From: an uncultured Clostridia bacterium
Lineage (GTDB): Bacteria; Bacillota; Clostridia; Oscillospirales; Ruminococcaceae
Length of the DNA stretch: 64,000 bases
Assembly: GCA_947166275.1 (NCBI GenBank)
Contig: CAMVDP010000005.1
Span: forward strand, 842-64,841
Direction: 5' to 3'
Below the pieces are notes generated by a model, which did not search any database, was not told where the DNA came from, and saw nothing but the letters and a program-made list of their open reading frames with translations. The position numbers and the translations under genes are program-made. This document shows, one piece after another, positions 1 to 64,000 of the stretch. Position 1 is the first letter of the stretch. Each line of letters starts with the position of its first letter.

Positions 1-854
1 GGGTACATGCAGCGGTAGCACGGGCCTCTGTCAGCGTAGTAAACTGCCGCCTGACCCTCGAACTGGTACATCGCGCCGAACACGTCGGGCTTTCCGAGCA
101 GCACGCACGCGTCGTTGACGAGATAGCGCGTCTGGTAATTATCCGAAGCATCCGCTACAACATCGTACTGTGAAATAAGGTCGATCGCATTCTCTTTTGT
201 GAGCCGCTCATTGTAAGTCTCGACTTTTACGAGCGGGTTGATCTGCTTTATGCTGTCCTTCGCGCTTGCAACTTTCGGCCTTCCTATGTCGCGGGAGCCG
301 TGGATGACCTGTCTCTGGAGGTTGCTTTCTTCGACCTCGTCAAAGTCGATGAGACCGAGAGTTCCCACGCCTGCCGCCGCGAGATACTGAGCGAGGGGAG
401 TTCCGAGACCGCCCATGCCGACGATAAGGACTTTAGCGGCTTTGAGACGGCGCTGACCCTTGACTCCGACTTCCTTTAATAATAAGTGGCGTGAATAGCG
501 CTTTATCTCGTCGTTCGTGAGCTTGTCGCCGATGCGGTCACCGAGTACGGAATCGTTGGGCTCCTCTACGGTATCGCCGCTGCCGCCTGCGATAGCGGGT
601 ATAAGCATGACTTCGTCGTCGTCACGAACGGGAGTATCGTAGCCCTGCAGGTCACGGATATTGTCAGCACCCACAAAGACGTTGATGAATTCGCGGAGCT
701 TACCATCCTCGCCGAAGAGCACTTTTTTTGTCTCGGGGTACTCGTCCGCGAGCGCAGTTATCACCTCGCCAACGGTACTGCCGTTGAGTTCGAGCTCTGA
801 ATTATGACCTGTAAACATACGGAGCGTTGTCGGAATTATTACTGTTGCTGGCAT
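1..854 (-). CDS. moeB: MoaD/ThiS sulfur carrier fused to MoeB/ThiF adenylyltransferase (3' end outside window)
   Basis: Not in ORF track; hand translation from ATG 854 (RBS AAGGAG): MPATVIIPTTLR...DEVMLIPAIAGG-SGDT, then RYSRHLLL, VGMGGLG, SNLQRQ, CYRC. Confidence 0.9.
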   Translation of the reverse strand, partial: MPATVIIPTTLRMFTGHNSELELNGSTVGEVITALADEYPETKKVLFGEDGKLREFINVFVGADNIRDLQGYDTPVRDDDEVMLIPAIAGGSGDTVEEPNDSVLGDRIGDKLTNDEIKRYSRHLLLKEVGVKGQRRLKAAKVLIVGMGGLGTPLAQYLAAAGVGTLGLIDFDEVEESNLQRQVIHGSRDIGRPKVASAKDSIKQINPLVKVETYNERLTKENAIDLISQYDVVADASDNYQTRYLVNDACVLLGKPDVFGAMYQFEGQAAVYYADRGPCYRCMY

Positions 855-909
855 TTCCTGTATCTCCTTTTTGCATATCATATAATACATATCGATTTAA
901 TATGCTTAC

Positions 910-938
910 ATTATAGCACGTTATTCCGAGCTTGTCAA
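910..938 (-). promoter_or_regulatory. Sigma-A promoter of moaD-moeB
   Basis: TTGACA-N17-TATAAT with TG extension. Confidence 0.8.
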
Positions 939-1057
939 TAGGTTTTTGGAAAATCTTTTTCAAAAAAAGCGCTGCGTTATTTTCGGGCATATAATTATGA
1001 GATCTTCTATATCGTAAATGCGAACAGTGTTTTTGGTGTGCTCATTATGTATATACA

Positions 1058-1093
1058 GAAAAAGAAGCGGTATCGGTAATTCGATACCACTTC
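1058..1093 (-). terminator. Rho-independent terminator
   Basis: gaagtggtatcg/cgataccgcttc stem followed by U-run on minus strand. Confidence 0.6.
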
Positions 1094-1146
1094 GTTACCC
1101 GCTGTTTGCCTTAACCATAGTGTTTGTAAAAACTTCTATAGTAGTA

Positions 1147-1383
1147 TTACCCTTTGAATTTTAACCATTTGTTTTTGCACAATACACCGTTTTTATAGTA
1201 TCTCCTGCCTTTGCTCGTTTTTGCCCAGCCGGAATACTTTCCGATCTGTTCGCCGCTGTCGGAATATTTGTATGTAACTCCGTCTACGGTTTTCAGCTTG
1301 TCCGCAAACGCTGTCGCACTTGTGCAGGACATAGCCGCAATAGCAGAAAGCGCTGCTGCCGTAAGTCTGATTGATCTTTTCAT
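1147..1383 (-). CDS. Small secreted protein with cell-wall-binding-like repeat, possibly truncated
   Basis: Signal peptide (…TAFA), GW…RYY…KW motifs, RBS AAGGAAG. Confidence 0.6.
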   Translation of the reverse strand: MKRSIRLTAAALSAIAAMSCTSATAFADKLKTVDGVTYKYSDSGEQIGKYSGWAKTSKGRRYYKNGVLCKNKWLKFKG

Positions 1384-1433
1384 TGTAATTTACTTCCTTT
1401 CCTAATAGATCATCGTTTTATATTTTTGTCGGT

Positions 1434-4250
1434 TCAATCCGACATTGTTTCCGGAGTATCTGCGTTTATATCAAACTCGCCGCAGACATCTATCTGCCTT
1501 GCGTCGCCGTCAACATCCTCCCGGAAGGTCTTCACCATTCGATAGTGACCGTCGGTGAGCTTACCGTAAAAATACGCCCAGCTCACCTCCTCGGTCTGCC
1601 CGATATAACCGGCTCCGGTATGCAGTCCGATATGGAAAACACGGATGTCGGTACTGCCGTCCGTATGCAGTTTTTCTATATCCTTCCATTTTCCGCTTCC
1701 GGTCTGCTTCTGGATACGGAAGGCATTCGTATATGTTGCAAGACCGTCTATGCTGCCGCTTACGGATTCAATTGCAAATTTTCCGCCTGTGCGTGAAATT
1801 TCCAGAGCCCGTATAGCTATGCCGAACTCGTTTGTCATCCCCGCTTCAACAGTAAACTCGCAGTATCGGGTCTCCGTTATATCGCCGCACGAGAATGTCA
1901 TTCCGAGGCGGTAATCTCCCACGGGCAGGCTTCCCGCCGCTTCGCTCCAGTCAAGCTTATATTCGGTCACACCGGAATTCTTTACTTTCAGTCCCAGATC
2001 CGGTGTGGGAACACCTGCCTGCGGCGCGTAATACGACTGCCATATACCGTCTGTCTTACGCTCGATGGTATATCTGTATGGATCTGTTCCAATTTTCTCA
2101 TACCCCGTATCGCCGGTCTGAACTATCTGCAGGGTCATAGTCCGTGCGTTGTACTTAAGTGCGCGAAGTGCGATACCAAGCTTGCTTGCCATATCGTCCG
2201 TTATTTTGAACGGTACATAAAATGTCTGCTTGTCATAGTCACCGGAACCGCGGAAATCCATGAACTCCTTTGCTATACGGTACGTCCCCGCGGGCAGAGT
2301 GCCGTACAGCCACTTCCAGTCAAGCTTTATCTCCTTGTCCGTATTCGGCTCAACGAAATATGCAAGATCGTGCCAGACCGCGCCGTCAAAATACTCCAAA
2401 GGCTCCCACTTTTCGCCGTTCTTACGTTCTATGCTGTAAGGCTCACCGTATTCGAGTTCGCCGGTATAGCTGCCGCCACGCTGTGAGATCACGAGCGTAA
2501 GGCCCTCGGCGGTAACCCCTTCATTGATCGAAAGCGTTATGCCCCAGTTCTTCTCGCCGTCGGTTATCTCAAATTCGCAGAAATATGTGCTCCTGTTTAT
2601 AACAGACAACTCGCCGTTGCCGGAATAAACGTAGTTCACAAACCTCTGCGATATGCGGTATGTCCCGTTCGGGAGAGTTCCGTACTCATGAGCGAACTTG
2701 ACTGTAATTTCGGTCGTTCCGTTCTCGTTTAACGGCATTATATCGGGATCCCATGTTACGGGATTACTATCAAGTTTTTCCCACTCGCCAGTACTGGTCT
2801 TGCGCTGTATATAATAAGGGTACTCATAGCCGAGATTACGCTTGACGTGGAAATTCGCGCCGCTCTGCTGTACAACGAGTTTAACGCTTTCGAGGCTCGT
2901 GTCATTCGCGGTCATTGTGATACCGAAAATGTTCGGAGTGCGTTCGTCTATCGTGAATTCAGCATACGCGGTGAGTTGTCCGAGGAACGCGCCCGTTATC
3001 TCACTTTTGACACCAACAGTTTTAGCGATACGATAATGTCCGTTCGGTATCTCGCTTTCGTACATATTACTTCCGTAAAACAGGATGAGATCGTCCTCTT
3101 CATCTCCGTATTCTTCGCCGCCGATCCCGAGAAGGCTGTCAAACCACATTTCTTCATCATTCCAGCGTTGTAGGTTAACGGGGTCGTATGTCTGCCATGT
3201 ACCGCCTTTCTGAACCTGTATCTCGTAGCGATCGCTTATACCGTAAGCGAGCATTTCTGCGTACCTTACACTCCTGTCTCTTACATAATGCATATTCAGG
3301 CTTGCTCGCGTGAGTTTGTTTACCGTTATTTTCAGTCCGCAATCCTCCGCGCCCTGTTCGACAAGTGCTTTGAGCTCATCGTCGGACGGCTGTTCTTCTG
3401 CGGGAGCGGTTGTATCGGCTGTTTCATCGGTCGGCACGACAGTAGTTTCGGATGTTGTAATTTCATGATTTTCAGACGACGTTGTAACGGGTCGTTCTTT
3501 GTTTTCATTCACATACGTTGTTGTTTCCGAATGCTGTATATCCCGCATCTTCTCAACCTCGAGAAGCTCCTCATGCTCCAGATCGGAAAGCTCCCGCTTC
3601 AGGCTGTCTATATGCTCTTCATAATTGGAGATCTCCTTATCGTATGCCGCTTTAAGCTCGGAATAATATTCGATCTCCGCTTCTGCTGCCGAAATTTCCT
3701 GTATAGTTTCGGAAGTCTCATCAAGCGCACGCAGCTCCTCAAGCTTTTCTGTAAGAGCGGTCAGACGGCCGCCTGCATCATCCGCCTTCTGTACATACGC
3801 ATTTTTTGCGGATTCCGCGTTTTCGATCTCACGCTTCTTTTCCCCTATCCTTTTCCTGAGCTCGTTTATTTTATCACTGTCGGCAGTATTATTATCTGAC
3901 TTTGTTGGCTCGGTTAAGGAAGTCGCAGTAACTGCCGAGGATGTGCCAACTGTCGTCACGACCCCGGGTCTGTCGGGCTCACTCACCGCTATCTTATCCC
4001 AGTTCATTATCAGGAGCACTGCCGCGCCGACAATAAGCACAGCCGCCGCTGCCATACCGAGAGTGCGGGTTATCCAGTATATTCGCATATCTTTCTTGCT
4101 CACTTCGGGGCTAACCTCAACAGGCTTGATCTCTATGACATTTCCGGTATCGCCGACAGTGCTGTGATCGCAAGAACGCGGCATTGCCATTGAAACATAC
4201 TTCTCGTCAAGCCCGCCGAGAATATCCATAAACAATTCTTCGCGTCTCAT
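1434..4250 (-). CDS. Putative anti-sigma factor: TM helix, coiled coil, five tandem Ig-like domains
   Basis: 938 aa; overlaps ECF stop (ATGA); repeats GI.l…Y.I.rk…W…G.LP.G.YRI…EF.I. Confidence 0.8.
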   Translation of the reverse strand: MRREELFMDILGGLDEKYVSMAMPRSCDHSTVGDTGNVIEIKPVEVSPEVSKKDMRIYWITRTLGMAAAAVLIVGAAVLLIMNWDKIAVSEPDRPGVVTTVGTSSAVTATSLTEPTKSDNNTADSDKINELRKRIGEKKREIENAESAKNAYVQKADDAGGRLTALTEKLEELRALDETSETIQEISAAEAEIEYYSELKAAYDKEISNYEEHIDSLKRELSDLEHEELLEVEKMRDIQHSETTTYVNENKERPVTTSSENHEITTSETTVVPTDETADTTAPAEEQPSDDELKALVEQGAEDCGLKITVNKLTRASLNMHYVRDRSVRYAEMLAYGISDRYEIQVQKGGTWQTYDPVNLQRWNDEEMWFDSLLGIGGEEYGDEEDDLILFYGSNMYESEIPNGHYRIAKTVGVKSEITGAFLGQLTAYAEFTIDERTPNIFGITMTANDTSLESVKLVVQQSGANFHVKRNLGYEYPYYIQRKTSTGEWEKLDSNPVTWDPDIMPLNENGTTEITVKFAHEYGTLPNGTYRISQRFVNYVYSGNGELSVINRSTYFCEFEITDGEKNWGITLSINEGVTAEGLTLVISQRGGSYTGELEYGEPYSIERKNGEKWEPLEYFDGAVWHDLAYFVEPNTDKEIKLDWKWLYGTLPAGTYRIAKEFMDFRGSGDYDKQTFYVPFKITDDMASKLGIALRALKYNARTMTLQIVQTGDTGYEKIGTDPYRYTIERKTDGIWQSYYAPQAGVPTPDLGLKVKNSGVTEYKLDWSEAAGSLPVGDYRLGMTFSCGDITETRYCEFTVEAGMTNEFGIAIRALEISRTGGKFAIESVSGSIDGLATYTNAFRIQKQTGSGKWKDIEKLHTDGSTDIRVFHIGLHTGAGYIGQTEEVSWAYFYGKLTDGHYRMVKTFREDVDGDARQIDVCGEFDINADTPETMSD

Positions 4251-4807
4251 ATCGCGATACCCTCCTTTTCAAGATGTTCGCGCAGCTTCTCACGCATACG
4301 CACAAGAGTCTTACGTACTCTGTCTTCCGAGGTATTGAGGTCTCCCGCGATCTCGGCATAGGTGCTGCAATAAAAGTACCGCCGGATAAACATGATCTGC
4401 TTGTCGCGCGGCTGCTTTGACAGAAATTTCTCGACTGCGTTCAGCACGGCTTTCCTGTCAACTTCACTCTCAACGCTTTCCTTCGTCGGCAAACAGAGCG
4501 CTATTTCATCAAAATCCACGGACTTATACCCGCGACCGTACTTTATCCGATTCGCGGCTTTATACATATCAAGCGCCATATTACGCGCGATAGTAACAAC
4601 AAAAGCACCGAGCTTTGCCGGTTTCTTCGGCGGGATCGCGTCCCACACCTTCATATAAGTATCGTTCGTACATTCCTCGCTGTCCTCATGGCTTCCGAGA
4701 ATGTTGTACGCAACGCTTCTGCACGCGCCGCCGTACTTTTTGTCGGTCTCCGTGATAGCATCCTCGGAGCGGTCAAAGTACAGCTTTATAATACTGTCGT
4801 CGTTCAT
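4247..4807 (-). CDS. ECF RNA polymerase sigma factor
   Basis: 186 aa; DSEECTNDTYMKVW region 2, STYAEIAGDL region-4 HTH. Confidence 0.92.
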   Translation of the reverse strand: MNDDSIIKLYFDRSEDAITETDKKYGGACRSVAYNILGSHEDSEECTNDTYMKVWDAIPPKKPAKLGAFVVTIARNMALDMYKAANRIKYGRGYKSVDFDEIALCLPTKESVESEVDRKAVLNAVEKFLSKQPRDKQIMFIRRYFYCSTYAEIAGDLNTSEDRVRKTLVRMREKLREHLEKEGIAI

Positions 4808-4922
4808 TTCTTCCTCCCGCTTTTTGATCTCTATATATAAAGACGATTTTTTTCACGCAAAGCGGACACTTATTTAAAAATTTTTCAGAAATATTATAAC
4901 GCAATTTTCTGAAAAACGCAAC

Positions 4923-4950
4923 AAACGCACAAGCCGAAGCCTGTGCGTTT
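4923..4950. terminator. Hairpin ending the HSP90-DUF4132 operon
   Basis: aaacgcaca-N10-tgtgcgttt. Confidence 0.6.
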
Positions 4951-5336
4951 TACTGCACATTTTTCCAGTCCTTCGGAACATCAAGCCAAAAAGCAGGAGT
5001 AAAGCAAGGTCGGTAATCCGGAGATGCTTTCCAACCGTGTTCAAGGTATTCAAGCATCTCTGAATTATCAGAAAATTCCTTTACATTGCCCATTTCGATC
5101 TCGCTGTACCAGCCGTCATCATACCGGCTTTTCGGCCCGCCTATTCCGCAGGGCTCATGATTATCTGTCACATGACACCACCACGTAAAGCCAGATATCC
5201 TAACAGAACGTTTTGTAAGCTCCCGGATAAAAGCCGGAGCGTTTTCCATTGGACAGATACAGTCTATATATCCATAACCGACTGGCTGAACATGGAATAT
5301 TTCAAGGAGCATATCAAGTTCTTGTTTTGATATCAT
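4950..5336 (-). CDS. Hypothetical protein (Cys/His/Trp-rich)
   Basis: 128 aa with RBS, co-directional in operon. Confidence 0.7.
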   Translation of the reverse strand: MISKQELDMLLEIFHVQPVGYGYIDCICPMENAPAFIRELTKRSVRISGFTWWCHVTDNHEPCGIGGPKSRYDDGWYSEIEMGNVKEFSDNSEMLEYLEHGWKASPDYRPCFTPAFWLDVPKDWKNVQ

Positions 5337-5349
5337 TATCGTTCCTTCC

Positions 5350-5739
5350 TTAACACATCAATATCGAGATCACAAACTTACATGAAAAGAATATAGAAAC
5401 TCCAAAAAACAATATAGAAAAAATGATATCCGGAAGTATTGACCTACAACCGATAGTTGTCATTTTCCCGTATTGTCGGACTTTTACCTCGTCATTCCTG
5501 TTTCCAAATAATGAAATATTGAAAATCTTCTTATGTTCAAATGACATTTCATCAGTCCAATAAACTGTTTTTTGAAACGAACCAGGTCCGTTGAACACTT
5601 TATCGAGAATATATTCTTTTCCTTTTATCAGAGCCAACTTCTGTCGTATCGCTCTGACAAGAAATGCTATCCCACAAGGTGTAGAAATGATATTACAGAA
5701 TATCAACGCGATTATAATTGCTTTTACTCTGTCATCCAT
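5350..5739 (-). CDS. Hypothetical 2-TM membrane protein
   Basis: 129 aa, hydrophobic termini, AT-rich. Confidence 0.65.
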   Translation of the reverse strand: MDDRVKAIIIALIFCNIISTPCGIAFLVRAIRQKLALIKGKEYILDKVFNGPGSFQKTVYWTDEMSFEHKKIFNISLFGNRNDEVKVRQYGKMTTIGCRSILPDIIFSILFFGVSIFFSCKFVISILMC

Positions 5740-5754
5740 ATTATCAAATAAACC

Positions 5755-6138
5755 CTATTCAAAATCATATTTATCGGTATTTGCGCAGATATGAAACGTT
5801 CCCGCTTGTATTACAAAATAATCTCCCTTGTAATCAGCACTTGGGTGACAATCTGTAATGTAAACCTCAATATCGCCTATCTTTGTTTCAATAAATCCGG
5901 TGCTGTCTCCGGCGATAAGGTACTGTACACCGTAATAATCCATATATCCGCCAGCCGGTTCAGAAGGAAGAAACACCTCGAACGGCTTTTCTATATCTAC
6001 CCCTAAAGTCATCAGACAGTCTGATACTTCGGGATATGCGGTCTTTATCTCGTCCGCAAGATTCTGACAATATACACATTGACACAGATCCTCACGTTTG
6101 ATATTGTCGTAATACTTTTTGGTTTCTTCGATATTCAT
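5755..6138 (-). CDS. Hypothetical protein with CxCxxC motif
   Basis: 127 aa, CQCVYC, RBS AGGAG. Confidence 0.7.
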   Translation of the reverse strand: MNIEETKKYYDNIKREDLCQCVYCQNLADEIKTAYPEVSDCLMTLGVDIEKPFEVFLPSEPAGGYMDYYGVQYLIAGDSTGFIETKIGDIEVYITDCHPSADYKGDYFVIQAGTFHICANTDKYDFE

Positions 6139-6150
6139 TATCTGCTCCTG

Positions 6151-9100
6151 TCAAGATCTTATCTGCTCCAGTATGGACGGATCCTTTATCTTCCCGTCCT
6201 CCGCGAGAAACAGTATCTTCGTGATTATCTCTGCGGTCTTCGGGTCATCGTCCGCGAACGGCAGGAACAGCTTTCCCCTGTGCTGCGAATGGACAGGCAG
6301 TATGTTTATCATTGATCCACCGAGCTTATGCACTACACCGCTGCCGAGATGTACGGAATAATCCCCGTATTTGCCCTTGATATGAGCGTGGGACTTCTCT
6401 ATCATCACATTTTTCAGCTTGAACAGCGGCAGCGTGAACTGCACCAGCGCCGCGCGCATCTCGATAGTAGAATGGCTTGTTTCGGGGTCAACTCCACCCG
6501 CGTGAGCAACGCTTACAGCGAGATCGACATCCCGCATGACCTCGGAGAAGATGATATCGGGAATGTCCTTTATCTTCATGGGCTTGCCGGTCTTGCGGTC
6601 ATAGAACGCCACCACTCCAGCGTCGGAGCCTCGATATCCGCGGGCGTGAACCAGTCTGCCATTGCGTATATCGTCGCCACGATGTTTTCCTTGTAATAGA
6701 CTTTCTGCAAGCCGTTCTCGATGTCGGCTACCCAGCGGCGCGTTTTCAGGCACGCAACAGTCTTTGTGGGCTGTATCTGATTGCCGGAATACCGACGGGT
6801 ATCGCACATTTCAAGTTCTTCATCAGTCTTGACATAAAGCTCTCTGAACACCTGTTTAAACGGCTGCACCAATCCCTTGTCGAACAGATAACGCTGATAC
6901 CACTCCCAATGCCCGTCAAAATACATATCATACGGGTGCGCGACTGTCACGAGACGAGTTTTCTTCATTTCTTCAGCACATGAACCACAGCTCATAAAAC
7001 CGTTATCCTTATTGATAAACCCGAGCGTGCCTCCGTCCTGCTCCTTGAACACAAGGTCGCGTATGATAGGCTCGACCACCGGATTTTTCCGCAGCTCGTG
7101 AAGCTCCCCGACCGTGAACTCCGTGCAGTCCTCCATAGCCTGCTCAAACATCAGGCGCGTGCGGCGGTACTGCTCGGTAAGCTTCTTTTTCGTCTCCGTC
7201 AGGCGAATTATATGCTCGTTCTTTTTCAGCTTCGCGGGTATGGATTTGAGTGCCTTTCCGTCCTTTGTTACTGCTATTTCGGTCTTTCCGTGTTCATCGA
7301 CCACAAGCTTCACCGTCACGCCTTCGATAGTCTTGTCCTTGAACAGGTCGCGGCTGTCGTCAATGAGCTTTGTCTCCATTCGCAGGGTCAGCCGCGTTAC
7401 GTCAGCGTAACCCGCGTTAGTTGCGAGATTCTGCATAGCGATACCCACGGCGGCTTTCTCGCTTGCGCTGCGCTGTGAGCCGAACTTTTTGCTTTCCTTT
7501 AGGAATTGCTGCAAATATAGGTAACGACGGCATATATCGTCCTCGCCTTTAAGCGGTATCAGCGCATACGCCATGAGCAGGTCTTTATTGCGCTTGTCGG
7601 CAACGGTCTTTTCGGTTTCATCGACGGTGAACTTGCCGAGAACGGCGTCTGCGTACTTACGGGCGCGGGAATGCTTTGTGCCGTCGGTGATATACTTCGC
7701 GGCATCGTAAATAGCATCGAACCTCTTGCTTCCGAGCGTGTCATAGGCGCTTCTGAACCATTCCACATCGAACGCGCCGAGCTGCAAGTCCTCCGGTGTG
7801 ATAGGAGTATATTTCGCAATGACAGCCTTGCGCTTGTCGTCGAAATACTCGTTCATGTGCGCCATGAAGTAGTAGCAGCCGGACACATAGCCGTCCCAGC
7901 CGAGATACTGCGCGACAATGTCGATCCACTCCGGAGCATACAGCGAAGCTTCGATAAGGCGCTTTTCAGTGATATCCGTGCCTTTCAGAAGCTTGCGGAG
8001 CTTGTCTGTGTTATCACCCTCGTTCGGAACGCAGACACAGAGCAAGCGGGATAACGCGCTCTTCTTGCTTTCCGTCGAGCGGTAATACGCAGTGTTACGT
8101 TCGAGAGTCTCTTTTCCGAGAGCGGAAAGTATGGCGACGAAATTATCCACTCCGTAAATGCGGTTCACAGAACTGATGTACTGCGAATACTTAGTCTTAC
8201 TGTCGCCGCGTTTCAGCTCGACACTCAATACTTCGCCTATAATACTATCATACACATCGGAAATTAACTGTAGAAAACTCTCGTCTGTCTCTTTCTCCAG
8301 TTCTCTCAGAATATTGCTGTGCCGCCAGTTGTAACGTTCACGCGATGAAACAGCCGTATCCTTTTCACGAACAGCCGAGATAGCCGAGGTAACAAACATC
8401 AAGGTGTCTGACAAATTATCCCATCTTAACATCAAACAATACATCTGTTCATACGTAATGATACCGCGGTAAGCCGCAAGCATCGTGTATTTTGCGGACG
8501 GCAGGACATTGTGACAATGATTCCGTACATAGGAAAAACCGCTGTCCTTGCTTCTCTCTATATCTGCCCGTACGAATTTAAGATAAAGCCCATAAATAAG
8601 GGGAAATGTAACAGACATGGTATTTTCGTCACTTCTGTCGAGATGAAAGATAAAATTCCTTATGGCTACATCTTCCGTAAGTGTAGTGGTCTCCTCATAA
8701 TTGTAGCCTTTATACCTGAAGATCAGCTTGTCAGCAGGAACAAATAAAGTAATATACAAATAAATCGATATTGCCATTTCCTGAAGTTCCTGCTTACGCA
8801 GATATTCGTTAAGCAGCATATACAGGATGATATGAGCGTGATTTATGTACTCAAAGCCCGGTTGTTCGCAAATACCGTTTCCGAACAGTTCAATGAGTGT
8901 GCTGCCCGCATATTTTAAATAATCATCGGAGCGGCGGTTTCTTTCGGACTTTATATACATTCGCAGAAGCCGTTCCGGTTCGGGTATGTTTTCGTCTATC
9001 CAAGCTTTCCAAAGGTCACGCAGTGGTAATACTCTGCGGTTATCCTCTACGGAATTAAACTCGCCACATTCACACCCGACGATGTTAGTTTCGCCTCTGC

Positions 9101-11345
9101 TGTCAATAAACTCGTCCTTTTCATGCAGCTTTATAAAATCACAGAGCGCTTTCAGGTCTTTCTCCGTCTGCTTGCATGAATTGCAAGCTCCCGGTTTCAG
9201 CTTGCTAAATAATCCTTTCCGATAATTATCGGGGTACACCTTCGCGCCGACTTCCGACTCCGGGAAATACCGCATGAACGTATCAACACATTCACGGGTA
9301 AGCTCGTTATCCGGTATCTCAGGGATATACTCGTCCTCGTCGGTGTAGAGCGGCTTCGCGGGCGCGTCAGACTTCACGCTGTCGGAGGGTGAAATACTGT
9401 CGAGCAGTATCTTCTCCTTTGTGGTCGGTGAGGTCATGGACTTGGTGAGTTCTCTGCACCGTGCGAACAGTTCGCTGCGTTTTTCGTCCTTCGACAGGTT
9501 CATTATCATATCGAGGGCGGCGGTGCGCTTTTCCTCCTTTTTGTCGGAGATAAGCCGGGAAACGCTTCCGTACAGCGCGTTGTCGTCCTGCTTCATCAGC
9601 AGCTTTATCAGGTTTTCACGCGCATCGGCAGCCTTGTATTTCAGAAGTTCTTCCATTTGCAGATAGTTTTCCGGCGGAAGCTTGCATGACTGCACGATCT
9701 CACAGGCTTGCTCTCGGGTGTATTCAGCCTTGTCACACAATGCGGAGACAAGCGTGCGGCGCTGAACGTCCGTTTCCGGCTGTATCAAAAGCAGCTTTAT
9801 AAGCCTGCTCCTTTCATATGGGTCGGCATCTGTGAGCATTTCACATACCTCGTCAATAAGCTCGTTCGAGTGCAGTGCGCTTGCGATGAATCCCATTCTT
9901 ACAACTGCATACCCGCGCTCGACAAAGTTTGAGAACCATGGAAACACAAACGGCGAGAACTCCTGCTTTCTGCCCTTAATATTGCCGCAGATAGTTTTCA
10001 GAATATCATAGTATTTCCGTGCTTCCGCTTCGTCCTTGAAATACGTTTCAAGCTTGCAGTAATGGCGTTTTGTGTAGTCGGACTGACGGGTCTGCGGGTT
10101 AAGTCCGGACTGGCGATAGTCTCCGAGAACACTTACGATCTCGTTGCTGACATTATTCATGAAAAAGCGCAGATACCCCGCCATAAGTTCGATATCATCG
10201 TAATGCTCCGCAACGACCTGCGCCCCGACCTCGTGGGAGAGAGCGCTGTTGTTGAGCAAATTTACCGAGTAAGACGCGGTGAGAAGCTGATGCCGCGTAC
10301 CGTTTTTTGAGATCTCGCGTATCTTCACCACAAGGTCGCGGCTCTCGTAAAATCCCAGTGACCACAGCCCGATGTGAATTTTCATCGAGTCCTCGGAGTT
10401 CAGATATTCTTCCCGCTTTGCCGGGTCAGTAAGACAATCGGTTATCAGAGCTATCGACTTGTCGCTTATACGTTCGAGCTTTACGGTCTCCTCCTCCGCA
10501 AATCCGAGCCATGTGCCTACCGCGCGCTTGACCGATGAAAAGCGGATAAAGTTGTTCTCATTGATAACGCCGAGCAGATACAGGAACGCTTCGGGAGTAC
10601 CCTCGTCCATTGTCTCGCATATTGACTGGCGCAGTCCCTCCTGCAAACGTGCGGCACACAGCAGTCGTCCGAGAAGCTCGTGCAGAGCGTGGTTGTGGCT
10701 CTTGACAATTGCGCGGAACATCAGACGATCAATTGCTATATCGTTTTCGCCGTTAATGATGTCGGTGAGCAGGGTTATCAGACGCTCATTCCCGAAGTCT
10801 ATCTCGGCGGCGGCAAGATCGTCAAAGCAGTAAGGAAGGCTTGACACGCCGAGCTTATATCCGAGCTCCTCTTCGGTCAGCTTGTCTTCAAGATAATCAC
10901 AGATATCGTCGGGTACGGAGTCCCATTCCTTAAAGTCATGGATAGCATTGATAACACAGTTTGCGACGATCATCGGATCGCGGGAACGCAGAGAACGCCG
11001 CTGCCAACCGGTCGCGTAAATACGCTCGTGAACGTGGTCTATCGTGTATAAGAAATGCTTCTTGTGATTCGGGTTTATGTATCCGTTGAACAGCTCCGGA
11101 GCATGCTTTTCGATAAACTCCGAGGGCAGGTTCTTGTCGTTTTCCGCAAGATAAGCGATCATCTTTTTGCAAAGTGCGCCGCCTACCCGGAATTCATAGA
11201 AATAGTTGCAGTGATCTCCGATCAGCTTCTTTACATCATCGGGGAGCATTTTGAAACATTCCTGATGATACGCGGTACGCTTTTCTCTGTACACATCTCC
11301 GAGTTTCTTTAACCTTGCCTTTTCCTCTGCCGAATACTGCTTCAT
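6151..11345 (-). pseudogene. Giant DUF4132-domain protein (~1730 aa if restored), split by a 1-nt frameshift at ~6612
   Basis: ORF 6576..11363 (likely start 11345, RBS GGAGG) ends APTLEW-W; other frame continues VAFYDRKTGK…FSEVMRDVDLAVSVAH; QPFKQVFRELY and VAHP motifs recalled from DUF4132. Confidence 0.8.
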
Positions 11346-11356
11346 TGCTGTCCTCC

Positions 11357-11776
11357 TTACCACATTCTTCCCGCGAGCATAACGAGCCGTATGAACGTAA
11401 CCTCGCTGCCCTCGCTTATGCTCACCGTGCTGTCGATCTCTCCCGCTTCATCTTCACCTATGAATACCCGGAACAAGCCGTCCTCATACGCCTGATATGC
11501 GTCCGCGACCGCCTTTTCCTCATCAGGAAGCTTTTCGCCGTAGTTTATGCCGAAAGCTATCTTGCCTATCTCGCTCATATCGGCTATTTGCTCCGATGTT
11601 AGCGGGTCCGGCGTATCGCTTTTTTCAGCCCGTTCAACGTACCGGGAAACGCAGGTGCGAACACATTCGCGTATCAGCTCGCGCACGGTTTTGGGACTGC
11701 ACGACAACGGAAAATCAACTCCCGTGATCTTGTTTTTCTTTTTGCCGAGCTGCTTGATGTTTACTTTGATGTTCAT
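11357..11776 (-). CDS. Hypothetical protein with ubiquitin/MoaD-like C-terminal half
   Basis: 139 aa; FRVFIGEDE…IDSTVSISEGSEVTFIRLVMLAGRMW; ATGA-coupled to upstream gene. Confidence 0.75.
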   Translation of the reverse strand: MNIKVNIKQLGKKKNKITGVDFPLSCSPKTVRELIRECVRTCVSRYVERAEKSDTPDPLTSEQIADMSEIGKIAFGINYGEKLPDEEKAVADAYQAYEDGLFRVFIGEDEAGEIDSTVSISEGSEVTFIRLVMLAGRMW

Positions 11777-14046
11777 TTGTTGTCCTCCCGAAGAAGCAGA
11801 TAAAGATCATCGGCGTAATAAATATCGTTATCATCCATAAAAATCCCGAAGTAATACACATCGCCGGGAATTACCTCAACCTTATCACCTATGATGAACT
11901 GCGTCACATTCTTGTCCTTGTTCTCAACGACACCTGTTTTACCGTCCTTTTCGAGCGCAACATGAAGCCATGTCTGTTGTTCATCTCCGTCCTCGTCGGT
12001 GTATATGACATCTATTCCCGCTCTCATTCCGCAGTCGTGCGTTTTGAAGTATTCCAGCGCGTACGGGAAAAGGCTGCGGCTCCTTATACGCTCCAGATCC
12101 ATTGATTTATAGTTCTGTCGCGGGGTCAGTTTATCCATGTCCTCGTCGGAAATCTTGTTTATCGCAATTCCTTCACTGTTCTTTGTCAGATAAATGACCG
12201 GCTCGGCAAATATCCTGTCACTGTCGGAGAATTTTCTCTGCTTCCATGTGAACCGCATATACCCTTGATCGTCATACAGTATCCCACTGTTCATGGACGT
12301 GCCCTCGTCGGGCAGCGGCGAGAACGATAACGCTTCGACCAGCTTTCTGAGCAGCCATATCGTCTTTGAGTATTCCTCTCTTGTGACACCTATGACGGCA
12401 AGCTCACGGGAGCCGAAAAGGCTGAGTCCCAACGACAGTACATCGACCGTTCCGGGTACCGCTTCGGAATTAAAAGTCCTGAGATCCAGACATTCCACGG
12501 CAACAGGCGGTGCACCGCTTATCACGACATATTTCAGCCATTCTGCCGGATATAAGACGCTGCCGATGATATTGCATAAAACGGGGCAGCCGTCGGTATT
12601 CATAGCGTCCGCGAGCACAGTCATTCTGCGGATATCCTCGTACCTGTCGGTATGTATATTGTCGGATATCAGTACAAGCATTTTTGTATAGTCGCCGATA
12701 TTGTCAAGCGTATGCTCCGGCAGATCGTAATAACAGTGGTATTCGGAAATGTCGGGTGCATCGGTACAGACCGCGCCGTACATAAGTCGCGTGCCGTCCT
12801 TGTCGGTTGCGGGAATATACGCGCTGTTTCCGCTCTCATCGGCATTCGCGCTGACATTATCAAACCCAAGCTTTTCCGTCAATACTTTCGCGATTTCATC
12901 AAACGCGGGAAGCTCATTTCTGAACAGAACGCCGATAGAAAATCGTTCCGGCGTTACCGTTCCGTGCAGCGGAAGTTCCAGCTTGCTTTCCGGCGCGTCG
13001 GGAAATTCAAAGCTCAGGATATCCGAAAACATCGTGTTGACGTTGCGCTTGTCGAACTTTCTTGCGAGATCGTCGGCAGCCTTGTAAAAATGCTCTTTCA
13101 GCTTCGCGGTTTCGTAATTTCTGTCAGGGTTATAAAGCTCGAAATCCGATGAAAGCTTTGAGTGCATCTCATTCACTCCCTGCTTTTCGAGAGCGCACAT
13201 AAGCCTGTACGCCGCCGCCGCGAACCAGAATTTTCCCGCGGGGTTTTTCGCTGTGCTGTACATTCCCGCAGCCTCGCAGAATATGTCATAAGCGCGGTGA
13301 ATGTCGGTCAGTGTCTTGACGAAGAGCACCCTTCCGAGCCGCAGCAAACACGCCGTCCATTCTTCCTTGTCGGTGAACCTTAGCATCATGTCGGCGTAGT
13401 AATCAGCTTCTTCATAATATCCGTTGACCGCAAGAAAATATGCGATATCCGCGAACAGTTCATTCGGAAATTCGCTGATATCATGCGTTTGCAGCAGCTT
13501 GTTGAGCCGGTCGAGTCCGGCCTTGATCTGCCCCGTGTACATATCCCTGTGTATGCGCGAGCTTTCTGCGTTGATGTCGTCCTCTGTTTTTACGGTTTCG
13601 TAAAGCTTCTCGAAATCAAGCATATACTCGGCTTCTTTTGCAGTTTCGATGAACTCATAGGCTACCGACTTGCGCAGGTGATACTGCGTCATATCATAGC
13701 CGTACTTTTTCAGAAATTCCCCGAAACGTTCGATATAGCTGTCTATCTGTTCGCGCGTTACCTGCCAGTATTTCGAGCAGTCCTCGATCATCCACTCGAA
13801 CGGATATAAAGCGCAGTCGGGATCGACAACGTCCGGGTTTTCCTCATACAGCTTCAAAAACTCCGGGAACATCAGTATCATCTGATATTTGTCGCCATAA
13901 AATGTCGATTCCTGCATATAGTCGTGCCGCAGTGTGAGCATTTCACGGATGTTCTTTTCATTGTCCGCTTCGGCGATGCACTTTTTCAGATAAGCAAGCC
14001 TTTCCTCGCCGCGCGCAAGTGTGCAAAGATAATTATAGTCAAACAT
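11773..14046 (-). CDS. TPR-like helical protein with DUF4026-like C-terminus, paralog 2
   Basis: 757 aa; aligns end to end with 14060..16303 (YLKKCIAEADNEKNI, GLS.FGSREL, LPDEG..MNSGI). Confidence 0.8.
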   Translation of the reverse strand: MFDYNYLCTLARGEERLAYLKKCIAEADNEKNIREMLTLRHDYMQESTFYGDKYQMILMFPEFLKLYEENPDVVDPDCALYPFEWMIEDCSKYWQVTREQIDSYIERFGEFLKKYGYDMTQYHLRKSVAYEFIETAKEAEYMLDFEKLYETVKTEDDINAESSRIHRDMYTGQIKAGLDRLNKLLQTHDISEFPNELFADIAYFLAVNGYYEEADYYADMMLRFTDKEEWTACLLRLGRVLFVKTLTDIHRAYDIFCEAAGMYSTAKNPAGKFWFAAAAYRLMCALEKQGVNEMHSKLSSDFELYNPDRNYETAKLKEHFYKAADDLARKFDKRNVNTMFSDILSFEFPDAPESKLELPLHGTVTPERFSIGVLFRNELPAFDEIAKVLTEKLGFDNVSANADESGNSAYIPATDKDGTRLMYGAVCTDAPDISEYHCYYDLPEHTLDNIGDYTKMLVLISDNIHTDRYEDIRRMTVLADAMNTDGCPVLCNIIGSVLYPAEWLKYVVISGAPPVAVECLDLRTFNSEAVPGTVDVLSLGLSLFGSRELAVIGVTREEYSKTIWLLRKLVEALSFSPLPDEGTSMNSGILYDDQGYMRFTWKQRKFSDSDRIFAEPVIYLTKNSEGIAINKISDEDMDKLTPRQNYKSMDLERIRSRSLFPYALEYFKTHDCGMRAGIDVIYTDEDGDEQQTWLHVALEKDGKTGVVENKDKNVTQFIIGDKVEVIPGDVYYFGIFMDDNDIYYADDLYLLLREDNK

Positions 14047-14059
14047 TTTTGTTTACCTC

Positions 14060-16303
14060 TCAGAATAAAGTCCAAAGATCGTCAGCTTCGTATTTTTCCC
14101 CGTTTTCTTCTATGCAGAACCAATAAACATCATCGGGCTCGATGTAAACAACATCACCGTCTTTCGGAGAAGCGTAGTGCGAATCTGTAACTATACCCGT
14201 TTCTCCGCCGTTCTGAACGTTCAGATCGACATATATCTGTATCCCGCTGCTGTCGATATATTTCACGGCGGCAGTAAGCTTACAGCCGTGCGTTTTGAAA
14301 TATTCCAGCGCATACGGATAAAGGTTCTTTGCGCGCCGATCGGCAAATTCCGCCGCTCGTCTGTGCATTCTCGGAACAGCGTTCTCTTTCAGCTCATCCG
14401 CAAGCTCGGTCACGGTCTTTCCTTTTTTGTGACGTGATGTAAGCAGCAGAAGCGGCTCCGCATAGACCGTACCGTCGTCTGTCGTGACCGATCTCCATGT
14501 AAGGCGGATAAACGAATCGTTCTTATAGACTATCCCGCTGTTCATGGTAACGCCCTCGTCCGGAAGTGACGAGAACGACACAGCTTCAGCAAGCTTAAGC
14601 ATAAAGCTCCAATAAAACCATTTTTCATCATCATCGGGAACATCGCGTATGATAAGCTCGCGCGAGCCGAAGTATGACAGCCCGTCGGTTATGATATCCG
14701 TGCTGTCGGGAGCGGTGAGTCCGTGGACAAACGAGCATTTTATCATATTCTCTGACTGAGGCGGCGTGTCGCTCAGAGCACAGTATTTCAGCCAGTCCGA
14801 CCAATGCCATTTGTTGTTCGGTAAGCTGAAAAAGATCCTTGCATCGTCGGTATTCAGCGCGTCCGCGGTACGAAAAAGCAGCCGCATATCCTCAAATCTG
14901 TCGAGGTGAGTGTTGTCGGATATGACTATCAGCAGTGTCTTATACTCGTCGATATTCCCGAACATACCGCGCGCGTATTGGTTGGGGTGGGTCTCGCGCA
15001 TATCGGGAGCGGCAGTAAACACGGCGCGGAATTTGTACTTCCTGTTTCTGTCGTCGTACATGGTCATATACGCCATTCCGTTTTCGTCAAGGTCGCAGTT
15101 CACGTCCATGCAGTTTGCGATATTTTTGATAATACCGGATATTTCATCGAGCGAGGGCGCCGCTTCACGCGAACGGAAAAGCACGCCTACCCCGCCCGGC
15201 TCGGGTGTATGGCTGCCATGAACGGGAAGCTCAATATCCGCGCTTTCGGCAGGCTCGGGAAACTCAAACGCGAGCTCATCGGAAAACATATTGTTACCGT
15301 TTCTGTCATCGAATTTTTTAGCTATGTCCTTGGCAGTATTGTAAAAATGCTCTTTGAGCGCAGAAACACTATACTTTCTGTCCGCGCTGAAAAGCTCGAA
15401 ATCCGGTGACAGCTTCGGCTGCACTTCATCTATCCCGTGCTTTTCAAAAGCGGCAAACAAGCGATACGCGGCAGCGGCAAACCCGAATCTGAGCGACGGG
15501 GTCTTCAGCGTGCTGTATCTTCCCGCGTTCTCACAGAACAGGTCAAACGCGCAGTTCGGAGCGGTAACGGTCTTGACGTTTATGACATACGCTATCTCGC
15601 GCATGAACGCGACTTCGTTCCCCTTTATCATAGGCAGCATAAGGTCGGCGTAGTGGTCGGCTTCATTGTACATTCCGCGTTTTGCGAACTCATACGCGAA
15701 CGCGCCGTATGTCACCTGCGGCACCTCGGTGCAGGTCATTTCCTTTGCCTGCATCTCGTTGAGCAGCTTTACGGCAGTTGCCGCCGAGCCGTACCGCATC
15801 TGCATTATCGCGCGCTGGCTCGCTTCACACGCGGCGCAGTCGCTCAGATCGGACCGCTTGTACCTGTCGAACCGTTCATAAGCATCTATGGCGGTCTTCC
15901 GGTCTATATACCGGTACACCAAAGTTTTTTTCAGATAGTAGGTGCGCATGGTATATCCGTACTTCCCGATATACTTCTCAAACCGCTCGAAGTAGCGCTC
16001 TATCTGCTCCCGAGACACCTGATAATAGTCAACGCACTCCTCGATAATCCACTTGAACGCGATCATGAAATCCGACGGGCTGATAACATCCGGATTGTCC
16101 TCGAACAGCTTCATAAACTCGGGAAATATGACCATTGCCTTGAACGGATCGTCGTAGAATGTTGCCTGTGCGATGTACTCGCCGCGCAGTTCCAGCATAT
16201 CCTTTATGTTCTTTTCGTTGTCCGCTTCGGCAATGCACTTTTTCAGATATATAAGGCTTTCCTCGCCGTCGGAAAGTGTACGGTAATATTCTTTGTCAAA
16301 CAT
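14060..16303 (-). CDS. TPR-like helical protein with SDCxxCE motif and DUF4026-like C-terminus, paralog 1
   Basis: 747 aa; LSDCAACE, TCTEVP; starts 1 nt after HSP90 stop. Confidence 0.8.
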   Translation of the reverse strand: MFDKEYYRTLSDGEESLIYLKKCIAEADNEKNIKDMLELRGEYIAQATFYDDPFKAMVIFPEFMKLFEDNPDVISPSDFMIAFKWIIEECVDYYQVSREQIERYFERFEKYIGKYGYTMRTYYLKKTLVYRYIDRKTAIDAYERFDRYKRSDLSDCAACEASQRAIMQMRYGSAATAVKLLNEMQAKEMTCTEVPQVTYGAFAYEFAKRGMYNEADHYADLMLPMIKGNEVAFMREIAYVINVKTVTAPNCAFDLFCENAGRYSTLKTPSLRFGFAAAAYRLFAAFEKHGIDEVQPKLSPDFELFSADRKYSVSALKEHFYNTAKDIAKKFDDRNGNNMFSDELAFEFPEPAESADIELPVHGSHTPEPGGVGVLFRSREAAPSLDEISGIIKNIANCMDVNCDLDENGMAYMTMYDDRNRKYKFRAVFTAAPDMRETHPNQYARGMFGNIDEYKTLLIVISDNTHLDRFEDMRLLFRTADALNTDDARIFFSLPNNKWHWSDWLKYCALSDTPPQSENMIKCSFVHGLTAPDSTDIITDGLSYFGSRELIIRDVPDDDEKWFYWSFMLKLAEAVSFSSLPDEGVTMNSGIVYKNDSFIRLTWRSVTTDDGTVYAEPLLLLTSRHKKGKTVTELADELKENAVPRMHRRAAEFADRRAKNLYPYALEYFKTHGCKLTAAVKYIDSSGIQIYVDLNVQNGGETGIVTDSHYASPKDGDVVYIEPDDVYWFCIEENGEKYEADDLWTLF

Positions 16304-16304
16304 T

Positions 16305-18059
16305 TCAGATCCCCCATTCTATCAGCTTTATCAGATTTTCGTTCATTATGTTCATCTCGCGCGAATATACGGGATATCCGCCCGCGATAAGTGACTGTAC
16401 ATAAAGGATAAGCGCAAAGGTGCGGAGCTTTTCATCGTCGTTTACCTCGGAAAGCCTGTTTATCAGGTCGTTGGAGCAGTTCAGATACAGCACTGTCTTC
16501 GCATCCTCCGAGATCTCCTCGCCGAAAGCTTCGAGCATATCCGCGAACATAGCGTCGCTGTGTTCCTTTGAGCGCTCGATGTCGCGTTTGAGCTGCGCGT
16601 CGGCGTTTGAGCTGTACAGACACGCAAGCTGTTCCGCAAAGCTTTTCATCACTATACGGCAGTCATACTTTTCAAGCGATTTTGAAAACATCTTCATTAG
16701 CTTCGTGTAGCGTTCCTCGTGAAAGCACTCGTCAAGGCTGTCCTCGATGATGTTCTCGCGAAGTGGCTGAGCGTCGATGATATCACGTTTTGACGCGAAC
16801 AACAGCAGATTCTTGATATGCACATAGCCTGCGTTCACGAGCAATATATCCTGCTCCGCGAATATCGGGCGTATCTGTCGGAAAATATCGATGTCGGGGG
16901 TATAAAAAACGGTCTTGTCATAATCGATAAGCTGTTCTCCCGTCAATACACCGAGACTTGTTTCAAACTCGAAATACGGCATGAATATGTCGAATATCCG
17001 CTCGTTCTCGCAGGCTATGGATTTGAGCGCCGTGCCGTGCAGCTCACCTATCTTTTCGAGCAGCCCCCTGTCTCTGAATGACAGCCGTTCGAGGTACTCC
17101 GCGATGCAGTCGGATATCTCCTCCTTCGCGTCCTCAAGAAGCTTGTCCTTGTAGAAATCCTCGCGTGAGGCAGTCGGGCGAAGCTTGTTCGTATTTATTA
17201 TGCAGCGCACGAAAAACGCCCACTCCGGGAGCAGTGCAGAACCGTTCTCCGTGAGCAGCAGATTTTTGAGATATATCCGATGCCGTTTATCTCCGCCCGC
17301 TGCCGAGACCGTGTACGGCAATATGTACGCTGCGCCGCTGAAAAGCCCGGTCGGGGATTCGAGCGGTATGTAGTCTATGAAATCGGAATCCGCGCCGAAT
17401 ACCGCCCTGCCTGCTTCGAGCATAGCTTTGCGGGTGTTATCGCCGCCTATCGACCTGAATATGACATTTGCCTGCACACGCTCTTTACCTTCTTCCGAAA
17501 CATATATCGGATACGGCAGAGGAAGCGCGTAGTACCTTGCCTTGTCGGCGAGAAAGTCCGCGTCAAAGTATTTCTCATACCCGGGTTTGCAGCTGAATGC
17601 TATCTGCGTTCCGACCGGAATATCGGCATCAGTGCTCATTACCGAATATCTTCCGTCCGCGAAGCCGTGCCACTCAACAGCATATTTCGGTGCTTTCAGA
17701 GACCTTGAGCGCAGTATTATCTCGTCGGTTACTATAAAGCAGGATAACAGACCTATGCCGAAACGCCCGATATAGCTCGTGTCACCGCGTTTTGAGGACT
17801 GTCCTATGACAGACACGAACTTATGTATCTCTTCCTCGGTCAGCCCGATTCCGTTGTCGATGAAGGTTATGGTCTTGTTCTTCTTCACGGTCACAGATAT
17901 CTCGCCTTTTGTTCCGTTTTCCTTCTCCGCCCTCATGCTTATTGCGTCCGCGCCGTTCTGGATAAGCTCACGCAGGAATACATCGGGACTGCTGTATAAA
18001 TGCTCGGACAGTATCGAGATCATTCCGCCGAGATCAACGCTGAATTGATAATCGTTCAT
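16305..18059 (-). CDS. HSP90-family (HtpG-like) protein, non-canonical paralog
   Basis: LYSSPDVFLRELIQNGADA, DNGIGL, IGRFGIG, LRPTASRE GHKL/HSP90 motifs. Confidence 0.92.
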   Translation of the reverse strand: MNDYQFSVDLGGMISILSEHLYSSPDVFLRELIQNGADAISMRAEKENGTKGEISVTVKKNKTITFIDNGIGLTEEEIHKFVSVIGQSSKRGDTSYIGRFGIGLLSCFIVTDEIILRSRSLKAPKYAVEWHGFADGRYSVMSTDADIPVGTQIAFSCKPGYEKYFDADFLADKARYYALPLPYPIYVSEEGKERVQANVIFRSIGGDNTRKAMLEAGRAVFGADSDFIDYIPLESPTGLFSGAAYILPYTVSAAGGDKRHRIYLKNLLLTENGSALLPEWAFFVRCIINTNKLRPTASREDFYKDKLLEDAKEEISDCIAEYLERLSFRDRGLLEKIGELHGTALKSIACENERIFDIFMPYFEFETSLGVLTGEQLIDYDKTVFYTPDIDIFRQIRPIFAEQDILLVNAGYVHIKNLLLFASKRDIIDAQPLRENIIEDSLDECFHEERYTKLMKMFSKSLEKYDCRIVMKSFAEQLACLYSSNADAQLKRDIERSKEHSDAMFADMLEAFGEEISEDAKTVLYLNCSNDLINRLSEVNDDEKLRTFALILYVQSLIAGGYPVYSREMNIMNENLIKLIEWGI

Positions 18060-18110
18060 CTGATTTCCTTTCGGGTTATCATATTTGTGGATAAAGCGCC
18101 CACAAATCCT

Positions 18111-18139
18111 ATTATATCACATATTTCCCGTATTTACAA
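18111..18139 (-). promoter_or_regulatory. Sigma-A promoter of HSP90 operon
   Basis: TTGTAA-N17-TATAAT with TG; 5'UTR hairpin atttgtgg/ccacaaat at 18083-18107. Confidence 0.65.
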
Positions 18140-18165
18140 CACCGTTCGTCCGTAATATATAGTAC

Positions 18166-18200
18166 AAGCTTCGTACTGGGCAGAACGCAGCACGAAGCTT
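18166..18200. terminator. Hairpin after M50-like pair
   Basis: aagcttcgt…acgaagctt inverted repeat. Confidence 0.5.
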
Positions 18201-18232
18201 CATTATATCAACATTTTTACAAATCTTCGTCT

Positions 18233-19273
18233 TCACGCGCCTTCACTTTTCAATATCTCATCAAGCTCATTTATAAGTCCCGGTTCAAGCCTGTTCTCGG
18301 TCTCATACGCAATTCTTCTTGCCTTGTCGAGATAGTATCTGGCTTTATTAACATCGTGCAGCACAGCATAGGAATAATACGCGAGAGCACGCTTTGACCC
18401 CGCACCTGTATCGGTCGCAAGCGCAGTTCCCGCCTTATCGTAAAACTTCCGGGCATATTCCTCGTCAGTCTCAAGCCATGAATAATAGTAGATAAGCAAG
18501 CCGTAGGAGTTTATACAGTTCGCCAAAAAGTCCTCGGAACGAAGCATATCGGTCATTTTATGCATCGGCTCGGAAAGCTTTTGCTCATCGCCGCGCATTA
18601 TCAGAGACACGCTGTAATAATACAAGTAAGCGAGAGTATCGACCGCGGAAGGCTCGTCCGGAAACTCAAGCTCGTTTAGCGGCGGAAGATTCATGCTTGT
18701 GATATCTGCGCCGTTTTTCACAGCAGTCTTTATCTTCTGAACATACCCACCGAGCGTATCCTTCGGGCTTCCGGCATGGGATATGAGGGCTATCACATCT
18801 CCTATAACCGCAGACCACGAGATAATGCAGAAGAAAACCACGAAGATAGCCCAGTCGGTGTCCGGATTAAAGGAAAGCTCATCCGGCGGCGCATCGGATA
18901 ATGCCGCAGACCACGCAGGCAGCGACAGTATTGTCACAATCGCCGACAAAACCGCTTTCGCTATCAATCTGCAAATAATAAAATGCGTATGCGACGCTGT
19001 AACGTCCGTGCTTCCTTTCTCCGTGACCGTGTATCTCACAAACGGCGTGTACGGTTGGTCGCCTTTTTGCCAGCGCCCGTTTACACGCTTGAATGAAAAG
19101 AATTTTACCGTGATCTTATCACATTCCAGCCCGAACCTCGGCAGCACAAACAGTAGAAACAATATGTGCAGCCCCTCAAATACTATGACCCCCAGCAGAA
19201 CGCCGAGAAGAAGATAAGGGAATTTCCCGTTTATTATTGAATATATCAGACCTCTTGCGCCTCTGTAGCTCAT
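18233..19273 (-). CDS. Membrane protein, peptidase-M50-like with TPR-like C-terminus (degenerate site FExxH)
   Basis: Likely start MSYRG at 19273 (RBS GGGGG); 3 TMs; paralog of 19284..20279. Confidence 0.7.
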   Translation of the reverse strand: MSYRGARGLIYSIINGKFPYLLLGVLLGVIVFEGLHILFLLFVLPRFGLECDKITVKFFSFKRVNGRWQKGDQPYTPFVRYTVTEKGSTDVTASHTHFIICRLIAKAVLSAIVTILSLPAWSAALSDAPPDELSFNPDTDWAIFVVFFCIISWSAVIGDVIALISHAGSPKDTLGGYVQKIKTAVKNGADITSMNLPPLNELEFPDEPSAVDTLAYLYYYSVSLIMRGDEQKLSEPMHKMTDMLRSEDFLANCINSYGLLIYYYSWLETDEEYARKFYDKAGTALATDTGAGSKRALAYYSYAVLHDVNKARYYLDKARRIAYETENRLEPGLINELDEILKSEGA

Positions 19274-19283
19274 AATTTCCCCC

Positions 19284-20279
19284 TTAACATCCCTCGTTTT
19301 TAAGTATCTCGTCAAGCTCGCTGACAAGCCTGCGTTCAAGCTCTCTTTCCATTCCCGGGATACTGAAAACATCTACTAACGACTTAGCCTGATCCGTAAA
19401 GAATCGGGCTTTCTCTCTGTCACCCTCGACGAAGTACGCATAATAAGCGAGAACTCGTTTTGCGTTCGCGTCGGGATCGTCCGCAAGCACCGACCGCATC
19501 CTGTTCATAAAATGGACGGCGAGCTCGCGGTTGGGTTCTATTCTCGAATAGAAGTAGATAAGATCGTAGTAGTTCCCTGTATCCGACATAATATAGGATT
19601 TATACTTCAGAGAAGATGTCATATCATAAGCCGGCTCTCTGAGATCGTTGTATCTCCCGACCCAAAGCAGGTACATAAAGTACCATCTGTAATAGCGAAG
19701 CTTTGCTGCCGAGTCATAATGCTTGTACGGAAGCTGATTTAAAGGCAGCATCATTGTATCGTCAAGGGGCTGACCGCTCCGCATACGTTTTTGCAGATAT
19801 GTACAGTACCCCAGAAGGCTTTTCCGCGAGATTATATGAATGTACAGGAATGCCAGCAGGGAGCCTGCGCTGTACAGGATATTGACTATAAACACATCCT
19901 CCGCGACCCTGTTCCAGCGTACAGTTCCGGGGATATACCCGCTTACGGGTATACTCCTAGAAACAAAGAAGATAATGACCGTAAGGGCTATCTGCACAAG
20001 AACGAGTATCAGGTCTATGAGAATTGATCTGACGTCCGCGTTCTCGGGTATCGGCCGCGTGGTATCAACCACACGACTCGACTGACAGATTATCGAGAAC
20101 TTACTTTTTGTTTTTCTCCATTTTCCGTTCTCCTTGATGAACGTCAGCCCGAAAAACGAGATACGGTCACATACCAGACCGAACAAAGGTGTTATTATGA
20201 GCGCAGCCAGAATCTGTGTCGCCATGAACAGGACATAAGCTATCCATATTGCAAAAAAGCAAACGATCGTTGTAAGCAT
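19284..20279 (-). CDS. Membrane protein, peptidase-M50-like with TPR-like C-terminus (no HExxH)
   Basis: 331 aa; FGL.C..I.F..F….NG.W, KR.LAYY.Y shared with neighbour. Confidence 0.75.
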   Translation of the reverse strand: MLTTIVCFFAIWIAYVLFMATQILAALIITPLFGLVCDRISFFGLTFIKENGKWRKTKSKFSIICQSSRVVDTTRPIPENADVRSILIDLILVLVQIALTVIIFFVSRSIPVSGYIPGTVRWNRVAEDVFIVNILYSAGSLLAFLYIHIISRKSLLGYCTYLQKRMRSGQPLDDTMMLPLNQLPYKHYDSAAKLRYYRWYFMYLLWVGRYNDLREPAYDMTSSLKYKSYIMSDTGNYYDLIYFYSRIEPNRELAVHFMNRMRSVLADDPDANAKRVLAYYAYFVEGDREKARFFTDQAKSLVDVFSIPGMERELERRLVSELDEILKNEGC

Positions 20280-20657
20280 GTTTCCCTCCGAGTTTATGAT
20301 CCTCTGTTACATAAATCGCTACCAAGCAAGAAATATTACATGGTTTTGAAGCCAAAGAAGAAATTCGTATAAATGCACAAAAGCCTTTGTACATATTTAC
20401 CGATGCGTTGCTTCGGCATTTCTTTCAGAACCGTAAATATGACATTTCGATAGGTTGCATTGTCCTACTATATATAACGAATGAAACGACATAATGTGAC
20501 GTTGTGTTCTGAACATTTTCAAATTTTGTTAAAGCGGTACAAGCCACCGAGCGTTCTATAGTGCAACATGCACAAAAGAACGCCTCTTGATATTATTGTA
20601 TCATATATTTTCGTTCTTTTCAATTATAATCACACTGATAGAACAATCTGTGGTAAT

Positions 20658-20687
20658 AAAAAAAATGGCGACAGATTTCTGCCGCCA
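20658..20687 (-). terminator. Rho-independent terminator
   Basis: tggcggcag-aaat-ctgtcgcca then T-run on minus strand. Confidence 0.65.
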
Positions 20688-20943
20688 GCCGACTGCTGTT
20701 ATTTAGTCTAACAAGATATATATTCAGACATACTTCTTCCATATTTCCGGAAATTTTCCAAAAGCGGTTTTCCAGCGTGTTCGGTTTTGTGCGATTTAAA
20801 CGAAGGGCTTCGAACATTCAGTGCATAAACCTGTGCAACCCTGCTAAATCGGACGTACTAATCACAGTTGGGGTTTCCGCGAACTGCAAAAATGGAGTAC
20901 GAATATAGATTGAACAAGCAACTAATATTCAGACTAATGCAAT

Positions 20944-22356
20944 CTACTCCGTAAACACTTCCGCGATATAGAAGAACCCGTTTTGTGCCACGATTGAGAT
21001 GCCTACATTGGCTTTGCTGCCGTCCATACGCACATTTCTGCTGCTTTCGGCGGTCTGGAGCCTTGTATTGATCTCGTCTGCGGACTTCTCGCCGCATCTC
21101 CAGACATTGATAGATACAGCCTTTTCGACACCGTAGCGCTTGGCAAGCTCTTCCACCGTGCCATACAGCGGGGATTCGATGTCGCCGTAGTTATACTTTG
21201 CCATATCAGCCGCGAATATTGTCGAAAGCCTGCCTGCATCGCTGTCATAGGTCATTGTCAAGGGTGCCAGTCCGAGCCCGGCTCTGTCCGCGTTCAGCCC
21301 CACAAGGACCGATGCAGCTATATCCCGCCTGTATTCGAGCCCGTTGGAGACTCTGATCACCTCTGCCTGGATGTTTGTCTCTATCGCGGCAGCGTCACGG
21401 CTTAGATCGGTCTGCTGCTCAAAGACCTGTACTCGTTCGATCTCGTTCGGTCCGTCCTTGTGGGTGGCGTACAGGGTGCCGTCCGCGTTATAGATATATG
21501 TATATATCGTTTCGTAAGTGACTTTCCAGCCGCCGGTAGTCTTGCTTTCGGTAAAGGTATCGGTCGTGTATGTCTGACCGGAAAGCAGCTCTATCCCTCC
21601 AGGAAGCTCTGTTTTACAGGTCGCAACAGGTTCAGCGGTCGTTGTTTGGGTCGTATCGGGGGAGAGGTGGGTATCTACCCGCTCGGAATAAGGTACCGTC
21701 GCTCCCGAACCGGCTATCTGGTACGGACGGTGTATCTCCTGCCAGTAAACAGCGCCGAGATCATTGATATTGCGCTCCCAGAGCTTGATTATCACGCCGT
21801 GGTCATCAAGTGAAGCATAGATGTTATCCTCCACAAGGACGAAGTTCTCCGGCAGACTGTCACCCTGCGGAACAGCATATCCCACATCAGCCCCTGTCTC
21901 GTCAACGGGAACAAAGGCATAAGAATCGTCTGCGTTGCGGACATAGCGGTAGTATTCCTCCTCACCGCTGCTTCCGATGAAGGTGAAAACATCGTCGTCA
22001 ATAGGGCTTGGAACGAATGATACAGGCATATCGTCCTCGATAATATCGCTCCATACCCAGTTTCCAGCTTCATCCTTGACTCGTTTTCGGTAGCGATTGA
22101 CCGTTCCATCCTCGTTCAGCACCATATAGGTCTCATCCATACCGATGACATGCACATAGTTCACGGGGATCTCCGGGTCAAGTATCCAGTTCGAATCGGT
22201 CTTCACATTCGCCCAGAGGGTCGTGTCCCACCAAACGCCCGCACCTTTATTATATGTGACGCTGTCATTGCGTTCGGCGGGGACGGTTGACTTGAAATAC
22301 CATACCGATCCAAGTATGACTACAGACATGGCAAATATAAATATGTGTTTCTTCAT
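20944..22356 (-). CDS. Membrane-anchored/secreted protein with N-terminal repeats and C-terminal CAP/SCP-like domain
   Basis: 470 aa; LN.DRA..GL.PL, A.DMA…, VGISIV…GFFYIAEVF; RBS AGGAGG. Confidence 0.75.
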   Translation of the reverse strand: MKKHIFIFAMSVVILGSVWYFKSTVPAERNDSVTYNKGAGVWWDTTLWANVKTDSNWILDPEIPVNYVHVIGMDETYMVLNEDGTVNRYRKRVKDEAGNWVWSDIIEDDMPVSFVPSPIDDDVFTFIGSSGEEEYYRYVRNADDSYAFVPVDETGADVGYAVPQGDSLPENFVLVEDNIYASLDDHGVIIKLWERNINDLGAVYWQEIHRPYQIAGSGATVPYSERVDTHLSPDTTQTTTAEPVATCKTELPGGIELLSGQTYTTDTFTESKTTGGWKVTYETIYTYIYNADGTLYATHKDGPNEIERVQVFEQQTDLSRDAAAIETNIQAEVIRVSNGLEYRRDIAASVLVGLNADRAGLGLAPLTMTYDSDAGRLSTIFAADMAKYNYGDIESPLYGTVEELAKRYGVEKAVSINVWRCGEKSADEINTRLQTAESSRNVRMDGSKANVGISIVAQNGFFYIAEVFTE

Positions 22357-22378
22357 TTAATCAGCCTCCTTCTGTAAT

Positions 22379-22536
22379 TATTATGATTACGCGAAACGCC
22401 TTTACAGGTTTGCGCCCAAAAACAACATAATAACAGCTTATTCGACTTTATTCGATAATAATGTTACCCGATTGGGCTGTTTTAGTCGTTTTTGACTCTG
22501 TTTTTTCCTCCAAAGGTTATTAGCGTAATCATAATA
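22379..22536. repeat. 14-bp perfect inverted repeat bracketing the divergent control region
   Basis: TATTATGATTACGC 22379-22392 / GCGTAATCATAATA 22523-22536, plus CCTTT/AAAGG 6 nt inside each. Confidence 0.85.
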
Positions 22537-22555
22537 TATGTAGGAGGTGATAAAT

Positions 22556-22726
22556 ATGTTTGAAAATTATCCTGATGTAGTAAGTGTAGCACAGTTATGT
22601 GAAATGCTGAAAATAGGAAAAGACAAGGCTTATGAGCTTTTGCGCGACGGAATCATAAAATCCGTCAAAATCGGTAAAAAGTTCATAATACCCAAAAAGT
22701 CCGTAGTAGAATTTTTGAGCATTTAG
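22556..22726 (+). CDS. Excisionase-like HTH protein
   Basis: Not in track (56 aa): MFENYPDVVSVAQLCEMLKIGKDKAYELLRDGIIKSVKIGKKFIIPK; RBS AGGAGG. Confidence 0.9.
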   Translation: MFENYPDVVSVAQLCEMLKIGKDKAYELLRDGIIKSVKIGKKFIIPKKSVVEFLSI

Positions 22727-22731
22727 CACTA

Positions 22732-22760
22732 TTGAGGAATACTAATATCTGTGCTATAAT
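22732..22760 (+). promoter_or_regulatory. Sigma-A promoter of integrase
   Basis: TTGAGG-N17-TATAAT with TG. Confidence 0.6.
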
Positions 22761-22796
22761 AAAATCAGCAAGATATATATTCGGAAAGGAGGAATA

Positions 22797-23954
22797 ATGA
22801 CTGTACATATTCAAGTAAAAGACGGTATAATGTATGTTGTACTTACATACTACACCCAAAACGGAAGAAAGCGCAAGTGGATCTCGACCGGTCTGAAAGA
22901 GAAGGGCAACAAAATGCTCGTAAAAAAAGAACTCGACAAATACATTGACGAGTACTCTTATCTTGAAACTGGGCAGAATCCCAATGAGGTGATCTACAGC
23001 GAGTATCTTACGAGCTGGCATGAAAAGCGCAAGGATCAGATCGAGCTTAGCAGCTGGCAGGCATACAGCGCGGTCATCTACACCCATATCAAGCCTTACT
23101 TTGAAGAGAGAAAGTTCACATTCAACGATATGACTCCTAAAACCATATTTGAGTTCTACGAGTATCTCAGCAAGCACGGGAACAAGCGCACAGGAGAAGG
23201 ACTGGCTACAGCAACTATTAAAAAGATAGCATCTGTTATAAAGCTCAGTCTGGCAGATGCGAGAGTTGTCGGACTTGTCGAGACCAATCCGGCAACAGAT
23301 ATTAAGATCCCGAGGGTCAAGGGTCAGAAGCAGGTCAAGAAGATATATATGAATAAGACCGAGGCACAGAAGGTCCTTGATGCCTTCAAAGATGATCCGA
23401 TACAGCCGATGGTCTATATGGCACTGTTCTACGGACTCAGAAAATCCGAGGTTCTCGGTTTGAAGTGGGAAAACGTTGACTTTAACGAAAATACCTTTGA
23501 GATCAAGAGCACGCTTGTAAAAAACGCTACGATCATAGAAAAGGACAATACCAAGACAGAAGAGAGCAATGCCGTGTTTGAAATGCTCCCTCAGGTTCGT
23601 AAGATCCTATTAAAGGAACGTGAGAAGCAGGACGCACAGCGCGAACTTTTCGGCTCGACATATCTGGAAATGGGTTATGTGTTCACAATGCCGAATGGAA
23701 GATACTATCGACCGGACGGATTTACAAGAATGTTTCAAAAAAGACTTGAAAAGGCTGGCCTTCCGTCAATGAGATTTCATGATCTTCGCCATTCAGCCGC
23801 GAGCGTTTTGTTCGACCTTGGCTGGGATATTGAAAAGATCAAGAATTGGTTACGCCACCGCGATATCGAGACGACATCAAACATATATACGCACATAAGC
23901 AAAGAGCGTAAAAAATTGATGGCTGAGGAGCTCGAAGATCTGTATAAAATTTGA
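22797..23954 (+). CDS. Tyrosine recombinase/integrase
   Basis: GLRKSEVLGLKW, FHDLRHS, LRH…TTSNIY catalytic residues. Confidence 0.95.
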   Translation: MTVHIQVKDGIMYVVLTYYTQNGRKRKWISTGLKEKGNKMLVKKELDKYIDEYSYLETGQNPNEVIYSEYLTSWHEKRKDQIELSSWQAYSAVIYTHIKPYFEERKFTFNDMTPKTIFEFYEYLSKHGNKRTGEGLATATIKKIASVIKLSLADARVVGLVETNPATDIKIPRVKGQKQVKKIYMNKTEAQKVLDAFKDDPIQPMVYMALFYGLRKSEVLGLKWENVDFNENTFEIKSTLVKNATIIEKDNTKTEESNAVFEMLPQVRKILLKEREKQDAQRELFGSTYLEMGYVFTMPNGRYYRPDGFTRMFQKRLEKAGLPSMRFHDLRHSAASVLFDLGWDIEKIKNWLRHRDIETTSNIYTHISKERKKLMAEELEDLYKI

Positions 23955-23988
23955 AAAAAATCAAGTAGTTTTTTCTGGGACAAAAAAT

Positions 23989-24011
23989 AAAGTGGAAGAA
24001 AAGTGGAAGAA
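23989..24011 (+). repeat. Tandem AAAGTGGAAGAA x2, candidate integrase arm sites
   Basis: Direct repeat between int stop and tRNA. Confidence 0.5.
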
Positions 24012-24026
24012 GTCGGGCAAAAAGAA

Positions 24027-24067
24027 TGTAGAGCCACTAACAGGCAATGCCCGCAAATGGCTCTACA
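24027..24067. terminator. Hairpin between converging int and tRNA
   Basis: tgtagagcca…tggctctaca 10-bp stem. Confidence 0.5.
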
Positions 24068-24079
24068 ATCGCATTTCTA

Positions 24080-24155
24080 TGGTCTGAGTGACGGGACTTG
24101 AACCCACGGCCTCTACCACCCCAAGGTAGCGCGCTACCAACTGCGCCACACCCAG
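24080..24155 (-). tRNA. tRNA-Pro (GGG)
   Basis: 76-nt cloverleaf, anticodon arm CTACC-TTGGGGT-GGTAG, GTTCAAG T-loop, encoded CCA. Confidence 0.97.
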
Positions 24156-24186
24156 ACACGGGCAGTCAACTTCAGACTGCTATAGT

Positions 24187-24215
24187 ATTATACTACATTA
24201 TACCGGATTTGTCAA
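24187..24215 (-). promoter_or_regulatory. Sigma-A promoter of tRNA-Pro
   Basis: TTGACA-N17-TATAAT. Confidence 0.8.
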
Positions 24216-24246
24216 GTAGTTTTAAAAAAAATCTGATATTTCGTAT

Positions 24247-24292
24247 AAAAAGCGTACCGCTCCCCGAAAAAACGTGGGAGCGATGCGCTTTT
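24247..24292 (-). terminator. Terminator after ABC operon
   Basis: aaaagcg…cgctccc/gggagcg…cgctttt. Confidence 0.55.
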
Positions 24293-24322
24293 GGCTATGA
24301 AGAAACGGTTTAAGAAATGTTC

Positions 24323-25258
24323 TTATTCCTTTACCGAACCTGTCACAAGGTTCGAATAAATAAACTTCTGCAGCGAAATAAATATTATCAGTGACGGGAT
24401 GATACAGATGATAATACCCGCAAAGATTATCTCCCACTTCGCGCCATAAGGTCCTATAAAGCGGTACAGCGCCGTAGAAACAACGCCGAGTTCTTTGGAC
24501 GGCATGTAAAGATTCGCGGTATAGAAGTCATTATAGATACCAACGAACTTGATGACGAGCACGGTAGCGATCGCGGGACGCAGCATGGGAAGAATAATGC
24601 TCCAGTATATACGAAAGTAATTAGCCCCGTCGAGAAAGGCGCTCTCATCGAGCGAAACCGAGATATTATCGAGAAACTGCATGAATATGTAGATCGAGAT
24701 GATATCAGTACCGATATATAAGATACACGGAGCCCAGATCGAGTTATACAGACCAAGTGAATTAATGACCTGGAACACAGTGACCTGCATTGAAATATTC
24801 GGCAGCAGTGCCGCTATCAGAAACACTGTCTTGACCGCACGGGTGAATAGCGAGTTGAAGCGCTGTAATACAAACGCTGTCATTGTACCGGTTATGATAG
24901 TTCCCGCACAGGAGATGAGCAGTATTATCGCAGTGTTGAGAAGTCCACGCATCACATCGCCGTCAATGAATGCGGTCACAAAGTTTTCCCACTGCGGGTC
25001 AGCCGGAAGCGCAAACACGTTGGTAGTGATATACTCCTCATGCGTCTTAAACGCGCCGAGCAGCACTACCAACAGCGGCAGTATGACCAACATACATCCA
25101 AGCACGAGCACGAGGTACTTCAGGATAATGAAGATAATGCGAACGATCTTCGGAGTCTCTCTGAACTTGTAGATCTCATGATTCTGACGGAACTCGGCAA
25201 GAGCATCAGTCCCTTCGCCAGTCTCCTCAACGATATCGGGAGCCTTGTTTTCATCCAT
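24323..25258 (-). CDS. Carbohydrate ABC transporter permease (MalG-like)
   Basis: ESAFLDGA EAA loop, multiple TMs. Confidence 0.93.
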   Translation of the reverse strand: MDENKAPDIVEETGEGTDALAEFRQNHEIYKFRETPKIVRIIFIILKYLVLVLGCMLVILPLLVVLLGAFKTHEEYITTNVFALPADPQWENFVTAFIDGDVMRGLLNTAIILLISCAGTIITGTMTAFVLQRFNSLFTRAVKTVFLIAALLPNISMQVTVFQVINSLGLYNSIWAPCILYIGTDIISIYIFMQFLDNISVSLDESAFLDGANYFRIYWSIILPMLRPAIATVLVIKFVGIYNDFYTANLYMPSKELGVVSTALYRFIGPYGAKWEIIFAGIIICIIPSLIIFISLQKFIYSNLVTGSVKE

Positions 25259-25259
25259 G

Positions 25260-26192
25260 TCACTTACCCTCCTTGAATATCGCCTTTTGTATTCCCGTGA
25301 CTATCAGTATTATCGCAAGCAGCACGACTGCCATTGCCGACGCAAGTCCGACATGCTGATACGTGAACGCGGTATCGATGGTGCGTATTACGAACGTACT
25401 GGTACCGAAGCGTCCGCCGGTGATGATGTATGGTATCTCGAATACGGAGATCGAACCCTTTATCGCAAGTATGAGCTGAAGCGCGATGATAGGACGGATA
25501 CCCGGGAAGATGATGTAGCGGAAACGCTGCCATGAATTTGCTCCGTCGAGATCGGCAGCCTCGTAGATATCCGGGGAGATAGACTGGATAGCGCCTATGT
25601 ACATTATGATATCGAAGCCAATGTAGCGCCACACCGACGCAAACACAAGGCACCAGTTCACTATGTCAGTATTGGAAAGCCACTTGACCGGGTCAGCGCC
25701 GAAAAGCATGAGAATACTGTTGAGCGTACCCTCGGTATTGGTTATACCGTCTCCCTTCTGGAAAAAGCGACGGAAGATGAGCGAAACCGCAACGCCGTTC
25801 ATCATATATGGGAAGAAGATTATTCCCTTGAAAAGGTTAGCGAATTTTATCTTCGTACAGAGTATGGTTGCCACGAGAAGTGCCACAGCCTGCTGTACAA
25901 ACGAACCCGCAAAGTAATACAGCGAGTTTATGAAGGTCTCGAAGTAGCTCGAATCGGAGAACAGCGTCTTATAATTGTCAAACCCTACCCACTTCACGCT
26001 CGCACCGAACTGGTCACGCTCCTGGAAGCTGAAAATGCCCATGTTCACAGCGGGTATCACGGTAAACAAGATCATAAGAACTATCGGGATAAACAGGAAT
26101 ATGATAGTTGTCATGTACTTTTGCCCCGTATAGCCTCGGAGCCATTCGGAAACGCTTCGTTTCTTCGTGTTCGCCTTTGTAGCAGCAGCCAT
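25260..26192 (-). CDS. Carbohydrate ABC transporter permease (MalF-like)
   Basis: YEAADLDGA; likely start MAAATK 26192. Confidence 0.93.
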   Translation of the reverse strand: MAAATKANTKKRSVSEWLRGYTGQKYMTTIIFLFIPIVLMILFTVIPAVNMGIFSFQERDQFGASVKWVGFDNYKTLFSDSSYFETFINSLYYFAGSFVQQAVALLVATILCTKIKFANLFKGIIFFPYMMNGVAVSLIFRRFFQKGDGITNTEGTLNSILMLFGADPVKWLSNTDIVNWCLVFASVWRYIGFDIIMYIGAIQSISPDIYEAADLDGANSWQRFRYIIFPGIRPIIALQLILAIKGSISVFEIPYIITGGRFGTSTFVIRTIDTAFTYQHVGLASAMAVVLLAIILIVTGIQKAIFKEGK

Positions 26193-26231
26193 AATTCGTA
26201 CCCTTTCTGTCATCATTAACGTCCGCAGGAC

Positions 26232-26302
26232 ATTCCGAGGAAGCGGCATCTACCGCTTCTTCGGAATATCCGCGGAGGGGAGAAGACCTCTCCCCTTCGC
26301 GG
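26232..26302 (-). promoter_or_regulatory. Two intercistronic stem-loops between SBP and permeases
   Basis: attccgaggaagcgg/ccgcttcttcggaat and gcggaggggag/ctccccttcgc. Confidence 0.6.
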
Positions 26303-26314
26303 TAAAATACGTTA

Positions 26315-27748
26315 TCAGCCAGCAAGATAAGCTGCGAGATCAGCATTAGCGTCTCTTGTTTCTGCCCATCTCTTGTTGTTGTCAGCATAGATAGCTTCAA
26401 CAGCGCTGAAGTCCTTACCGGAGATAGCAGCTTCAGCGATCTGGATCTTGAAGTTAGCAGCGTCGCCTGCCCATGTACCAACCTGGGAGTCAGAGTTGAT
26501 AGCGTCGAATACGCCTACGAGACCCTCGGGAGCGGGATCAGCAACGAACAGTTCGCAGTTCTGGAAAGCCTCAAGGTAATCAGGCATCTTGCTGCCCTTG
26601 AGAGTACCGATGCTGCCTTCAGCTTCTGCGTCGCCGGACTCTTCGATGTACCATGTGATGTACTTCTTGCCAAGTTCCTTAACAGCGTCGGAGCTGTTCT
26701 TGTTGATACCGAAGCAGTAGTCAGGTGCGGACTGTGCGTACTGCTTGCCATTTATGGAGAACGGAGCGGGCATATATCCGATATCATCGGGGTTCGGACC
26801 TGCTTCAGCGAACTGGGAAACAGCCCACGAGCCCATTACCATTGTACCGATCTTACCTGCGTTGATAGCACCCTTACAGCCTTCCCAGTCTGTTGTTGCG
26901 GGGTCTTCCTCGATGAGGGTGGGATCGCTGAATACATCATACATGAGCTTGTAAACATTGTAGTAAGCGCCGCCGGGAGCGAAGATGTCTTCCTTGTTTA
27001 CAAGAAGGTCATTTTCATAGGACGGAGAACCGGAAGCGGAGAGTACCAGAGCAGCCCACTGAACGAGTGTCCAGTCAGCAGCCGCAAAGTTTGTGTAGTA
27101 AGGGATAGCGTCTGTGTTGTCACGGATAAGCTTGAGGTCCTCAATGAACTCCTCGGGAGTTGTCGGGAGAGTGGTCACGCCTGCATCTGCCCATACCTTC
27201 TTGTTGTAGCAGATACCGCCGGAAACGTTACCGCGGTGAGCTATACCGTAAACTGTACCGTCGTACATTTTAGCGTCTGCCCAGTTGTACTTGTCCTTGT
27301 AATCGTCATAAGAACCGAGGGGCTCGAAGAAGCTTGCAAGGTCTGAAAGCTTTACTGTATCCGGGATAAAGAGAACATCGCCGTAATCGGTGGTATTCAT
27401 CATTGTGGAAACATCGCTTACATAATCGGTGTAACCCTGATACTTGACTGTGCAGTTGTTAGCGTCCTCAAATGCCTTTGTGATCTCTGCAAGGTGACCG
27501 TCCTGGACGCGGTCGGTACGGCAGGTAAGTACTGTGAGTGTGAGCTTCTCGCCGCTGTCAGCAGAGGGAGTTGCCTCCTGTGTTGCAGCTTCTGTCTTTT
27601 CGGTTTCAGCAGCAGCAGCGGTAGTAGTTTCAGCATTGGGAGCCTCTGTCTTTGCAGCAGTTGTGGTCTGCGCAGCGTTTCCACAGCCGGCGATCGAAAG
27701 CACAAGTGCCGATGTTACTGCAGCGGATAAGATCTTCTTCAGTTTCAT
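26315..27748 (-). CDS. Sugar ABC solute-binding lipoprotein
   Basis: IAGC lipobox, Thr/Ala linker, GICYNKK, MVMGSW. Confidence 0.93.
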   Translation of the reverse strand: MKLKKILSAAVTSALVLSIAGCGNAAQTTTAAKTEAPNAETTTAAAAETEKTEAATQEATPSADSGEKLTLTVLTCRTDRVQDGHLAEITKAFEDANNCTVKYQGYTDYVSDVSTMMNTTDYGDVLFIPDTVKLSDLASFFEPLGSYDDYKDKYNWADAKMYDGTVYGIAHRGNVSGGICYNKKVWADAGVTTLPTTPEEFIEDLKLIRDNTDAIPYYTNFAAADWTLVQWAALVLSASGSPSYENDLLVNKEDIFAPGGAYYNVYKLMYDVFSDPTLIEEDPATTDWEGCKGAINAGKIGTMVMGSWAVSQFAEAGPNPDDIGYMPAPFSINGKQYAQSAPDYCFGINKNSSDAVKELGKKYITWYIEESGDAEAEGSIGTLKGSKMPDYLEAFQNCELFVADPAPEGLVGVFDAINSDSQVGTWAGDAANFKIQIAEAAISGKDFSAVEAIYADNNKRWAETRDANADLAAYLAG

Positions 27749-27768
27749 GGTGTTTTCCTTTCGTTGAA

Positions 27769-27782
27769 TGTTATCGTTTTCA
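27769..27782 (-). promoter_or_regulatory. cre/LacI-type operator
   Basis: TGAAAACGATAACA fits TGWNANCGNTNWCA, between promoter and RBS. Confidence 0.55.
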
Positions 27783-27829
27783 TTTTGCGGATAATTTTAA
27801 GCAAAACCTCCTCGGTTTTACTTAAATAC

Positions 27830-27858
27830 ATTATATTGTGTTTTAGTATAAATGTCAA
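27830..27858 (-). promoter_or_regulatory. Sigma-A promoter of ABC operon
   Basis: TTGACA-N17-TATAAT. Confidence 0.8.
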
Positions 27859-28019
27859 TATATCCTTGAAAAAAATCAACACTCCACCGAAATATTTGTG
27901 CATCTTGCAAAAATCAGCCGCCTGCATTTGTCACAAGCGGCTTACATTATAAAGTAATTAATCGTATTAGTTAGTTTAATTTAAGCGCAGACATGGAACA
28001 ATATCCATGCCCGCACTGT

Positions 28020-28892
28020 TTATTCCATTCTTCCTTTATAGTCAGAATACCACTGAAAAGAGCTGTGCTTATCCACGTAGTAATTAAAATCACATATAAA
28101 GTACTCACTGCCGTCCGAAGCCCTGAAATAATAGAACGTCACAGGGGACTCGGCACTCGTCGGATAATCTGAGCCAAGAGTACATACCACCTTTTCGATG
28201 TCAGCGCCTGTCTCGGAAAACTTACCGTCGCGCTTCCGCAGGAATACAGCGTCCTTGTCCGTATGCTGTCTTGCTATCTCCGTGAAATACATTATATCCT
28301 CGTCTTCGGACGTAAGCCACGTAACATCGGGCAGCTTCACGCTGCCGAGATGACGGCTTCCCTCGATACCGCCGTCAGGTTCCGTATCTACATATATCAT
28401 CATACCGTCGAGCCTGTTGTTACGGTTCTGCTCCTGCAGAGCCTTCGCGCATCCGAGTGCCGCTTCCCTGCCCCGCTCTTCGTTTGCGGTGTACATTCTC
28501 AGCAGCAGTTCCGAATTCCTGTCCGCAAACACCTCATATCTAACATCATCGCCGCACGCGGCTTCGAGTGCGACCTTCGCGTTCTCCGCGACCGCTTTCT
28601 TAAGCTCTGACACGAACGTATCGCCTGATGAGGGATAGCTTCCGAAGCTCGACCCGTCAATAAGCAGCTCGCTCATATAGCTCGTGACTTCGTATTCAAA
28701 GCCCTGCAGCGAATCGCGCAGCACCACTTTGGTGCGGTCCTCCGCTTCGGACTGCGACACAACCGTACAGTCACCGTGCTGTCTCGAAGCTTCACCGATG
28801 AGAGCCGAAGCGTTCTTTACACTGCCGCAGCCAGAAAGCATCAGCGCAGCTGCCGACACGAGCAGAACAGCTATCTTTCGTTTTCCGTTCAT
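28020..28892 (-). CDS. Hypothetical lipoprotein
   Basis: Start MNGKRK (RBS GAGGTG), LSGC lipobox. Confidence 0.75.
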   Translation of the reverse strand: MNGKRKIAVLLVSAAALMLSGCGSVKNASALIGEASRQHGDCTVVSQSEAEDRTKVVLRDSLQGFEYEVTSYMSELLIDGSSFGSYPSSGDTFVSELKKAVAENAKVALEAACGDDVRYEVFADRNSELLLRMYTANEERGREAALGCAKALQEQNRNNRLDGMMIYVDTEPDGGIEGSRHLGSVKLPDVTWLTSEDEDIMYFTEIARQHTDKDAVFLRKRDGKFSETGADIEKVVCTLGSDYPTSAESPVTFYYFRASDGSEYFICDFNYYVDKHSSFQWYSDYKGRME

Positions 28893-28902
28893 ACAGCTCA
28901 CC

Positions 28903-29133
28903 TCACTGTACATCGATGCGTGTAAATCTCTTCACGCTGCCATCACCTGCCGACTCATTCCACATTTCAGCAGGTCTCACCCACACTCCGCCGTCTCCAT
29001 ACAGCGCACGATACACCACCATCGGTTCGAGCGTCTCCGAATGGCGCGCGATGCCTGTCACTTCATACTCATTTCCCTTGAAATGGCGGTATTTCCCCAC
29101 AGGTATCGCCACCAGCGCTTCCTCATACGTCAT
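28903..29133 (-). CDS. DUF1653 protein
   Basis: GKYRHFKG..Y.V…ARHSET.E..VVYRALYG…WVRP. Confidence 0.9.
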   Translation of the reverse strand: MTYEEALVAIPVGKYRHFKGNEYEVTGIARHSETLEPMVVYRALYGDGGVWVRPAEMWNESAGDGSVKRFTRIDVQ

Positions 29134-29205
29134 GGTATCTCTCCTTTCAGCAAAAAAAGAAAACCCCATTCCTCTCGCATCGCAAGGAATGGGGAAAGCT
29201 GACGT

Positions 29206-29502
29206 TTATTCGATGTTCAGCAGATCAACGAAACCAGTCACTTCAAAGATCTCCATGATAGCTTCATTAACTCCCTTAACAACCATATTTCCCTGCTTAT
29301 TCATTACCTTCTGTGCAGAGAGCAATACGCGAAGTCCTGCCGAAGATATGTACTCAAGACCGGATATATCGATAACAAGATCCGAAACCCCGTCGAGAGA
29401 CTGCTTGAACTCTGTCTCAAGCTGTGGCGCAGTAGTAGTATCGAGTCTTCCGTCAACAGCTATTTCAAGCTTATCTCCGTTTTTATTCTTGTTGATATTC
29501 AT
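29206..29502 (-). CDS. STAS anti-anti-sigma factor
   Basis: GRLDTTTA, LEYISSAGLRVL. Confidence 0.92.
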   Translation of the reverse strand: MNINKNKNGDKLEIAVDGRLDTTTAPQLETEFKQSLDGVSDLVIDISGLEYISSAGLRVLLSAQKVMNKQGNMVVKGVNEAIMEIFEVTGFVDLLNIE

Positions 29503-29544
29503 AACAATTCATCCTTTCTTTAAGACCAGATTGTGTATGATTTA

Positions 29545-29573
29545 ATTATATAGCATTATACACTTAAAGTCAA
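29545..29573 (-). promoter_or_regulatory. Sigma-A promoter
   Basis: TTGACT-N17-TATAAT. Confidence 0.7.
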
Positions 29574-29604
29574 TAGAAATATCAAAAATAATCAGAAAAC
29601 CCGG

Positions 29605-30369
29605 TCAAAAAAGCTTTGCACGCATCTGTGCAGCAACGAACGCACCCTCACGCGCCTGACCGTTCTCCTTCGGGTGAAGCCCGTCACGCAGATATCTGCC
29701 TTCATCGCCAATGACTTCAAACTTCTCGCATATCCCACAGCCATGGAAGCAATCGATCAGCTGCACGCTCATACCGCCTGTTATCTTCGCAAAAACCTCG
29801 GATATCTTTCTTTCATTCTTTGCGTTGTGCTCCGGGTCAGCAGCCTGTATCGGCGTAAGCACGAATATCCGAGCCTCGGGGAAGTTCTCCGCTATCGTCT
29901 GTATGCACCAGCGCATAGCACCCGCTTCAGTGAAAAGATCGACGGCCGGGTTATCAGTGAGCGACTTGCCGCACAGGGCCTTTTCGGGTATCCCGAGACA
30001 CGCCGTGTCATCATTCGTACCCATTGCGAAAGCAAATACATCCGGCACAGGTGCCTTCCCGGACTTTACATCAGCGAGAAAGCGCTGAACATGGACGACT
30101 GCGCAGTTGTTCGCACGCTTCTGGAGCTCTTCCGCATCATCAGTCTCCAGCCATCCATCGCTTATCCCCGCAAAGTCAGGGGAATCATAATCCTGCGTTG
30201 TCACGCTGCCGCTTTTGACAGCTATCGTGCGCTTGTACCACACCGATGAGCCTACCGCCACATTATAGTGCGACGCGAAGCCAAGTGTTTCGAATACGTG
30301 ATGCGACCACTGTGCGCCTGCGGTGATGCTGTCACCATCCACCGCAAAATTCATCTTATTCACTTCCAT
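29605..30369 (-). CDS. SGNH/GDSL hydrolase
   Basis: GDSITAG, GTND, DGLHP. Confidence 0.88.
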
Positions 30370-30829
30370 TTTTATTCTCCTTCGTAAAAAGTTGATTGCT
30401 GTCAAGAATTATAGTGAACGGACCGTCATTCACAAGCGAGACCGTCATTTCCGCTCCGAAAATGCCTGTCTGCACCGGGAACTGTTTTGCGCACTCCCCG
30501 GTAATATAGTCGTAGAGCGCCTCTGCATGGTCGGGAGCCCCCGCCTTGACGAACGAAGGACGGTTCCCGTGCTTACAGTCGGCATACAGCGTGAACTGTG
30601 ATATGATCAGCAGCTCTCCGCCCACATCAGAAAGCGCAAGATTCGTCTTGCCGTTCTCGTCATCGAATATGCGCAGCGCAAGCATCTTCTTTATCATCTT
30701 GTCTGCGATCTCACGCGTATCGTCCGCGCCTATCCCTACCAGTACCACAAAGCCGCCGTTTATCGCTCCGACGGTCTTTCCGTCCACGACTACCGATGCC
30801 TTTGTCGTGCGCTGGATAACAAATTTCAT
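30356..30829 (-). CDS. dtd: D-aminoacyl-tRNA deacylase
   Basis: MKFVIQR, SQFTL, GNRPSF, NDGPFT. Confidence 0.95.
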
Positions 30830-30895
30830 AGTATCCCCCCATGTATACAGCAATATACTGCCCTCCCGCTGACGAAAGGGCAGTATCATTATATG

Positions 30896-32716
30896 TCAGA
30901 CTATTCTGAAATGACGAAGCTGGTTATCGAGCACCTGTGCCTGGCTTGCGAGTTCTTCCGAGCTTGCCGCGGACTCCTCCGCGGTAGCTGCGTTGCTCTG
31001 AACGACGCTGGTTATGCTTGTAAGTCCGTTGTTTACCGTGTTGATGTCACGAGCCTGCTGGTTGGACGAATCTGCAACCCTGCCAACAAGAACGCTGAAC
31101 TCCTGCACCGACTTGCTCACTTCAGCAAGCGACTCACTCGCGGAACGGTTGAGCTGTACGCCCTGATCAACAGCTGTCACGCAGCGTCCGATGACCTTGA
31201 CAGCATCTTTTGCGGCTTCGGCGGACTTGCTCGCGAGATTGCGCACTTCATCCGCAACAACAGCGAATCCCTTGCCCGCGTCTCCGGCACGTGCAGCTTC
31301 CACAGCAGCGTTAAGCGCGAGGATATTCGTCTGGAACGCGATATCATCTATCAGCTTCGCGATCGTCTGTATTTCCTCGGATGCCTTACGGATATCCTCG
31401 ATCGCGCTGCTTAAATTCTGCATATTGCGGTTGCCGATCTCGACATTCTGTACGGTCTGTTCGGACAGCCCTCTCATACGGTCTGTCATTTCTGCGTTAG
31501 CGGCGACGTTATCATTAAGACTCTGAACAAGATCATCTATCTCCTTGAGAGTGCTTGCTTCAGTGGTCGAGTTATCCGCAAGACTCTGCGCTCCGCTTGC
31601 AAGCGAACCTACACCGCTGTTGACCTGTGACCCCGCTTCTCTTATCGCTTCTATGGTATTTCTCAACGACAAGGATATGTTATCGAGCGAAGACTTGATG
31701 TGGTTGAAATCGCCCTCATACTCACAGCTGCTCTGTACCGCGAGGTTGCCCTGCGCCATTTCCGAAAGCATAAAGTCGATATCCTTTATGTATGCGCCGA
31801 GATTATGTATGGTCTTTTCCATTGCTTCTGAAAGCTGCTGGGTCTCATCGCCGCGGTCATTTGCGGTATACGTGCTGTCGATCTCACCGCGTGCGAACTT
31901 CTCAAGACAATCCGCTGTGGGAACGATAGAAGCCGCTATCTTCTTCGCAACACCGATGGAAACAATTACCGCGATGACGGTAAGTATTCCGGCCCACACA
32001 AGCATAGCTACCATCGCAGTCTTTCCGCCGCCGTAAATATCCGAAGCATCGGACACGAAGATAACGCCGAACTCCTTGTTATCGGTAAGCGGAGCAGCAT
32101 AGACTATGTATTTCGACATCGACCCGCCTTCATGTACAGACTTACCGCTCTTCAGCTGCGAGATCACATTCGTATAAAGCGAGTTCCCGGAAAGCGAGCT
32201 GCCGCATTCGTTCTTATTGGTGGAGATCATGACCTTTCCGGTCTCGATATTTATCAGATATCCATAGCTCGAACCGGACTTCATAATATCGGTAGCATAA
32301 TCGAAATATCCTGATTCGAGCGTTCCGACTATGACATCGCTTCCACGACCGAGCGCTACTATATTCTTATCCGATCCGGGAAGATACGCGATATTCACAT
32401 TTCCATTTCCAAGCGATCTGCTGTCGCTTAAAAAAGAGCTGTAATCGAAACCCGCATCATCTCCGAGCGTGAACACCTCATCAAAAATATCATTATCTTC
32501 ACCGGGCTCGGCATCCTTGAGTCCGCCGGGAAGATATACGCACTCTTCCTGCAGCGAGTTTACGACACTTCCTACGACCGTATTGCCGAATCTGTCAGCA
32601 AACTTTGCCTCAACGATGTTTATACCAACAGATGCCGCCAGAGCGACCGCATAACTTCCGATACCTGCACAGAGTATTCCGAGCCTTAACAGTCTTTTTT
32701 TGATAGATGTTTTCAT
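30896..32716 (-). CDS. Methyl-accepting chemotaxis protein
   Basis: [20 protein letters not shown]; 2 TM plus HAMP. Confidence 0.95.
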
Positions 32717-32886
32717 ATCCGATTATTCCCTTCATGTCTTATTACGATAACAGCATCCTGCTCTTAATATACGCATGGATATTATACTATAAAATATAAA
32801 ATAAATCAATATACTTTTTTCAAAATTACTATAAAATCGACAATTTTGTAGGATATGATAAATAACAGCACCTGGTTTTGTGCGCA

Positions 32887-32922
32887 ATAATACCCCTGCC
32901 GCGGAGTGCAGGGGTATTTTTT
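32887..32922. terminator. Terminator after murA
   Basis: aatacccctgc/gcaggggtatt stem. Confidence 0.7.
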
Positions 32923-34208
32923 TATATAGCCTGTCTGATATCGTCCTGAATCGTTCTCTTCACGATATCCGCGCCCATAGCGCGAAGCTTTCCGTCCATA
33001 TTGTCATATCCACGCTCGATGTGATATATATCATCGATCTCCGTTACGCCGTTCGTACTGAGTGCAGCGATTATGAGAGCAGCACCCGCACGCAGGTCGG
33101 TAGCCTTTACGGGAGCACCGGTGAGGTGATCCACGCCCTCGATGACAGCAACTTTACCGTCAACCGATATATCGGCACCCATGCGGCGAAGCTCGTCCGC
33201 GTATCTGAAACGGTTATCCCAAATGTTTTCTGTAATTATGCTTGTACCTTTTGCAAGCGTAAGCAGCGCTGTGAGCTGCGGCTGCATATCTGTCGGAAAT
33301 CCCGGATGAGGCATGGTCTTGACCTTGACTCTCTCGTATGTTCCCTGTCCTATTACTCGGACGCTTTCGTCATATTCCATGATCACGACACCGACTTTGC
33401 GGAGTACAGATGTTATAGGCTCAAGGTGCTTCGGGATAACGTTCTTTATAAGTGCGTCGCCCTTTGTGGCAGCGACTGCGATCATGAATGTTCCTGCCTC
33501 GATCTGATCGGGTATAATAGTATACTCTGTACCGTGAAGCTTGCTAACGCCTCTGATCTTGATCGTATCGGTACCGGCGCCCATTATATCTGCGCCCATA
33601 GAGTTCAGGAAATTCGCGAGATCAACTATATGAGGTTCCTTTGCGGCGTTCTCAAGAATAGTCTGACCCTCTGCCTTTACCGACGCAAGCATTGCGTTGA
33701 TAGTTGCGCCGACGGACACCTTATCGAAGTATATCTGTGTACCGAACAGCCTGTCCGATCTGATATCATACATGCCATGTACGATAGAATGTTTTGCGCC
33801 AAGAGAACGGAAGCACTTGAGATGCTGATCCATAGGTCTGTCACCGAGGTCACAACCGCCGGGCATTGGCACCTGGGCATGTCCGAATCTGCTTAAAAGA
33901 GTACCAAGGAAGTAATAGGAAGCTCTCATAGACCTTGCGAGCTCATACGGTACCGGAAGATCACGTACAGGACGCGGATCTATCATTATGGTATTGCGAT
34001 CCATCATTCTGACTTCCGCGCCGAGCTGACGCAGAATATGAAGATCGATAGCAACGTCGTTGATAGCAGGTACATTTTCAAGCACGCACGGACTGTCAGC
34101 TAAGATCACGGCAGGTAGTATCGCCACGGCAGCATTTTTCGCTCCGCTGATCTCTACCTCTCCGGTAAGCCTGTTACCGCCGTTTATTATAAAATTATCT
34201 TTCTCCAA
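32922..34208 (-). CDS. murA: UDP-GlcNAc 1-carboxyvinyltransferase
   Basis: GAKNA, MRASYY, PGGCDLGDRP, PGFPTDMQ, DLRAGA; TTG start. Confidence 0.96.
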   Translation of the reverse strand: MEKDNFIINGGNRLTGEVEISGAKNAAVAILPAVILADSPCVLENVPAINDVAIDLHILRQLGAEVRMMDRNTIMIDPRPVRDLPVPYELARSMRASYYFLGTLLSRFGHAQVPMPGGCDLGDRPMDQHLKCFRSLGAKHSIVHGMYDIRSDRLFGTQIYFDKVSVGATINAMLASVKAEGQTILENAAKEPHIVDLANFLNSMGADIMGAGTDTIKIRGVSKLHGTEYTIIPDQIEAGTFMIAVAATKGDALIKNVIPKHLEPITSVLRKVGVVIMEYDESVRVIGQGTYERVKVKTMPHPGFPTDMQPQLTALLTLAKGTSIITENIWDNRFRYADELRRMGADISVDGKVAVIEGVDHLTGAPVKATDLRAGAALIIAALSTNGVTEIDDIYHIERGYDNMDGKLRAMGADIVKRTIQDDIRQAI

Positions 34209-34597
34209 AACAATAACCTCTTGATCGGTTTATTAGGCATGAAGCCTTGGTGCCCTCACGCTTCCTTTGGGATGGGCTTTGGGGAAGAATATCGGTTCAA
34301 ATCCATTCGAGCGTCAATTCCATGCCATCGTGATACCGGGCTCCTTCCACAGACCCGCATACCCCTCAATGGTATTTATCAGTATATCACATTTTTTACC
34401 AAAAAGAAAGTACTTTTAAACAAAATCTACGTTTTCAACATATATTTTTAACAGAAAACTGCCGTTTATACACGTATAATACAGGAAAAACGCGTACACA
34501 AAAGCCTTTTGTGACAAGAAGCCGATCCTGTGAACAAAGAACGTTTTGTGCTTGTTTTTGTCTAATGTGCACAACTGTATTTTTTGCTCGCCGAGCC

Positions 34598-35674
34598 TTA
34601 TTCCTCGATCACTATAACTTCATCGTCATCTGAAGCCGAACTCTCGGTAATATGAACTGTTTCTTCTTCCGAAGTTACGGATATATCTTCAGCTGTGATG
34701 CCATCTGAATCCGGTACAGTCGTAGTATCACTGCTGTCATCCGCCTGGACGGTTTCAGCAGACGTTTCTCCACTCGATGCTTCAGTCGGCAGTGTCTCAG
34801 CGTTTACTTCCTCCGAAGTTTTCTTGGGCTTGCTCGACTTCTTGGTGGTGGTCTCTTCCGATGTGGACTCAACTGGCTCGATGCGAACTATTTCGATATG
34901 GTCGATAATTATTGAGTCGATAGGCTTGGAAGGCATTCCCGCCTTATCGTCAGACCGATTTCCGGTAACGACCTCGACCTCGGAGATCGCTCTCATAACA
35001 TCGAAGCCGTCTATCACCTGACCCATGACCGTGCTTGTCCCGTCAAGGTCGTACAGTCCGCCGACACGCTTATACTTTGCTTTTGCCTCCTCCGGGATAG
35101 CCTTGAGCTTGTCCAGGTAGTCCTGATACTTCTTCTTATCCTCGTCAAGAAGTCTGCTTGTGAACGCTTCATCTCCAAGCTGTTCCGAAAGCTTTTTGAT
35201 GACTGCATCTATATCCTGCGGGACATGGTTGTTAACAATATAGAACTGGGAGTAACAGCCCTTCTTCGATGCCGCAAGACACAGTGCGCCATAGAAGTTG
35301 TATGTCACCGGTGAAGTCTCCACGGGTATGTAAAGCGAATCGGGAACATTCCCGTCACCACCGTCGCCGTTGAGTGAACCGCCCTGTATCACGTAATCAG
35401 AGATGACTCTGTGTATCGTCTTGCCGTCATAGTATCCGAGCTCCGCATTCTCCGTGAAACGCTTAACAGCTTCCGGAGCCGCACCCGGGAACAGCTTCGC
35501 TGTGATATCCCCGTAATCTCTCACCTTGATCACAGCATAGATCTCATTGGCATTTTCTTCCTTACGTACCTCACCGAGATTGCCCGTTACAGGCTCCTCG
35601 CCGCATCCTGACACACTTATCATCATTACCGCCGCAAGTACTGCCGCAGCTGTTTTCTTCAAATTCCTCAACAT
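34598..35674 (-). CDS. Cyclophilin-type PPIase lipoprotein with acidic tail
   Basis: VSGC lipobox, YYDGKTIHRVI…IQGG, SQFYIV; alternative start 35725. Confidence 0.85.
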   Translation of the reverse strand: MLRNLKKTAAAVLAAVMMISVSGCGEEPVTGNLGEVRKEENANEIYAVIKVRDYGDITAKLFPGAAPEAVKRFTENAELGYYDGKTIHRVISDYVIQGGSLNGDGGDGNVPDSLYIPVETSPVTYNFYGALCLAASKKGCYSQFYIVNNHVPQDIDAVIKKLSEQLGDEAFTSRLLDEDKKKYQDYLDKLKAIPEEAKAKYKRVGGLYDLDGTSTVMGQVIDGFDVMRAISEVEVVTGNRSDDKAGMPSKPIDSIIIDHIEIVRIEPVESTSEETTTKKSSKPKKTSEEVNAETLPTEASSGETSAETVQADDSSDTTTVPDSDGITAEDISVTSEEETVHITESSASDDDEVIVIEE

Positions 35675-35721
35675 TTTTTCCACCGTCCCTTGAAGTTTAT
35701 GTGTACCTCCTGTACACATTC

Positions 35722-36474
35722 TCATGCTCTGTGATATTCCGTTATAGTCACATTATTGATGTAGATCGGCTCCACCGGCTCTGACAGCTCGCCGCTCACC
35801 GGTACGGAGCATATCTTCTCAATAACATCGATGCCCTCCACTGTCTGCGCGAACACCGTATATGCTCCTGTGAAATCGATCACCACGCCTTTTGCTGCGA
35901 ATGCGTCAATAAGCTCATCCGGGAGAAGCTTCTCCTCGCTCTTGTTTTTTAGCTCTCGCAGAGTGTTCATATCATCTTCGGAGAGAGCGCGTTCATTGAG
36001 CACCATGAACCTGCTGTCGCCGTACCCGGTATGGCCGTTGTATGAACAGAATGCGCCCTTGAACGGCCAAAGATTTACAGAGTACTCGTTCGCTATGAGC
36101 TGCCCGTCTTCCGTAAGCCCCGTATTGCGGTGTTCATCTGCCGCGCCAGTCATGAATATTGACTTGTCAAGCACGCAGTAAATGTCCTTACCGTTATAGA
36201 AGCCGTCTTTCGCGCGGTTCACGAAATTGCTCACCGTGTTCGGCGCGTATTCGGGATAAAGCACCGCCTTTATCGTGCCGACAGTTGTATCTATCACAGC
36301 GAGCGGAGCGCCTTCCGCAGGCTCGGAGAGCTGCACAAGCTCCATGGTGCTGTAATCATACGAGTATATCGGGTTCGGAGTCAGCCCTTCGGTGCTACCG
36401 AAGCCCATACATGCTGATGACACCAGCACTGCCGCAGCAAGCAGAGCCGCCGCTGTTCTTCTTAATGCTTTCAT
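35722..36474 (-). CDS. Cyclophilin-type PPIase-like protein
   Basis: LYPEYAPNTVSNF…GFYNG, YTVFAQ..EG.DV. Confidence 0.85.
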   Translation of the reverse strand: MKALRRTAAALLAAAVLVSSACMGFGSTEGLTPNPIYSYDYSTMELVQLSEPAEGAPLAVIDTTVGTIKAVLYPEYAPNTVSNFVNRAKDGFYNGKDIYCVLDKSIFMTGAADEHRNTGLTEDGQLIANEYSVNLWPFKGAFCSYNGHTGYGDSRFMVLNERALSEDDMNTLRELKNKSEEKLLPDELIDAFAAKGVVIDFTGAYTVFAQTVEGIDVIEKICSVPVSGELSEPVEPIYINNVTITEYHRA

Positions 36475-37886
36475 GCCTTTCGGATCACCGTTCCCTGTCT
36501 TGTTTCCTCGACAATGTAGCCCATGTCGGTTATCTGCTTCCGGAGCTCGTCAGCAAGCGCGAAATCCTTTGCCTTTCGTGCAGCTGCACGCTTTTCTGCA
36601 AGTGCCGCCACTTCCGCGGGAAGCTCTGCAGGAGCCTCATTTTTTTCAGCGAGCTTTTCTGCCGCACTTACAAGCCCGATCGAAAGTACGCTGTCAATAC
36701 GCTCGACAGCGGCCAGCTTGCTTGCCATGTCAGCATCGGACTTGAGCACATCATATACAGCAGTAACAGCCTGCGCTGTGTTGAGATCGCCATCCAGCGC
36801 GTCTGTAAAGCCCTTCAGGAGGTTCGAGACCTTTACCTCATCGGCTGCCGCGCCTTTGGAGCCAAGCAGCGGTACGATACGTGCCGCAAGCTTTTCGTAT
36901 GCGTCCTTCGCGTTATCAAGGTTCTCCCATGAGAACACGAGGTTTTTGCGGTAATGCGACTGCAGGCAGAAGAAGCGGTACACAAGCGGGTCATAGCCCT
37001 TTTCCTCCAGCAGCGACACGGTAAGGAATTCGCCCTTGGACTTGCTCATTTTGCCGTCGCCGGTGTTCAGGTGGTGAACGTGGAACCAGTACTTGCACCA
37101 CGGGTGACCGAGGTATGCTTCACTCTGCGCTATCTCGTTGGTATGGTGGGGAAACTGGTTGTCAATGCCGCCGCAGTGCAGATCGAGGTACTCTCCGAGG
37201 TGCTTCATGCTGATACATGAACATTCGATGTGCCAGCCGGGGTAGCCTATGCCCCACGGGCTGTCCCATTTGAGCTCCTGATCCTCGAACTTCGATTTCG
37301 TGAACCACAGCACAAAATCCGCCTTATTGCGCTTGTTGTCATCGGCTTCAACGCCGTCGCGCACACCTACCGCAAGATCATCCTCCTCAAAATCGTTGAA
37401 AATATAGTATTTATCGAGCTTTGAAGTATCGAAGTAGATATTCCCTCCCGCTTCGTAGGCGTAACCCTTCTCAAGAAGCGAGGTAATAACGCGGATAAAC
37501 TCGTCAATGCAGTGAGTGGCAGGCTCAACGACATCGGGAGTCTTGATGTTCAGCTTTTTGCAATCTGTGAAAAACGCGTCAGTGTAGAACTTCGCGATCT
37601 CCATTACAGTCTTGTGCTCACGCTTCGCGCCTTTGAGCATCTTGTCGTCGCCGGTATCTCCGTCACTCGTGAGATGCCCCACATCTGTGATATTCATTAC
37701 ACGCTTTACGTCAAGTCCGGTGAAACGCAGGTACTTCTCCAGTACGTCCTCCATGATGTAGGTGCGCAGATTGCCGATATGCGCGAAATGGTACACAGTG
37801 GGACCGCAGGTGTACATAGTCACCTTTCCCTCGTTGTACGGAATGAACTCTTCCTTTTTCCTCGACGCGCTGTTATAGATATACAT
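36471..37886 (-). CDS. cysS: Cysteine--tRNA ligase
   Basis: CGPTVY, HIGN, PGWHIEC, KMSKS. Confidence 0.97.
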   Translation of the reverse strand: MYIYNSASRKKEEFIPYNEGKVTMYTCGPTVYHFAHIGNLRTYIMEDVLEKYLRFTGLDVKRVMNITDVGHLTSDGDTGDDKMLKGAKREHKTVMEIAKFYTDAFFTDCKKLNIKTPDVVEPATHCIDEFIRVITSLLEKGYAYEAGGNIYFDTSKLDKYYIFNDFEEDDLAVGVRDGVEADDNKRNKADFVLWFTKSKFEDQELKWDSPWGIGYPGWHIECSCISMKHLGEYLDLHCGGIDNQFPHHTNEIAQSEAYLGHPWCKYWFHVHHLNTGDGKMSKSKGEFLTVSLLEEKGYDPLVYRFFCLQSHYRKNLVFSWENLDNAKDAYEKLAARIVPLLGSKGAAADEVKVSNLLKGFTDALDGDLNTAQAVTAVYDVLKSDADMASKLAAVERIDSVLSIGLVSAAEKLAEKNEAPAELPAEVAALAEKRAAARKAKDFALADELRKQITDMGYIVEETRQGTVIRKA

Positions 37887-37907
37887 TATAAACTATCCCC
37901 TTGATTA

Positions 37908-38033
37908 TTATTTTAAGCAGTAATAGCAGAATACCATCAACCCTATGGAAACGAGCATGATTATCCAGTTCGTTACCATTCTCTGCTTCAGCTTTTTCTT
38001 CGTTTCTTCGTGATCGTACTTTTTCTTATACAT
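37908..38033 (-). CDS. Small single-TM protein (41 aa)
   Basis: Hand translation MYKKKYDHEETKKKLKQRMVTNWIIMLVSIGLMVFCYYCLK; RBS AGGAG; overlaps ruvX stop. Confidence 0.55.
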   Translation of the reverse strand: MYKKKYDHEETKKKLKQRMVTNWIIMLVSIGLMVFCYYCLK

Positions 38034-38457
38034 GAGTATTTCTCCTGTACGCCAGATAGCTTTCAAGAATTATCGCAGCAGCAGCCGAGTCAATGACTGC
38101 CTTACGCTTCTTCCCGCGCTTGTTGAGCTCGTTCATTATCTCATGCGCAGAGACTGTTGTGCTTCTCTCGTCCCACATCTCGACTGGTATATCAAGTCTC
38201 GCTCTGAGCAGCTCCGCGAATTCGCGGCATTTCTCGCTGCGCGGCCCCCGCGTGCCGTTCATATTTACCGGGTCGCCCACCACAGCAAGCTCCGCTCCAA
38301 GCTCGGTTATCTTCACCGCGACTTTGTCCGCGCAGACATCGAATCGTCTCTCATCTATGATACAGACCGGTGTAGCTATCATTTCGAGCTTGTCACACTC
38401 TGCAATACCGGTGTGACTGTCGCCGAAATCGACCGATACTATCTTCATTCCTTCCAT
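38026..38457 (-). CDS. ruvX: YqgF/RuvX pre-16S rRNA nuclease
   Basis: VDFG…GIA, VVGDP, WDERSTT, IDSAAAAIIL. Confidence 0.93.
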   Translation of the reverse strand: MEGMKIVSVDFGDSHTGIAECDKLEMIATPVCIIDERRFDVCADKVAVKITELGAELAVVGDPVNMNGTRGPRSEKCREFAELLRARLDIPVEMWDERSTTVSAHEIMNELNKRGKKRKAVIDSAAAAIILESYLAYRRNTHV

Positions 38458-39602
38458 GCCTCCGCGACAGCCTTCGCCACGTGATCCGCAACGCGTTTAT
38501 CAAGCGGGCTCGGTATTATATACTCGGGAGCAAGCTCCTCATCGGTAATGATAGAAGCTATAGCGTAAGCCGCCGCACGCTTCATATCTTCGGTAATGCG
38601 CTTTGCCTGTGCCGACAGTGCGCCCTTGAACAGTCCCGGGAATACGAGCACGTTGTTTATCTGGTTCTTGAAGTCGCTTCTGCCGGAGCCGACTATGAAC
38701 GCACCGGCTGCCTTTGCCTTGTCGGGCATTATTTCAGGGACAGGGTTCGCCATTGCGAAAACTATCGCCTTTTCAGCCATGCTCTTCACCATATCCTCGC
38801 TTACAAGGTTCGGTCCCGAAACTCCGATGAACGCGTCAGCGCCCTTCATTGCATCGGCAAGCTTACCCTTCACAACATTTCTGTTCGTGCGGGTCTTCAT
38901 TTCCTCGTGAGCGGGGTTTTCATATGTATCGTCACGATTGATGATACCTGTTTTGTCTACCATTATCAGATCGCCGATACCGAGACTTAACAGGAACTTT
39001 CCTATCGCTGTACCTGCAGCACCCGCGCCGTTTATCACGACCGTCATATCGCCGAGCTTCTTGCCCGCGCACTTTGCTGCGTTTATAAGAGCCGCGCCGA
39101 CTACGACTGCGGTACCGTGCTGGTCATCATGGAATACCGGGATATCAAGCTGATCCTGAAGCTTGCGCTCTATCTCAAAACAACGGGGAGCCGCAATATC
39201 TTCAAGGTTGATGCCGCCGAAGCTGTCGGACAGCAGCGCTATCGTGTGAACTATCTCATCCACATCCTTGCTCTTCACACAGAGCGGGAACGCGTCAACG
39301 CCCGCAAACTCCTTGAACAGGCAGCATTTGCCCTCCATTACTGGCATTCCGGCAAGTCCGCCGATATCGCCGAGCCCGAGCACAGCTGTTCCGTCGGTTA
39401 TGACTGCCACAAGGTTCCTGCGTCGTGTCAGCTTGTATGAAAGCGACGGATCCTTCCGGATCTCAAGGCATGCCTGCGCGACACCGGGAGTGTAGGCGAG
39501 CGAGAGGTCTTCGGCTGTGTTGATAGGAGCACGGGAGATGACCTCGATCTTCCCCTGCCATTCGTAATGTTTCTCAAGTGCGTTCTTCGATAAATCCGTC
39601 AT
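38445..39602 (-). CDS. NAD(P)-dependent malic enzyme
   Basis: AYTPGV, DGTAVLGLG, FHDDQHGTA, NQINNVL. Confidence 0.95.
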   Translation of the reverse strand: MTDLSKNALEKHYEWQGKIEVISRAPINTAEDLSLAYTPGVAQACLEIRKDPSLSYKLTRRRNLVAVITDGTAVLGLGDIGGLAGMPVMEGKCCLFKEFAGVDAFPLCVKSKDVDEIVHTIALLSDSFGGINLEDIAAPRCFEIERKLQDQLDIPVFHDDQHGTAVVVGAALINAAKCAGKKLGDMTVVINGAGAAGTAIGKFLLSLGIGDLIMVDKTGIINRDDTYENPAHEEMKTRTNRNVVKGKLADAMKGADAFIGVSGPNLVSEDMVKSMAEKAIVFAMANPVPEIMPDKAKAAGAFIVGSGRSDFKNQINNVLVFPGLFKGALSAQAKRITEDMKRAAAYAIASIITDEELAPEYIIPSPLDKRVADHVAKAVAEAWKE

Positions 39603-39635
39603 TTTTGTTTATCTCCTGTTTTTGTTTATCTCCTG
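39602..39635 (-). repeat. 17-bp tandem duplication containing the RBS
   Basis: CAGGAGATAAACAAAAA x2 running into ATG. Confidence 0.85.
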
Positions 39636-39740
39636 TGCCGGTCATTCTACTTTCTGTGTTTCCGGCCGGATCTCCTTATTGACAGGCTTTTACACAGTGC
39701 TGTTCATATCACTTTTGTTTATGCACACCGCTTGCTTCTG

Positions 39741-40595
39741 TCACGCATGAACATGCTCTCCGCGGGTGATTATCGCCTTTACAGACTCCTCCGGAGTGAA
39801 CTTGTATCCGAGCGAGATAGCGTAATGGTTATAGAACCCGTGGAAGTCAGAACCGCCCGTAGGCAGGAGCCCGTACTGCTGACACAGATCAAGAAGCTGC
39901 TCTTCCTCTGTTTCATCAGCACTTTCATGGTAGACCTCGATACCCTCTATCTTGCCCTGTGAAGCGAGCTCCTCGATAAGCTCGAAGCTGTTGTATACCT
40001 TCGGATGAGCTATGACAGCCGTACCGCCTGCGGAGTGGATAAGCTCAAGCGCGAACCGCACATCAGGGTTGTGCTCAGTCTCCATGCGCACCTGCTCAGC
40101 GCACAGTCCGTCTTCCGCGTTGAACAGCTTGTTGTACACATCACCGTACAGTTCAGTGGTATAGCCGTAGTCCATAAGCGCGTGCATTATGTGGCATTTG
40201 TAGATAGTCTTACCGCCTGCCGCATAGCGCAGTATGTTCTCGAAAGCTATGGGGTACTGTTCAATGACCTTGAGCGCCATTTCCTTACCGCGCTTTTTTC
40301 GTGCCTCACTTGTACGCAGACAAAGACCCTCAAGTCTGTCGGGCTTCTTTGGCATATAGCAAAGTATGTGGACTTTTCTGCCTCTTGTTCCGTCCACTGC
40401 CGAGATCTCGACTGCGGGCAGGACTCTGATGCCGTATCGCTGACCAAGTATCACGGCTCTCGATGTCGACGCAAGATTGTCATGGTCGGTTATCGAAAGA
40501 ACATCGATATTGTTGCGCTTTGCCTGGGCGATGACCTCCTCGATACCGAGCGAACCGTCCGATAATGTAGTGTGGCAATGTAAATCTGCTCTCAT
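39741..40595 (-). CDS. PHP-domain phosphoesterase
   Basis: DLHCHT..SDG, ITDHD, AHP, GGSDFHG. Confidence 0.92.
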   Translation of the reverse strand: MRADLHCHTTLSDGSLGIEEVIAQAKRNNIDVLSITDHDNLASTSRAVILGQRYGIRVLPAVEISAVDGTRGRKVHILCYMPKKPDRLEGLCLRTSEARKKRGKEMALKVIEQYPIAFENILRYAAGGKTIYKCHIMHALMDYGYTTELYGDVYNKLFNAEDGLCAEQVRMETEHNPDVRFALELIHSAGGTAVIAHPKVYNSFELIEELASQGKIEGIEVYHESADETEEEQLLDLCQQYGLLPTGGSDFHGFYNHYAISLGYKFTPEESVKAIITRGEHVHA

Positions 40596-40698
40596 GGTAT
40601 ACTCTCCTGTTTCAACTTCTTCTTTCACGCCGCCCCGCGATGCAGATCGGAGACAGTAACGGCGATACGTTATATCAGCGTTGTGAGACGCTACTACC

Positions 40699-41562
40699 TT
40701 ATTTTATGACCTTACCCTTGGTCTTGACCTTTACGGAGCTGTCAGCTCTGCGGGTCTTCTGCTCCTTCGGGATCTCCGTGGGAGCCTCTTTTCCGCCCAT
40801 ATCCACGAACACGGTCTCTTCCTCATTCGTCTCATAGCGGGTATATTCCGGGTTTTTCTCCCCGCGTGCCGCGTAAAACGGGTCAATGATGAATTTCTGT
40901 ATCACAGGATATGCACAGAATGTCGCGGTGTAGTTCATCCACGCAAATGGTATGAACGGCAATGTGAGCACCGAATACGGAAAGCTCAGGAACATCAGCA
41001 CTATTATCGCGAACCATACAAAGAATGCGGCGAAGCTTCTCTTGAACCCGACTACCATAAGTATGAACGAGTTCTTGAATATCTGCGGGAGCTTAAGATC
41101 GAGAGCGACTACCTGCGGGTAGATGTAGAAGTGCATCATCACCACGAAAAATCCCATAGCTACCGAGAGCGCGAGTATGATCTTCGTTGATGTTTCCGAC
41201 GCATTCTCAAGCGCCGCAGTATAGAAATTCAAATTGTACACAAGAATAAATATCAGGAACAGGTCTATCAATCCGACGATGAACGCCTGTTTGAAGTTCT
41301 TTTTGAACGCCTCAAGGAATTCATGGAATACGAATATGGGCTCACCTATCACGAACTTTCGCATAAGCTGTGTCATAGCCGCAGTAGCGGGTCCGAACGT
41401 AACTATAGGTATGCAGAACAGCACATATATCAGATTTATCTGAAAGAACTTCCAGAACTTCGCTCCGAATATTTCCCAGTAAAGGAAGAACGCCTTCTTT
41501 TTTGGAGCGCCTTTCTCTACGCCGCTTCCCGTTTTTCTGTAATTATATATCCCGAATGCCAT
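40699..41562 (-). CDS. YesL/DUF624 membrane protein
   Basis: IPIVTFGPATAA, FKKNFKQA. Confidence 0.85.
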   Translation of the reverse strand: MAFGIYNYRKTGSGVEKGAPKKKAFFLYWEIFGAKFWKFFQINLIYVLFCIPIVTFGPATAAMTQLMRKFVIGEPIFVFHEFLEAFKKNFKQAFIVGLIDLFLIFILVYNLNFYTAALENASETSTKIILALSVAMGFFVVMMHFYIYPQVVALDLKLPQIFKNSFILMVVGFKRSFAAFFVWFAIIVLMFLSFPYSVLTLPFIPFAWMNYTATFCAYPVIQKFIIDPFYAARGEKNPEYTRYETNEEETVFVDMGGKEAPTEIPKEQKTRRADSSVKVKTKGKVIK

Positions 41563-41704
41563 AAAATTCCCTTCGTAAGTGCGGTTTCCCGCAAAAATAA
41601 TATACCAATCATATTATACTACATTTCTTTCTTTTTTGCAAGCACTTTTTTAAATTATTTAAACATATGCTTTCAGCTGTATTCTTTGCCTGTCTGCTGC
41701 AAAC

Positions 41705-41733
41705 TTGACAATTCATCCATTTTGTGATATAGT
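41705..41733 (+). promoter_or_regulatory. Sigma-A promoter of uvrC
   Basis: TTGACA-N17-TATAGT with TG. Confidence 0.7.
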
Positions 41734-41776
41734 GTATATGTATAGGTATGTGCAAGTTAAAAGCGTGGTGTAGAAA

Positions 41777-43600
41777 ATGTTTGAACGTCTCGAATATTTA
41801 AGAGAAAAATCGAACAAGCTCCCCATGCGCCCCGGCGTTTATCAGATGAAGGACAAGACGGGAAAGATAATCTACATCGGCAAGGCGAAGCTGCTCAAAA
41901 ACCGAGTGACATCGTACTTTCACGCCATTGAAAATCACAACGCCAAGACCTACAAGCTCGTATCGGTGATACATGACTTCGATTTCATCGTGTGCGACAC
42001 CGAGCTGGACGCACTTGTGCTTGAAGCGAGCCTTATCAAGCTGCATACCCCTAAATACAATATCCTGCTGAAGGACGATAAGGGCTTCAGCTATTTCCGC
42101 GTTACCGGCGGAGACTACCCACGCATACGTCACGCGTTCAGAAACGATGACCCCGCGTCAACATACATCGGACCGTACATGAGCGCATTCACGGTAAAGC
42201 AGGCTGTCGAGGAGTGCGAACGCATCTTCATGCTCCCCACCTGCAATAAAGAGTTCCCACGCGATTTCGGGAAGGACAGACCTTGCCTCAACTACCATAT
42301 CAAGCGCTGCATGGGAGTGTGCCGGGGCTGCATATCCAAAGAAGAATACGCCGATATCATAGCCCAGGCGCTGGATTACATCAAAAACGGAAGCAAGCAG
42401 AGCGTCGAACTGCTCACAAAAGAAATGAACGATGCCGCGGAAGCTCTCGAATTCGAGAAGGCTGCCAAACTTCGCGACCGCATCGCGGCTATCGAACGCG
42501 CCGCCAAGGTGCAGTCTATACGCTCGGAACGTGACATCAGCTGCGACGTGTTCGCATTATCCAATAATTCCGGTATGACCGCGGCAGCAGTTGTAAAATA
42601 CCGCGGCGGACAGCTTATAGACAAGGAAAATGTGTTCATCGGCGACGAGGGCGACAATGCCTCTATCCTCGCTGAATTCATGATGCGCTACTATGAGAAC
42701 GGGCGCGAGATACCGAAGCTTATCCTCGCAAATACAGATACCGAGGACAATGAGCTGCTTGAAGAGTACTTCGGCGGGCTTGCGGGACACAAGGTCTCGA
42801 TAACCGTGCCGAAGCGCGGCGAAAATCTGGTACTGACCACCCTCGCAAAGAGCAACGCGGATGAGTACCTCGCTCTGCGGGTAGGAAGGACGAGCCGTGA
42901 GATAACGGCACTTCAGGATCTTCAGAAGCTTCTGGGACTCGCAAAAGTTCCGGTGCTGATAGAGAGTTACGATATATCCAACATGGGTGAACAGACCCGC
43001 GTGGCCGGCATGATAACCTACAAGAACGGGAGACCGTACAAAGCGGGCTACCGCAAATTCAATATCAAGGATGTGGTAGGCATCGACGACTACGCCTGTA
43101 TGCAGGAGGTACTCGAACGGCGCTTCAGGCGGCTGCTCGACGGCGATGAAGGTTTCGCCGAAAAGCCTGACCTTATCCTGCTTGACGGCGGTCAGGGGCA
43201 TGTGGCGGCAGTGCGCGAGGTCTTCGACCGTATGGGTATAGATGTTCCCCTTTTCGGACTGGTCAAGGACGACAAGCACCGCACCCGCGCGATAGCCGCG
43301 GACGGCGGCGAGATACAGGTGAATTCCAACAAAAACCTGTTTAAGCTGCTGACAGAGATACAGGACGAGGTGCACCGCTACTCGATAAACTACCAGCGTA
43401 AAAAGCACAAAATGACACAGTACGAGCTTGACCTCACAAAAGTCGAAGGCATCGGAGAAAAGAAGGCGCTCGCGCTGCTCAAAGAGTTCAAAACAAAGCA
43501 AGGCATAAAAGCTGCTACAACAGAGCAGCTCATGGCATGTGCTAAAATAAACAGAGAAACAGCGGAACGCCTGTACCTGTTCGTTCAGGACGCGTTCTGA
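41777..43600 (+). CDS. uvrC: Excinuclease ABC subunit C
   Basis: PGVY…YIGKAK GIY-YIG, FEKAAKLRD, LDGG.G, QDEVHR. Confidence 0.97.
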   Translation: MFERLEYLREKSNKLPMRPGVYQMKDKTGKIIYIGKAKLLKNRVTSYFHAIENHNAKTYKLVSVIHDFDFIVCDTELDALVLEASLIKLHTPKYNILLKDDKGFSYFRVTGGDYPRIRHAFRNDDPASTYIGPYMSAFTVKQAVEECERIFMLPTCNKEFPRDFGKDRPCLNYHIKRCMGVCRGCISKEEYADIIAQALDYIKNGSKQSVELLTKEMNDAAEALEFEKAAKLRDRIAAIERAAKVQSIRSERDISCDVFALSNNSGMTAAAVVKYRGGQLIDKENVFIGDEGDNASILAEFMMRYYENGREIPKLILANTDTEDNELLEEYFGGLAGHKVSITVPKRGENLVLTTLAKSNADEYLALRVGRTSREITALQDLQKLLGLAKVPVLIESYDISNMGEQTRVAGMITYKNGRPYKAGYRKFNIKDVVGIDDYACMQEVLERRFRRLLDGDEGFAEKPDLILLDGGQGHVAAVREVFDRMGIDVPLFGLVKDDKHRTRAIAADGGEIQVNSNKNLFKLLTEIQDEVHRYSINYQRKKHKMTQYELDLTKVEGIGEKKALALLKEFKTKQGIKAATTEQLMACAKINRETAERLYLFVQDAF

Positions 43601-43619
43601 GCCATAGGAAGGATAAGCT

Positions 43620-44192
43620 ATGAGAGTTATTACGGGAAAAGCGAGGGGTATGAAGCTGATCTCCCTCGAAGGCACCGATGTGATCCGCCCTACCGCCGAC
43701 GCGGTGAAAGAGTCAATGTTCAGCATCGTGCAGTTTGACATCGAAGATGCGGTGGTACTCGATCTGTTCGCGGGCTCCGGTCAGCTCGGTATAGAAGCTC
43801 TGTCACGCGGAGCTCGCAAAGCGTACTTCGTTGACAGCTCGAAAGCATCGATCGACGTAGTCAGACAAAATCTTGAGCATACAAAGCTAACTGACAGTGC
43901 AGTGGTGATAAATATGCCGAACTCCGCATTTTTACGCACCGCGAAGGAAAAGATAGATATAGCGTTCCTCGACCCGCCCTACGGTAAGGACCTGATAAAC
44001 CGCTCTCTGCCGGCGCTCACGGCTATCATGAACCCCGGCGGCATCATCGTGTGCGAACACGAGGCGGATTGCAGGCTCCCGCAGACTGTAGGTGATTTCG
44101 GGATCTCGAGAACTTATAAATACGGAAAGATCGCCCTCACGGTGTATCGTGACGATACCGGAGAAGAGAGCGAGGAAACGGAGATAACATGA
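43620..44192 (+). CDS. rsmD: 16S rRNA m2G966 methyltransferase
   Basis: MRVITG, LDLFAGSG, DPPY. Confidence 0.95.
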   Translation: MRVITGKARGMKLISLEGTDVIRPTADAVKESMFSIVQFDIEDAVVLDLFAGSGQLGIEALSRGARKAYFVDSSKASIDVVRQNLEHTKLTDSAVVINMPNSAFLRTAKEKIDIAFLDPPYGKDLINRSLPALTAIMNPGGIIVCEHEADCRLPQTVGDFGISRTYKYGKIALTVYRDDTGEESEETEIT

Positions 44193-44692
44193 AAAAAGCC
44201 ATATATCCGGGAAGCTTCGACCCCGTCACCAACGGACATTTAGAGATCATCAAGCGCGCTTCCGGGCTGTTCGACCAGCTCGTGGTGCTGATATCGGTAA
44301 ACCCGTCCAAGACTTCAAGCTTTACCGCTGACGAGCGTGCAGATCTGCTTCGCAGAGTATGCTATGACATTCCCAACGTGAAGATAGACAGCTGCAGCGG
44401 GCTTATAGTGGACTACTTCAGAGAGAATGACTGCGATATCATAGTCAAGGGACTTCGCGCTATGTCGGATTTCGAAAACGAGTTCCAGATGGCGCACGTG
44501 AACAAGCATCTCTGCCCCCGTGCCGAGACAGTGTTCCTCTGCGCGGACAGCCAGAGCACATATCTGTCATCAAGCATGGTGAAGCAGATAGCTACCTTCG
44601 GCGGTGACATATCGCCTTTCGTACCCGAGACAATAAAAAAAGATATTATGGACAGACTTGATACAACAGGCAAAACAGGAGGACAACTATGA
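44189..44692 (+). CDS. coaD: Phosphopantetheine adenylyltransferase
   Basis: YPGSFDPVTNGH, KGLRA..DF, SSS. Confidence 0.97.
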   Translation: MKKAIYPGSFDPVTNGHLEIIKRASGLFDQLVVLISVNPSKTSSFTADERADLLRRVCYDIPNVKIDSCSGLIVDYFRENDCDIIVKGLRAMSDFENEFQMAHVNKHLCPRAETVFLCADSQSTYLSSSMVKQIATFGGDISPFVPETIKKDIMDRLDTTGKTGGQL

Positions 44693-45141
44693 GTATCGAT
44701 GAAATTTTAGAGCTGATGGACGATATGCTCGACAAAGCGGTCAATGTACCATTCTCAAACAAGAAATCACTGATAGACGTTGAAAAGATGCGTGAACTCG
44801 TTGACGAGATCAGACTCAATATGCCGCGGGAAATAAAGCTTGCGCATGACCTTGTGAACGAGCGCCGCACAGTGATGAACAACGCGAAGAATGAAGCAGC
44901 GGCTATAGTACAGCGTGCCGAACAGCGCGCCGCAGCCCTCGTATCGCAGCAGGAGATAGTCCGCCAGGCTACACAGAAAGCTAACGAGATCAACGCCGCG
45001 GCACAGGAGCAGACAAAGGAACTCCGCGACATGACGAATAAGTATGTGGACAATATGCTGACGAAGGTCGAGGAGCTGCTTTCCAACGATATCATCGATG
45101 TCAAGAAAGCACGAAGCGCGCTGAAAAACACAATAAGATAA
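44689..45141 (+). CDS. Conserved coiled-coil protein following coaD
   Basis: 150 aa helical, ATGA-coupled. Confidence 0.8.
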   Translation: MSIDEILELMDDMLDKAVNVPFSNKKSLIDVEKMRELVDEIRLNMPREIKLAHDLVNERRTVMNNAKNEAAAIVQRAEQRAAALVSQQEIVRQATQKANEINAAAQEQTKELRDMTNKYVDNMLTKVEELLSNDIIDVKKARSALKNTIR

Positions 45142-45142
45142 C

Positions 45143-45172
45143 AAAAAAGGGAGCCTCACGGCTCCCTTATTT
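45143..45172. terminator. Bidirectional terminator
   Basis: aagggagcc-tcac-ggctccctt between converging genes. Confidence 0.75.
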
Positions 45173-45180
45173 ATTATCCG

Positions 45181-47196
45181 TTATTTGAGCATTTCGAGCA
45201 GAGCTGCGAAATCATCGCTGTAGCCGATGGTTGCAAGCTCCTTCTCCGTGAGCTTTTCAAATCTCTTCTTTGCGTTCTCTATGGATACGCTGCCGTAGCT
45301 CTCCTCGTTGCGAAGCGCCATTGCAGTCTCTGCAACGCAGGAAGCAAATCTGAATCTTATACCTGTCTTCGAGTATTTGAGGTACGCGCTCGCCTTGATC
45401 TTGACGCCGACCTTGGTGGACTTCTTCGCACCGGGCTCCTTGTACGCTATGCGCAACGAGCAGATGTCAGTCTTGTTGCCGTTGGAGGTCTGGTATGTGA
45501 GCGAGCTGCTGCTTCCGGACTTTGCGGGGATTATCTCGTACATTACGGTAATGCTCTGTCCCGCGCCCATGTCAGCCGCGTCCTTCTTGTCATTGTCGAA
45601 GTCTTCATTGTTGAGCTTGCGTCCGTCGTAGCCTATGAGCTTGTAGCTGTCAACAAGTGTCGGGTTGAACTCTACCTGGATCTTCACATCATCAGCTATA
45701 GTAACGAGGGTCTTCTTGCGCTCGTCAACAAGCACCTTTGTAGCTTCAGCTGCACAGTCAATGTAATGATAGTTGCCGTTGCCGTCCTTCGCGAGAGCTT
45801 CCATTTTGTCATCCTTGAGGTTGCCGGTGCCGAAGCCGAGTATCGTGAGATAAACGCCCGAGTCACGCTTCTCCGCGATGAACATTGAAAGCTTGTCCTT
45901 GTCGCTTATACCTACATTGAGGTCACCGTCAGTCGCCATGATGACACGGTTGCTGCCGTCCTTGATATAGTTCTGCTTCGCGATATCGTAAGCCATGTTG
46001 ATGCCTGCCTCACCATTGGTACAGCCGTCCGCTTCAAGACTGTCCGCAAGGTCGGATATGCAGTTCACCATGTTGCCGTACGCACCGGAAACGAGCACCT
46101 GCTCATGACCTGAATAAGTCACTATGGATATGCGGTCATTCTTTGTCATCTCACGGGAGAGCTTCTTGAGGGCTTCCTTGACCAGCGGGAGCTTATCCTT
46201 GGAATACATAGAACCGCTCACATCGATAAGGAATACGAGGTTGGAATTGGGCTCCTTTTCAAGCTCTTTAGCCTGAATACCCATAAACAGGAGCTTCGCT
46301 TCATCGTTCCACGGGCAGTCAGTGTACTCGTAGTGAACGTTGAACTTGCTCTTGGAAGGCTTCTTGTAGTTGTAGTCGAAGTAGTTGAGCATTTCCTCTA
46401 TGCGCACTGCGTCAGCTGGGATATTGTACCCGTCATTCGCAAGTCTGCGCACGTTCGCGTAGGAAGCAGTATCTACATCAGCGGAGAAAGTCGAAAGCGG
46501 AGTCTGCGATGCCTTCTTGAAGCCGTCGATATCATAATGCGAGTAATCCTCATTATCGAGTTCAGGAAGGCTATCTTCTTTATAAACCGAGTCCACTGCG
46601 CCACCATCGTAGTCACCCTCGTCATAGTATCCGTCATCGTCAACAGCATCAGTATCGTAGGTAGCACCCGCCACGCTGTTCACTGAAGCTTCCTCGACCT
46701 CGTAATCATCGTACCACCATCCGCTATCTTCGGGAACGACCTCGATCTTATCGGAACGCTTGCTCATGACACGCTTGTCATTGTAATTATACGTCACCGC
46801 ACGTATGTAATAAGTGCCGCCGTCTCCAACTTCGACACGATTGTCGGCAGTCTTGGCAAACAGCTTGTACGACTTGCCTTCGAGTTTATAAACATAGTAT
46901 AAGAGCGCGTCCTTGACCGGAGACCAGACGATCTCTGTCCCATACCAGCTGCCTGATGTCTTTAGATTAGTTGGCTTCGCAGCAACGAACGCTTTGTATC
47001 TTGCGGACGTAGTGCTTGTGGTCATAGGAGTGGTGTAGCTGTTCTGTGTCTTCTGCGGAGTCTCGTTGCCTGCACCGAAGATCAGATCGTTCAGAGCATT
47101 GAGTATCGAAACATTCTCCGCATAGCTCACAGAAGTGAGCATAGATGCTGCCGCTGTAAATGCTGCTATTGCGGAAATAAGTCTTCTTCTTTTCAT
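45181..47196 (-). CDS. Secreted YfbK-type VWA domain protein
   Basis: Signal peptide, STFSADVDTASY, DVSGSM MIDAS, ATDGD. Confidence 0.92.
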   Translation of the reverse strand: MKRRRLISAIAAFTAAASMLTSVSYAENVSILNALNDLIFGAGNETPQKTQNSYTTPMTTSTTSARYKAFVAAKPTNLKTSGSWYGTEIVWSPVKDALLYYVYKLEGKSYKLFAKTADNRVEVGDGGTYYIRAVTYNYNDKRVMSKRSDKIEVVPEDSGWWYDDYEVEEASVNSVAGATYDTDAVDDDGYYDEGDYDGGAVDSVYKEDSLPELDNEDYSHYDIDGFKKASQTPLSTFSADVDTASYANVRRLANDGYNIPADAVRIEEMLNYFDYNYKKPSKSKFNVHYEYTDCPWNDEAKLLFMGIQAKELEKEPNSNLVFLIDVSGSMYSKDKLPLVKEALKKLSREMTKNDRISIVTYSGHEQVLVSGAYGNMVNCISDLADSLEADGCTNGEAGINMAYDIAKQNYIKDGSNRVIMATDGDLNVGISDKDKLSMFIAEKRDSGVYLTILGFGTGNLKDDKMEALAKDGNGNYHYIDCAAEATKVLVDERKKTLVTIADDVKIQVEFNPTLVDSYKLIGYDGRKLNNEDFDNDKKDAADMGAGQSITVMYEIIPAKSGSSSSLTYQTSNGNKTDICSLRIAYKEPGAKKSTKVGVKIKASAYLKYSKTGIRFRFASCVAETAMALRNEESYGSVSIENAKKRFEKLTEKELATIGYSDDFAALLEMLK

Positions 47197-47402
47197 GATA
47201 TTGACCTCCCTGATTGTTTTCTTTAAGACCGGTGTTTTTGGCCTTCTGTATTATAAAACTCCGCAGACTGCCAAAAGGTGACAGAAAATACGGCGTTTTT
47301 TTCAGATTTTATCAGAATTTGTAGCATGTGACAGTTTTGCGAAATTTATAGCCTCTGCTTTGTGCATTTTGCTAATTTTTGCATTGTTTTCCTTTTCCCG
47401 GC

Positions 47403-47430
47403 TAAATTTTTCCGGTCGGACTGACGATAT
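47403..47430 (+). promoter_or_regulatory. Sigma-28 (SigD/FliA) promoter
   Basis: TAAA-N16-GACGATAT. Confidence 0.65.
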
Positions 47431-47486
47431 AATATAAAAGACATGGTACTATGTCTGAAAACACCTTTATTTCAGAGGGATAAAAA

Positions 47487-48230
47487 ATGAGAATGTACAG
47501 CGTTCACCGCTCGTCGGTAAGCAAATTCATGAGCGGCAGATCTGCAAGCTTAAGACGAAGCTCGTCAAGCTATAACAGCTACAAGCTCGGCGGAAATACT
47601 ACATTTCAGCAGTATCTGCAGGAAGCAAAACGACTGACAAGCGACATTGAGGAGTCCGAAAACACCGCTCCTGCCGAAAATGAGTCCGCCAAAAAAACAA
47701 CGACTCTTTCTAAATACGCACGTACCCAGGAAAGCACTTACAGCAAAAACTCATCAAGCAAATTCAACACCGGCACAGATATCATGAGCGAATCGTCGGA
47801 CGAGCTCACAAAGCTTCTCGCCAAGGAGTCTCCCGATATGGAGAAGGCTTACAGCGAAGCGGCTAAATTCATCGAGGGCTACAACGAAATGACAGCCTCG
47901 GTCAGAAGCTCGTCCAACGGCTCTGTAGCGCGCAAATCCGACTTTATCAACAGCATCACGAAGGTATATGCCCGTTCGCTGGAAAAAGTCGGAGTCAAGG
48001 CTGACACCAAAGGCGTGCTCACCATTGACAAAGAGAAGTTCATGAACGCGTCGATGAAGGATATCGGGAACATCTTTTCAAGCAAAGGCTCGTTCGCGTC
48101 TCATATCGCAGAACAGACCGACAGCATAAAGAAGCTCTCGCAGTTCAGCGCTTCCACCTATTCCGACAGCTCCTCAAGGTTGTCTTACACATCGTCCATG
48201 AGCGGCTCAAAGTTCAACTGGAAGCTTTGA
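47487..48230 (+). CDS. Ser-rich protein resembling the FliD C-terminal region
   Basis: FIEGYN, LEKVGV…GVLTIDKEKF; sigma-28 promoter. Confidence 0.6.
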   Translation: MRMYSVHRSSVSKFMSGRSASLRRSSSSYNSYKLGGNTTFQQYLQEAKRLTSDIEESENTAPAENESAKKTTTLSKYARTQESTYSKNSSSKFNTGTDIMSESSDELTKLLAKESPDMEKAYSEAAKFIEGYNEMTASVRSSSNGSVARKSDFINSITKVYARSLEKVGVKADTKGVLTIDKEKFMNASMKDIGNIFSSKGSFASHIAEQTDSIKKLSQFSASTYSDSSSRLSYTSSMSGSKFNWKL

Positions 48231-48243
48231 CACAATTATTTAC

Positions 48244-48279
48244 AAAAGCGGCAGATACAGAGTGTGTCTGCCGTTTTTT
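48244..48279. terminator. Bidirectional terminator
   Basis: cggcagatac/gtgtctgccg with A/T tails. Confidence 0.7.
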
Positions 48280-48487
48280 ATGCCTGTCCGGTGACCTTGT
48301 AATCAAGCGCCTCGACAGCATTTTTCAGCGTATCGAACGACGTATCCGCGTTAAGCGTCACTACCGCTTCTCCGCGCTCGTGGCTCACCTGCGCTCCGCT
48401 TACCGTCGGCAGCGCTTCAAGCGCCTTCTTCACCGCAGCCTCGCAGTGCGGGCACATCATGCCTTCTATCTTCAATGTTATATCCAT
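48278..48487 (-). CDS. HMA/CopZ-like metal chaperone
   Basis: GMMCPHC. Confidence 0.9.
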   Translation of the reverse strand: MDITLKIEGMMCPHCEAAVKKALEALPTVSGAQVSHERGEAVVTLNADTSFDTLKNAVEALDYKVTGQA

Positions 48488-48489
48488 TC

Positions 48490-49161
48490 TTATTTTCCTC
48501 TTTTATACTTCTGCCGCACCTTCGCGACTATCATCATTATCAGAGCCACCGCGCACACAAAGCCGATCATTATTAACCGATCCGCCATAGTCGTCTGCGC
48601 ATTGATATTTCCCATATCATTGACTTCCCATTTATTACCCGACATATTGCGTGCGACGATATCGCTCGAAGCGATGTACATCGACTTGATGTACGCTGTG
48701 TCGTTCTTCGCGCTCACCGTCAATGTCGCGCGCTTTATGTTATCGGTCAGCCCCGCATACATAGCGTCGGTACCGATGCTCCAGCGGTGAAAGGCTCCGT
48801 CGGCCGGGATAAAAATGAGCGGATCCGCATGCAGTACAACAACGACATCACCGTTTTCATCGAAAAATGTCAGCTTCACGGTACACACGCAGTTTATGCC
48901 GTTGTCGGTGACTCCGTTTGCGGGACTGCGATAGCCGCCCGCCGTGACATATACATATATCCCGTCGTGAACGGGTATATCGGCAGAAATGCTGTCAGAG
49001 CGGGTGAAGTGATATATCCCCTGCTCCGGCATATATTCGAGAGCTTCGAACTGCTTCGCGGTCTCTGGGGTAAGCTCGAACGACGCTTCCTGCGCCGATG
49101 ACACTATACCGAGCACAAACGCGCAAAGTACAACGCACACAGCCGCAAAAAACCGTTTCAC
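48490..49161 (-). CDS. Hypothetical secreted protein with C-terminal TM anchor
   Basis: Signal peptide; TM plus basic tail; overlaps smpB stop. Confidence 0.7.
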
Positions 49162-49619
49162 CTGTTCTGCTCCTTCATTGTGCGGTCAATGGTGCGCTTC
49201 GCATCGCGCTCTGCCATTGAAGCACGCTTATCATAGAGCTTCTTTCCCTTGCATAAGCCTACCTGCATCTTTACGCGGCTGCCCTTGAAGTACAGCGACA
49301 CTGGTATCAGGGTGAGCCCGTTCTGCTTCACCTGACCAAAAAGCCGCATTATCTCGCGCTTGTGCATGAGCAGCCGACGTTCGCGCAGCGGGTCGCGGTT
49401 GAATATGTTACCCTTCTCATAGGGGGAGATGTGCATCTGCTTGACATAAGCTTCTCCGCCGGAGATCTCTATCCACGAATCGCGCAGGTTCACTCCGCCG
49501 GCGCGTATGGACTTGACCTCGGTGCCGGTGAGCTCGATGCCCGCCTCAATGCTTTCGAGAATGAAGTATTCATGCCGCACCGAACGGTTGTCGGCAATGG
49601 TTTTTATGCTTTCGGACAT
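49158..49619 (-). CDS. smpB: SsrA-binding protein
   Basis: [24 protein letters not shown]. Confidence 0.97.
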
Positions 49620-49630
49620 ACTTTATCACC

Positions 49631-50074
49631 TCAACCGAGCCACTGTGTGAACGCGGTCAGACCTTCCTTGTTATAGCCGAGTCTCTCGTAGAACTTATGT
49701 GTGGACTGGAGCCTCGATGATGTGGAAAGAGTGATCTTGAAGCAGCCCGCATCCTCGGCGATCTTTTTTGCCTCCTGAAGACACGCGGTAGCAAGACCCT
49801 GGGCGCGGAAATCTCCATGCGTCACTATGTTGTCTATTATAGCGTACGGACGATGCTCAAAGGTAAGATTGCGGACGATGACCACCACACAGGTGGATAC
49901 TATCTTATCATCCTCCTCCGCAACTATGATATGGTAGAACGGGTCGGCAAGCATTTGCTTCCATGTTGTCATGGTGCCGGAATCCTTCTTCAGCACAGTC
50001 TTTCCGTACAATACGGAATAAAGGTGCAGCAGATCGTCAAGATCGCCCGTTTCTGCTTCTCTTATCCTTATCAT
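49631..50074 (-). CDS. GNAT acetyltransferase
   Basis: V…FRAQGLA, FYERLGY. Confidence 0.9.
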   Translation of the reverse strand: MIRIREAETGDLDDLLHLYSVLYGKTVLKKDSGTMTTWKQMLADPFYHIIVAEEDDKIVSTCVVVIVRNLTFEHRPYAIIDNIVTHGDFRAQGLATACLQEAKKIAEDAGCFKITLSTSSRLQSTHKFYERLGYNKEGLTAFTQWLG

Positions 50075-50247
50075 ATCATCACATCCTCATAAGTATTTGT
50101 TTTTCATTTCTCCGCACATCTGCTGCACGGGTATATATTTACGATAAAACAGTTGATATCCTGTATATTATATCATATTTTCAGTATTATTTCAATACTA
50201 TTCTCCGATTTTCCGCGGCTTTTTATGTATATTTTACACGATAAAAG

Positions 50248-50856
50248 CTACCAGTTGAGCTCCTCTTTTTTCTTTTCTATCATAAACATATTCCTGTACA
50301 CGATGACTCCGACTGTGGTATTGATACCGTACGGTTGTTCTGTCGAGCCGAGCTGGTACATGATAAAACGCTTTCCCACCGGCGACTCAACGAGAAGCTT
50401 AACTACCTGCGCAGGTCTGCCGTTCATCAGCACATTGTCGTCGGCGTAGCCGTAAACAACAGCCTCGATGCGTTTGCCGTGCCGATTCAGCTTTATGTAC
50501 CTGATGATCGGACGTATCGCGATAACGAATGCCCCTATGCTTATCGCAAGGAACGGCAGAGCAAACAGGATAAACAGCCCGTTCTGCGACGGGTCCTCCG
50601 CCGTGCCCGTTAGCACGATCACTATCGGAAGTATGCCTCCGAAACCGAACCCAAAGCCGAAGATAAGCGGAAACACTATGGTCCAGAATCCTATATTGGC
50701 TTCCTTGCACTCAAGCGTAGGATATTCCATATTTGCCTGATTTGTATCGAGCCCCGTGGGGCTGCCGCAGTACGGACATATCTCTGATCTTATCGGTGCT
50801 CCGCAGTTTTTGCAGGTCATGCCGCCATCTATATTTTTCACGTTCTTTCCTCCCAT
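50248..50856 (-). CDS. Zinc-ribbon 2-TM membrane protein
   Basis: CKNCGA…CPYCGS plus two TMs. Confidence 0.8.
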   Translation of the reverse strand: MGGKNVKNIDGGMTCKNCGAPIRSEICPYCGSPTGLDTNQANMEYPTLECKEANIGFWTIVFPLIFGFGFGFGGILPIVIVLTGTAEDPSQNGLFILFALPFLAISIGAFVIAIRPIIRYIKLNRHGKRIEAVVYGYADDNVLMNGRPAQVVKLLVESPVGKRFIMYQLGSTEQPYGINTTVGVIVYRNMFMIEKKKEELNW

Positions 50857-50942
50857 AAACTATTGACTTTTTTATTATAGCATAATGTGTGTATTTTTTC
50901 AACAGTCTGTCATCATTTTTATAAAAAACATCAAATTCGGTA

Positions 50943-50971
50943 TTGAATAATATGACAAAATATGCTATAAT
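50943..50971 (+). promoter_or_regulatory. Sigma-A promoter
   Basis: TTGAAT-N17-TATAAT with TG. Confidence 0.65.
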
Positions 50972-51019
50972 ATAATCGGCAAAACAGCCTGATGAAATAT
51001 ACAAACAGAGGAAAATACA

Positions 51020-52630
51020 ATGAACAGACAGATGACAGAAGCCGAACTGCTTGCGGGCTTTGACAAAGCTCTAAATGAAGGACATATTTTTGTATGCTAT
51101 CAGCCGAAAATGAACCATACCACAGGAAGAATGATAGGCGCAGAAGCGCTCATGCGCTGGAACGACCCCGAATTCGGGCTGCAGTTCCCGTCCGACTTCA
51201 TTCCCGTACTCGAAAAAAACGATCTGATATACCTTGCCGATCTTCATGTTTTCGAGGACGTATGTAAATTCCAGAAAAAGGTGCTTTCCGACGACATATC
51301 TTCGGTGCCGATATCTTTCAATATGTCGCGCCATGACATCGTTCACGATGACTACATCGATCGTCTTGAGGAAATACGCAGTAAATACGATATCCCCGTA
51401 AAGCTGCTTCATGTGGAGATCACGGAGTCATCCGCGATAGGCGGTATGGATCTCGTGACGAAGGTGCTTGACAAACTGCATGTTCTCGGCTACAAAGTAG
51501 AAATGGACGATTTCGGCAGCGGCTACTCCTCGCTCAACGTCCTGAAAGACCTCGATGTTGATGTCATCAAGCTCGATATGCGCTTTTTAAGCGGCGACAT
51601 CGGCGGCAGAGGCGGCACCATAATAAGCTCGATAGTTCAGATGACAAAGTGGCTCAACACTCCGGTGGTCGCCGAGGGCGTGGAGACTATCGAACAGGCG
51701 GACTATATGAAAAGCATCGGCTGCAGCTACATACAGGGATATCTGTACTCAAAGCCCATCAGCAGCGACGAGTTCATCGAAAAGCTCCGTCTTATCGACC
51801 ATGAACCCGCGGCTCCCGCTATGGATCTCATCGCCACTATGGACGCAGGGCTCTTCTGGGATCCCAACTCCCTCGAAACTCTGATCTTCAACAACTATGT
51901 CGGCGGCGCGGCGATATTCCGCTATCAGAACGGCAAGATAGATATACTGCGTATCAATCAGAAGTACATGAAAGAGATCGGCATGAATATGACCGAGAAA
52001 GAGGTACTCTGCTCCGACCCGATGTCAACGCTTGACGAAGACAACCGCAAAGTATTCGAGGATACGCTCGAACGCGCCATAGACACCTGTGACGAGCAGA
52101 CCTGCGAAACATGGAGAAACGTGTGCTCGAAGATATGCGGCGAAGATCGTATATGCGTGAGAAGCGATATCCGCATGATAGGAAAAGCGGATAACGAGTA
52201 TATCTTCTACACAATGGTGCGCAACATCACCACAGAGAAAAAGCGCTTCGCCCTTGTAGAGGACAGTGAGCGCAAGTTCCGCATGGCAAGTGAGCAGGCA
52301 AACGTATACGCATGGGAGTACATATTCGCCACCAAACAGATGAGACCGTGCTTCCGCTGTATGCGTGACCTCGGAGTTCCGCCTGTGGTGTTCAACTACC
52401 CGAAGCCGATGTTCGAGAACGGCATCTTCCCTCTCGACTATGAGGAGATGTATTATGACATGCTGAAGCAGCTTGAGAACGGCAAGGAGAGCGCAGAAGC
52501 GATAATCCCGCTCACGGTGGGAAGGATCCCATTCCACGTGCGCTACACCACCGAGTTCGATGAAAACGGCAAGCCGCTCAAAGCGTACGGTTCCGCGACA
52601 CTTGTGGTGGATAACGAGAAAACCGAATAA
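51020..52630 (+). CDS. EAL c-di-GMP phosphodiesterase with C-terminal PAS-like regions
   Basis: YQPK, EALMRW, EITES, DDFGSGYSS, EGVET, QGY. Confidence 0.92.
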   Translation: MNRQMTEAELLAGFDKALNEGHIFVCYQPKMNHTTGRMIGAEALMRWNDPEFGLQFPSDFIPVLEKNDLIYLADLHVFEDVCKFQKKVLSDDISSVPISFNMSRHDIVHDDYIDRLEEIRSKYDIPVKLLHVEITESSAIGGMDLVTKVLDKLHVLGYKVEMDDFGSGYSSLNVLKDLDVDVIKLDMRFLSGDIGGRGGTIISSIVQMTKWLNTPVVAEGVETIEQADYMKSIGCSYIQGYLYSKPISSDEFIEKLRLIDHEPAAPAMDLIATMDAGLFWDPNSLETLIFNNYVGGAAIFRYQNGKIDILRINQKYMKEIGMNMTEKEVLCSDPMSTLDEDNRKVFEDTLERAIDTCDEQTCETWRNVCSKICGEDRICVRSDIRMIGKADNEYIFYTMVRNITTEKKRFALVEDSERKFRMASEQANVYAWEYIFATKQMRPCFRCMRDLGVPPVVFNYPKPMFENGIFPLDYEEMYYDMLKQLENGKESAEAIIPLTVGRIPFHVRYTTEFDENGKPLKAYGSATLVVDNEKTE

Positions 52631-52633
52631 CAG

Positions 52634-52678
52634 GATCCGCATATCGGAATATTACTTCCGATATGCGGATCTCTTTTT
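52634..52678. terminator. Bidirectional terminator
   Basis: gatccgcatatcggaa/ttccgatatgcggatc 16-bp stem plus T-run. Confidence 0.85.
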
Positions 52679-55454
52679 ATACGATTATCTCTGCGCGGCT
52701 TGTGCCAGTAGCAGTATCCTTGGTCACCACTATCTGCTTGTCTATCTTCTCTTTCAGCACACCCACGTGAGATATGATGCCAACGAGCTTCTGCCCCTGC
52801 GACAGTCCGGCAAGCGCCTTCATTACCTGCAGGAGCGTCTTGTCCTCGTCAAGTGATCCGAAACCCTCGTCCACAAACATGGTGTCGAGCTGTACACCGC
52901 CTGCCGAGCACTTTATCTCATCGGACAGCCCCAGCGCAAGCGACAGCGATGCGAGAAATGACTCCCCGCCCGACAGCGAGCGTACATCTCTGCTGCTGCC
53001 GTTGCAATGGTCTATTATACCGAGGTCAAGCCCGCTGTGCTTCGCGCGGTTATCCGTGCTGCGACGTATAAGCTCATACTGCCCGCCGCTCATTATCATC
53101 ATACGCTTGTTCGCACGAGCAAGTATCCGGTCAAAAAAGCTCATCTGAATGTACGTCTCAAACGCGATCTTCTCCTGCTGCGTGAGCGACCCGTTAGCGG
53201 TATCGGACACAGCTTTGGCTATGGTGAGCTTTTTGAGCAGCTTCTCGGATTCCTTCTGCTTTTCCTCGATCTTATTTTTGGCATTGCTGTTTATTTTCAG
53301 ATCCGCGGAAACATTGTTTATATGAGCGAGCAGCTTTTTTTTCCTGTCTTCGTACGTTATCTTCATACGTGCTGCCCCGTCCTCATCAACATCGCTCTTG
53401 TCCTTGAGCAGCTCCTCAGCCGTCTTTTTCGCGGTCTCAAGTTCGGATATCCTCATCCCGCAGTCATCGCACGCTTTCTTCGCTTCCTCATGTGCACGGA
53501 TGATATCCGCAGCTTTGGCTTCAAGTGCTCTGATCTGCTTTTCAAGCTCTTCCCTGCTGTCATATTTCAACTCGCTGCGCAGCGCAACTATGCTTGTCTT
53601 CAGGTCATCGAGACGCGCCGTTTTTTCGGCAGTCTGCTTTTCGGTATCATGTATCGTTTTTTCGACCTCGTCATATTCTGCGCGCTTCTTCGGAAGCTCT
53701 TCCTCGATCTGCTTTTTTCGCCGTATGTTGTTTTCAGCATCCGCAAGGCTGCTGTTACATTCGCTCAAACGCTTGCTTAACGCTGCGGCGAGCGCTGCCG
53801 TTTCATCGGTGATATACATGATATCTCCGTTTATCGAAAGCTCCGCAGCCTTCTGCGTGATCTCGGTCTGCCTGTCATTCTGCCGCGAGGTCAACGTCCC
53901 GACTTCACGGCTTGCCTCCGCAGCCTCATTTCGTGCTTTCTCACTCGCATCTCTCGCGAAATCCAGCTCATCGGAAGAAGGTGCATTATCGGATTTGCAG
54001 GCTTTCCTCGGATGCACCGTCGAACCGCACACCGGACATGCGCCGCCGTCTTCAAGCGATTCCGCGATGATACCTGCCTGTTCGTCGAGATACAGCCTGA
54101 ACTTTTCGTTGTAGTCCGCAGTTAGCCTGTCGCACTCCGTCATTTTCGCGGAATACGATTTCCGCTCATCGGCAAGAAGCCTGTCATTTTCCGCGTACTG
54201 TGCGCACAGCTGCGCAAGCGCGGCCGCCTTCGTGATATCAGCTTCGATGTCTCTCTTCTCCAGCAGAAGCGACTTCTCCCGTTCAGGCTCATCCTTTAAT
54301 GACTCGCCCTCTTTCATCAGCTCACCGATGCTGTCAGAAAGAGCGTTCTTGTTCTTCTTCCCCGCTTCGGCTGCCTGCTTCAGCTGTGTAAGTTCAGCTT
54401 CAAGCTGTACAGCGCTCTTTTTTCTCATATCGAGATATTCGTATTTTTCCGATGTGCTTTCAAGCAGAGTTATCTCCCGCGATATCCCGTCAAGCTCGCC
54501 GAGCCGTTCTTCCTGTGCGGCAAGCGCGCTGTCGAGATCCTGTTTCTTCGGTGTGAGCACTGCGATCTCATTCACCGCATCATCGATCACCTTGCGGGCA
54601 TTTCTTCGATTCTCGGCGATCGTAAGAAGCTCCGTGATCTTCTCGAGCTCGCCCTCGACCTCCTTCAGGTCATCGTAAGCATCCTGCTTTTCCTTCGTTT
54701 CCGCGGCTGTGAGCAGTGAAAGCAGCTCACACACCTGCGGTACAGTAAGCTCGCCGTTCTTCGCTTTTTCCGTATCCTCATAAAGCGGGGTGTCTGACGC
54801 ACACGCTATATCGCTTATGTACTGCTTTATGCTGTCATCGACGGACTTACTTTCTTTCTGCAGCATTTTGTAATTTTCCAGCAGCGCTGTCTGAAACCTC
54901 TCATAACGCTCTGTGCGGAATACACTGCGGAATATCTCCTTGCGCTCGTCCGTTGAAGCGTACAGGAGCTTGCGGAAATCGCCCTGGGCGATCATAGCTA
55001 TCTGTGAGAACTGATCTCTGTCGATGCCGATAATATCGCGTACAGTGTCGGAGACCTTGTCATCCTTTCGTTTTTTGCTGCTCTTATCGGAGAGCACTAT
55101 GCCTGTCTCCGCGTCACGCAGCTCGCTGAACGATGTGTCGGAGGAACCGGAAGCATCCTTGTTTTTCGGGCTTCGAGTTATTATATATTTTTTGCCGCCG
55201 CACTCAAATTCCAGCTCCACCTCTGTCCGTGTATCATCGGCAGCGTATTTTGAGCGGAACATATCGGTGCGCCTTACACTTCCGCTGGAATCGCCGTAAA
55301 GCGCATAGGTTATGGCATCGAATATCGTCGTCTTTCCCGCACCGGTATCGCCGGTTATAAGGTAAAGCCCGTTCTCACCCAGCTTGTCAAGTTCAAGCAC
55401 CGTCTTTTCGGCATAAGGACCGAAAGCGGTCATGGTCAGTTTAGTCGGCCGCAT
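52677..55454 (-). CDS. sbcC: SbcC/Rad50 ATPase
   Basis: GDTGAGKT, CPVCGS hook, LSGGE, DEGFGSLD. Confidence 0.95.
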   Translation of the reverse strand: MRPTKLTMTAFGPYAEKTVLELDKLGENGLYLITGDTGAGKTTIFDAITYALYGDSSGSVRRTDMFRSKYAADDTRTEVELEFECGGKKYIITRSPKNKDASGSSDTSFSELRDAETGIVLSDKSSKKRKDDKVSDTVRDIIGIDRDQFSQIAMIAQGDFRKLLYASTDERKEIFRSVFRTERYERFQTALLENYKMLQKESKSVDDSIKQYISDIACASDTPLYEDTEKAKNGELTVPQVCELLSLLTAAETKEKQDAYDDLKEVEGELEKITELLTIAENRRNARKVIDDAVNEIAVLTPKKQDLDSALAAQEERLGELDGISREITLLESTSEKYEYLDMRKKSAVQLEAELTQLKQAAEAGKKNKNALSDSIGELMKEGESLKDEPEREKSLLLEKRDIEADITKAAALAQLCAQYAENDRLLADERKSYSAKMTECDRLTADYNEKFRLYLDEQAGIIAESLEDGGACPVCGSTVHPRKACKSDNAPSSDELDFARDASEKARNEAAEASREVGTLTSRQNDRQTEITQKAAELSINGDIMYITDETAALAAALSKRLSECNSSLADAENNIRRKKQIEEELPKKRAEYDEVEKTIHDTEKQTAEKTARLDDLKTSIVALRSELKYDSREELEKQIRALEAKAADIIRAHEEAKKACDDCGMRISELETAKKTAEELLKDKSDVDEDGAARMKITYEDRKKKLLAHINNVSADLKINSNAKNKIEEKQKESEKLLKKLTIAKAVSDTANGSLTQQEKIAFETYIQMSFFDRILARANKRMMIMSGGQYELIRRSTDNRAKHSGLDLGIIDHCNGSSRDVRSLSGGESFLASLSLALGLSDEIKCSAGGVQLDTMFVDEGFGSLDEDKTLLQVMKALAGLSQGQKLVGIISHVGVLKEKIDKQIVVTKDTATGTSRAEIIV

Positions 55455-56604
55455 CGTCCTTTTCCTCCTTTTCGCCGTCCCATATCTTTCCGATGAATCC
55501 CTTTACGTAATCCGTCTGTTCTTCGGTCATATCTCTTCCATTACGGAGCCTGAAAAACTCCGCGAACATGGACAGCGGATCCTTGAGATGCGCTTCCGGA
55601 TCCGGCAAAGTATCCGCTGTCGTCATGCGCGTTCTTGTGTTATCATAATCTATCTTCATTATTCTGCGATAGACCACGCGGAGACTTGACTCGGCATCAG
55701 GTACATCGTTCTCGTCGGTCAGCACGATGTGCGTATAGTCGCTGCGATATGTGGTATCGCTGTAGAACGACTTGTCCATCAGCTGCTCAAAGCTTCCCCT
55801 TACTTCAACAATGTTATGGAGCGCCACGAGCGGTATCTCGCGGATCTCAAGGCTGCCCTTCTCTCCGAGTTCAGCAACTGTCACGGATTTCAAGTCGTTC
55901 ATCTCCGAGAACGAGTACTTGAGCGGGGTACCGCAGTACCGTATCCTGTCATCACCGACCCGCTGCGGTCTGTGAAGATGTCCGAGCGCGACATAGTCAA
56001 AATCCGCGAACACCGACGCGTCCACGTTGTCCATGCCGCCGACAGATATTTCCTCCGATTCCGAGCGCTTGCCGCCCGTTACGAACTGGTGTGCAACAAG
56101 CACATTTCTTCTGCTCTTATCCACATTCATCTGCTTCACTGCCGCCCTTACGGCATCGGTATACGACCCGATCGCATCATCGACATAAGGACGCACCGTT
56201 GACGGCTTTACGAACGGCAGCAGATAAACAGCGGTTTCGCCGTGTGCGTCATTCATTATATATGGCTCCACGCGTCCCTTGTACACCGGCGAGATATGTA
56301 TACCGCTCTTGTCCATGAAGCTCCTGCCGAACGCTATTCGCTCCGCGGAATCATGGTTGCCGCTTATCACAAAAATATCGTTCACAAGCCCGGATATCCG
56401 CACGAGGAAGTCATCGAAAAGCTCCACTGCTTCCGCGGGCGGTACAGTCTTGTCATACACATCCCCCGCGATGATGACGCAGTCGGGAGACTCTTCTCCG
56501 ATGACAGCAGCTATACGTTCGAGTATGAACCGCTGGTCTTCGATCATGGAGTATTCATACACTCGTTTCCCGATATGAAGGTCTGACAGATGTATTATTT
56601 TCAC
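55441..56604 (-). CDS. sbcD: SbcD/Mre11 nuclease
   Basis: SDLHIG, AGDVYD, GNHD, GHLH; GTG start 56604. Confidence 0.95.
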   Translation of the reverse strand: MKIIHLSDLHIGKRVYEYSMIEDQRFILERIAAVIGEESPDCVIIAGDVYDKTVPPAEAVELFDDFLVRISGLVNDIFVISGNHDSAERIAFGRSFMDKSGIHISPVYKGRVEPYIMNDAHGETAVYLLPFVKPSTVRPYVDDAIGSYTDAVRAAVKQMNVDKSRRNVLVAHQFVTGGKRSESEEISVGGMDNVDASVFADFDYVALGHLHRPQRVGDDRIRYCGTPLKYSFSEMNDLKSVTVAELGEKGSLEIREIPLVALHNIVEVRGSFEQLMDKSFYSDTTYRSDYTHIVLTDENDVPDAESSLRVVYRRIMKIDYDNTRTRMTTADTLPDPEAHLKDPLSMFAEFFRLRNGRDMTEEQTDYVKGFIGKIWDGEKEEKDDAAD

Positions 56605-56641
56605 AGTTATCACTCCCGTCTTCAAACACACTTAACGGAAA

Positions 56642-56718
56642 AATTATATCATATTTCCCGCCAAAATGCAACAGTATACGCCTCGCCGTTGACAGTTCAT
56701 ACCAAATATGATATAATT
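56642..56718. promoter_or_regulatory. Back-to-back sigma-A promoters (sbcD / nuclease-helicase)
   Basis: Minus: TTGCAT-N17-TATAAT (56671-56643); plus: TTGACA-N17-TATAAT (56689-56717). Confidence 0.8.
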
Positions 56719-56776
56719 ATACAGTATTATTGCTCTGGCATCATATCGCCCAAAAACCAAATAAACGGAGGGAACT

Positions 56777-59700
56777 ATGTCCGGACTTACACTGAAAATA
56801 ACGCCTTCACATTTCGAGTCTCTTTTCACATTCTCGTCATGCTCGCGCGCTTTCGCCAACAAATGTATACAGTTCACAGATTCAGACACCTGCTGCGGCT
56901 TCATCAAAGACACATCAAAACAGACAGCTCTTGAGAAAGCCGGAATTGACTGGGAAAAGGTCATCTGTGACCGTCTCGGGCATGATCTCGTTTTCAGAAA
57001 AAGCAAATCAGGAAAGTATATCAATTACGAACCTACGGAGCTCAGAAAGACTCTTTCCTCTCCCGAAACTATGTTCAGCAATGAACAGGAAAGAGTGTAC
57101 ATATATCAGGGAGGCCTGCCGCTCGAAAGCAGCTTCTTTGAAAGGATACTCGGAGAAAAGTACGCTGCTCCCGTCGAAGGCGCTGACGGCGTGTCGATCA
57201 GGGATGCTATTGAGGGAAGGATCGACGGGTTATCGTTCATAACCAATGACCTGAACGGGAACAACATCTCTTTTCCCGACCTTATACGCGTCAATAAGAT
57301 GCCGGACGGGAAATACACGCTCTCGATCGTAGACATTAAGCTCGCAAGGAAGCAAAAAACAGAGCACAAGATGCAGCTCACCATATACACGATCCTGCTT
57401 GATCTGTTTATCCATGCGGAAGAGCTCAACAACATATATGACGTTAACACCACGGAAGCTTACCTGTACAACTACGGTCAGGAGAAAGAGCTTCCTTTCA
57501 GCACCAGGCGGGTTCTGCCGCACCTGGAGAAGCATCTGTATACCGCTATGTGCGATATAATACGCGCTGTTGTAAAAGGCACACGCACAGGCGGCGAAAA
57601 ATGCTTTGACCTGCCGTATTTCACAAGCTGCGGCTGCACGTACTGCACTATGTACGAAAAATGCTCGGAGTATTGCAGACAGCACGAGCCAGTGATGCTC
57701 CTGCCGAACATCTCTGTCCCGGCGCAGAAGTATATACGCCGGACAAGCGAAAAGTACGGCTTTGCGCTGACTGCGCCCGACCTGAAACAATTCATCGGAA
57801 AAGGCGGTTCGGAGATACTTGCGGGCAGTTATTTCTGGAACCGGTTTCTTCCGGAGTACAAACCGCGTCTTGATATGCTGAAAGCACGCACCGATCACAG
57901 ATATGGATTCAGCCGTCTCAACAAAAAAACATCTGAAATACCGCTGAAAGAAAATGTCAAGCTGGTACTGACCGCACAGGCTGACACTGTCGCGGGCGGT
58001 TATATCTGGGGACTTCGTCTCGATGTAAATAACGACCGCAATTTCAGATGGTTCTCCGATTTTCCGCCGACACCCATGACTCTCATCGACACCGTCAGAT
58101 CATTTACAGAGGAACGGATCTCACGTAACGATGATAACAGTTTCAATGCCGAGCTTCGAGCCGACTCGCCTGACAGCGGCTCGAACGGTGTGAGCCTTGT
58201 CGTGTATGCCTTAAGCCCCGACCATGAGGCAAGGAAAAAAGCTGCCGTTTTCTTTGTACGTATATGGAAAAATATACTGACAGCTGTCAATAACTTCAAT
58301 AAGCATAACAGTATACTGCGCCTGCAGCAGTACACAGCAAACAACTACGAACTCAAAATACTGACAGAGTCGCTCCTCGGACTTCTGGATGAACAGCAGG
58401 ACGGCGAAGATACGCCCATTGTCCGCACAATACGCACAGTACTCCTGACTATACAGGGCAAAGAACTCGTTGAGACTTCAAAGCTCCGCTCGCGCCCGGT
58501 GACTGTCAACAATTCTTCGACCGCCATCATTTCCAAAGCAGTCTCAACTCTGTACGCTATCTCCGCAGATATCTCTGTGAATCTCACGGATATGTGCCGC
58601 GCTTTCGGGGTAGATGTGTCAGAGATCGAAAACACACGTTTCACGAATCACTTTTCAGACATCATCAAAAGCGACACTATAAACAATTACTGGAACGGTC
58701 AGGGCAGTACGGAAGAACTCGGAGCGCTTGCTAAATATGTGTCAGACTGTCTGAAAGCAGAATCTCAGCTTATCGAAAAAATACGTGACGATAACAATAC
58801 AAACAAAACAAATGCCATCATACATACGATACCTCCGTTCAGGATACCGAATCTGCTGGCCGTCGACGAAAACAATGCAGATGCGCGCTCAAACATAAAC
58901 AAGCTGTACTTTGAAAAGATCTACGAGCTCGAACTTGAGACCGAGAGAGTTGTCGAAGCGCGTCACATGAGCATTAAAGATGCGATAAGAGACAGCCGTA
59001 TATGGAAAGTCACGTTTGTTCCGCCGGACGCTGCAAGCTTTGATCCGTCGATGCCCATCAATTTCATCAATGGCGTGAAAATGCGGATAGACCTTACCGG
59101 CTCAACATCGGGCTTCTTCAAGGAATCGATGTTCACCGGAGTACTCTGCCATACGTCCAATGCCGAACTGATCCCGAGCTATAAAGACGATATGGAGTTC
59201 AAGGACAGCGATCAGGTAAAAGATAATAATGGTGACCCTGCATTCTTCACCTGCTCCTATGACGAGGATTGTATCGATCTCGCCACGAACACGGTAACAG
59301 TACGTTTAAACTTCGTTGAAAACACCGTTTACGCTGATAACATCGCAGATTTTCTCGGAGGTGAGTTCTATCTTTTCGAAACATCATACAGCGTCACCAC
59401 AGACAGAAGCAGAAAAGCGTTTGGCGCCATCCCGAGGAACGATGATAACTGGCTCGACCCCACCGCCGTCTATGCCGAAGAGCCCTTACCGGCGCCTCCG
59501 CCGGCGGACGCTTCACTCACCCTTCGGTACAAGCGTGATCTGACCGACTCACAGAGCAAGGCTTTCAGGCAGTTCGTGAACAAGCGTATCACTCTCCTGA
59601 TCGGTCCTCCCGGGACCGGTAAAACTTTCTTTGCAGCGTACTCCCTCATCGCTATCTGCAGATACTACAAGACAACGGGAAAGAATCTTCGTATCGCAGT

Positions 59701-61084
59701 GACCTCACTTTCACGGAACGCTATCAGGAATGTACTTACCAAAGTCACGGAGATACTTGCTGACATAGAAGAAGCATACCACATACCAAAGAACGACATA
59801 CGACACCTTATGCTTGACTCGAAACGGGTCACAGATAAGGAAATGGCCGGCTTCAACGAGCTCAAAAAAGCCGAAAAACCGACTATATACGGTGCAACGG
59901 TATGGCAGCTCGCGCTGTTCAACACATCCAAAACAAATGATGACAGAGATGCACCGTTCGATATCATAGTCATAGACGAAGCATCACAGTTAAGTCTCAT
60001 GGACGCTGTGATCGCGCTGCGGTGCGGATCGCGCAGATGCCGCTATCTTATAGTGGGAGACGAGGATCAGCTTTCACCGATAATCAAGGAGAAATACGCT
60101 GCGACTCCCGACGAGCCGTATATCTATGGTTCGGTGTTCCATTATTTCAGCACATGCCGCGATTCGGGAGTATTCACCGCGATGCTTACGGAGAATTTCC
60201 GCATGAACCAAGCGATATCGGATTACTCCGCCGTAAGCATCTACGACCCCAAGATCGACGAGATCAACAAATACCGTCCGGAAGCTGAAAAGCTGTCACA
60301 CTTTATACCTTTTGATGACAGCATCGGAAAACATACGCTGAAAAACGACAGCGGCAGGACAACAGCGGAGCTTATCGGAAACCTGTACGGAAGTGATGAC
60401 ACGCTGCTCGCGCAGATGCTTGACCCGGACTATCCGCTTGTGCTGTGCTGCATAAAGGACGGCACTCCCGATACCATGAAATATCGCGAGACCGAGCTTG
60501 CCGCAAAGCTTATACGTACCATGCAGCTCCTGCAGTACAAACATGACCCCGAACTGACTCCGGAGGTTTTCTGGAGCGAGGAAAAGAAGTATTGCGGCAT
60601 CGTATCTCCGCACCACGAGCACATACAGCGTCTCAAGAAGATGCTGCAGCGCTCCGATTCACCGTGCAACCCGAACACGATAGCAGATCCCGCCTCAAGG
60701 GCCGCACTCGGTGAATTCCTTGCCGACGAGGATGCCAGTGACATCTTCATCGGCACCGTCGACAAGCTCCAGGGGCAGGAGCGCGAGGTCATCATAGTAA
60801 GCTATGGCATAACCGACTCCGAACAGGCAGTCTCGGAGAACGAGTTCATATACAGCCTCAACCGTCTCAATGTCGCGATCACCCGAGCAAAAGCAAAGTG
60901 TATACTGTTCCTCAATGAAGCGCTGCTGACTTATCCGCTCGAAGCGCTCGCTTACGATGACCGCGAGCTTCTCGACGGTGTGGAGTATGTCTGCGGATTC
61001 AAGGAATATATGGAGAAAAAAGGCGAGATCACAGAGTATGAGGGCCTTGACCTTTACCGCTGCAAAACACCTGACGAAGAATAA
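56777..61084 (+). CDS. RecB/Cas4-type nuclease fused to SF1 (Dna2/Upf1-like) helicase
   Basis: PDLI…VDIK…QLTIY; CTYC…C; GPPGTGKT, IDEASQ, GDEDQL, TVDKLQGQE, RLNVAITRAK. Confidence 0.9.
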   Translation: MSGLTLKITPSHFESLFTFSSCSRAFANKCIQFTDSDTCCGFIKDTSKQTALEKAGIDWEKVICDRLGHDLVFRKSKSGKYINYEPTELRKTLSSPETMFSNEQERVYIYQGGLPLESSFFERILGEKYAAPVEGADGVSIRDAIEGRIDGLSFITNDLNGNNISFPDLIRVNKMPDGKYTLSIVDIKLARKQKTEHKMQLTIYTILLDLFIHAEELNNIYDVNTTEAYLYNYGQEKELPFSTRRVLPHLEKHLYTAMCDIIRAVVKGTRTGGEKCFDLPYFTSCGCTYCTMYEKCSEYCRQHEPVMLLPNISVPAQKYIRRTSEKYGFALTAPDLKQFIGKGGSEILAGSYFWNRFLPEYKPRLDMLKARTDHRYGFSRLNKKTSEIPLKENVKLVLTAQADTVAGGYIWGLRLDVNNDRNFRWFSDFPPTPMTLIDTVRSFTEERISRNDDNSFNAELRADSPDSGSNGVSLVVYALSPDHEARKKAAVFFVRIWKNILTAVNNFNKHNSILRLQQYTANNYELKILTESLLGLLDEQQDGEDTPIVRTIRTVLLTIQGKELVETSKLRSRPVTVNNSSTAIISKAVSTLYAISADISVNLTDMCRAFGVDVSEIENTRFTNHFSDIIKSDTINNYWNGQGSTEELGALAKYVSDCLKAESQLIEKIRDDNNTNKTNAIIHTIPPFRIPNLLAVDENNADARSNINKLYFEKIYELELETERVVEARHMSIKDAIRDSRIWKVTFVPPDAASFDPSMPINFINGVKMRIDLTGSTSGFFKESMFTGVLCHTSNAELIPSYKDDMEFKDSDQVKDNNGDPAFFTCSYDEDCIDLATNTVTVRLNFVENTVYADNIADFLGGEFYLFETSYSVTTDRSRKAFGAIPRNDDNWLDPTAVYAEEPLPAPPPADASLTLRYKRDLTDSQSKAFRQFVNKRITLLIGPPGTGKTFFAAYSLIAICRYYKTTGKNLRIAVTSLSRNAIRNVLTKVTEILADIEEAYHIPKNDIRHLMLDSKRVTDKEMAGFNELKKAEKPTIYGATVWQLALFNTSKTNDDRDAPFDIIVIDEASQLSLMDAVIALRCGSRRCRYLIVGDEDQLSPIIKEKYAATPDEPYIYGSVFHYFSTCRDSGVFTAMLTENFRMNQAISDYSAVSIYDPKIDEINKYRPEAEKLSHFIPFDDSIGKHTLKNDSGRTTAELIGNLYGSDDTLLAQMLDPDYPLVLCCIKDGTPDTMKYRETELAAKLIRTMQLLQYKHDPELTPEVFWSEEKKYCGIVSPHHEHIQRLKKMLQRSDSPCNPNTIADPASRAALGEFLADEDASDIFIGTVDKLQGQEREVIIVSYGITDSEQAVSENEFIYSLNRLNVAITRAKAKCILFLNEALLTYPLEALAYDDRELLDGVEYVCGFKEYMEKKGEITEYEGLDLYRCKTPDEE

Positions 61085-61122
61085 AAAACGTCCCCTGCCG
61101 CACCCTGCAGCAGGGACGTTTT
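61083..61122. terminator. Bidirectional terminator
   Basis: aaaacgtccc…gggacgtttt stem between converging genes. Confidence 0.75.
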
Positions 61123-61148
61123 CTATCCGGAATACAGCGTACACGAAG

Positions 61149-63350
61149 TCACTGTTTCTTTATCATCAGCAGCAATCTGAACCGCAGCCTGCTTTTTTTG
61201 ACGAGCTTACGAAGCGCATGACACATGCTCTCCGCCGCTTCCACTTCTTCGACAGTAACTTCTCCGTCGGAATACAGCATCGTTTCATATACCGGAATGA
61301 ACCCGAGATTACCGGTAATATCCTGTCTGTCCGAACACATGATCCTTTCGGAAAACTCTGCAAGTGTCTCACCGTCATAAATGCTGAAGCCGAGAAAGCC
61401 GAGAAGTCTGATACTCTGCTGTGTAAGATACCTGTATTTGTCGGAATTGCTCATTCGCCGGTATTTCCGCCGGGATACCGAACGTCCTGCAATATAGAAC
61501 ACAAGCAAAAAGCTGATGACCGCAAGTGATGGGATAATGAATATCAACGGGTCTACAACTGCCGCTCCATTTTCGTCAGTCCTGTTCTCACCGCTGTCCT
61601 CATCGCTTCCGTCTTCATTCTCCGCATCTTCGTCATTCTGTTTCTCTTCGTTTGTATCATTCATTTTTGAGCCCCAGCCAACAGGAACATAGTAGCCGGG
61701 TGTAGGCTCAAAGGCTACCCAGCCCACATTGTCAAAATAAGCCTCCGGCCAGGCGTGTGCGTTGCTTTGTCTGACCGTCATATTGCCGGTCACGTCTCTC
61801 CTGACGATATAGCCCTGAACATATCGACAGGGGATCCCCATTTCGTTAGCCATAAGTACAAACGCAGTGGCAAAGTGCATACAATACCCCTTCCGCGATG
61901 AAAGAAGGAAATTATCGAGAAAGCTTCTCCGATCCGTGACCGAGTCGGGCAGAGCGCCGCAATCCGTAGTATACTCAAATCCCCGGAGATACGATTCGAG
62001 CTTTTTCAGCGTTTCGTATCTTCCGCCGGAGCCGCTCTGTATATTGTCAAGAATAGTTCTGACCTCTTCCGACATGCCTGCGGATTCGCAGTAATTCTCG
62101 TAAACATCACTGCGGTATTTCTGGTAGTCGCGGTAAGAATAACCGTCCGTATCCAGAACGTTCTCGGCTTTTGCTGTCTGCTGCCAATCGGCTTCATCGA
62201 TCGGCTCCGCGTTATCGAGCAGCACCGGCAGATCCGGATTTCCGTAATTCATAACATAGCATGAAATAAGGTAATTGTCCTTATAGCTGAACCGCTGTGA
62301 AGAGACTATGCTTCCGTTGATCTCGCTTATACCGGCGGTCTTTTCTTTTGTGGCTTCAAGCCTTATCTTTGAGGGAGAAAAAATATAGCGTGTATTGTAA
62401 AACAGCGTCTCAAAGTACATATTCGTTTTCTGCAGGTATTCAGACTGGAGCGTGCCTGCATATTTTCTTACCGCACAGGAGGTCTCGATCGCATCCGTCA
62501 TTCTCGAAACGCCGCCGCTGTCAAATACCCATTCTCTCCCGCGAAAATCACCGCTTATACAACCGACGAGTCGGATATCCTTTATCGCCGTGTTTCCCAC
62601 AGTGACCGTCAGGACTTCTTCGTCATTATCACCGAGTCCCGGAAGAAAGCTTGCACTGTCGGAGAAGCCTATCTTCCCGTAGTCCTCGGAGCCGTGTGTG
62701 ATATAGCCGTAGACTCTGGTGATAAGGTCTGCCGTATCATACCAGATGTCCTTTGCGAACTTCCAGTCAAAAGCCTCGTCCGGCGCAGGTATCAGGTATA
62801 CCGCAAGACACGCGGCAAGCAGAATCGGCGCTGTTCTCGTGATATGCTCACGGATATCGGGGCAGCCGCTTTTGGTCCAGCGGCGCTGTATCTCCTCCGC
62901 AATTCGCACAAGCATAATGAAGCAGACGAGTGCGAAGGCTTCCTTGCTTATATCACGGTCGAGCACTGTCTCCGCTGTGCAGTAAACAAGCAGTGCCGCT
63001 GTAACAGCCCGCTTCACCCAGATGCTCTTATCCATAAGAATACCTGCTGCCAGCGCGGCAGCGGAAATACAGACGATACGGATCAGCCAGCAATACTCCT
63101 CAAAGAAAACCAGTCTGCTTTCTTCGCCCGCTGTGATCAGCAGACCGATAACAAATACCGAAACTATACCTATGCTGCGAAGTCTGTTTTTGCGTTTCAT
63201 GCTGCGGAGCAGTATTATCCACAGAGAGAAAGCAAGACACACCGCGTATCCGGTTATGCTTCCTTCCGGCATCCCGGTGAAGACTCCGAAAAACATGACT
63301 GCAAGCAGCGAAAGCGGCAGAATGTTTATGATGTCATACAAAGCTGTCAT
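61149..63350 (-). CDS. Membrane transglutaminase-like protein
   Basis: GYCMHFATA, HAWPEAY, WVAFEPTPG; start MTALYD coupled by ATGA. Confidence 0.9.
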   Translation of the reverse strand: MTALYDIINILPLSLLAVMFFGVFTGMPEGSITGYAVCLAFSLWIILLRSMKRKNRLRSIGIVSVFVIGLLITAGEESRLVFFEEYCWLIRIVCISAAALAAGILMDKSIWVKRAVTAALLVYCTAETVLDRDISKEAFALVCFIMLVRIAEEIQRRWTKSGCPDIREHITRTAPILLAACLAVYLIPAPDEAFDWKFAKDIWYDTADLITRVYGYITHGSEDYGKIGFSDSASFLPGLGDNDEEVLTVTVGNTAIKDIRLVGCISGDFRGREWVFDSGGVSRMTDAIETSCAVRKYAGTLQSEYLQKTNMYFETLFYNTRYIFSPSKIRLEATKEKTAGISEINGSIVSSQRFSYKDNYLISCYVMNYGNPDLPVLLDNAEPIDEADWQQTAKAENVLDTDGYSYRDYQKYRSDVYENYCESAGMSEEVRTILDNIQSGSGGRYETLKKLESYLRGFEYTTDCGALPDSVTDRRSFLDNFLLSSRKGYCMHFATAFVLMANEMGIPCRYVQGYIVRRDVTGNMTVRQSNAHAWPEAYFDNVGWVAFEPTPGYYVPVGWGSKMNDTNEEKQNDEDAENEDGSDEDSGENRTDENGAAVVDPLIFIIPSLAVISFLLVFYIAGRSVSRRKYRRMSNSDKYRYLTQQSIRLLGFLGFSIYDGETLAEFSERIMCSDRQDITGNLGFIPVYETMLYSDGEVTVEEVEAAESMCHALRKLVKKSRLRFRLLLMIKKQ

Positions 63351-64000
63351 TTTCCCGCCTCCTTCGCAAGCTCCGCGTAAGGCGAAATACAGATCACATC
63401 GCAATTCTTGTGGTCGGAAAGATCGGGTCTGTCGTTTTCGTTATCGCCGATAAAGCAGATAACTACACGCATGTTGCCCCGTTCAAGCTCTTTGAGCAAG
63501 GCATCGGTCGCAGCATCCCAAGATGAGAGGACAAGAAACACCATCGAGCTTTCGAATATGTCTATTCTGCGCATCGCGGCTTCATGCAGAAGACTGTGCG
63601 TGTTCTGACTGCTGAACATGATCTCCGAGACGCTGTCATAGAACTCCTCGAAGCGCCATGTATTCTCCACCGTCAGGCGCACTATGTCCTGCTGGAGATG
63701 GTATTCCGCGGCGCAGATATTGTTCCTGCTGAAATAGTAGGATAGCGCAAGTGTTACTTCGAGTATCTTGTTCTCAAGAGGCAGGAATTCCGACTGCTCA
63801 CTGCCGCTCCTGAATGTATCGGTGATTATAGCTATTTCCTGATGATCGGAGCCTGTCTGCATTCTCGTCATCAGCGCTCCCGTTCGAGCGGACTGGCTCC
63901 AGTTTATGAACCTGCGGTCGTCACCGGGAACGTATTCGCGGCTTATGATATCAAGATCAGACTTGTTGAGCGAAGACTCCCGCACCGCATCGGAAAGCTC
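63347..64000 (-). CDS. DUF58 protein (5' end outside window)
   Basis: REYVPGDDRRFINWSQSAR. Confidence 0.88.
   Translation of the reverse strand, partial: ELSDAVRESSLNKSDLDIISREYVPGDDRRFINWSQSARTGALMTRMQTGSDHQEIAIITDTFRSGSEQSEFLPLENKILEVTLALSYYFSRNNICAAEYHLQQDIVRLTVENTWRFEEFYDSVSEIMFSSQNTHSLLHEAAMRRIDIFESSMVFLVLSSWDAATDALLKELERGNMRVVICFIGDNENDRPDLSDHKNCDVICISPYAELAKEAGK

Follow-up and report, generated by a model that had tools for sequence, protein, structure and literature searches.

An Hsp90 paralog and its linked, predicted TPR-fold partners beside a likely separate Ubl–DUF4132 gene pair in an uncultured Clostridia bacterium

Results

An eight-gene array on the minus strand, positions 18059 to 4950 of the window (the whole 64,000-nucleotide stretch of uncultured Clostridia DNA analysed here), is best read as a local junction between two independent modules. 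In this reading, to which we assign a probability of roughly one half, module 1 comprises a second Hsp90 ATPase and two partner proteins (hsp90, tprA, tprB) that are predicted to clamp its client helix and likely serve as adaptors. Module 2 pairs a ubiquitin-like (Ubl) protein with a giant DUF4132 protein.

Layout and transcription signals of the gene array

The eight genes are co-directional, and the recomputed intergenic gaps of 1, 13, −4, 11, 12, 15 and 13 nt agree with the spacing of about −4 to 15 nt originally described. These figures assume that the giant's gene starts at the ATG at 11345, which is preceded by an AGGAGG site. A consensus scan also recovered the proposed sigma-A promoter as a promoter-like site with an extended −10 (TTGTAA-17-TG-TATAAT, 18139–18111, minus strand; 10/12 plus TG). 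Taken alone this predicted site is weak, since the scan gave 33 such sites where shuffled sequence gave 21.4 ± 5.1. Its location is consistent with a promoter, 51 nt 5' of the hsp90 ATG and directly after a hairpin at 18165–18205 (−20.9 kcal/mol). Other strains carry extra DNA at 18074–18086, between the promoter-like site and hsp90. At the far end, the proposed terminal hairpin (4923–4950, minus strand) was confirmed with 12 pairs and is intrinsic-terminator-like, and the 41-nt stretch enclosing it folds at −18.8 kcal/mol. GC3 is ~0.6 in the five large genes and resembles that of the host.

The tprB–ubl junction was considered as a possible assembly artefact, and this was ruled out: a contig of run X11 spans it, and another locus, L134, has the same junction. 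In the RNA data, a contig of one run spans the ubl–giant junction (11185–11449), another contig lies in hsp90 and none spans tprB–ubl. DNA carry-over is possible in these data, and the contigs therefore say nothing about co-transcription.

The array ends in three ORFs of variable cargo. They encode a 127-aa protein of no family (5755–6138, minus strand; GC3 0.38), a 129-aa protein with hydrophobic ends, also of no family (5350–5739, minus strand; GC3 0.34), and a 128-aa member of a small uncharacterised family (4950–5336, minus strand; GC3 0.41), none of whose 35 homologs has a Pfam family. Some X7 contigs carry a different sequence 3' of the giant gene. Run X2 has a joint, 5337–5762, that skips the middle ORF, and X3 has loose ends at the same places.

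A second Hsp90 that retains the ATP site

The first gene (16305–18059, minus strand) encodes a 584-aa Hsp90 paralog of the PRK14083 family. It scores 552.5 bits against NF010683 (PRK14083), above the curated cut-off of 455, whereas its 158 bits against the canonical HtpG model NF003555 fall short of the cut-off of 371. The array had been predicted to carry a dedicated HSP90, and the protein is indeed a second paralog: the genome's canonical, housekeeping htpG lies on contig C13 behind the assembly's only perfect CIRCE, and the two are 23% identical. No CIRCE was found on the contig carrying the array, in agreement with its reported absence upstream. The proposed tree comparison gave the same picture, in that the paralog groups with actinobacterial and planctomycete paralogs and far from its own genome's htpG (quick tree, long branch).

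Residues E31, N35, D68, G70, G72, G98, G101, G103 and R299 are invariant in 53 of 53 alignment rows. Alignment to 2iop assigns them putative roles as the GHKL catalytic Glu, the Asn, Asp and glycine motifs, and the middle-domain Arg, and judged by this alignment the paralog keeps every ATP-site residue. Its C-terminus reads ...LIEWGI, and the MEEVD tail is absent.

The partner: a constant domain with variable tails

Partner A (747 aa; 14060–16303, minus strand; model pLDDT 89.4) is composed of an N-domain (residues ~1–350) with three cysteines, C156, C159 and C191, followed by a DUF4026_N-DUF4026_C-DUF2314 (Imm34) tail. Partner B (757 aa; 11773–14046, minus strand) is paralogous to A (40% identity) and has kept none of the three cysteines. 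The loss is also seen in the L018 ortholog of partner B; the cluster is conserved in 53–54 of 63 partner rows. Residues 1–349 of the partner A model superimpose on MalT domain III (Z 20.9, rmsd 4.6, 299 aligned) and on APC5 (Z 21.0, rmsd 5.1, 317 aligned), and the nearest folds include the ligand-sensing bacterial TPR domains of MalT (domain III), NprR, Rap and AimR. The N-domain is predicted to be a TPR fold, a superhelix of helical hairpins, so the earlier label of twin TPR-like proteins stands.

Genomic linkage of the two components is nearly constant. Of 85 Hsp90-paralog loci from four phyla, 84 have a co-directional partner gene at most 1.5 kb downstream of hsp90. The loci draw on a search that kept the best 80 of 581 matches and is rich in Streptomyces and Ruminococcus (locus L023, a duplicate of L015, was left out). 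Listeria and Paenibacillus share this layout. No conserved third gene was found after the partners among 143 candidate ORFs, the calls being poor in high-GC loci, nor in Paenibacillus and other loci.

The 350-residue domain is constant, and the tail is missing, made of TPR repeats, or made of DUF4026 plus Imm34. At least 2,028 clusters were obtained; of the best 150, 16 were tail-less, 23 had the window's tail type and 105 fell into one other cluster. Most actinobacterial tails scanned match TPR families (19 of 24 tails scanned). The window partners' own tails are below Pfam thresholds and gave no DUF2314 match; tail families were assigned through homologs, with DUF2314 above cut-off in two (L013 and P0416) and weak in three more of the 11 tail-bearing proteins scanned. 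The DUF4026–Imm34 tail has no sequence match in the PDB, and none of the tails scanned holds a DNA-binding, enzyme, nuclease or other effector domain.

A predicted clamp on the client-binding helix

Complex modeling of the HSP90 with a partner, suggested in the original prediction, gave a score of 0.80, compared to 0.01 for the best control. Of 157 solved complexes, 116 reached the mark used, as did 2 of 215 mismatched pairs; these pass rates are only rough because the analysis used its own alignments. The model holds one copy of each protein, not the Hsp90 dimer, and passing the mark expresses only the model's own confidence. Contacts agree to at least 96% between runs, with a pLDDT of 90 or more for the partner. 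The first three helical hairpins of the partner are predicted to grip Hsp90 residues 486–515 and nearby middle-domain loops, with no contact past residue 569 and no part for a MEEVD tail. Candidate contact residues are I494, S497, F505, M508, L509 and F512 in Hsp90 and M57, V58, P61 and E62 in the partner. In the alignment with E. coli HtpG the gripped stretch corresponds to residues ~546–559 and contains an insertion of ~12 residues immediately ahead of them. In the available text of a review (PMC10720920), the client-interacting region of HtpG includes M546, M550, L553 and F554. The partner is thereby predicted to clamp the client-binding helix of Hsp90. Partner B is identical to A at 26 of 39 predicted interface residues, compared to 160 of 350 overall. 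Against the model, conservation in the partner is no higher in the predicted interface columns than elsewhere (0.41 versus 0.42).

The partners likely act as substrate adaptors that would restrict the Hsp90 paralog to a narrow job. The tail would capture a target protein and keep it at Hsp90 for ATP-driven remodelling, and the C156/C159/C191 cluster may be a metal or redox switch that partner B has lost. The many tail-less partners count against this reading.

A contact at the client helix suits a client as well as an adaptor. The TPR protein may itself be the client, a metastable sensor that a private Hsp90 holds primed until ligand or oxidation releases it, with the TPR domain, a cysteine switch and a variable sensing tail as its parts. 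Eukaryotic Hsp90 holds receptors primed in like manner. The predicted site, the ligand-sensing TPR domains among the closest folds, the one-to-one linkage of the hsp90 and partner genes and the retained cysteines are all consistent with such a role. However, the N-domain is predicted with confidence to be folded, no output domain (DNA-binding or enzyme) occurs in the tails scanned, and tail-less partners are common; the client role is rather unlikely.

Candidate targets and a possible toxin-immunity link

If the partners are adaptors, two findings point to foreign proteins, polymorphic toxins entering the cell for instance, as their likely targets in Bacillota: the Imm34 fusion seen here, and a SUKH neighbor in Listeria, where the gene order is hsp90, partner, partner, SUKH. 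The basis of this link is one fusion clade and one Listeria locus. DUF2314 is the Imm34 of polyimmunity loci (Imm34, Imm-SuFu-2, SUKH; Zhang et al. 2012, PMC3482391), and in the available text of that paper Imm34 has no assigned cognate toxin. A Tudor-like tether model has been proposed for a DUF2314 protein (PMC8466066). Module 1 resembles polyimmunity loci in the DUF2314 domain that ends the tail in homologs and in the SUKH gene 3' of Listeria module 1, and differs in that an array of recognised immunity genes is missing from the window. The word "Hsp90" is absent from the 300,000 characters of PMC3482391 examined.

A wider version of the adaptor reading is more doubtful. Module 1 could represent an ancient bacterial Hsp90–adaptor machine with exchangeable tails, or SUKH proteins in trans, that in gut and food-borne Bacillota performs ATP-driven capture and unfolding of polymorphic toxins. 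Target choice would then lie with the tail, whether TPR repeats, DUF4026–Imm34 or a SUKH protein in trans, and incoming toxins would be unfolded, going beyond purely stoichiometric blocking.

Distribution, mobility and anti-phage defence

The Hsp90 paralog is present in 6 of 200 genomes of the family; neither it nor the partner gene was found in 398 other genomes of the class. It occurs in 53 of 81 Micromonosporaceae genomes, and in Listeria module 1 sits among housekeeping genes. Corynebacterium glutamicum, included as a control, has PRK14083 too. A tRNA-Pro, an integrase and an excisionase-like gene lie 4.5–6 kb from the locus. A second att copy was not found, and the locus is therefore not placed inside a tRNA-Pro integrase element. 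A mobile cassette is likewise unsupported, the partner domain matching 1 phage record and 6 plasmid records, mostly large replicons.

The original prediction had raised a conflict or anti-phage machine. PADLOC 2.0 (library dated 2023) gave only generic ATPase-domain matches, namely TmtA GHKL-domain matches on Hsp90 spanning ~120 of 1,300–1,800 model positions, and no match for the other 10 window proteins or 7 intact homologs. Module 1 or the whole locus could still be imagined as a defence system built on an Hsp90-type ATPase, as in Tiamat- or sacsin-like systems, and the TmtA matches, the patchy spread and the nearby integrase genes would fit. Yet the matches are short and confined to Hsp90, the tails scanned carry no nuclease or other effector domain, module 1 is widespread in Micromonosporaceae and housekeeping in its Listeria setting, GC3 is host-like and the second att copy is missing. 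A defence role is improbable.

The Ubl protein and the DUF4132 giant

Module 2 begins with a 139-aa ubiquitin-fold (beta-grasp) protein with a helical insertion (11357–11776, minus strand; model pLDDT 75.4). The best fold match of the model is middling (Z 6.7, rmsd 3.4, 89 aligned), and the top rows of the search are nearly all ubiquitin, MoaD and ThiS folds, so that the Ubl-like label, too, is upheld by a predicted beta-grasp fold. The protein ends LAGRMW, without the C-terminal Gly-Gly of a conjugatable Ubl or sulfur carrier. Among its close homologs, 118 of 120 end G-x-x-W/F/L/Y without a G-G pair and 0 of 120 end Gly-Gly; trimming after the invariant G136 may occur. The adjoining gene (6151–11345, minus strand) encodes a DUF5724-DUF4132-DUF7737 giant (PF18991, PF13569 and PF24879 across two frames) of ~1,731 aa if intact, interrupted by a frameshift near 6611. 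Intact homologs are mostly ~1,680–1,770 aa, and the break is private to the strain or assembly, as one more base is present near 6611 in contigs of all 4 runs compared, which come from 4 studies. Ubl and giant form a conserved pair, being adjacent in 64 of 68 loci.

Two contexts for the pair were considered and set aside. The LexA box has the motif GAAC-N4-GTTC; upstream of 57 module 2 genes there were 0 exact and 4 one-mismatch boxes, compared to 3.5 in shuffles, and with no box enrichment SOS control of module 2 in the window's clade was rejected. A polyimmunity context is unsupported: the 84 flanking proteins scanned (79 of 115 non-redundant neighbors plus 5 picked by eye) matched no named Imm or SUKH family at E ≤ 1e-8. 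DUF1963 and DUF2262 were matched once each, and one weak SUKH_6 match (E 8e-4) appeared among 15 proteins picked by eye.

Deinococcus radiodurans has a related pair, DR_A0165–DR_A0166. Its 134-aa Ubl is homologous to the window Ubl (99.1% probability), and its gene lies directly before that of a 1,626-aa DUF4132 giant, downstream of trxC, a pair order that the window shares. The D. radiodurans giant is 37% identical over 708 aa to an intact relative of the window giant (L119). The two differ in that the D. radiodurans Ubl ends Gly-Gly whereas the window Ubl ends G-R-M-W, and an Hsp90 paralog was not found in the 13-kb D. radiodurans stretch. According to the available text of bioRxiv 2021.07.07.451423, the operon is up on DdrO depletion and mitomycin C induces DRA0166; in that of PMC9650054, RDR-regulon membership is disputed and DR_A0165 is tied to negative control of antioxidant activity. 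Module 2 is likely a separate, likely stress-related two-gene unit. In this lineage it lies downstream of module 1, whose promoter-like site likely drives its transcription as well.

DUF4132 had also been said to sit with MoxR and VWA genes. That link is real, but it belongs to another DUF4132 subfamily, that of the AAA_5 (MoxR)-DUF5682-VWA-DUF4132 operons, named yeh in E. coli. Such operons exist in family members and have the DUF4132 domain in common with the window, but their DUF4132 protein is ~1,120 aa long and matches neither DUF5724 nor DUF7737, both of which the window giant has. AAA_5, DUF5682 and VWA genes are absent from the array, and DUF5682 was not found in the window's genome (81% complete).

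Two modules rather than one system

Reciprocal neighborhood counts separate the modules. Module 2 lies within 10 kb of the Hsp90 paralog in 2 of 85 Hsp90 loci, the other 83 being without it (76 with at least 5.5 kb downstream), and module 1 is present at 0 of 43 Ubl loci having at least 2.5 kb upstream. Most sampled genomes carry one module without the other. PRK14083 occurs in 0 of 9 sampled genomes with the Ubl–giant pair, and window-type Ubl in 0 of 5 Hsp90-paralog genomes tested. In one genome (G599), the pair is present at 80% DNA identity and the partner domain is absent. L134 retains tprB–ubl and has lost the giant, and L018 retains hsp90–tprA–tprB with module 2 absent. Both occur together in 31 Micromonosporaceae genomes; G636, which was chosen because of the link, is the only one where they lie at most 20 kb apart.

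Some findings point the other way. In Micromonospora lupini (L093), the Hsp90 operon faces a GG-ending Ubl and a DUF4132-DUF7737 gene head-to-head; in L052, a DUF4132 gene follows ~6 kb downstream. The Ubl and DUF profiles derive from clostridial sequences and may overlook distant copies, though these two were caught. Any DUF4132 is found in 4 of 6 Hsp90-paralog genomes compared to 14 of 194 others (p = 6e-4), and the association in Micromonosporaceae is 30 of 52 versus 7 of 28 (p = 0.009); in both, kin are not independent, and the association fades with genome size considered (p = 0.11).

A single conserved 13-kb system was therefore rejected on the neighborhood counts and genome samples: the HSP90–TPR and Ubl–DUF4132 pairs rarely co-occur, an outcome that the original prediction of one operon had itself named as counting against it. 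Despite tight gene packing behind a single promoter-like site, the idea of one machine in which the giant is matured or gated by Hsp90 and its adaptors, the Ubl serving as cofactor, is very unlikely and largely refuted by co-occurrence.

Comparison with known Hsp90 systems

The Hsp90 paralog probably belongs to HTPG group C (or B) of Chen, Zhong and Monteiro 2006 (PMC1525184) and Press et al. 2013 (PMC3708813). In the available portions of these papers, the paralog lineages are named without a partner or function, and hsp90B and hsp90C are set aside in the co-evolution study of Press et al. As with other PRK14083/HTPG paralogs, the window copy is a second one beside canonical htpG, a situation reported, in the text available, for Streptomyces coelicolor and Bacteroides fragilis. 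Bacterial Hsp90 has been described as lacking dedicated co-chaperones (PMC4428384, 2014), and the literature searched, mostly open-access main texts, holds no description of the Hsp90–partner pair; such architectures could be listed in the supplements of PMC3482391 and PMC7159879. The partner is likely a dedicated helper of the paralog; no such helper is known for the well-studied bacterial Hsp90. The 84/85 linkage and the predicted interface residues on both proteins make the existence of such a co-chaperone and the role of the paralog testable, and the Imm34 fusion and SUKH neighbor hint at a target class. Recognizing the local junction keeps these 13 kb from being catalogued as one system.

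The best solved relatives of the paralog are HtpG and TRAP1 (2iop, E 8e-58). It shares with E. coli HtpG and mitochondrial TRAP1 the three-domain layout and the ATP-site residues, and differs from them in its fixed partner gene, its extended amphipathic helix and the absence of a CIRCE. Another parallel is eukaryotic Hsp90 with Hop, FKBP51/52 and PP5, where, as predicted here, a TPR-fold protein with an extra functional domain docks on Hsp90. The sequence relationship of the partners to these co-chaperones is limited to generic TPR/PPR repeats. Eukaryotic TPR co-chaperones are recruited through the C-terminal MEEVD motif (PMC12610889, available text), whereas the window Hsp90 is without MEEVD and its predicted site is the middle/C-terminal client helix. 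A site so unlike the eukaryotic MEEVD clamp would be an independent solution to the docking of a TPR-fold protein on Hsp90.

An Hsp90 paralog linked to TPR-fold partners

With 552.5 bits against a cut-off of 455, the window Hsp90 is a member of NF010683/PRK14083; it scores below the threshold of the canonical HtpG model. The canonical htpG (628 aa, with a perfect CIRCE) lies on contig C13 of the same assembly and is 23% identical to the window Hsp90. Nine ATP-site residues are invariant in all 53 aligned paralogs. Passages of PMC1525184 already describe deep lineages of second Hsp90 copies, and hsp90B/C were excluded from co-evolution analysis according to part of PMC3708813.

Among 85 Hsp90 loci (the best 80 of 581 and six from a 200-genome family sample, minus one duplicate), 84 have a gene for the partner N-domain downstream of hsp90, within 1.5 kb and on the same strand; the one exception, L060, comes with a flank of just 2.8 kb. 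More than one such gene is present in nine. Paenibacillus carries hsp90 and one partner only, while in Listeria monocytogenes hsp90 is followed by two tail-less partners and these by a SUKH gene. In the latter (locus L243, 2142-6769), the paralog, both partners and the SUKH/SMI1-KNR4 gene form one run adjoining the ferritin gene fri. No description of the Hsp90–partner pair was found in the literature searched.

Partners A and B share a 350-residue N-domain, predicted to be a TPR superhelix (pLDDT 89.4), whose model resembles MalT domain III (Z 20.9, rmsd 4.6, 299 aligned). The family comprises at least 2,028 clusters at E <= 1e-30. Tails of the best 150 clusters fall into 16 with none, 23 of the window type, 105 of another common cluster and 6 singletons, and TPR families were matched by 19 of 24 other-type tails scanned. 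As seen in homologs, the window type is DUF4026_N + DUF4026_C + DUF2314, with DUF4026_N in 11 of 18 aligned members and DUF2314 over the cut-off in two homolog tails and weak in three more; the window partners' own tails are below threshold for these families. DUF2314 is Imm34, which is known from polyimmunity loci and from fusions with Imm-SuFu-2 and Imm33; the relevant part of PMC3482391 assigns it no toxin. Cysteines 156, 159 and 191 are conserved in 53–54 of 63 aligned partner rows, and partner B lacks all three, as does its ortholog in locus L018.

Predicted docking and proposed mechanism

The predicted complex of Hsp90 with the N-domain scored 0.80 (three runs), compared to 0.01 for the best control; in calibration, which is rough here, 116 of 157 solved complexes reached the score mark, as did 2 of 215 mismatched pairs. 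Contacts agreed by at least 96% between runs, with partner pLDDT of at least 90. Solved homologs of the partner were limited to generic repeats, none close, and recall of a like complex by the model is therefore unlikely. The tightest predicted contacts place partner residues 54-65 and 93-96 against Hsp90 493-512, which aligns to E. coli HtpG ~546-559 and is preceded by an insertion. HtpG M546, M550, L553 and F554 are listed within a client-interacting region in a section of the review PMC10720920. Partner B retains 26 of 39 predicted interface residues versus 160 of 350 overall, but family-wide conservation of the interface columns is no higher than that of other columns (0.41 vs 0.42), which counts against the predicted contact.

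We favor, with a probability of about 0.5, a role for the partners as adaptors of the Hsp90 paralog, counting gene linkage, modular tails and intact ATP-site residues as its established steps. The N-domain would dock on the Hsp90 client helix, as the model predicts, and the tail may capture a target protein, with toxins as candidate targets. The main alternative, that the partner is itself a client or sensor of Hsp90, is possible and distinctly less probable. The original prediction stands in part; an anti-phage function is doubtful, and a single 13-kb machine fares slightly worse.

One gene run, two modules

The host genome is 1.88 Mb and 81% complete, and the window sits on its contig C5. 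Taxon labels of close homologs are Ruminococcaceae/Oscillospiraceae, and the runs that match best come from metagenomes of gut, bovine gut and sheep gut. All eight expected co-directional, minus-strand ORFs were found, spaced by -4 to 15 nt; they are flanked by a promoter-like site with a hairpin upstream of it and by the terminal hairpin, which confirms the original observation. The DUF4132 gene is broken across two frames near 6611 in this assembly; contigs from 4/4 runs have one extra base there, so the gene normally encodes ~1,731 aa. GC3 is 0.34–0.41 in the last three ORFs versus 0.60–0.63 in the first five, and one of the three is skipped in run X2. These last three ORFs are cargo.

At 18074-18086, 625 bases of different sequence separate the promoter-like site from hsp90 in run X1, and runs X4 and X11 have loose contig ends there; an extra small gene is therefore likely at this point in other strains. 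Just upstream of the promoter (18233-20279) lie two tandem paralogs of 379 and 331 aa that share ~29% identity; their N-terminal halves are hydrophobic, and neither matches Pfam, NCBIfam or PADLOC. In run X11, a joint leaves out 18202-19274. In locus L137 (1-425), the 5' end of the 331-aa gene (98.7% identical to the window's) continues in frame as a partner-like C-terminus, two genes before Ubl; this fusion reflects either a rearrangement in that strain or chimeric assembly of the contig.

An obligate 13-kb system is unsupported. Module 2 (Ubl and giant) lies within the fetched flanks of 2/85 Hsp90 loci (L093, head-to-head; L052, ~6 kb off), and module 1 (Hsp90 and partners) is upstream of Ubl in 0/43 loci with at least 2.5 kb upstream. 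A partner fragment near Ubl occurs only in L134 and L137, close relatives with shorter flanks; the giant is lost in L134, and module 2 is absent from L018. PRK14083 was found in 0/9 sampled genomes having the Ubl–giant pair, and a window-type Ubl in 0/5 PRK14083 genomes tested. Any-type DUF4132 is present in 4/6 PRK14083 genomes versus 14/194 others, and in 30/52 versus 7/28 in a second set, which speaks for a link. The second-set association drops to p = 0.11 once genome size enters, its only genome with Hsp90 paralog and DUF4132 within 20 kb was picked for that link, and at least two of the four first-set cases are AAA_5-DUF5682-VWA operons on other contigs. In L093 (7019-9860; Micromonospora lupini), a GG-ending Ubl and an 818-aa DUF4132-DUF7737 gene stand head-to-head with the hsp90–partner operon. 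L093 is a second, independent junction of the modules, and none of this type is repeated in 30 other family genomes holding both. A loose role in conflict or stress common to both modules is possible.

Elsewhere in the window, an integration site (22547-24155) holds an excisionase-like HTH_17 gene (22547-22726), a tyrosine integrase gene (22797-23954) and a minus-strand tRNA-Pro (24080-24155); a search of the assembly revealed no second copy of att. The stretch 1434-4807 encodes an ECF sigma factor (186 aa) and, after it, an anti-sigma-like membrane protein of 938 aa that carries five Big_14 Ig-like domains; some genus relatives have several copies of similar sigma genes.

The Ubl–giant pair

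The 139-aa Ubl has a predicted beta-grasp fold and ends G-R-M-W; a Gly-Gly end occurs in 0/120 of its close homologs. We infer a non-covalent complex of Ubl and giant. Among the best 80 of 315 metagenome loci, a DUF5724 gene directly follows Ubl in 64 of 68 having at least 600 bp downstream; of the other four, L134 is a true loss and three have short flanks. The pair is present in 6/6 strong class-level matches.

In locus L237 (genome G388, 581-11835), the pair is embedded in a series of co-directional genes, most without an assigned family; DUF1963 is among them. By eye the series resembles an immunity cluster, but no named Imm family was matched. On contig C5 (220-1731, to window position 890), a 503-aa ORF has a MoaD/ThiS-like start on visual inspection of the first 80 residues and is possibly a Ubl-E1 fusion. 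Some Micromonosporaceae show a strong expansion of DUF4132, with 20 matches in G651 and seven each in G657, G674 and G686.

A LexA box upstream of module 2 was found in 0/57 cases in the window's clade. In D. radiodurans, the Ubl–giant operon is up-regulated when DdrO is depleted, according to part of bioRxiv 2021.07.07.451423, although according to part of PMC9650054 it lacks an RDR motif. This D. radiodurans region encodes a homologous Ubl–giant pair, but there the Ubl ends GG, unlike that of the window.
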